DNA of 30,724 bases from Promethearchaeota archaeon (GCA_048938385.1 JBHLMG010000026.1:1-30724), one strand, 5' to 3'. Counted from the first letter of the stretch, positions 1 through 30,724 are shown. The notes: generated from the letters alone by a model not told the origin. Numbers and translations are program-made.

Positions 1-104
1 GCTGTCAATAGAATAGCGATAATGACTATCACTAAGTAGAGGATATTTGGTAAAATGATAATTCTTGCTTGTCCCTTTGATATATGCCGAATTGATTCAG
101 CCAT
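1..104 (-). CDS. Partial CDS running off the left edge; N-terminal hydrophobic segment (MAESIRHISKGQARIIILPNILYLVIVIIAILLT...)
   Basis: Read by hand: GGAGG then 7 nt then ATG at 104; frame open to the window edge; signal/TM-like stretch. Confidence 0.5.
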   Translation of the reverse strand, partial: MAESIRHISKGQARIIILPNILYLVIVIIAILLT

Positions 105-146
105 GCAGGGTCCTCCGATATATTTGTCTGAGGTATCTAGACACGC

Positions 147-497
147 CTACTTATCAGTTATATCTGCAACGGGTGGAATGTCAATTGTTGATCGCAGTTT
201 TTGTCTTTCCAGTGTGAATTGTTCTGTATCCTCTAAGTTTTGCTGTATGGGCGTGACTTGAAAAAACGAAATGGATTCGTTGGTTTGGTTGGTTAGGCTT
301 GAAAGTCTCATGTTAAGGGGCTCAATTTGGGCTGGCGACTTATTGAATGCTAACTGGGTAAAAGATGCATTGAAGTGAAATGCTTGGATGATTGGTAGAA
401 TGAGAAGGCTCGCTAATACAAGGAAAGGGATGTAGTCGTTAAGGTGAGGCTTTTTATGGCTAGCAATGAGTTTATGCTCCACATCGAGGTCCTCCAA
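147..497 (-). CDS. Hypothetical membrane-anchored protein, possibly truncated
   Basis: 116-aa ORF with one hydrophobic helix (YIPFLVLASLLILPIIQAF) then a Q/N/T-rich region; no family recognised. Confidence 0.4.
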   Translation of the reverse strand: MEDLDVEHKLIASHKKPHLNDYIPFLVLASLLILPIIQAFHFNASFTQLAFNKSPAQIEPLNMRLSSLTNQTNESISFFQVTPIQQNLEDTEQFTLERQKLRSTIDIPPVADITDK

Positions 498-602
498 AGA
501 TGTTAGCGAACCTTCCTCGAGTGGTTTTAACTAAGTCTCTCTTGGGATAAAAAATTGCAGGGTGTGAGAAAAGTTACTCAAATCTGCTTAATATCTGTAG
601 TA

Positions 603-631
603 TTTGTCGTAATTGATCTCATGGCGACAAA
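603..631. other. Inverted repeat / hairpin next to repeat copy 1
   Basis: TTTGTCG (603-609) pairs with CGACAAA (625-631); function unknown. Confidence 0.3.
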
Positions 632-635
632 ATGC

Positions 636-671
636 GAGCGTTGCCTGATTCTGTGAGTAAAAAGGCGTCGG
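636..671 (+). repeat. Intergenic cassette-boundary repeat, copy 1 (degenerate)
   Basis: GAGCGTTGCCTGATTCTGTGAGTAAAAAGGCGTCGG; ungapped 23/36 match to copy 3, including TGTGAGTAAAA and TCGG. Confidence 0.6.
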
Positions 672-715
672 TCGTATCACCATTTTTTAGAATTAATCAA
701 CTTCATTGAGGACAA

Positions 716-3223
716 CTATCTGGTGCTTTGAATAAAGGGCCTATCATTATTTGCCAGTAATTCCCATTTTTTCCTTTCTGAACGGAGTTTAAAAATATCA
801 ACATCTTTGAAAATAAGACCCTCTTCTCCTTTCGCTATTGTTCGGTCAATACGCTCTTTTTCTGGTGTATAAATTAGTGAATCTCCAAATTCTGCAATAT
901 TTGCAAAGAAACAATATGCGTAAATGGAACGCCTTGCATCGAAATGTGCGGCTTTAAAATCGGCTGTAACTGGGGTAAATGACGGATTAAAAATCAAATC
1001 TATTGGGGGTTCAGAATTTTTTAATTCCACTCTTAAATCCATATCCATGAAATCGCGACAGATAATTACTGCCATTCGCCCATAAATGGTATCGCAAACT
1101 ATTGTTTTTCTAGGTTTTTTTCCAACTTCAATTCCTTCGGTAAACCTCTTTCCATCCAATGTTATTGTCGCTGGGATGTGTTTCTCTTGAGTCCACAGAA
1201 TGCCTTCTGGGGCGATAACACGACTAATATTATGTTTTGTTTCACGATCATGATATGAACCAGGAATAATGTACATGTTGTATTTCTTAGAATATTCCTG
1301 TAAAGTATCTAATAGCAAAGGGTAGTTAAGATCAATTGCTAGCTCAGGGAATAAGAGAATGTTAATTTCTTTGGAAGCAGCCAACTCAATAATTTTTTTG
1401 ATTTTAGAATTGATTTCTTCGACTTTAGCTTCTTTAAGTCCGAACATATTGGAATGGATTTCTTCATAATAATCACTTAAGAAATGGTTTTCAATAGGCA
1501 AACCAATTTGTGCGATTCCAACTCGAAATTCATGTTTTTGTTTCTCGGGCTTTTCACCTACTACATCCACATGGATAAGTTGATACTTTTTTCCAGGGAT
1601 TATTAACATTTGACTGCTAAGGTCTTGAGCAACTATTTTTAGCATGTCCTGGATATAGTCTTCAATTTGGGCCATCCTGAGGCGTTCTTGAAGCGATGCA
1701 TTGCGCTGGAACAATTCTTGCCATTTCTCGAACTCAGCTTCAAAAGCTCGCTTCTCTTCAATAATTTGTTGGACCAGTAAGTCGAGATTCTTTTCTATGG
1801 CAGTGAGCATAGCTTGATCGTAGTATTTCCGGGCTTGCTGCAACTCTCCTTCAATGGTGGCAAATTTTGCACGTAATAATATGGCCTCTACAATCAGTGG
1901 ATACAGTTTTTGGTCTTGGACTATTGTAGAGAAGTGTTGGGTCAGAGTTTTGGCTTCCTCCCACACTTCAGGATCACCAAAGGATTTCACTTCAAAGAGA
2001 AGGAGGTCACAGTAATTAATTATGGCTAATGCTGTCCATTCAAACCAAATATTCTCTTCATTAACAATTTGTTTCAGTAGGCCCTGAGCTTGGACTTTGT
2101 CGCTCATCCGTTTACTTCGTTTTAAGATCAAGGCCTCGGCTAGCTGGCTCCTGAGAAGGATTTTCTTATTCGGAGTACGGGCATGAAGCTGTTGGAGTTG
2201 GTTTAGGTACGCTTGCGCTTGAGTTTGATCCTGTTGGTCTAATGTAGTAAGAATAAGGTAGAATAAAGTGTATGACGACCATATATTGTTCCCCATCACC
2301 TCCTCTAAGGCTAAGCTTTGTCGAAAACAGTCTAACGCTTTGTCCAGTTCGCCTTTAGTACGATAGATTATGCCAATATTATCTAAGGTCGTAGCAATGT
2401 CTTGGGGATTACCAATTTCCTCTTTTATGACCAAACTCCGCTGAAGATAGTCTAACGCTTTATCCAACTCGCCTTGAGCGCGATAGGCATCACCAATATT
2501 GTTCAAGGCTAGGGCAATGTAGAAGGGATTACCAATCTCTTCATATATGGCTAAACCACGTTGAAAGTATTCTAACGCTTTTTCCAGTTCGCCTTTAGTA
2601 CGATAGATTATGCCAATGTTATTTATGGACCCGGCAATATCTTGGAGATTGCCAATCTCTTCACGTATAGCTAAACTTTGTTTCCAATGTTTTAATGCCT
2701 TGTCCATATCCCCTGAAGCATAATAGAGGTTGCCCTGTACATTTTCGAACAAGGCTATCCATGCTATCCCAGTTTGCCGTTCCTTGGCCGTTAAAGTCGC
2801 TAGGATAGAGTTGCCTTCCTGAATGGGCTCTAAGGCATCATCCGGGCGTCCTAGTTTCCATAAGGCATAGAGTTGAGCTATTAGCAACGCCAGTGCCAGA
2901 GTGTGATCATTCAGAGACACAACATTCGCGCGGGCAGCTGTTGCTACTTGTAAGGCACCTTCAAGCTGTCCCAAAGATAATAATGAGCGACTTTTATAGT
3001 AAAGGCATTCAATTTGTTCGTCTTCTGGTAAGGAAGCAAATACTCCTTGGTTATCCTTCTGAGTTAGCTGGTCTAGGACTTCCTGATATTTACCGCTCTC
3101 GTAAAGGTCTTTAAGGGTCTTTGCCATCATTATCGGTGTCTGCTCTCTTTCTTCTATTGAGTACGAATTGCGTCCTATAATCTGAGATAAAATAAATAAT
3201 GTTCGTTCCTCTATCTGATACAA
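716..3223 (-). CDS. TPR-repeat protein with C-terminal carbon-nitrogen hydrolase (nitrilase superfamily) domain
   Basis: 40-aa TPR units (IAGSINNIGIIYRTKGELEKALEYFQRGLAIYEEIGN), a coiled coil, then a domain from ~1530 to 716 with FPEL, QEKHIP and ICRDF (Glu-Lys-Cys triad). True start probably ATG at 3130 or 3127. Confidence 0.85.
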   Translation of the reverse strand: MYQIEERTLFILSQIIGRNSYSIEEREQTPIMMAKTLKDLYESGKYQEVLDQLTQKDNQGVFASLPEDEQIECLYYKSRSLLSLGQLEGALQVATAARANVVSLNDHTLALALLIAQLYALWKLGRPDDALEPIQEGNSILATLTAKERQTGIAWIALFENVQGNLYYASGDMDKALKHWKQSLAIREEIGNLQDIAGSINNIGIIYRTKGELEKALEYFQRGLAIYEEIGNPFYIALALNNIGDAYRAQGELDKALDYLQRSLVIKEEIGNPQDIATTLDNIGIIYRTKGELDKALDCFRQSLALEEVMGNNIWSSYTLFYLILTTLDQQDQTQAQAYLNQLQQLHARTPNKKILLRSQLAEALILKRSKRMSDKVQAQGLLKQIVNEENIWFEWTALAIINYCDLLLFEVKSFGDPEVWEEAKTLTQHFSTIVQDQKLYPLIVEAILLRAKFATIEGELQQARKYYDQAMLTAIEKNLDLLVQQIIEEKRAFEAEFEKWQELFQRNASLQERLRMAQIEDYIQDMLKIVAQDLSSQMLIIPGKKYQLIHVDVVGEKPEKQKHEFRVGIAQIGLPIENHFLSDYYEEIHSNMFGLKEAKVEEINSKIKKIIELAASKEINILLFPELAIDLNYPLLLDTLQEYSKKYNMYIIPGSYHDRETKHNISRVIAPEGILWTQEKHIPATITLDGKRFTEGIEVGKKPRKTIVCDTIYGRMAVIICRDFMDMDLRVELKNSEPPIDLIFNPSFTPVTADFKAAHFDARRSIYAYCFFANIAEFGDSLIYTPEKERIDRTIAKGEEGLIFKDVDIFKLRSERKKWELLANNDRPFIQSTR
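2331..2720. repeat. Intragenic 120-bp tandem repeats encoding TPR units
   Basis: TCTAACGCTTT at 2331, 2451 and 2571, diverged unit at 2691; units at 2331 and 2571 share TCCAGTTCGCCTTTAGTACGATAGATTATGCCAAT exactly. Confidence 0.85.
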
Positions 3224-3291
3224 GTCTCATTCAGGGAATGTTGTCTTTTTGAATCTGCACAATGTTGTTTTAATGTGATATTTCTGATTTT

Positions 3292-3359
3292 AGAAAAAAG
3301 TTTCAATAAGGCTTGGGTTTGTGAGTAAGAGCGTATCGGATATTCATTAGTCGCAATCA
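3292..3359 (+). repeat. Intergenic cassette-boundary repeat, copy 2
   Basis: AGAAAAAAGTTTCAATAAGGCTTGGGTTTGTGAGTAAGAGCGTATCGGATATTCATTAGTCGCAATCA; 31/34 identical to copy 6 over 3301-3334, and shares the CATTAG..CAATCA tail with copy 5. Confidence 0.9.
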
Positions 3360-3453
3360 AAGAATTAGCACAAAATAAATTTGGTGTGATTGACTCAAAC
3401 CGCATTAAGCAAATTACAAGGGTTGAATAAGAGAGAAGAGCCTTGAAACCAAT

Positions 3454-5163
3454 CTATTCCCTAAAAGCAATGAAATCTTCGAGCATGGCCAATACCTGTC
3501 CTCGTTCAGGCTCTTCGAGCTCAGAATTAACGAGGTCTAGAACATCTTGAACTGTGATTTTTTCACGCGAGTATGAAAGTCGCAGATCGGTGAAATCCGC
3601 ATCTAGGACGAGAACCTTGTCTTTCCCTTCAGTGTTATCCCAAGTAGGCCAATTTGGTAAGTCAATACTATTAGGATCCCCCGCTCTCGCAAAATTAGCC
3701 AGATAGTTCATACACAAGTCTTTCAGTTTTTCACGACCAATCTGGTTATCCTTCGTGTGGGTCTTTCCTATCAAAAAGGCAAAATCTGATCCACTTGTTC
3801 CCAAGAAGAAGGGTAACTCAGCGCCATGGTAAGCACCTAGTTCGTGACCTTTATTTTTTGGTAGGACGCTCATGCCTTTATCATCAGGGCTTCCCCAGTC
3901 AAACCGGTATGCATAAACAGAGACATTGCTGTTAGCAGTCATTTCGCTAGCTGGTTTATTGACACCGTTTGCACGCCATAGCATGGACTGATAATTCCAA
4001 ACCCTGGAGCTCAGAGGAAGGTCCTCCATGAAAGAACTAAAGAGATTCATCTCATCCTTTGTGCAGCCTATAATCACCGGCACCATATTTGCCCATTCCC
4101 CAGAGGAAAAAACACCATACCCCTCTGCAGGTATCACTGTCCCATCAGCAATAATAGATCGCCATTGTGCCATTCCCAAAACCATAGTAGGAATGTTCTT
4201 CGTAATTGTGAAGGCTGATTTCGAATGTAGATATGCATTAATCTCATCATCTTGCATTTCGCTGATGTGCTTTTCAGCCTCTTCTTCATTCACAACTCTT
4301 CGATCACTGATGAGAAGGGCAACCAGAAGTCGTTCACTCTGGGCTATTGCTTCTTCAATACTACAAACCGACATCAGACCACTTTCAACAATAGCTCGAT
4401 GGAAAAGTCCCTTTGCAGAGGGCGATACCAATAGTGAAAGAACATTGAAAGCTCCTCCAGACTCACCCGCAATTGTGACATTATTTGGGTTACCCCCAAA
4501 AGCTCTGATGTTATCCCTAACCCACTCTAAGGACTTTACTAGGTCTAAGGTTCCATAATTCCCACTCTGGTCCTCTGGAGACCCAGAACCCGTCACAGCA
4601 GGGTGTGTGAACCAACCCATTGCACCAAGTCGGTAATTGACGGAGATGTAGAGCAAGTTCGATTTTTCAGCTACTGTATTACCGTAGTAGCTTGGCGTGT
4701 TTGATGACCCAATGGAATTACCTCCTCCATGAACATACAAGTAGACCGGTAGTTCAGTTTCCGAGCTCTTAGGACGCCATATGTTGAGGTAGAGACAGTC
4801 CTCTGAACCTGTTGGACCTATGATGGGCATAACCTGTGCTGCAGAGTTACCGAATTTCGTTGCCTTTCGCGTTCCGAGCCAAGGGATAGGATCAAGTGGT
4901 GCCTTCCATCTTAATTCTCCAACTGGAGGAGTGCCATAGGGAATTCCTTTCCAACACCAAGTGCCTTTGTCTGAAAACCCAAGAATCAAACCATACTTCG
5001 TCTGGACATTTGGCTCGTTGTTCCACTTACTCAGCTCATATGTACTATCAGAAGGTTTTGGTGCGAAATGACGCCTTATCGGTTGAGAAATGGCTCGTTC
5101 CAGATAGTTCTTTAATCTGAATAACGGGGAGATAAGTGAAGCTAACTTCATTATTTTAGGCAC
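3454..5163 (-). CDS. Carboxylesterase, type B family (alpha/beta hydrolase)
   Basis: Motifs GIPYG..P.GELRW, SEDCLYLNIW, HGGG, GESGG (nucleophile), KDEM and AYHGAE; GGTGAGG upstream of the GTG start. Confidence 0.92.
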   Translation of the reverse strand: MPKIMKLASLISPLFRLKNYLERAISQPIRRHFAPKPSDSTYELSKWNNEPNVQTKYGLILGFSDKGTWCWKGIPYGTPPVGELRWKAPLDPIPWLGTRKATKFGNSAAQVMPIIGPTGSEDCLYLNIWRPKSSETELPVYLYVHGGGNSIGSSNTPSYYGNTVAEKSNLLYISVNYRLGAMGWFTHPAVTGSGSPEDQSGNYGTLDLVKSLEWVRDNIRAFGGNPNNVTIAGESGGAFNVLSLLVSPSAKGLFHRAIVESGLMSVCSIEEAIAQSERLLVALLISDRRVVNEEEAEKHISEMQDDEINAYLHSKSAFTITKNIPTMVLGMAQWRSIIADGTVIPAEGYGVFSSGEWANMVPVIIGCTKDEMNLFSSFMEDLPLSSRVWNYQSMLWRANGVNKPASEMTANSNVSVYAYRFDWGSPDDKGMSVLPKNKGHELGAYHGAELPFFLGTSGSDFAFLIGKTHTKDNQIGREKLKDLCMNYLANFARAGDPNSIDLPNWPTWDNTEGKDKVLVLDADFTDLRLSYSREKITVQDVLDLVNSELEEPERGQVLAMLEDFIAFRE

Positions 5164-5337
5164 AATTCCTCACCATGAGAATGAGATCAATAGACTTGCT
5201 AGGTTAACCTCTGATATAGTTTCGTATATCTCTTCAATTTAATCTCGCTTCGAAGAAATACACATACGGCAATTGGAATAAAACCTTCAGGGGAGACTAG
5301 CCTACATTTATTGCTATTCTTATTTTCCTGCTTTCAA

Positions 5338-5390
5338 GGAAAAAAGTTGAGTAAGGCTTGGGTTTGTGAGTAAAAGCCTATCGGATGCCC
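5338..5390 (+). repeat. Intergenic cassette-boundary repeat, copy 3
   Basis: GGAAAAAAGTTGAGTAAGGCTTGGGTTTGTGAGTAAAAGCCTATCGGATGCCC; contains AGGCTT-N14-AAGCCT inverted arms and TGAGTAA twice with 19-nt period. Confidence 0.9.
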
Positions 5391-5423
5391 AGGACCTGTG
5401 CAAAATTTAAGTCAAATCACTAT

Positions 5424-8400
5424 CTAAAAAATGTAGGAGATCTCTTCATCCTCAAACCATTCTTCAACTTCAGAGAGCTTTGTTGTATTCAATTCTTGTA
5501 ACCTAGTTTGGATGGTCTTAAGGGATACTTTTGGGGTTTTTAATTTCGAATATAATAATGCGAGGTTTGTTAGTAGCTTCACGAGCAGAACCTGGAACTT
5601 CTCAGGTATTTTAGCTGTTAGTTCCTCAAAAATATTCATGGCTTCAAGATAGACTTGTTCCGCTTGAAGGAAGCGCCCTGTTATTTTGAATAATACCCCT
5701 AGATTACTTAGAGTTGACGCTAAATCGGGTAGATAAAGGCTTGGGGCTTGCTCTGATAGATCTCTGCGTAATTGAAGTGCTTCTGTGAGAGCGGTTTCTG
5801 CTTCAGTCAAGTTCTTTGATGCTGCCAAAACAACCCCGAGATTATTCAATGATGTGGCCAAATGCTGACGAAAATGTTTTGGTTCCTGTTCAGTTAATGT
5901 CCTTCTAATCGTTAATGCTTCTCGAAGGGTCTCCTCTGCTTCAGCCAGCCGATCTGTCTGTCCCAGTAAGACCGCAAGGTTAGTGAGGCTAATAGCGACT
6001 AGTGGCAAGCTATGTTCAGAAACTTGATCTGCCAAATGCCGGTTTATTTTTAGGGCTTTCGTGTGTACTCTTTCTGCCTTTTTGAAATGGCTATTCCGTC
6101 GATGCAAAACCCCAAGGTTATTGAGAACCATTGCAATCCAAGGGTCATAAATTGGTTCCCTCTTTTGTTCTTCACTTAGAATTTCTAGGGCTTCTTGAAA
6201 ACATTCCTCTGCTTTTGTTAAGTTCCCAATGTGGCTAAGGAAAATTGCTTGAATGTTAAGGATAAATCCAAGTTGTTTTGGTATCTCAGGATTTTCTTCT
6301 TCGATGGCTCGTGAATCTTCAATAATCTCACGAATCAACGACTCGGCTTCATGCAGCCTTCCTGTTCTTATTAGGATGTAGGAGAAATCCCGAACAATCA
6401 GTGGAACATAAAAACTCATCCAAAGGAAGTCCTTCTCTTCTTTATGCGTAATAGCGACCTGATACGCTTTGCGGATTAATTCTTCTGCCTCTATTGGTCT
6501 TTCAGAGAAAATGTAAAGTCTAGCAAGTGATACGGTTATTCTGCAATAGTACTCGTCAATTAATTTTCTGTGCATTGAGAACTGTTTATCGATATCCTTG
6601 TGATGTGCTTTCAGGTCGCTAAACTTTTGGCTGAGCTTCAGTGTTTCTTTGAATTCTTCTTCAGCTTTAGTGAAATGTCCAATGAAAAACAAGAAGAGGC
6701 CGAAGTGCCAACGCGTCCATATTAGGCGTTCAAGGTTAATATCAGGTACGCCGAACATAGGCCTTTCCCCTCGTAATGTCAGTTCCTGGAAGAGCTGAAT
6801 GGCTTCCTGGAATGTTTCTTCTGCCCTTGAAAATCTACCAGTGTATCGATAATTGATGGCAAGTCCAGTTAACGCCCATGCAACGAAGAGTGTGTATTTG
6901 TCCGGGTTAATACTTGCTTGCTTTCGAAAGTAAGGAAGCACTTCTTGGTGGTCTTGTTCTCCCTCAGTAAAACGGTTCAAGTTTTGTAGAATTCTCCCTC
7001 GATGCCACTTTACCATCATCTTACCTTCTTCGGAGTTAAATCGGATGAAAGCAAGCATTGAAAGAGCATCTTTGAATCGGTAGCTCCAATTTAGGTCATT
7101 TACGATATCCCCCGCTTTCTCAATCGCCTTCGGTTCATCCACGAGCGCTTGAACCGATAGTGCCATCCCTTGGAGTGTCGGATCTGCTTGTTCCTGAGCT
7201 GCTTGTTTAAGGCGGTGAGAGACATCTAGAACTAGCTTGTCAAGTTTATCTCCAAGCTCGGCAAGAACGAGATCTCTGGCTAAATCGTGCAGTTTCCAAG
7301 AACCATCACCTCGATTCTGAACAAAACTGAGATGAATTAGTCGGTCCCAATGATCAGTTTTCATTTGTGGGGCAATAACACTCATTATTGGACGGTTAAA
7401 GAAAGGAAGGATGCCCGCTCGATCGATGATTTCTAACAGGTCTTCTGCATGATCGAAAAGGCGGCGCCAAGTTTTGAGCCGTACTTCTTCCAATGTATCT
7501 GCCCGGAGGTTCTCAATGCTTTTTAAACTAAGTTGGTTGAATTCCTTAAGGTCACAAATGGTTTTCAAGACAAATGGATTGCCCCCGCTAACACTAATGA
7601 TTTGAGTCTGCAATTCCTGGTCTTCCACTTTGTGTTGAACGAGAAGGTCACGGCAGCTAGTAGCATCCAGTTCAGTGAGTTCAATATCCTCGACATTCAC
7701 TCGTGAACTAAGATGTTTTGGGGGGGCTTTGCGGCTAGCCATGACACTGATACTATTATTGATAGAGGCGAGAAATTCATACCAGAGCTCAGCTTCGCTG
7801 ATTCTTCGTCCATCGTATCCCCATTTCAGCTGTTCACTTTCTACTTCTTCATAATGGTCTAAGAGAAGTAAGAGTGATGGCTGGGTGTTTTTCCGACTGT
7901 TCAGGTCTTCAAGCAGCGCATCGAGAAATAGTATTTCCGCCTGTCGTGGGTTCTTCCATAGAATTTCAAGGAGTTTCTCAGTAGAATCTTTTCCTAGCCG
8001 GGTTTGTAGCCAATCCGCGACATCTCCAAACCGGCGCTTTATTCGTGGGCTTAGTTTACCGCCAATAGTGTGAATGGCTTTACCGATATTTACCAGAGAG
8101 CCAATGAAGGGTAGAGGTGATATTACATCAAAAACCCAATCACGCCCTGGTTCTTTTGCTGGTTCAATACCTTGAATGAAACGAAGTCTAATTGACCATA
8201 AAAGGTCAAAACGACGCAGCCTAATACCTAACCGAACTGCACTCTTGCTGATCGCATCCAAACGATCAAAAAAGTTAGTAATCAGTTCACAGTCGAGCAT
8301 GATGCTGGTTTCAATGGAATGGTGCCAATGGTCAAGGAGAGCTGTTTTTCCAATACCCCCGATTCCACGGATGTGGAGCACAACACTTTGAGCCTGACAG

Positions 8401-8483
8401 CGTGTAAGGGCATTAGTCATCCATTTTAAGGGTTCTTCCCTGTCGACAAACACCCTTTCAGAAGGTGCAAAGCGTTCGTACAT
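5424..8483 (-). CDS. STAND-class P-loop NTPase with C-terminal TPR array (NLR-like architecture)
   Basis: FVDRE, Walker A GIGGIGKT, Walker B LLLLDHYE, SGGNPF (GxP), LHDLAR (MHD-like), then TPRs (LATSLNNLGVVL...). Confidence 0.85.
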   Translation of the reverse strand: MYERFAPSERVFVDREEPLKWMTNALTRCQAQSVVLHIRGIGGIGKTALLDHWHHSIETSIMLDCELITNFFDRLDAISKSAVRLGIRLRRFDLLWSIRLRFIQGIEPAKEPGRDWVFDVISPLPFIGSLVNIGKAIHTIGGKLSPRIKRRFGDVADWLQTRLGKDSTEKLLEILWKNPRQAEILFLDALLEDLNSRKNTQPSLLLLLDHYEEVESEQLKWGYDGRRISEAELWYEFLASINNSISVMASRKAPPKHLSSRVNVEDIELTELDATSCRDLLVQHKVEDQELQTQIISVSGGNPFVLKTICDLKEFNQLSLKSIENLRADTLEEVRLKTWRRLFDHAEDLLEIIDRAGILPFFNRPIMSVIAPQMKTDHWDRLIHLSFVQNRGDGSWKLHDLARDLVLAELGDKLDKLVLDVSHRLKQAAQEQADPTLQGMALSVQALVDEPKAIEKAGDIVNDLNWSYRFKDALSMLAFIRFNSEEGKMMVKWHRGRILQNLNRFTEGEQDHQEVLPYFRKQASINPDKYTLFVAWALTGLAINYRYTGRFSRAEETFQEAIQLFQELTLRGERPMFGVPDINLERLIWTRWHFGLFLFFIGHFTKAEEEFKETLKLSQKFSDLKAHHKDIDKQFSMHRKLIDEYYCRITVSLARLYIFSERPIEAEELIRKAYQVAITHKEEKDFLWMSFYVPLIVRDFSYILIRTGRLHEAESLIREIIEDSRAIEEENPEIPKQLGFILNIQAIFLSHIGNLTKAEECFQEALEILSEEQKREPIYDPWIAMVLNNLGVLHRRNSHFKKAERVHTKALKINRHLADQVSEHSLPLVAISLTNLAVLLGQTDRLAEAEETLREALTIRRTLTEQEPKHFRQHLATSLNNLGVVLAASKNLTEAETALTEALQLRRDLSEQAPSLYLPDLASTLSNLGVLFKITGRFLQAEQVYLEAMNIFEELTAKIPEKFQVLLVKLLTNLALLYSKLKTPKVSLKTIQTRLQELNTTKLSEVEEWFEDEEISYIF

Positions 8484-8635
8484 GCCTGAAATCCCTATTA
8501 TTTTTTGGTGTCTATCAAATTTCTTACCTAAAAAGCCTTAATAAAAAAATCTACAAGTCTTTTTAGATCAGCCATTTAAAAGGCTCGTGTGATTTACACA
8601 ACCTTTTTTCAGATTCACTAGCGCTGTGGATAAAA

Positions 8636-8661
8636 TGAGCAAAGCCTAGATTAGTGTGTAA
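8636..8661 (+). repeat. Intergenic cassette-boundary repeat, copy 4 (degenerate)
   Basis: TGAGCAAAGCCTAGATTAGTGTGTAA; ungapped 19/26 match to copy 3, mismatches mostly transitions. Confidence 0.65.
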
Positions 8662-8854
8662 TGAAGTTTTGGAAGTCTCGGCTTCCTTCGAAACAGGGAG
8701 GACTAGCTTAGGGGTTCCATGAGGTCTAGGAATAGCGGTCATTAACTTCTTCTTAGTACATGATGTGTGGACTTTGATCTTCGGATGGTTTTGCTTTACA
8801 ATTCCTTTGTGGGAACCTTACGACGGGAGTGGCACATCACGGATGTATCAGTTG

Positions 8855-9337
8855 CTATAAGGGGATCTGGGCTAGCCGCAACTCGATGTAATAATGACTC
8901 ATTAGCCCTGGGAAAATAGTTGGTGAGAGATCAGGTGTGGCACTAATGTAATGGTTATGATATCTATTCCATATCGTGTCATTTTCAACGAATTCTAAGA
9001 CGACTGGATGACCATCGATGGCCATGACTATTTGCTCCTCACTAATCTGGAATCCACTGATGTGGTAATTCCATTTGAGCAACACTTCACCATTCAACAA
9101 GTCTGGTTCTGGGGTGACAACCAATAATCCGAAACCTGATTTCACAGTGAGGGAGACATTCCATTGACAAGTAGCTTCCCACCCCCCATGGGGTTCACCT
9201 GAGTCGTTGAAATTTAAGCTGCCCGTTAAAATGATCTCGGGCTGGTTAATCTGGATGAAAATATTAGCTGCAACAATACTTGTGGCAAAAATTACGACAA
9301 AAGCCAACACAACCAATAGTTTTGTTTTTACTTCCAT
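8855..9337 (-). CDS. Hypothetical exported/membrane-anchored protein
   Basis: 160 aa; basic N-terminus and hydrophobic helix, then a beta-rich-looking domain. Confidence 0.7.
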   Translation of the reverse strand: MEVKTKLLVVLAFVVIFATSIVAANIFIQINQPEIILTGSLNFNDSGEPHGGWEATCQWNVSLTVKSGFGLLVVTPEPDLLNGEVLLKWNYHISGFQISEEQIVMAIDGHPVVLEFVENDTIWNRYHNHYISATPDLSPTIFPGLMSHYYIELRLAQIPL

Positions 9338-9371
9338 TTCACTTACAACCAGTGCAACCTATGAATATTCG

Positions 9372-9412
9372 ATAATAGAATTCTGTTGCATAATATCCTA
9401 CGGATTAGAACA
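9372..9412 (-). promoter_or_regulatory. Shared upstream element, copy A
   Basis: + strand ATAATAGAAT...TATCCTACGGATTAGAACA, 35-75 nt upstream of CDS 8855..9337; matches 11157-11191. Confidence 0.5.
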
Positions 9413-9481
9413 CCTGGCCTTTGAATTTTTAAGGGCATAAAACAGGCTGTAGATGCTGAAATGTATGTAATTGTGGTCCGA

Positions 9482-9546
9482 AGAAAATTAAGTAAGGCTT
9501 AGTTTTGTGAGTGAAAGCATATCTGATGTCCATTAGCCATCAATCA
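9482..9546 (+). repeat. Intergenic cassette-boundary repeat, copy 5
   Basis: AGAAAATTAAGTAAGGCTTAGTTTTGTGAGTGAAAGCATATCTGATGTCCATTAGCCATCAATCA; abuts the stop codon at 9547. Confidence 0.88.
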
Positions 9547-11142
9547 TTATTTTTTTTCAAAGCGCTTCCTTTTCCTTATTGTAATCACGATTACGCTAAG
9601 AAGGCAGATTCCACAGAATGCTGATAGAGGAATGATTAGGTCCCAAGGCACTTCCAATATTATGGGTGCTGTAATTATAGAAATTTCGATGTATGTTAAG
9701 GGTCCAAGTCCCAGATCGTGTGATCTAGTTGTAGTTGGTGTGCGGTTCGACATGAAACTGGTAATGATATATGCTACATCGATCCGATTGCCCATGAAGA
9801 TGTCTGTAATTATGGAGCCCTCTTCATCATGTAGGTTTTGGTATATGTGCCATCCGAATGCATCATGTAAAGCAATGGAGACTCCGATAGTTTGATTTGA
9901 GGATTTTCGTATCTGGACTGTAAAATTTTCAAGAGGGGATTGCAGTTTATGGATGTGAAAGCCATAGTACCGCAGTGAAATTGTTTGATTAAGAAGGGGA
10001 AGCCCATTAACAGGATAGTATCGGGTAATCCGAGCATCTAGATTCTCAAAGCCATAGAGGTTGTTGCAGAATCCTAGCTCATCAATTGTTAGTGCCGTGA
10101 TCCAATTCAAGTAGAGTTCATTAAATGTAATATCATAGCCTGCCGTTTGCAAAACCGCCTCAATCCCGTGTGGTCCATCAGCTGGCTCCGTTATCAGGTT
10201 TCGCAGGATCTCAACACCATATTGTTCAGCGATATAGAAGGCAAACAAATACGAACTGCCATAATCAATGACCGCAGACACTCCCCCGTCATTGTACATA
10301 TTCCAATACAGGAGAGACTCCTCTGGATGTGGAAGAAAGGCACTTACTTGTGGTGCGAGGTTATGATGAGGTTCTAGATAGCCAGCATGGTACATTGCAT
10401 ATTGAGCTAATGCCTCTAGGATGAACTGAGGTTCATCCCATTCATTGTTAAACCAAATGAGATGATGAAATTCATGCGCAACTACATTTACTACTGGAAT
10501 CCTGTAATGGATATAGATCATCTCACACTGGTTTGAATACTCAAGGGGCAGCTCGTTTCTCTCAGAATAGTAATTAGCACAATTAGAAAGCAAGATTATG
10601 ATTCTCGGATCACCATCGATATCGCCTAATGTTCCATTGGGATGTCCTGCTAGGTCAGTGATTCGAGGATAGATTGTGCTATCAAATTCATCGCGTATGG
10701 TCTCTGTCTTCCCAATTGCAGCTAGTTCTCCAAGTTCTGTTATACAATTAGTTTCCATGAAAACAAGGCTGTATTCGCCTTTTGCGAGTAATGTTGCATT
10801 TACTTCATAGAAAAATGAAGCCGTGAAATCATAAATCCAAAAAGACCGTTGATAGCCAACCTCTTGAAAGTCCTTTCTATCAAATTGGTCTTGTTTAACT
10901 TTTGAAAGTTGAAAAGTATGATTTTGGAGTTCGCTATCAGGTTGTTTTAGAATATCACATTTTTCGTAGTGTTGTTTTTGTAAATTCGTTTCATTTTGTC
11001 TCTGGTGATATTGGAAATAAGATTCAAGCTCACTTAGGTTGATGGCACCAATTGGAATTAGGATCCCTCCAACTAAGACAAAAAGAAGACCTATAGAGCC
11101 TAGCAGCTGCATTCTATGCTGCTCTTTTGTAGAAGCCAACAT
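9547..11142 (-). CDS. Membrane-anchored zinc metallopeptidase (HExxH, gluzincin type, M30-like)
   Basis: AHEFHH with downstream LEALA, DIDGDPRI motif, DYGSSYLFAFY helix; N-terminal signal/TM and C-terminal TM followed by RKRKRFEKK. Confidence 0.75.
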   Translation of the reverse strand: MLASTKEQHRMQLLGSIGLLFVLVGGILIPIGAINLSELESYFQYHQRQNETNLQKQHYEKCDILKQPDSELQNHTFQLSKVKQDQFDRKDFQEVGYQRSFWIYDFTASFFYEVNATLLAKGEYSLVFMETNCITELGELAAIGKTETIRDEFDSTIYPRITDLAGHPNGTLGDIDGDPRIIILLSNCANYYSERNELPLEYSNQCEMIYIHYRIPVVNVVAHEFHHLIWFNNEWDEPQFILEALAQYAMYHAGYLEPHHNLAPQVSAFLPHPEESLLYWNMYNDGGVSAVIDYGSSYLFAFYIAEQYGVEILRNLITEPADGPHGIEAVLQTAGYDITFNELYLNWITALTIDELGFCNNLYGFENLDARITRYYPVNGLPLLNQTISLRYYGFHIHKLQSPLENFTVQIRKSSNQTIGVSIALHDAFGWHIYQNLHDEEGSIITDIFMGNRIDVAYIITSFMSNRTPTTTRSHDLGLGPLTYIEISIITAPIILEVPWDLIIPLSAFCGICLLSVIVITIRKRKRFEKK

Positions 11143-11156
11143 GATGTCTTATTATC

Positions 11157-11191
11157 ATAATAGAATCCCTATTATCCTACGGAATTGAACA
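11157..11191 (-). promoter_or_regulatory. Shared upstream element, copy B
   Basis: + strand ATAATAGAAT-CCCTAT-TATCCTACGGAATTGAACA just upstream of CDS 9547..11142. Confidence 0.5.
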
Positions 11192-11262
11192 GTTAATTCT
11201 AGTCATACACTTTGTAAAGAAATGTGTGATGATAAAGAGAAGTGCAATTTGTGACTGAAGAG

Positions 11263-11469
11263 TTATTCAGGTGGTTGCCAATCCTTCAACGATTGCGTTG
11301 CTGGTTTACCGTCAACTCCCCAATGCGTTTTGGGAATTTCATGAACAATTACTTCTACTGCACGAGAAGGAATACCGATTTTTATAAAAACATTCGTTAT
11401 TCCCTCAATTACCTCATTGATCTTTTCTTCCGAGAACCCTTTCCATACATGGACATGAACAACTGGCAT
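11263..11469 (-). CDS. 4-oxalocrotonate tautomerase family protein
   Basis: 68 aa; Pro after Met, beta-alpha-beta pattern, V.V.V.E....HWGVDG signature. Confidence 0.9.
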   Translation of the reverse strand: MPVVHVHVWKGFSEEKINEVIEGITNVFIKIGIPSRAVEVIVHEIPKTHWGVDGKPATQSLKDWQPPE

Positions 11470-11779
11470 AATTCAAATCCTCAATTATTCTGTATCCACT
11501 AACGCTTTTTTGCATTACCATGCAGAGGGTTAGTTACTATCCAGTTGGGTGTGGATAGCAGCCCCAACTAGACAAAGTAAGCTGGGAACCGTTTTAATGA
11601 AAATAATACCCAACACTTTATGACTAGGTTTTTCCGATAGTGATCTTCGATCTGAATTCTATGGGCTCTCTGCAACATCACTAACCCTCATATATTGTTG
11701 AGAACGAAAGCATAATATCAAAAAATTCAGGATTAACTAAGAAAAAACACAATATTAGATAAAGGGAGGCTTATGCAAA

Positions 11780-12364
11780 ATGAAAAGGCAACATGGGTTG
11801 ATTGTTTATGGCACCACCTTTGGGGCGACGAAAGGAACCGCTGAAGAGATTGCCAAAATACTACGCGAGGAAGATTTCGACATAAAGATTGTCAATGCGC
11901 AAGAGGAAAAAGTCAAAGACATTTCAGAGTTTGAGTTAGTCATCGTTGGGAGTAGCTTGGCAAATTGTAGATGGAATAGCAAGGCAGAGGATTTTCTAAA
12001 GAAATTCCATAAGGCATTGGAACCTAAAGAGTTAGCTCTATTTGTGTCGTCTGTGAACCCTATTGCTGTAAGAGAAGGGAACATAGAGGAAATTACTAAG
12101 ACACGTAAAATTGCCTTGGAGGACAAAGTATCAAAGTATGATCTCAAGCCCATCATGATGGCTGTTTTTGGTGGCGTCTTGAACTACAACAAGATGGGAT
12201 TTCTGGCGCGTAAAGGTATGGAAGTAGCCTTTATGGAGCGACTTCGAAACACTGGATTTAAAGAAGTTGAACCTGGCGTTTACGATTTACGTGATTGGGA
12301 TGAGATTCGAAGCTGGGCCAGAGAACTTGCTAAGGTGTGCGTGAGAAAACTAAGAAAGATCTGA
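11780..12364 (+). CDS. Flavodoxin-domain protein (HemG/Flavodoxin_5-like)
   Basis: IVYGTTFGATKGTAEEIA FMN-binding loop, VIVGSS, C-terminal DLRDWDEIRSWA; GGAGG RBS. Confidence 0.88.
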   Translation: MKRQHGLIVYGTTFGATKGTAEEIAKILREEDFDIKIVNAQEEKVKDISEFELVIVGSSLANCRWNSKAEDFLKKFHKALEPKELALFVSSVNPIAVREGNIEEITKTRKIALEDKVSKYDLKPIMMAVFGGVLNYNKMGFLARKGMEVAFMERLRNTGFKEVEPGVYDLRDWDEIRSWARELAKVCVRKLRKI

Positions 12365-12393
12365 GGAATTCCGAGTCTATGCGGAAAATCTAT

Positions 12394-12418
12394 CAAGACT
12401 TTATCTTATGGTAATCGC
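12394..12418 (+). repeat. Possible very degenerate repeat copy
   Basis: CAAGACTTTATCTTATGGTAATCGC; about 17/26 to copy 6 with one gap; lies in the expected intergenic position. Confidence 0.3.
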
Positions 12419-12433
12419 TGTTTAGTTAATGAA

Positions 12434-12922
12434 ATGCATTTAATATTCGTATTTTTCAGTGGAAAGGGCATGTGTGCCCTAACTTCGAAAGAGGTTGCTC
12501 TAAAGTTTCTTCAGAGTCATGCCTTCCTAACAATGGCTACCTGTTCAAAAACGGGAATACCAAATGCAACTCCCCATGAATATGGCTTTCATGAACCAAA
12601 TGTATTCTTAGAAATTTCAAAAGTACATGTATCAGTAGCAAATATACTAGAAAATCCTGTGGTTCATTTTGAAATCCATGATCTCTTCACCCCTGAGACT
12701 GCGCAAAACGCCAAGGTCTTACAGATCTTCGCTGAAGCTAAGATTCTCTACCCTAATTCACCTCAATTCGATAGCTATTGGGAAAAACTTACACAACAAT
12801 TCCCTTACATGAAGATGTTTCCCAAGGAAACTCGTGTTATCCTCGTTTTTCATCTCAAAGAAGGAACGCTAATAGAGTTCTCAAAAACCCAACTTCAAAG
12901 AACAATTATTGATTTCAAATAA
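12434..12922 (+). CDS. Pyridoxamine 5'-phosphate oxidase-like (FMN-binding split barrel) protein
   Basis: LTMATCSKTGIPNATP and NILENPVVHF motifs; start may be ATG at 12470. Confidence 0.78.
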   Translation: MHLIFVFFSGKGMCALTSKEVALKFLQSHAFLTMATCSKTGIPNATPHEYGFHEPNVFLEISKVHVSVANILENPVVHFEIHDLFTPETAQNAKVLQIFAEAKILYPNSPQFDSYWEKLTQQFPYMKMFPKETRVILVFHLKEGTLIEFSKTQLQRTIIDFK

Positions 12923-12942
12923 TCAATATAGTTGAAAAGCCA

Positions 12943-12984
12943 AGAAATAATTTCAATAAGACTTGGATTTGTGAGTAAAAGCGT
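12943..12984 (+). repeat. Intergenic cassette-boundary repeat, copy 6
   Basis: AGAAATAATTTCAATAAGACTTGGATTTGTGAGTAAAAGCGT; 31/34 identical to copy 2; lies between two + strand genes. Confidence 0.9.
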
Positions 12985-13083
12985 TATAGTATGGCAGAAC
13001 GGCATTATCAAAAATCGGATACCCGTTATGCAATTTATTATGATAGTAGAACATTATGTATTCAACTTACGGAGGTTTGATTA

Positions 13084-13923
13084 ATGGACCTAAAAAACGC
13101 TGTCAACAAAAATTTCGTCCTTCGAGTGCTTGTGTTTGCATTTCTCTTCGTTCTGACTGATCTAACTCTAACCATGGCCGGGCTGTTTCTTCTACAGCAG
13201 GTGGTTATTGATTTTGTCATTGGAATAGCTATAGGCTTCGTTTTTGGGCTAATTTTCATGAATATGCATTATCGTCGTTTTCTGCGCATAGTAATTGCTT
13301 GGTTTCTAATTTTTATTATTCAATGGTTTACCACCATGATTGAAGGCTACTTATTTACCACGATATTGACTGAACCGTTACTTATTGCAGCAGCAACATT
13401 TGGGCTTATTATCAGCTTTTTGCATGCGCTCTTCATTGGAATCCTATTTCCACCAATTACTTCAGATAAATCGCTAAGAAGTGAAATAAAGAGCTACTTC
13501 GCTGGACACCAGTGGCATCAATGGCTTTGGCGGTTTACGCTAGCCGCAGTTCTCTACTTAGTGATATATTATGGCATTGGCTCCTTGATTAGTCCCATCG
13601 TTCTCCCTTTTTACCTGGATATGGGAACAGGGCTGAAGATTCCCCCAGTGTGGATGATCCTTGTTGTAGAAATCTTACGCGGACTTCTCTACATACTAGC
13701 CTTGTTACCTATTCTTATCTCGCTCAATGTAGAAACCCGAGAACTTTACCTCTTAATTGCATTTGCACTCTATTTGCCCAGTATAGCGATGCTTTTACCA
13801 AATCCGGCATTTCCCATTTTACTTCGAATTATCCACGGACTCTTTGAAATCATGGTTGATTCCCTCTTATTCGCTGGAGTCATTATCCTCCTATTGAAAC
13901 CAAAATCGACAGAACCTAATTGA
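13084..13923 (+). CDS. Hypothetical multi-pass membrane protein
   Basis: 279 aa with about 8 hydrophobic segments; GGAGG RBS. Confidence 0.8.
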   Translation: MDLKNAVNKNFVLRVLVFAFLFVLTDLTLTMAGLFLLQQVVIDFVIGIAIGFVFGLIFMNMHYRRFLRIVIAWFLIFIIQWFTTMIEGYLFTTILTEPLLIAAATFGLIISFLHALFIGILFPPITSDKSLRSEIKSYFAGHQWHQWLWRFTLAAVLYLVIYYGIGSLISPIVLPFYLDMGTGLKIPPVWMILVVEILRGLLYILALLPILISLNVETRELYLLIAFALYLPSIAMLLPNPAFPILLRIIHGLFEIMVDSLLFAGVIILLLKPKSTEPN

Positions 13924-13928
13924 AGTAT

Positions 13929-13955
13929 AGTAGAGCTTGGTTTTGTATGTATAAG
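13929..13955 (+). repeat. Intergenic cassette-boundary repeat, copy 7
   Basis: AGTAGAGCTTGGTTTTGTATGTATAAG; ungapped 21/27 to copy 3; lies between convergent stop codons. Confidence 0.7.
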
Positions 13956-13978
13956 AGACTTAGTTCTTCAAAGGAAGC

Positions 13979-14881
13979 TTAATCATTGCCTCTCTTAGCC
14001 AAGAATCTAATGTAAATCCGTATGTCACGAAACCTGAGGCGGAGTGCAGGTACTCGTTTTTGATATTCAATGAACGACTCACCAAACCTCTCTCGGAGCT
14101 CCTTCTCTTCAACAAAAGTAATGTGAATTAGAAGACCGAATAAGAACATTAGAAAGAACATCAGCGAGTACACGGAGAAGCGAAGCCACAGGCCACCCAT
14201 GGCTAGGGTTAACACGCCGAAATATGTTGGATGACGGAGCACTGAGTATATCTCGTGCTGTTGGATCTGTGACTCAGCAGGGAAGTAAAGATAAACCAGA
14301 GCCATGTAGTCGACACCGAAGGTGAGAAACGCGCTTCGGATCGTCAATAATCCAAGGATGATGAAGAAGAAACTCGCGATGATTCGAGCTGTAAAATCAA
14401 CATTAACAGGTAAATCAAGAAAGGATAGGAAAGACCTGGATAGCAGGGTCGTAATGGGGTTTACTGGCGTTCCAGCTAGGAGCGTGTCAATAGGGGTGTA
14501 AATGTGAATGCATATTGCTAGGACCCAAGAGACTCCGAAAAAACCTCGGGGGATTGCCCTCTGATATGCAAGTTCTCCAAGCGCTGCCACATAACGGTCC
14601 CTGCTGTGCCAAACGCCCCACACCAACTTGAAAGCGATTACCTCGCTCAATAACACTCCAAGAACTGGTAGTATTGGTTCAACCAGGACTAAAACAGCTA
14701 TGTGCGGAAAGATTCTGGCTACAGAATCAACGAGCAACATGAGGGCTAAAGCGGTGACGAACGCCAAAAGGATCAATAACCCTAATCCTACCGCTCTCCA
14801 ACCTCGGTACTTAGGGATCTTCTTCTTCAGTGTGTCCAGACCTTTCAAATGCATCAAAGTGACCAACCAAATGAAATGCAA
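13979..14881 (-). CDS. Isoprenylcysteine carboxyl methyltransferase (ICMT/Ste14/PEMT) family membrane protein
   Basis: YSVLRHPTYFG and EEKELRERFGESFIEYQKRVP motifs; likely start ATG at 14854. Confidence 0.85.
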   Translation of the reverse strand: MHFIWLVTLMHLKGLDTLKKKIPKYRGWRAVGLGLLILLAFVTALALMLLVDSVARIFPHIAVLVLVEPILPVLGVLLSEVIAFKLVWGVWHSRDRYVAALGELAYQRAIPRGFFGVSWVLAICIHIYTPIDTLLAGTPVNPITTLLSRSFLSFLDLPVNVDFTARIIASFFFIILGLLTIRSAFLTFGVDYMALVYLYFPAESQIQQHEIYSVLRHPTYFGVLTLAMGGLWLRFSVYSLMFFLMFLFGLLIHITFVEEKELRERFGESFIEYQKRVPALRLRFRDIRIYIRFLAKRGND

Positions 14882-14986
14882 TTACCACTCTTAAAATTTG
14901 AGACAAAGTGACCTTTGAGCCCTAGTTACCTACAAAAGGAACGATGGGTCACAACTGCGAAGGGAGGAACCCCTCAACCATACTAT

Positions 14987-15006
14987 CAAGGCGTATTTAC
15001 TGAGTA
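14987..15006 (+). repeat. Possible degenerate terminal repeat copy
   Basis: CAAGGCGTATTTACTGAGTA keeps AAGGC and TGAGTA with spacing one nt short; preceded by CTATCAAG like the 12394 candidate. Confidence 0.35.
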
Positions 15007-15009
15007 GCA

Positions 15010-15267
15010 TTATGGCCAAAGTAGGTCGAGGAATCGGATGATGCTATCCAAAATTCCTGCCGGAATTATGCCGAGTGTGGCCAATAAGCTGATGATAATT
15101 AATGGTAGCATAATGATGTTTAAGGCAATGAGATAACGCCAAAAACTGTGACGCGATACTTTCCCAACCCTCAACAGGATCACTAAGCCAACAAACATCG
15201 CAATCCAGAGCCCAGTGAAGAGGTAGAGCGCAACGATGGGCTGTCCGAGGTTCATGATTTGTGGCAA
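15010..15267 (-). CDS. Small membrane protein (2-3 TM)
   Basis: 85-aa hydrophobic ORF; AGGAGG 11 nt upstream of the TTG. Confidence 0.65.
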   Translation of the reverse strand: MPQIMNLGQPIVALYLFTGLWIAMFVGLVILLRVGKVSRHSFWRYLIALNIIMLPLIIISLLATLGIIPAGILDSIIRFLDLLWP

Positions 15268-15422
15268 GAACCCATTCGCCTCCTATATTACCATTAGCGA
15301 TTATTGTTTTTTAGCCTTTTTCGTCTAAGAAATATTGATCATAAAATAGGTTGAGGACCAATCATCCAATTAGTTCGTTCTTAAAAGACCGCCTTAGAGA
15401 ATTCGTCAAGTCGGAGGTGATA

Positions 15423-15497
15423 ATGAAAAACCCTCAAAACTATGTATTCTATCAGCCATCTTGTCTTATTTCTAACAGAATGGAATCCTTTACATAA
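15423..15497 (+). CDS. Candidate 24-aa small ORF or gene remnant (MKNPQNYVFYQPSCLISNRMESFT)
   Basis: GGAGGTGA at 15413-15420 directly upstream of the ATG; RBS spacing is short. Confidence 0.25.
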   Translation: MKNPQNYVFYQPSCLISNRMESFT

Positions 15498-15621
15498 AAT
15501 AGGTCATTTCAGAACGCGGGTTGAGAATTTCTATCAAAATAATTTCCTATTTCTACTCGGAAAAGAGACATCCTTAAATTAGCATTTGTAAATAACCCTC
15601 TAAAAAATGGAAGTCGGTTAA

Positions 15622-15753
15622 GTGACAGCCAAAAAGGATAGAAAGGATGAAAAAGCAGAATCGGACGAAAAGCGAGTAGTTGAAGAAGAAGACCAGAAAA
15701 CACGAAAGCACAAATGGAAATGGACCCAAAAGAGCCGAATGGGGACAAATTAG
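15622..15753 (+). CDS. Candidate 43-aa charged small protein (MTAKKDRKDEKAESDEKRVVEEEDQKTRKHKWKWTQKSRMGTN)
   Basis: GTG start, purine-rich coding-like composition, T-tract after the stop; below the ORF-track cutoff. Confidence 0.4.
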   Translation: MTAKKDRKDEKAESDEKRVVEEEDQKTRKHKWKWTQKSRMGTN

Positions 15754-15923
15754 AAGTCTGATTTTTATATAAAAGCTTAAACCAACCAGTTGGGAAGAAG
15801 GGTATTTGCATAGAAAGAGGGGTGAGTTGCACCTCACTCCTTTCACATTTCGTGGAAGTTGCAGGTGGTATAGTAAAGTCTTTTACTGAGAACACAACAA
15901 TCTCCTACTAAGGAGACGTTTTC

Positions 15924-17318
15924 ATGCAGTCAGAAGAAATAACTCCACAACGGGGTCCGAAGGGACCAATCTTCTTACTTGCCATCGGAATCATCCTTCT
16001 GTACGGATTTGGCTTCTACAACCTCTTTTTTCTAGTGTCCCCCTATCTACCTATCATTATTAGTATCATCAACATCGCCTTACCTTGGCTAGCAGGATTC
16101 CTCTGGGCAGAGGTTCTCTTCATAATTGTCATAATTGCTCTCGCTTTGATTCTAGCTTACGGTATTTTGCACCTGATGAAACGGGCCGCTGCAGGAACCC
16201 TTCGAGTGCTCTGGATTCTCCAAGCCATCATCATGCTCGCTATTGGTCCTATCTTGATCTTCTTTTTTGGATTCTTTGGTCTATTTGGACTCTTCTTCTC
16301 CTTCATCGGAATAATTCAACTGGCAGTGTGGTTTTACCGCCGGAAGAAAATCGAACGCGCCGGAAAACTGGCGGAATTCACCGCACAGCTGTTGTTAGAA
16401 GAAAAGGAAATGTTCATCACTCCTTTAGTTACAGCAGTTTTCAGCTTACTAACGGGTATTCTCATGATGGCAACATGGGGGGCGATGTACACTTGGTTAC
16501 CCCTTATTGGTATACCCACTGATTCATGGATATTTTTCATCCTCACTATACTCGTTGAGATACCCTACTTGTTTGTCTATTTCTCAGTGTTTTACATCTT
16601 TGAAGGCATCAATGTCTCAATCGCTCATACCTGGTACCGGAATGAGGATCCAGTGCTGCGTGGAGGGATTCGTGAGGTTAACTCAGTGATGGGAACCATA
16701 ATTCGCTTCGCAGCAGTTCGTACAGCTGTTGGAGTTGCACAAAGCGCGGTTCAACGAGGATCCGCCAAACAAGGTGGGATTTTCGCACTAATAGGTTCCA
16801 TCCTTGCTAGACTGATTGGCGCAGTATTTCGGTTCCTCACCTACTTTACGCTTCCTGCCATCATAATCGATAAAATGCATTTACGCGATTCAATCAAACG
16901 ATCAGTACGCCTAACTTGGCGATACCTCGTGGATGTATATATTGCTGAAACGGGGGTAAAAACTGTCTTTAGCTTCTTTGGAGGACTCTTCTCGCTAGGC
17001 TTTCTCGCTGTGGGCTTCCTGTTTGGGTATGTGTTCGGCATTATCCTCTTTGCCGATCTATTCTTCGCCATCATAGCTGGCATCGTCTTTGCCATCCTCT
17101 TCATTGTGTTCGCAGCCATTCCCAGCTACTTCATCTTTCGTCCACTTAACACGGCCTATAACACTTTCATGTATGCCTATGCAATGGATGAAGAGAGTCA
17201 ATTCAGTCTACCCAGCCGGTTGCCAAAGGCCTATGCGGATACCATCGAAGCAGCTCAAGCTGAATGGGAAGCTTCAGGAAAGAAGCGACATATGCAAGAA
17301 CCACCTAGCGAATGGTAG
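15924..17318 (+). CDS. Multi-pass membrane protein, choline transporter-like (CTL/SLC44/PNS1; DUF6159-like) family
   Basis: About 10 TM segments; SIAHTWY, MGTI and TYFTLPAIIIDKMHLRDSIKRS recall the CTL C-terminal core; AAGGAG RBS. Confidence 0.6.
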   Translation: MQSEEITPQRGPKGPIFLLAIGIILLYGFGFYNLFFLVSPYLPIIISIINIALPWLAGFLWAEVLFIIVIIALALILAYGILHLMKRAAAGTLRVLWILQAIIMLAIGPILIFFFGFFGLFGLFFSFIGIIQLAVWFYRRKKIERAGKLAEFTAQLLLEEKEMFITPLVTAVFSLLTGILMMATWGAMYTWLPLIGIPTDSWIFFILTILVEIPYLFVYFSVFYIFEGINVSIAHTWYRNEDPVLRGGIREVNSVMGTIIRFAAVRTAVGVAQSAVQRGSAKQGGIFALIGSILARLIGAVFRFLTYFTLPAIIIDKMHLRDSIKRSVRLTWRYLVDVYIAETGVKTVFSFFGGLFSLGFLAVGFLFGYVFGIILFADLFFAIIAGIVFAILFIVFAAIPSYFIFRPLNTAYNTFMYAYAMDEESQFSLPSRLPKAYADTIEAAQAEWEASGKKRHMQEPPSEW

Positions 17319-17438
17319 AGCAAGAGATTTTCCCTGGAACACTTGATGCTCTTCTCAATGTAGGTTATATGCCAACATAGGCAACAAAGAAAAAGGACAT
17401 TCCACATCAGAATTGGGTGCATATTCGAGCGTGATATC

Positions 17439-17759
17439 ATGTCAGAAGCAAAAAACGGCGACACTGTGCGTGTCCACTATGTAGGTAAATTCCCTGGCGG
17501 AAAGGTCTTTGATACCTCGCTGGAAAAGGAGGCCGTACGCGCGGGGATATTCAATAAGGGTCGTGATTACAAACCCTTAGAAGTCACCTTGGGAGCAGGT
17601 CAGGTCATTAAAGGCTTCAATGATGCCATCATCGGCATGAAACCAGGGGATGAGAAGACCGTCACGCTTCCGCCCGAACAGGCTTATGGGAAGAAAGGAA
17701 AACATCCCATGGCAGGGAAGACTCTAGAGTTTCGGATCATCCTCGTGGATATCAAATGA
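17439..17759 (+). CDS. FKBP-type peptidyl-prolyl cis-trans isomerase (SlyD-like, no insert-in-flap domain)
   Basis: GDTVRVHYVG, FDTS, GQVIKGF, PPEQAYG and HPMAGKTLEF motifs. Confidence 0.92.
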   Translation: MSEAKNGDTVRVHYVGKFPGGKVFDTSLEKEAVRAGIFNKGRDYKPLEVTLGAGQVIKGFNDAIIGMKPGDEKTVTLPPEQAYGKKGKHPMAGKTLEFRIILVDIK

Positions 17760-17814
17760 CCTAGTATGCCTTTCCAGAGTAAACGACGGGTAAAGTTAAA
17801 TACGGCTATCAGCG

Positions 17815-19170
17815 TTGCTGCACTCCAAAAGGGGGTTCCACTCTGTGTATCCAGTAAAGGTTAATCCACTTATTCGCTATTCAGTGTATCTTCCATACAT
17901 CGGCTTCTTCATCGCCTTCATCTCCCTCGGGATACCAACCATTGGCTTTTATGTCCTCATTCTTGGTACTCTCATTCTGATCGTAGGGACAGCCATCCAA
18001 ATTTATAGTAATTATTTGCGTCGAAAAAGTCAGGTGAAAACGAGTCTGGGAATAGATTATCTCTTCCCATCGATAGTCACCTGGGTCGTCTCTGAGAAAT
18101 TTGCAGCAATGCACGATCAGGATGTTCCTAGTGAAGCAGAATTCACTGACGAAGAGTTGCAGGAACTTCTTACGGTGATCAAAGAGCGAAAACGGGGACG
18201 CCAACAGGCTGCAGGACAACTTGCTCTTGCAGGGACGCAAGGGATTCAACCAGCTTTAGAACTTTTCAAAGAAGAACACCCTGAACCTCGGCGTTTAGCG
18301 GCAATTATCATTCGTCAAGTTGGACCACCTGCCCTGGAAGCAGTACCTACATTACTTGACCATCTGAACGAACCCGATCCTTATCTACGGGCAATCATTA
18401 TCCTTGCCTTAGGTCGAATTGGCCCAAAGGCAAAAGAAGCTAATCCTCAGCTCCTAGAACAGCTTCATCACGAAGCCTACGATGTTCGTGTATGTGCTGC
18501 TATTGCGTTGGGACGCATCAACGCACGAACCAAAAATCAAGAAATCATCAATGCTCTCACTGAACTAAATGATGATGAGCATCAGAGTGTCAGAACTGCC
18601 GTAACGATCGCCTTAACTGAACTCGGATATCGTGACAAGAACACCATTCCTCTGCTAATTAACGGTCTTCGGGATTTGAATCCCTATCTAGCTCTTCTAA
18701 GTGTTGAGCAGGTTGGGATTATAGGTAAAGACGCTAAGGACGCTGTTCCAGATTTAATTGAAGCACTCAAGGGTAATGTCCCCATAATCAACATTAAAGT
18801 TGCTCACGCACTTTACCGCATTGGATATGATCCCCTCGGACTTCTTCGCCCTATTTTAGTGGCGGCTCGCAGTCGAGAGCTCTTTGTTCGCTTGGAAGCT
18901 CTCGAAATCCTCGAAGCTATGGGTCCAACTGCGGAACCAGCTCAACAAGCCTACATTCGAATGCTCGCTGACCGTGATGCGCTAACGCGGGTGGTTGCAA
19001 TACGTGCAATATCATTTCTGGGTGAAAAGGCTCGACCCCTCTTACCTCAAATCCGTAATGCACTCAACGATTCTGCAAAAGCCGTTCAGTACCATGCCGA
19101 ACAAATCCTTAACTCGTTGGGTGAACCCCTTGAAGAACCCGAACAATTAGACGAAGACGACGCGGATTAA
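17815..19170 (+). CDS. HEAT-repeat (PBS-lyase-like) protein with N-terminal TM hairpin
   Basis: Repeats such as VRVCAAIALGRI and DAVPDLIEAL; two N-terminal hydrophobic helices; acidic tail. Start uncertain. Confidence 0.85.
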   Translation: MLHSKRGFHSVYPVKVNPLIRYSVYLPYIGFFIAFISLGIPTIGFYVLILGTLILIVGTAIQIYSNYLRRKSQVKTSLGIDYLFPSIVTWVVSEKFAAMHDQDVPSEAEFTDEELQELLTVIKERKRGRQQAAGQLALAGTQGIQPALELFKEEHPEPRRLAAIIIRQVGPPALEAVPTLLDHLNEPDPYLRAIIILALGRIGPKAKEANPQLLEQLHHEAYDVRVCAAIALGRINARTKNQEIINALTELNDDEHQSVRTAVTIALTELGYRDKNTIPLLINGLRDLNPYLALLSVEQVGIIGKDAKDAVPDLIEALKGNVPIINIKVAHALYRIGYDPLGLLRPILVAARSRELFVRLEALEILEAMGPTAEPAQQAYIRMLADRDALTRVVAIRAISFLGEKARPLLPQIRNALNDSAKAVQYHAEQILNSLGEPLEEPEQLDEDDAD

Positions 19171-19245
19171 GACTTCTCGATTTGTTCGTTATTCATGGCA
19201 TAGGCTTTTTGAGTTGGAAACCCCCTTGTCAATCGGGGTCGGGTT

Positions 19246-20058
19246 ATGTTTCATCAAAAACCTAGCTTACTCCCAAGTCTCCTCTATACTGGGCTGTGTG
19301 TCTTATTCGTTTTCGGTCCCGTTTCAGGAAGTGAAATACAATCACAATACGGATATCAAACAGGTGAGATCTATTCATTCACGGATTCAGTTACAGAAAC
19401 TTTTGATATGAACGATACTTATCTCCTCGAACAGGCAATGCACTCTTTTCAAATCCAAATCCAAACCGTTGAAGAGAATGTAGCCAATTACACCATCTTG
19501 ATTACTGTTCAGATACTAAATCTTTCAGCAGGATTAGAAGACTACCTTCGAGTTACAGACATGGAAGGGCACACACCAATCGTCGCTAGTCCTTTCATAT
19601 ACTTCACTCACACTCAATGGGACCTTCATGTCATAGACTTTCTTGACTCAGCGGAGGATTATATGGCTGCCACTCAGATGTCTGGCAGTGTGAACTATGA
19701 TCTTGAAACGAGGTATTTTACTTGGAACCTCTCCAAATACATATCCACCCTAATTTCGCCCTATGACATCGATGACGATGAAGATCCAGATGCCTACACT
19801 TCGATTTCGAGATATTCTGCAACCTTTACAGAGAAAGGTGTTCTACAATCTCGGGAATTTATCACAGAGTTCCGATTCACGAATGGGGCTCGTTATTGTA
19901 GGGCTCGGCGAATTTCATTAGATACACCCTTGTCAGTACCTCAACCAATAATTTTTCTAATAATCATTGGGGTGTTAATAGTGAGTACTCTCCTTCTTGT
20001 GGCCTTGACAATTTTTTGGACTTACCGACAACTAACTACTCCAACAACCCGAAGATGA
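19246..20058 (+). CDS. Hypothetical secreted protein with C-terminal membrane anchor
   Basis: Signal peptide-like N-terminus, acidic DIDDDEDPD loop, C-terminal TM and basic tail. Confidence 0.75.
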   Translation: MFHQKPSLLPSLLYTGLCVLFVFGPVSGSEIQSQYGYQTGEIYSFTDSVTETFDMNDTYLLEQAMHSFQIQIQTVEENVANYTILITVQILNLSAGLEDYLRVTDMEGHTPIVASPFIYFTHTQWDLHVIDFLDSAEDYMAATQMSGSVNYDLETRYFTWNLSKYISTLISPYDIDDDEDPDAYTSISRYSATFTEKGVLQSREFITEFRFTNGARYCRARRISLDTPLSVPQPIIFLIIIGVLIVSTLLLVALTIFWTYRQLTTPTTRR

Positions 20059-20069
20059 AGAAGGGCTGG

Positions 20070-20942
20070 TTACTTTCGGAGTTTGAAAAGCAATTGCAAA
20101 TTCTTTTGAAACCACTCATCTCCCCCTGGTGTCTCTAAGGCCATGGGATGAGACTGAAACCGAGGATCGTTCACCAGTTGAGCAAAGACTTCAGTGCTGA
20201 TTTGTCCATACCCTATGTTCGCGTGGCGGTCTTTGTGGCTTCCTGGGCTAGCAGGTGTATCATTAAGGTGAAACGCAAGCAAGTTTTCCAACCCAATTAT
20301 TGAATTAAATTGTTCAAGAACCTCTTCTAAACCAACTGGAGCTCGAAGATCATAGCTTGCGGCTAGTGCGTGAGCTGTGTCCAGGCAAACCTTCACACGC
20401 TCTGGCATTTGAATTCGCTTCCGGATTTCAGCGATTTGTTCAAATCGACTTCCAAGCTGTGCACCCGCGCCTGCTGTGTTTTCGATCAGTAATTTGACAG
20501 TTTGATGAGGGCGTTGATCAAGTAACCGTTGAAGGCTATTTACGAGATTTTGTATTCCTCGTGCTTCGGTGGTCTCGCGATATGATCCAGGATGAAAGAC
20601 CAGGTAGGGGATTCCAAGGGCCTCGCATCGGTCCATCTCTTCAAGGAAGGTTGTTTCTGATCGTTTTCGGAGCGTTTTATCGTGACTAGCGAGATTAATG
20701 AGGTAAATGCTATGTGCCATAATCGCTTTGATTTTGTAGATTTTGATGTTTTCTTTAAACCCTGTGATATTTTCATCTGTGAGTGGTTTGGCCTTCCACT
20801 GATTGGGGTTCCGAGTAAAAATTTGAATACACTCACAGCCCAACGCTGTTCCTCGCTGAGGGGCATATTGCACACCTTTGCTGATAGATACATGACACCC
20901 TAACAAACCCACTTCGAATCCAAACCTCCAACCCATGAACAT
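20070..20942 (-). CDS. nfo: Endonuclease IV (AP endonuclease family 2)
   Basis: GCHVSI, QIF, HSIYLINL, FHPGS, ENTAG, CLDTAH, HLND, DRHANIG and LETP motifs; likely start GTG at 20912. Confidence 0.95.
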   Translation of the reverse strand: MFMGWRFGFEVGLLGCHVSISKGVQYAPQRGTALGCECIQIFTRNPNQWKAKPLTDENITGFKENIKIYKIKAIMAHSIYLINLASHDKTLRKRSETTFLEEMDRCEALGIPYLVFHPGSYRETTEARGIQNLVNSLQRLLDQRPHQTVKLLIENTAGAGAQLGSRFEQIAEIRKRIQMPERVKVCLDTAHALAASYDLRAPVGLEEVLEQFNSIIGLENLLAFHLNDTPASPGSHKDRHANIGYGQISTEVFAQLVNDPRFQSHPMALETPGGDEWFQKNLQLLFKLRK

Positions 20943-21045
20943 ATCTAATCTCGAAAATTCTTCTATGATAACAACCTTTTTCTAACAATACCAAGGCTGT
21001 TACGCCTTATATTGTACGCCCCATGAATTCTATGAGGTTTCATGA

Positions 21046-22482
21046 ATGGTCGATTTGGTCGGAAAATTCTTTGGTTTAAAAGATGAAACCGACCGGGTTA
21101 AGAGGCTTGCAAAAGTTGCAGCGATCTTCATGCCTTTTGCAGCTTTTGCCTTCATGATGTCAACCACCTTCTATTCCTTCTATGTGGCTATCACTCTGGC
21201 TCCTGGAAATTTGAACCTAGGATTTGCCTTTGTAGGTATTCTCGCCTCTGTCACTATGGCTGTGCAATTGACGATGGATTATCCCACTGGTGGGATCGGT
21301 GACTGGATTGGGCAACGCTGGATTCTTGCTTCAGCCTTCCTCTGCTTCGCGTTGTCGTTTTTCCTAACTTGGATGTCTCAGTTCTTTCCTTACTTCTGGT
21401 TCTTCGTCATTATCTACATCATTTCTGCGATTGGTGCAGCTCAACAATCGGGGGCAATCGCAGCCTGGTTTGACAATAACTATCGTGCAGTAGCAAAGGA
21501 CCCGGAACGTAAAGCCTACAGCATTGCCCAAGGGCGGATGGGTATGCTTTTTCAAATCTCAGCAACTGGCGTATTGATTCCCGGTGCCTTCATAGCCACA
21601 CTAATGGGTCGCGAGTTTGTGTTTCTTCTTCAAGCAATCTTTTGTATTATCATTGGCGTTTCTTCTCTACTACTCTTCCGAGATTTTCCCGAAGTTATAG
21701 AAAATCGTCCCAAGCGTTCACTTAAAGCCTATTATGGAATCCTCCGAGAAGGGTTAAGCTTCGCCTTCTCATCAAGGTATGTTGCGTTTTACATCATTGG
21801 CTCAGTGCTAATGTCAAGCACTATCATCGTCTGGGGGAACATGATCCTATTCTACATTTACTACTCCTACCTCGCTTACAGTGACATCGCCGTCGCGTTG
21901 TTTCGCACTATTCTCTTTGCAACAAGTGTTATTTGGGTTGAACGCGCCGGCGTGTGGACAAGGAAACTTGCGGTGGAGAAATGGATTCCACGAGCCCAAT
22001 TTCTTCAGACTTGTGGTCCGGTTTTCTATTTCGTCGTGGCAATTGTGACCTTATTCCTGCTACCTGTAGTTCTTCCTTTCCCTTTCATGTATTTCCAAAT
22101 TCCGACAATCTTGATATGTTTGAGCTTCATCCTTTCTGGGATTTTTTCTGGCGCAACTAACATTCTCAATCAGCGTCTAGTATTGGATATGGTTCCTGAC
22201 AAAATCCGAAATGGCATATACTCACTCTTTCCTTCGCTAACCTTCATTTTTGCTGTCCCCCAAATGATCCTGTTCGCATTTGTAATGACTTCCCCTTCAT
22301 TGAGCGTTCTTTCTCAACTTCCTTTAGTTACGGTGCTTTTCGGACTCGGAATCATTAGCCTAATTGGTTTAATAATCCTAAGACTTGGTTTACAAGCAGC
22401 ACCTAAACTTCCCCCTTCAAAGGGAGAAGCCTTACCAAAAGAGGAAATCCCAATAGGCCCTATACCCGTAGAGCCCACCTAG
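21046..22482 (+). CDS. MFS transporter
   Basis: About 12 TM segments; DYPTGGIGDWIGQR (motif A-like), SGA..AWFDNNY and VPDKIRNG. Confidence 0.88.
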   Translation: MVDLVGKFFGLKDETDRVKRLAKVAAIFMPFAAFAFMMSTTFYSFYVAITLAPGNLNLGFAFVGILASVTMAVQLTMDYPTGGIGDWIGQRWILASAFLCFALSFFLTWMSQFFPYFWFFVIIYIISAIGAAQQSGAIAAWFDNNYRAVAKDPERKAYSIAQGRMGMLFQISATGVLIPGAFIATLMGREFVFLLQAIFCIIIGVSSLLLFRDFPEVIENRPKRSLKAYYGILREGLSFAFSSRYVAFYIIGSVLMSSTIIVWGNMILFYIYYSYLAYSDIAVALFRTILFATSVIWVERAGVWTRKLAVEKWIPRAQFLQTCGPVFYFVVAIVTLFLLPVVLPFPFMYFQIPTILICLSFILSGIFSGATNILNQRLVLDMVPDKIRNGIYSLFPSLTFIFAVPQMILFAFVMTSPSLSVLSQLPLVTVLFGLGIISLIGLIILRLGLQAAPKLPPSKGEALPKEEIPIGPIPVEPT

Positions 22483-22489
22483 CTATCCG

Positions 22490-23899
22490 TCAGTCTTCGG
22501 GTGGTGTTTCCAGTCGTTTTACGATAAGACGAATACCATCCAATCGAACTACCTCAACGGATTCGCCTGCTTTAACGACGCCCTTTTCAACCTTAGCCAT
22601 CCAACTCTCTCCGAAGGCACGGACACGCCCTTCAGGATCTAGCAGGGTTTCAGCAACTCCTGGAGCCCCAGGCATGAGGCGTGGATCAAAGTCACTGGTT
22701 AACCGACGCGCTTGAGCGGCTTTGATGATAGCGAACCCAAAGAGCGCAGAGAAAGATAGGGCAATCGCTGCAGAGGCGCCTTGGAATAACCACATAATTT
22801 GTGAAGGCACGAGCCATTGACTAGGTGGTAGAAAGAATATACCACCAAGTACAAAGCAAGCTACACCAAAACCCGCTGCAAGCCCTGCAAAGGAAATTTC
22901 GGTTTTCGCTTCAATAAGAAGTAATGCCACTCCAAAGGCCATCAGAACAATGCCTGCTAACGAAATTCCTATTATACCCAACCCCACGAGGCCAAGAACA
23001 ATACAGACGATGCTGATGATTTCACCCATGTGGCCAGGGGCATTGAGCGCAAAGATGAAGCCCCAGATGCCAATTTGTAATAATAGGAAGCTAATAACCG
23101 GATGGGAAAGAAAGGAAAGAATAGTTAATCCTGTGTTCGGTGTGTAATAGTATCGTGACTCTGAGGCAATATTGGCAAAATCTTCGACGATTTGGCTATA
23201 ATTGAAGCTTCCAAGATCAGCAGTAGGAATAAGTCGGTAAGTAAGGTCATTTGGTTGCAACTCTCGTTGGACTAAAGTGTAGGCTTCAAGACTAGTCAGG
23301 AGTTCAGGGATTGATCCATCTACGAGTTCTACGCTCTCGGTAGCCAGAGCCTGAGTTGGTCCAATAATGAGGTTCTCAAGGATGAAGCGTGAACCAGTTG
23401 TAGTATTGCGTTCGTGTAGGTGTGCTTGCGAGGTCATCAGAGACACGAGGTTGTTCAGATACGCTGGATCTGTGATGGGAAAGATTCCTGCAATTGGTTG
23501 ACAAGCACCTATCTGAGAGGCAAGTCCCATAGCCGCGATGTGAGCGGCTTGTAACAAATAGGTCCCGCCACTAATACCTTGACTAGCTGTGGGAATGTAG
23601 ACCATAATAGGTATCGGTGAAGTGGTAAACAGCTGCATGATGTTAAGAACAGCACCAAGTTCTCCTCCTGTTGTACTCAGCTCAATCAGTATTAACCGCG
23701 CATTCAGGGACTCTGCGACACTTAGTAATTCTTGGATCGCTAGAGTTGTCGCTCCGGTGATGTGTCCCGATAAAGAAAATATCACTACCGGTTCACCTGT
23801 TTGAAGCTCCTCGGCATTTGCAATGATTTGACTCGCAAATAAACTACTTAGAAGGCAAAGCAGGACAACGCTAACGAGAATCCGTGATCGCAGTACCAT
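22490..23899 (-). CDS. nfeD: Long NfeD-family protein (ClpP-like domain, TM domain, C-terminal OB fold)
   Basis: STTGG (DTPGG-like), GISGGTY, AAHIAAM, IGACQP, a TM block, and C-terminal L.PEGRVRAFGESWMA...GESVEVVRLDGIRLIV. Confidence 0.85.
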   Translation of the reverse strand: MVLRSRILVSVVLLCLLSSLFASQIIANAEELQTGEPVVIFSLSGHITGATTLAIQELLSVAESLNARLILIELSTTGGELGAVLNIMQLFTTSPIPIMVYIPTASQGISGGTYLLQAAHIAAMGLASQIGACQPIAGIFPITDPAYLNNLVSLMTSQAHLHERNTTTGSRFILENLIIGPTQALATESVELVDGSIPELLTSLEAYTLVQRELQPNDLTYRLIPTADLGSFNYSQIVEDFANIASESRYYYTPNTGLTILSFLSHPVISFLLLQIGIWGFIFALNAPGHMGEIISIVCIVLGLVGLGIIGISLAGIVLMAFGVALLLIEAKTEISFAGLAAGFGVACFVLGGIFFLPPSQWLVPSQIMWLFQGASAAIALSFSALFGFAIIKAAQARRLTSDFDPRLMPGAPGVAETLLDPEGRVRAFGESWMAKVEKGVVKAGESVEVVRLDGIRLIVKRLETPPED

Positions 23900-24156
23900 T
23901 CACCCAAGAAGGGCTAGCGAATCTAACCTAAAGTAGTTTTGGTTTAAACACAAACCTACCTTACAAAACAAGGGGTCATACACTATGCGACATCCTCAAG
24001 GAGCTCGAGTCTAATCAATTTCTCACCGAATTTCCGCCTTAACACCCCTTCGAAAGTTATGGTGATATCAAACCATCCGATGGCAATTCGTGAAGTGAAT
24101 TATTACTTTATGAAGAATTAGAGAACCATTTAACTAAAGTGATAAAAAAATTTGAA

Positions 24157-24186
24157 GCTTCCTGTACACCGAAAGGGACAGGAAGC
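24157..24186 (-). terminator. Hairpin plus T-tract downstream of the giant gene
   Basis: GCTTCCTGT/ACAGGAAGC 9-bp stem 10 nt past the stop at 24197, followed on the minus strand by TTCAAATTTTTTT. Confidence 0.6.
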
Positions 24187-24196
24187 CTAATTGGAA

Positions 24197-27100
24197 CTAA
24201 TCTTCCATATCTGCTGATTGGCGCAACGAATTATAGGTAGCCTGCCGTTCTTTCTTGCTCAAATACTGGAGATGATCCACCAAGGCTTCAACTTCCTCCT
24301 TGGACAGCCTAGGAATCTTAGCCAGCTCCCGCCGAATCTCAGCCACTACTACCGCCGATGCTGCAGTTGTTTCCTGGAGCTCTGGTGGCAGAACCGTGGG
24401 GGCCGTTCGATCTTCGGTCAATACCTTAGGCGGGGGTGGCTCCTTTGGTGCCACCTCAGCCAATGGTGGTGCCTCTGGTTCTCCGGGCGGCTTCTCTGTA
24501 GGAGTTTCTGGAGGCTGTATTTTAGGTCGTTCTTGTAGCGTCAGGAAGTCCATCCGCCGCTGCCCCATCTGGCGACGGAGATCATCGAGGAACCAGATTC
24601 GGTCTTTTCGCGGGATCTTGCGCATTTCATTGGCAAGCACGGTTTTTTCTTCAGGACCTAGTCCCGGAATCTTGTCGAGTTCTGCCATGATGTCTTCTTC
24701 GGACGCGGTGATTTCTTCGACTTCTTCCATTTTAGGAATCATTAACTTCGTAGCGGATACTCCAATCGTATCCATTGCCGCACTCACTTTAGTTTCAAAG
24801 GTTGCATTCCGGACATGGAAGCGCTTGAAGTCCTTGCGACCCAGCGAGTATTCGCCGTGCTTCTCGACTGTTTTTGCGAGTTTGCGCATTCGGCGCACTT
24901 CCCAGGGAATCGAATACACGCGCGCCCAGAGAATCCATCCCATCAAAGCAATAATCAAGACAATAGCTCCAAAGGATCCGAAGGTGATGAGGTTGCTCAT
25001 GAATTCGGTGAATTGGATGTTGAGTGCAGATTCAATGGAGTTCAAAGCCGCATAACCAGTTTTGGACGCTGTTATGGTCAAGGTACCCGAGCAAACAATT
25101 GACGCCGTAATTATAATATCGTATGAGCCATCGACCTCGGCGGGGATAACTTCCACAACAGCTCCTTCTACTGGCGATAGCTCGAGCTTTGGATCAAAAA
25201 GCGCTCCAGTGACAGGCGCACCGTGATAGGTGTCATTCAGATATAATGAATAGTAGTATGTTTGTCCAACATAAAATGTGGTTGGAATAGAATCATAGAT
25301 AAGCTCCATAGGAATAAAGCCGACTTCTAGGGTTTTGGTAACTATTTGATCAATATAATATTCTGAACTGAATTTTATCGTCAATTCGTTGGGACGCGAT
25401 GTCTCATTAAACCGGAAGCGGATGGTCCAATAACCAGAACTATTATCATAGTCAAAGTATCCAAACTCATAGTAACGGAACCATGCATCGAGCACCTCTG
25501 CACTAGTCAATGTATTCATATTCAAGTCTCTGTACCAGAAGGTAAGGACAAGGGTGTCATTGATTGGAATGAACCAACTCGAATCCGTAAAGGGCACAGA
25601 AATGTTGTACTCAATACCATCAATAGTATTCAAGGTATACGCACTAACTAGTAGTAATTCAGTGGAGGCTTTGCTAATCGTAAGGGCAACTTTCACTTCA
25701 GCATAGGCGTAATTTCCATAGACTTCATGATAAATACTAATAATCCGGGCTTGTGGACTCGGGGTTGCATTTGCCGGGAAGGTGCCCGTATACCAGCCAT
25801 TACCCAATCCAGTTAGATCAAATCGGCGACTCTGCCAGATTAAGTATATTGGATCATTAGGAATTCCTAGGTTATCTCTTGTATCATTTAGAAACACATT
25901 GATTGTTACGAGGTCGGTGTAATTTGCGGAATAAGATGAGAATTCAGCGATAATCTCACAGGGTTTGTACAGCAGCGTAATGGTGAAGGTTACTTGTTGT
26001 TGCAGGGCATTGGCAGTCCTTGCTGTCACCGTAATAGTTTGGGGTTGAATACGCCAAAGTGAAGTATCGAAGTCACAATAGTAGAGACCATCGTATAAAA
26101 AGGTGAAATCCGCCAACTTTAGGGATGTCGAAGCATTCAATGCCTCTATAGTTGCACCGTTCAAAAAGTTCCAAAAAGAGCCATTGTCAAATGTTGAATA
26201 AAATCGTACATAAAGTGTTGCAGTATCCTCCACATAGACTTGTATGGCTGTGCTGTTTCCAGGGGGAGTGTTAGAATCTAGTTTTGTTTTGACTGGTTGA
26301 ATGCTTAAGGAGAAGATAAAGAACTCTGTCTCGTAGTTTGTCATATTAGTTTCAATGATAAGTTGGGTCCCCGTTGCGATGATTGAGCCGGTGTCAATGA
26401 TGGGGCTAATTGTATAATAGCCCGGTGTGCCAGTATATGTCATTACAGCCCAATCGAATGTATACCATTGGTAACGTATCGATGCACCATCACCAGGAGT
26501 TAATGGCGTAAATGTCAATCCATCTTCAAGGTAAACAGTAATCGGAATTACTTCACCCCAATAGACGATAATGACACTAACCCCCGGAGCGGGGTCGACC
26601 TTCTGGAGCACAAGGGGCGCTAGGTGAATGGTAATATCCACATCGCGTGTTTGCTCTTCGTAGTTGACTTTACTAGCAGTCAAATAAAAGGAGAAGGCCC
26701 CTGCCGCTAAACCAGATGTGTCAATGGTAATAATCCAGGTTCCATCATCTTGGTAAAATGAGAACGGTAAAGCTACATCGATTGTCCATATCACATCGCT
26801 AATATTCACCATTCCATGATCTCGATCGCGGTAGAGGGCTGTGATGACAAGCTGTTGAGTATAGTATACCGTCGATGGCTGAGACCAATCGAGTGTGGTT
26901 CGAATTTCACGAACCCGGGCCGAAACATAGGTATCCGCTGATGCATAATAGGGAAGATATATTGGGTCGAATCCGGTAGGCCATGTCAATGTGATATGAA
27001 ATGAATAGGTATCCACATCCAGATTCTTGCTGCCACGAATAATGATCGTATAATTCCCACCAGTCCCTGACCACGACCAGGTAGGAACATACCAATAAGT

Positions 27101-30100
27101 ATCATCCCAATATCCAATCAGATCAGGGCAGGTAACATTGATCCCCACATACCCAGTTCCATTAAGAACGGGTAGACCGCCTGTCGTTTCATAGTGGACC
27201 AAAATCGTGATATCATCACCGGTGGGTTGGGTGGCAATAGTATCCGCAAAAAGGATAGTTTCGGTACCCACTGTCCGGACAGAAAAGGCTTTAGTTGCCA
27301 AGGTGTAGAAGGGCGTGTTTCCGGCCTCCCAGCTAGCTTCAATTTTGAGATTGAAGATGACGTTAACCGCTCCCAGTCCACTAGCATCGATGGACACACG
27401 ATAGTACAGGGTGGGCTCGACCCAAGCTGGACCAAAGGTGATGTCTTCAATGAAGTAGCTAGCGCTGATTTCACTGTCGTTCGCGGCATGGAGAATGCGG
27501 ATTCGTACATAATCACTAGGAGTGCTATTTTCAATCCCCACGCCAGTCAGGATATCGGTGTAGTTGAGGTAGACAATGACATAATCGGCATAACCGGTGT
27601 CAACGGGGTTGGTATTGATGATGCGGGTTTCACGGTACTCTGACACCAGCCAGACACCTACCCATTGTTCTTCGTAATCTGGAGGGTCGGCGATCCATCC
27701 CAGGGTGACATTAATCCAGTAACTTCCGGGGCTTGGAGTTTGAGCGGAATTGATGATAATTTGGTAGATGCCAGATCCAAGGTAGACTACTGAGTAGGTT
27801 GGGTTGGTCCATGTGCCGTTGGTGACGATGTTGATGGCATCCAAGCCACCAATCCCAAGGCCGTCTTGAGAGCTAGCGTCATCCCGCACTCGATAGATCA
27901 AGCGGATGTCGAAGTCTTCACCATAAGGAGCCGCATCAACGGGTACTTTTTCGATTTCCATATAGACCGTGCGAATGTTAATAGACAGGGGGGGATTGGC
28001 AATTCGGGCATGGCGATAGGGCAGCGTTGGATGGTAGGCGGTGACTTCGATTTCATAGCTTCCGATGGTCAGTGGTTTGGTGATGGTAATACGATAGTAG
28101 CTGGCAAATTCGTCAACATAATAATCGCTGGGGAGGAGGCTTAAGGGTCCTAGACCTTGCACTGTGAGTGTGGCGCCAGGGATGAAAGCTCCATTGTTAG
28201 AGCTTTGCCCGTCTAGAATCAAATATTCCACATTAACAATGATGTTGTCGCCGACTGGTGTGGTGGGAATCTGTGAGTATGTGAGAGTCGTGAAGAGCGC
28301 TCGTACCGTGATGGGAACATTGGTGAGGACTCTATTAGCGTATTGGGCGGGGCTAGTGATGGTGATCCGATAGTAGTACGTTTGATTAGTGGTCAGGATG
28401 CTATCAAAGATGGTGATGGTATAGGTACCATCGATGTTATCAACATAGGAAAAGTCAATATCGACGGTAAGACCCAAAATCGTAATTGTTGCACCGGTAA
28501 TCGGGTCCCCATCTTGAAAAGCGCCACTATCAGATACTGTATAGTTGACTTCAAGGATGCCGTCTTCTCCCCAAGCCACCACTGGTGGACTTTGATAAGT
28601 GAAGGTCGTCGCGAGGGCTCGAATCGTAGCCGTAGCATACACAACATCATCTTCATAGCTGGTCGAAGTGTAGAAGTCGATGGTCAAGCCGTGAGGTCCG
28701 AGACTCCAACCTATCGTCGTAAAGTTTACAGTGAAAATACCATCATTCGCCGTGCCATTTACCACCCACTCATTCCAGTTACTACTATCGATGATGAGCG
28801 TCGTGGGTCCAACAATACGAATCCCAATCAGATCTAAATCGTTGATAGGCAAACTCAGGTCGGCATCTTCAATCCGAATGACCATGGTTCCATTATTTTC
28901 CCAGGGAATAGTGGCAATGGGATCAATGTTACTTGATATATAGTGGTTTCGAATCCGAAAGCCAATGGATTGATACGCCCCCTCGTGATATGGATCGGGA
29001 GATACTACATGCAAGACCAAGGAATAGAGTTTGACCGTGTCGATCTTACCGCTGGTCGAGAGGAGGGTAAGCGTGTATTCGCCTCCACCAACTTCTACGA
29101 GTGTGTAGTCAGAGGGGTTGAGAAGGGTACCATCTAAGGTCGAACCAGCAATACTGGTTACTCCGACAATGCCCATGCCATCTTCACCACTCGCCGAATC
29201 GTCCACAATGTAATAGAAGGTGATCACCACATCTAGTCCCCACGCGGTGCTGCCGACGGCATCATAGCTAATGGCGGTGCGAATGGTTCGAATTTCAAAC
29301 CCAATGTTAATGTTCGCGTTATTGTGCTGAGGATCGGGAGAGTTAACTAGAAGATAGAGGGCATAACCTGGTTTAATCGTGCTAATTTTACCACTGGAAT
29401 AGAGGATGGTTAGAGTGTATTGCCCCCCTCCATTATCAATGAGTGTGTATTCACCAGGATTGAGGGGACTCCCATCCAGAGTAGAACCAGCAATTGAAGT
29501 AACACCAGCAATCCCTGTTCCGTGTTGTGAACTCGCAGGATCATTGACAGTGTAAGTAAAGAGAATGACAACATCAGTACCACGGGGAACTGGTGGAGTC
29601 GGTGTATAACTAAGTAAGGTGACAATTGATCGAACAGCAAATTGGCTCGAACGACTTGCGGCATCATATTCAGGGCTTGGAGGATTCACATACAAAAGGA
29701 GCGTATATGTTTGAATGTCATTGATCTTTCCGCTGGCGTAGAAAATCGTCAGAGTATACTGCCCACCTCCCACCTCGCCGAGGCTATAATCCCCAGGATT
29801 AAGTAATGTGCCTCCAAGGGTGGACCCTGCCAAACTAGTGACACCTGCAATACCCATTCCATGTTGCGTGCTCCCCAGATCATTGACACCATAATAGAAT
29901 GTAATGATTACATCGTCGCCCCAAGGAGTGGGGGATGGAGGATCTACGGTCACTTGAGTGGTTAAAGATCGGATGCCAAAAGTAATTGTTTGTCCTCCAT
30001 CAGCATACTGGGTGGCTGGAGCAACAAAATAAAGGCTAAGAACATAGGTGGGTTTGATGGTGTTGAGTTTTCCGCTGCTATAGAGGAGGGTGAGGGTGTA

Positions 30101-30724
30101 TTCGCCGCCACCCACTTCCACGAAGGTGTAGTCACCAGGATTGAGGGCGACAGCGTCGAGGGTGGAGCCCGCGATGCTCGTGACGCCCGTGATCCCCATG
30201 CCATGCTGAGCACTCGCGGTATCTTCAACAAGGTAGTAGACAGTGATGACCACATCATTCCCCCAGGGAGTGGGGAGGGGAGGATCGTAGGCGATTTTAG
30301 TCCCTAATTGGCGGATGATGAAAGTGGTGGTGCGGTCTGCAGCTTTATATTCGGGTGCGGGTGACACCACATGCAAAGCCAACGAATAGGTTGTAATGGT
30401 GCTGATTTTGCCACTACTGAATAAAATGGTCAGGGTGTATTCGCCACCGCCGACCTCCACGAGGGTGTAGTCGGTTCCGGTGAGGGCGACAGCGTCGAGG
30501 GTGGATCCCGCGATACTGGTTACTCCGATAATGCCTGAACCATCTAGGGGGCTATCGATGTCGTTGACCACGTAGTAGAAGGTGATGACCACGTCTTCCC
30601 CATAGGGCACCTGGGGAATGGGGTCGAAGGAGATTGAAGTGAGGAGGGTGCGAACCGTGAAACCAATGGTTTGGTCCGCATCTTCATACTGGACATCAGG
30701 AGCCACCACATGAAGCACAAGGGT
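24197..30724 (-). CDS. Giant single-pass cell-surface protein with tandem Ig-like repeats (5' part beyond window)
   Basis: Frame open to the right edge (>2175 aa); about 17 beta-rich units of ~100-120 aa; TM at ~24926-24988; ~240-aa cytoplasmic tail. Confidence 0.9.
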   Translation of the reverse strand, partial: TLVLHVVAPDVQYEDADQTIGFTVRTLLTSISFDPIPQVPYGEDVVITFYYVVNDIDSPLDGSGIIGVTSIAGSTLDAVALTGTDYTLVEVGGGEYTLTILFSSGKISTITTYSLALHVVSPAPEYKAADRTTTFIIRQLGTKIAYDPPLPTPWGNDVVITVYYLVEDTASAQHGMGITGVTSIAGSTLDAVALNPGDYTFVEVGGGEYTLTLLYSSGKLNTIKPTYVLSLYFVAPATQYADGGQTITFGIRSLTTQVTVDPPSPTPWGDDVIITFYYGVNDLGSTQHGMGIAGVTSLAGSTLGGTLLNPGDYSLGEVGGGQYTLTIFYASGKINDIQTYTLLLYVNPPSPEYDAASRSSQFAVRSIVTLLSYTPTPPVPRGTDVVILFTYTVNDPASSQHGTGIAGVTSIAGSTLDGSPLNPGEYTLIDNGGGQYTLTILYSSGKISTIKPGYALYLLVNSPDPQHNNANINIGFEIRTIRTAISYDAVGSTAWGLDVVITFYYIVDDSASGEDGMGIVGVTSIAGSTLDGTLLNPSDYTLVEVGGGEYTLTLLSTSGKIDTVKLYSLVLHVVSPDPYHEGAYQSIGFRIRNHYISSNIDPIATIPWENNGTMVIRIEDADLSLPINDLDLIGIRIVGPTTLIIDSSNWNEWVVNGTANDGIFTVNFTTIGWSLGPHGLTIDFYTSTSYEDDVVYATATIRALATTFTYQSPPVVAWGEDGILEVNYTVSDSGAFQDGDPITGATITILGLTVDIDFSYVDNIDGTYTITIFDSILTTNQTYYYRITITSPAQYANRVLTNVPITVRALFTTLTYSQIPTTPVGDNIIVNVEYLILDGQSSNNGAFIPGATLTVQGLGPLSLLPSDYYVDEFASYYRITITKPLTIGSYEIEVTAYHPTLPYRHARIANPPLSINIRTVYMEIEKVPVDAAPYGEDFDIRLIYRVRDDASSQDGLGIGGLDAINIVTNGTWTNPTYSVVYLGSGIYQIIINSAQTPSPGSYWINVTLGWIADPPDYEEQWVGVWLVSEYRETRIINTNPVDTGYADYVIVYLNYTDILTGVGIENSTPSDYVRIRILHAANDSEISASYFIEDITFGPAWVEPTLYYRVSIDASGLGAVNVIFNLKIEASWEAGNTPFYTLATKAFSVRTVGTETILFADTIATQPTGDDITILVHYETTGGLPVLNGTGYVGINVTCPDLIGYWDDTYWYVPTWSWSGTGGNYTIIIRGSKNLDVDTYSFHITLTWPTGFDPIYLPYYASADTYVSARVREIRTTLDWSQPSTVYYTQQLVITALYRDRDHGMVNISDVIWTIDVALPFSFYQDDGTWIITIDTSGLAAGAFSFYLTASKVNYEEQTRDVDITIHLAPLVLQKVDPAPGVSVIIVYWGEVIPITVYLEDGLTFTPLTPGDGASIRYQWYTFDWAVMTYTGTPGYYTISPIIDTGSIIATGTQLIIETNMTNYETEFFIFSLSIQPVKTKLDSNTPPGNSTAIQVYVEDTATLYVRFYSTFDNGSFWNFLNGATIEALNASTSLKLADFTFLYDGLYYCDFDTSLWRIQPQTITVTARTANALQQQVTFTITLLYKPCEIIAEFSSYSANYTDLVTINVFLNDTRDNLGIPNDPIYLIWQSRRFDLTGLGNGWYTGTFPANATPSPQARIISIYHEVYGNYAYAEVKVALTISKASTELLLVSAYTLNTIDGIEYNISVPFTDSSWFIPINDTLVLTFWYRDLNMNTLTSAEVLDAWFRYYEFGYFDYDNSSGYWTIRFRFNETSRPNELTIKFSSEYYIDQIVTKTLEVGFIPMELIYDSIPTTFYVGQTYYYSLYLNDTYHGAPVTGALFDPKLELSPVEGAVVEVIPAEVDGSYDIIITASIVCSGTLTITASKTGYAALNSIESALNIQFTEFMSNLITFGSFGAIVLIIALMGWILWARVYSIPWEVRRMRKLAKTVEKHGEYSLGRKDFKRFHVRNATFETKVSAAMDTIGVSATKLMIPKMEEVEEITASEEDIMAELDKIPGLGPEEKTVLANEMRKIPRKDRIWFLDDLRRQMGQRRMDFLTLQERPKIQPPETPTEKPPGEPEAPPLAEVAPKEPPPPKVLTEDRTAPTVLPPELQETTAASAVVVAEIRRELAKIPRLSKEEVEALVDHLQYLSKKERQATYNSLRQSADMED
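28950..30665 (-). repeat. Five highly similar ~113-114-aa (339-342 bp) tandem domains
   Basis: GVTS(I/L)AGSTL and (EV/DN)GGG(E/Q)YTLT recur five times; TGAGGGCGACAGCGTCGAGGGTGGA is identical at 30142 and 30481. Confidence 0.9.

Follow-up and report, generated by a model that had tools for sequence, protein, structure and literature searches.

A directly repeated intergenic site bounds shuffled accessory-gene modules in a Hermodarchaeota genus: a possible integron-like cassette array

Results

The window that we have analysed, 30,724 nucleotides in length, comprises one entire contig from a Hermodarchaeota MAG. In its first 15 kb, copies of a repeat site of about 37–65 bases, all in the same direction, set apart small packets of accessory genes (one to three genes each, usually with their own promoter), and this part is followed by a conserved chromosomal flank.

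Unless stated otherwise, the genes of the modules were identified by Pfam matches. The first, on the minus strand, encodes a TPR protein of 835 aa with a C-terminal CN_hydrolase domain (716..3223) and was not found in the relatives' loci that were compared; the second, also on the minus strand, is the carboxylesterase F2 (3454..5163, 569 aa, Pfam COesterase 6.6e-88), which has its own upstream region at 5164-5338. A two-gene stretch follows on the same strand (5424..9337), consisting of a STAND NTPase-TPR gene (5424-8483) and the gene F17 (8855-9337), which occurs in this genome only among the loci compared. The next minus-strand gene, F8 (9547..11142, 531 aa), has a weak Peptidase_MA-like match and is also seen in relatives' loci. 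On the plus strand are located a flavodoxin-like gene (11780-12364), for which there is no homologue in the relatives' loci, the PNPOx-like gene F9 (12434-12922), and F29 (13084..13923, 279 aa), which has no Pfam match. The last recognisable module is the minus-strand gene F18, a PEMT/ICMT-like methyltransferase (13979..14881) that also occurs in the arrays of loci L015 and L018. The flank (15924..23899) carries DUF6159-like, FKBP, HEAT-repeat, AP_endonuc_2, MFS and NfeD genes and is syntenic in L016 and other Hermodarchaeota. The cargo thus resembles that of integrons, i.e. small detoxification and metabolic enzymes, with no recombinase among them.

The sequence-only reading of this DNA had counted seven copies of the repeat. 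A 26-nt core, searched with up to three mismatches, gave four matches, all on the plus strand, compared with none in 100 shuffles, and a repeat search of the window returned a 53-nt family at the same four places: copy 2 (3294-3346), copy 3 (5339-5391), copy 5 (9480-9532, 15 nt from the stop of F8) and copy 6 (12944-12996). A search profile made solely from the copies of relatives, leaving out those of the window, detected five significant copies, again all on the plus strand, starting at 628, 3294, 5339, 9480 and 12944. Copies 2, 3, 5 and 6 have E values of 1e-13, 3e-17, 3e-11 and 2e-9, copy 3 being the nearest to the consensus; the fifth is copy 1 (628..676, E = 8e-5), which is diverged and of the 'GGCGTCGGTCGTA' tail type. 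The remaining two of the seven are decayed and recognisable by positional homology only: copy 4 (8636..8690, plus strand), inside the two-gene stretch between copies 3 and 5, is not detected by the profile but aligns to an intact copy in L018, the right flank being conserved as well, and copy 7 (13929..13975, plus strand), with a marginal E of about 1, aligns to an intact copy in L009, with which it has its left flank in common.

All copies in the window are intergenic, and their positions relative to the neighbouring genes proved to be as originally described; neither the core search nor the profile found a copy beyond 15 kb. The three weaker candidates fared less well. The one at 11245 is not a copy: about 35 nt to its left, near 11211, 84 nt are absent from the window which in L015 make up the whole motif, and the pairwise alignment places there a module junction from which the repeat has been lost (11203..11215). 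The candidate at 12394 found no support, and the one at 14987 does mark a module boundary, but the motif is not detectable there.

Outside the window, the profile finds the motif in this genome only on a 5.9-kb contig, C41, so that the repeat is confined to one locus rather than being genome-wide. All copies in the genome are located on contigs C32 and C41 on one strand, which does not fit a dispersed repeat of the REP or MITE type; TTTGTGAGTA and similar core words elsewhere in the genome stand in unrelated, seemingly coding contexts. A CRISPR-like array, suggested by the loosely repeat-like core, was also rejected, given the kilobase spacing, the lack of other genomic copies and of Cas1. Co-oriented clusters of the motif occur in 10 of 14 genomes of the same genus, with all copies of a contig on the same strand; the search of other genera returned no such cluster. 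The genome of the window carries a further array, on contig C12, whose repeat is a different one and matches the tail of an actin gene.

Every contig examined breaks inside the array; therefore, the complete array has not been seen, and the accessory genome at this place is systematically under-sampled in MAG assemblies. A scan of JGI metagenomes returned three contigs, with arrangements that were already known. Logan contigs from four runs gave weak hints only: in one minor contig, 9423 is joined to 11256 without the F8 module between them, and the ends follow no clear sequence logic; a joint that leads back from 5375 to 3421 is covered on one of its sides by only 32 nt, which could fit any copy of the motif. 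We use neither joint as evidence.

The comparison with the loci of relatives has revealed that other species have the modules as well, arranged in different orders, and that the blocks of homology stop at the repeat. The F2 module is found in five relatives at 88-90% nucleotide identity with different neighbours; in L013 and L015, F2, the motif and F8 are directly adjacent, while in the window 4 kb are inserted exactly between two motifs; and F9 is a single-gene module with the motif on both sides in L013 and L011. Among the ends of the homology blocks between the window and its relatives, 18 of 40 are at most 60 nt away from a motif (2.1 expected when placed at random, maximum 9 in 2000 trials). 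Modules are thus gained, lost and reordered among related MAGs with breakpoints in the repeat, in agreement with the original proposal. In the same genome pairs, identity at fourfold-degenerate sites is 0.60-0.85 for cassette genes and 0.30-0.40, i.e. saturated, for flanking core genes, and amino-acid identity is 75-93% compared with 52-77%; the higher fourfold-site identity means that the cassettes crossed between species recently, after speciation. In other Asgard families, no repeat array surrounds the homologues of the esterase cassette.

On these grounds, we consider the chances about even that positions 1-15 kb of the window belong, as its right-hand part, to a chromosomal array of integron-like cassettes in one Hermodarchaeota genus, whose modules are exchanged at the site by an enzyme encoded outside the array. 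The sequence-only reading had gone further, to serial site-specific gene capture: the exchange of modules at the repeat is borne out by the comparison, and its site-specificity is something that we infer.

On the minus strand, each module closes with the site, in which a tail specific to the module is followed by the 11-nt core (TTACTCACAAA), then by a constant stretch of 17 nt and finally by a T-run. The left flank and the A-run go with the left module and the tail goes with the right module, which places the switch of homology inside the core. The mean pairwise identity of the core is 0.87, compared with 0.28-0.29 in the adjoining DNA, a figure that is inflated because the copies were chosen by a core match with up to four mismatches; the 17-nt stretch is as conserved as the core when about 48 copies, taken from over 10 species, are compared. 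Where half sites are joined to unrelated DNA, they break at the same point. DNA folds of six copies on both strands gave z-scores of -1.5 to +1.3 and no common structure, and the consensus contains no dyad with arms of 7 nt or longer; the GTTRRRY box fits copy 3 only, the consensus being GTTCAGT. The earlier statement that the repeat is neither an attC nor a dif site therefore holds, and an internal site with neither dyad nor hairpin is unlike any known tyrosine-recombinase core or attC. An RNA gene or hairpin was also considered and rejected, as the folds are no better than those of shuffles.

The copies are direct repeats, and on the minus strand the motif can be read as a short C-terminus with a stop codon and a T-run; by analogy with the actin-tail array of the same genome, they might be duplicated attachment sites left by the tandem integration of small elements into the tail of a gene or an RNA gene, as happens with tRNA genes. 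We consider this very improbable. In the assembled sequence, from which the array ends with a possible master copy are missing, no copy terminates an open frame of more than 84 codons in the three candidate frames, and a one-base difference in length between the tail types disrupts any such frame. The window has no Rfam match and no tRNA in either scan, and no module carries an integrase. 

The anchor of the array is an htrA-like protease gene, or more exactly its promoter. Throughout the genus, this gene and an Hsp20-like gene have a palindromic operator between TATA box and ATG (arms of 8-10 nt, a centre of 3 nt, at least two conserved loci per genome), and the 11-nt core that it shares with the motif is its left half; beyond this core, the motif has no match to the operator half-site. 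Upstream of the htrA-like gene, the core and the palindrome are constant, but what comes before them falls, in seven species, into four unrelated sequences, two of these being cassette tails. In two genomes, G008 and G013, the TTTTAC stretch of the motif occupies the position of the htrA TATA box of other species; a search of the assembled part of the G008 genome for the reciprocal junction of the event at its htrA promoter found none. Hybrid sites, in which the left part of the motif is joined to the htrA-promoter block, also occur within arrays (C41:2792 and L017:8621). With its 3-nt centre and its recurrence before the Hsp20-like gene, the palindrome is probably an operator rather than a dif site.

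Since the core is a transcription-factor half-site, its conservation may be partly regulatory, and the TTACTCACA boxes are the putative target of a DNA-binding factor. It could be argued further that the repeat is chiefly a regulatory or transcriptional element, with the shuffling as a by-product: on the minus strand, a TATA-like box, an operator half-site and a T-run would form a stress promoter for the gene that follows and/or a terminator for the one before. The genus-wide identity of the core with the operator half-site and the TTTTAC stretch at the TATA-box position speak for this, as does the location of the motif after the stop of 27 of 37 right-hand neighbours, often by 6-25 nt and with the T-run at its end. 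We nevertheless regard it as improbable, because about a third of the motif-neighbouring genes face the other way (12/36 and 10/37, a bias of only 2-2.7 to 1), divergent and convergent gene pairs form single modules, and the length of upstream DNA that separates the motif from the following start codon ranges between about 50 and 390 nt; a regulon element of fixed position and orientation was rejected on the same variation. Moreover, no other promoter or terminator in the genome has the motif, and the recent transfer between species would be left unexplained.

If the array is integron-like, the acting enzyme would be encoded outside it, as had been predicted for a place beyond the window; our search found no dedicated recombinase to the left of the window or elsewhere in the genome. 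In this genome, which is 89.8% complete, there is no IntI, IS110, HUH Y1, Cas1 or serine recombinase, and no dedicated recombinase is located alongside the arrays of relatives; the products of F6 and F7, which adjoin the array in relatives, were rejected as recombinases and are an HtrA-like and a CAAX protease. Two TnpB-like genes occur elsewhere in the genome. The only PF00589 match (G000:C26:15819-16301) is the housekeeping XerA: it scores 270 bits against the archaeal XerA model, above the cut-off of 220, and 154 bits against that for integron integrases, below the cut-off of 265, and has XerA 4a8e and 5hxy as its best solved relatives. In four genomes, the distance between it and the anchor gene is 17-21 kb, a proximity that looks like ordinary synteny.

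All observed junctions are compatible with recombination over short homology (11-14 nt at the anchor, 37-65 nt between copies), each falling where the partners share sequence. The same array could thus be maintained with no dedicated enzyme, ordinary homologous or short-homology recombination circularising modules and re-inserting them at other copies; DNA from relatives could also insert at any copy, the repeats being mere patches of identity, and intact repeats would be retained, since modules without them cannot spread. We take this for a serious possibility, though one that we would not favour: XerA is the sole recombinase found and the site lacks the inverted binding arms that tyrosine recombinases require, and the unrelated repeat of the C12 array means that a generic, homology-based process fits at least as well as a single site-specific enzyme. 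Against it stand the at least four turnovers among seven species at an anchor where only 11-14 nt are shared, the single breakpoint of the half sites, and the conservation of the 17-nt stretch, which identity alone does not demand.

Discussion

In the mechanism that we propose for the integron-like array, modules would be cut out, inserted and swapped through recombination inside the core, the htrA-like promoter would be the fixed end of the array, and the left operator half-site would play the part of attI. XerA is the only candidate enzyme that we have seen, and an enzyme of an unrecognised kind is equally likely. More speculatively, and with rather more doubt than belief, Asgard archaea may have a gene-capture system of their own, with an asymmetric double-stranded site derived from the promoter or tail of a conserved anchor gene and a non-IntI enzyme (XerA acting on a non-dif site, or an unrecognised family), the htrA-promoter and actin-tail anchors serving one and the same mechanism as parallel platforms for moving accessory genes among Asgard species and families.

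Asgard archaea are the closest prokaryotic relatives of eukaryotes, and integrons are the textbook case of a platform on which single genes are stockpiled and exchanged. Here, the organisation of an integron and recent gene flow between species are combined in an Asgard genus whose sites are of another kind and in which no integron integrase is found. Should there be a dedicated enzyme, this would be a new site-specific recombination system; if there is none, short repeats and ordinary recombination would be enough for an integron-like gene market, which would change how integrase-less cassette arrays are read. Our literature search found no paper that describes this array system.

An attC site is an imperfect inverted repeat of 55-140 nt (RYYYAAC ... 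GTTRRRY) that folds into a single-strand hairpin, and Xer-dependent modules are known from the IMEX arrays at dif and from the pdif modules of Acinetobacter plasmids. In archaea, attC arrays have been described by Ghaly et al. 2022 (PMC9668308), and only such classical arrays have been reported (PMC9668308). The dif site measures 28 bp, with two inverted 11-bp arms and a 6-bp spacer (Cortez et al. 2010, PMC2958812); compared with this stated architecture, and not with the sequence of a XerA dif site, neither the motif nor the anchor palindrome has the 11-6-11 symmetry. The present array shares with IMEX and pdif modules the short sites that bound the modules, a host Xer as the only recombinase and direct repeats that would arise through serial integration, but its internal half-sites are direct rather than inverted. 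From the actin-tail array it differs in that its repeat matches the promoter/operator part of the anchor and not the 3' end of a gene. The sedentary chromosomal integrons and CALINs come closest: like them, it is a chromosomal array of small cassettes with same-direction sites that are homogeneous within the lineage, its cassette order differs among relatives with boundaries at the sites, cassettes are exchanged horizontally, the cargo consists of small enzymes, and the fixed end adjoins a conserved gene in an attI-like manner. Unlike them, it has no IntI with the extra domain in the genome or by the array; its site lacks the imperfect palindrome, the R/L boxes and the single-strand hairpin; its cassettes have their own promoters, a third of them in opposite orientation, in place of promoterless, co-oriented cassettes under a common Pc promoter; and its anchor is the operator of a stress gene, where integrons have an integrase-proximal attI.

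Copies and anatomy of the repeat

The window is the complete contig C32 (30,724 nt) of a 2.48-Mb MAG (51 contigs, completeness 89.8%), with a lower G+C content (38-46%) at 1-15 kb; the relatives, Candidatus Hermodarchaeum and other Hermodarchaeota (Asgard archaea), were retrieved with a conserved flank gene. A repeat search of the window has revealed a 53-nt family at 3294, 5339, 9480 and 12944; the 26-nt core has four matches, all on the + strand, and none in shuffled sequences. A profile made of 28 copies, all of them from genomes other than this one, recovers these four copies (E = 2e-9 to 3e-17), together with an additional copy at 628-676 (E = 8e-5) and, marginally, a copy at 13935-13970; beyond 15 kb it finds none, in agreement with the sequence-only reading. 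The repeat that this reading had described holds in the four strong copies and the one at 628-676, but its weak copies needed correction: those at ~8636 and ~13929 are decayed, each aligning to an intact copy in a relative with a flank in common; at ~11211, the window is 84 nt short of the relative's locus L015, where these 84 nt make up the whole motif, so a copy has been lost there; the candidate proposed at 11245 is part of the following module; the candidate at 14987 marks a module boundary, without any detectable motif, and the one at 12394 finds no support.

Profile matches in the whole genome are confined to C32 and to the 5.9-kb contig C41, which carries three copies on a single strand and starts inside a copy; on each contig fetched, the copies (at most nine) are co-stranded. 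With copies on these two contigs only and on one strand per contig, the objection of a genome-wide spread in both orientations, raised in advance by the sequence-only reading, fails. The motif is present in 10 of the 14 same-genus genomes, and absent from the four sister-genus genomes (0/4) and from the genomes searched from other families (0/22).

The ~48 copies have a sharply bounded conserved stretch of ~37 nt, i.e. an A-rich run followed by GTTCAGTAAGGCTTGGGTTTGTGAGTAAAA; to its right is located a tail of several types, each going with the right-hand module. Over the central 20 nt, the copies are on average 0.87 identical in pairwise comparison, a value inflated by the choice of copies with <=4 mismatches to this same stretch, versus 0.28-0.29 at a distance of 20-30 nt. 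Two half-sites lie within the site in direct orientation, at a spacing of 19 nt; the site has no dyad symmetry and folds on neither strand better than shuffles, and is therefore of neither the attC nor the dif type, as had been claimed, the first being ruled out by the absent symmetry and fold, and the second by the direct half-sites and the absent symmetry.

Modules and their shuffling

ORFs were called and clustered on all loci. The intervals between motifs hold one to three genes, whose products include a carboxylesterase, an α/β-hydrolase, a Zn-dependent alcohol dehydrogenase, a GNAT acetyltransferase, PNPOx, an MBL-fold hydrolase, a disulfide oxidoreductase, a methyltransferase, SnoaL-like proteins, an ACR3-type transporter with ArsR, a flavodoxin, an ABC exporter and a STAND-TPR protein; there is no recombinase among them. 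The same modules occur in different order between species: in loci L013 and L015 a single motif separates the esterase from the weakly Peptidase_MA-like gene F8, and at this position the window carries an insertion, the STAND-TPR gene and the module gene F17, with a motif on either side. The core is where flank homology changes over: the left flank and the A-run track the left module, and the tail tracks the right one. Gain and shuffling of modules with breakpoints in the repeat, as predicted earlier, are borne out by the blastn homology blocks between the window and its relatives, 18 of whose 40 ends lie within 60 nt of a motif, versus 2.1 for random placement (maximum 9 in 2000 trials); the other ends mostly cluster at the lost-motif junction (~11205-11260), at 11610, at 12415 and at ~14900-15000.

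Motif-adjacent genes lie antisense to the motif 2-2.7 times as often as sense, and single modules are also formed by divergent and convergent gene pairs; a plain promoter or terminator role, against which the sequence-only reading had also argued, is therefore unlikely.

Immediately before their start codons, the F17, F8 and F29 modules have in common an AT-rich element of ~45 nt (ATAATAGAAT...CCTACGGAWTWGAAC; window 9370-9415, 11150-11200 and, inverted, 13027-13059), which may be a leaderless-type promoter carried by cassettes. Two further genes of the window contain tandem repeats: the gene at 716-3223 (-), with three 120-nt units at 2289-2726, encodes an 835-aa protein that has TPR repeats and, at its C-terminus, a carbon-nitrogen hydrolase domain, and that was not encountered in the fetched loci of the relatives; the giant ORF at 24197-30724 (-), of >2173 aa, runs off the contig end and has five ~340-nt repeats (29029-30611, 61-72% identical).

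Transfer between species

In the same genome pairs, protein identity is 75-93% for cassette genes versus 52-77% for the flanking core. Four cassette genes have an identity of 0.60-0.85 to those of other species at fourfold-degenerate sites, whereas two flanking core genes are saturated (0.30-0.40); cassette exchange therefore took place long after the split of these species. Judged on this synonymous-site contrast and on the comparative structure, the cassette-array reading of the locus is well supported.

The esterase is 82-84% identical to proteins of a different Asgard family (G135:C182, G129:C11:596861-598567 and G107:C39), where no repeat array surrounds the gene, and was not found in the four sister-genus genomes, which suggests its transfer between families. 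An ACR3-type transporter and ArsR pair and a GNAT gene (F35) are located inside motif arrays in four relatives (G006, G012, G013 and G008); in the window's own genome, G000, they occur elsewhere without the motif (G000:C16:19373-20877 and G000:C26:18444-18989), at 85-90% amino-acid identity.

The anchor at the htrA-like gene

When the array is oriented so that the motif reads on the + strand, its left boundary is formed by genes for an HtrA-like protease (F6), a CAAX protease and Ras-like GTPases, and its right boundary by a conserved block beginning at 15.9 kb of the window. In G000, the left flank is the end of contig C26, which breaks off within F6; this gives the order C26, a gap containing C41, and the window. 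All assemblies examined (L009-L020, L033-L036; C26, C41 and C32 of G000) break within the array or at its edge, so that it is never assembled whole, and their contig ends fall within a motif or the htrA-like gene.

Just before the F6 start codon lies a palindrome, TTACTCACA-N3-TGTGAGTAA, whose left half is the motif core. Among seven species, everything to the right of this core is constant, but the sequence directly to its left varies: four species have a 100-nt block there, G008 and G013 have cassette tails of type A and type B, respectively, and G003 has yet another sequence. At C41:2792 and L017:8621, the 100-nt block is found within arrays as well, fused to the other half of the motif, and in G006 it is duplicated along with a small ORF; the array of G014 ends in a copy with the left half only. 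These anchor, in-array and half-site junctions are those expected from exchange within the 11-nt core, through which modules would enter and leave with the htrA site as fixed partner.

In most genomes of the genus, the palindrome recurs with 1-2 changes at a second conserved locus, where it separates a TATA-like box from the start of an Hsp20-like gene; most likely it is thus a stress-regulon operator rather than a unique dif site. The position that the htrA TATA box has in other species is occupied in G008 and G013 by the TTTTAC stretch of the motif. A DNA-binding factor of the stress regulon may take part, or the conservation may be partly regulatory. The genus-wide form, TTA[CG]TCACA-N3-TGTGAGTAA, lies with extra boxes nearby between the TATA-like box and the start codon of HtrA-like and Hsp20-like genes (L030:880-1100, i.e. 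G008:C32 at about 105.8 kb; L031; upstream of F6 in L010, L012, L014 and L018), and is a candidate operator for heat shock or stress in Hermodarchaeota.

Recombinases and comparison with known systems

The single PF00589 protein of the genome is XerA, according to NCBIfam and the closest solved structures; its distance of 17-21 kb to F6, seen in four genomes, would be expected from ordinary synteny in a genus. The MAG (89.8% complete) yielded no gene for a serine recombinase, IS110, HUH Y1 or Cas1. Contig C12 of G000 carries a second repeat, unrelated to the window motif: copies of an actin C-terminus (HRCF then stop, minus strand; 18860, 35499, 44430, 44887 and 45967), with a GGGAGG...CCTCCC hairpin and a T-run after each copy. 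With two different repeats in one genome and no visible dedicated enzyme, short-homology recombination stays a serious rival; we consider it less likely than not that homology drives the exchange. The integron-like capture platform that had been proposed stands as a cassette array, and to site-specific exchange at the core we give about an even chance.

Our literature search has returned nothing on this system, and in the literature found, archaea have classical attC integrons only (PMC9668308); the present analysis contributes the synonymous-site test, the recombinase inventory, the variable junction at the anchor and the probable identity of the core as part of an operator.
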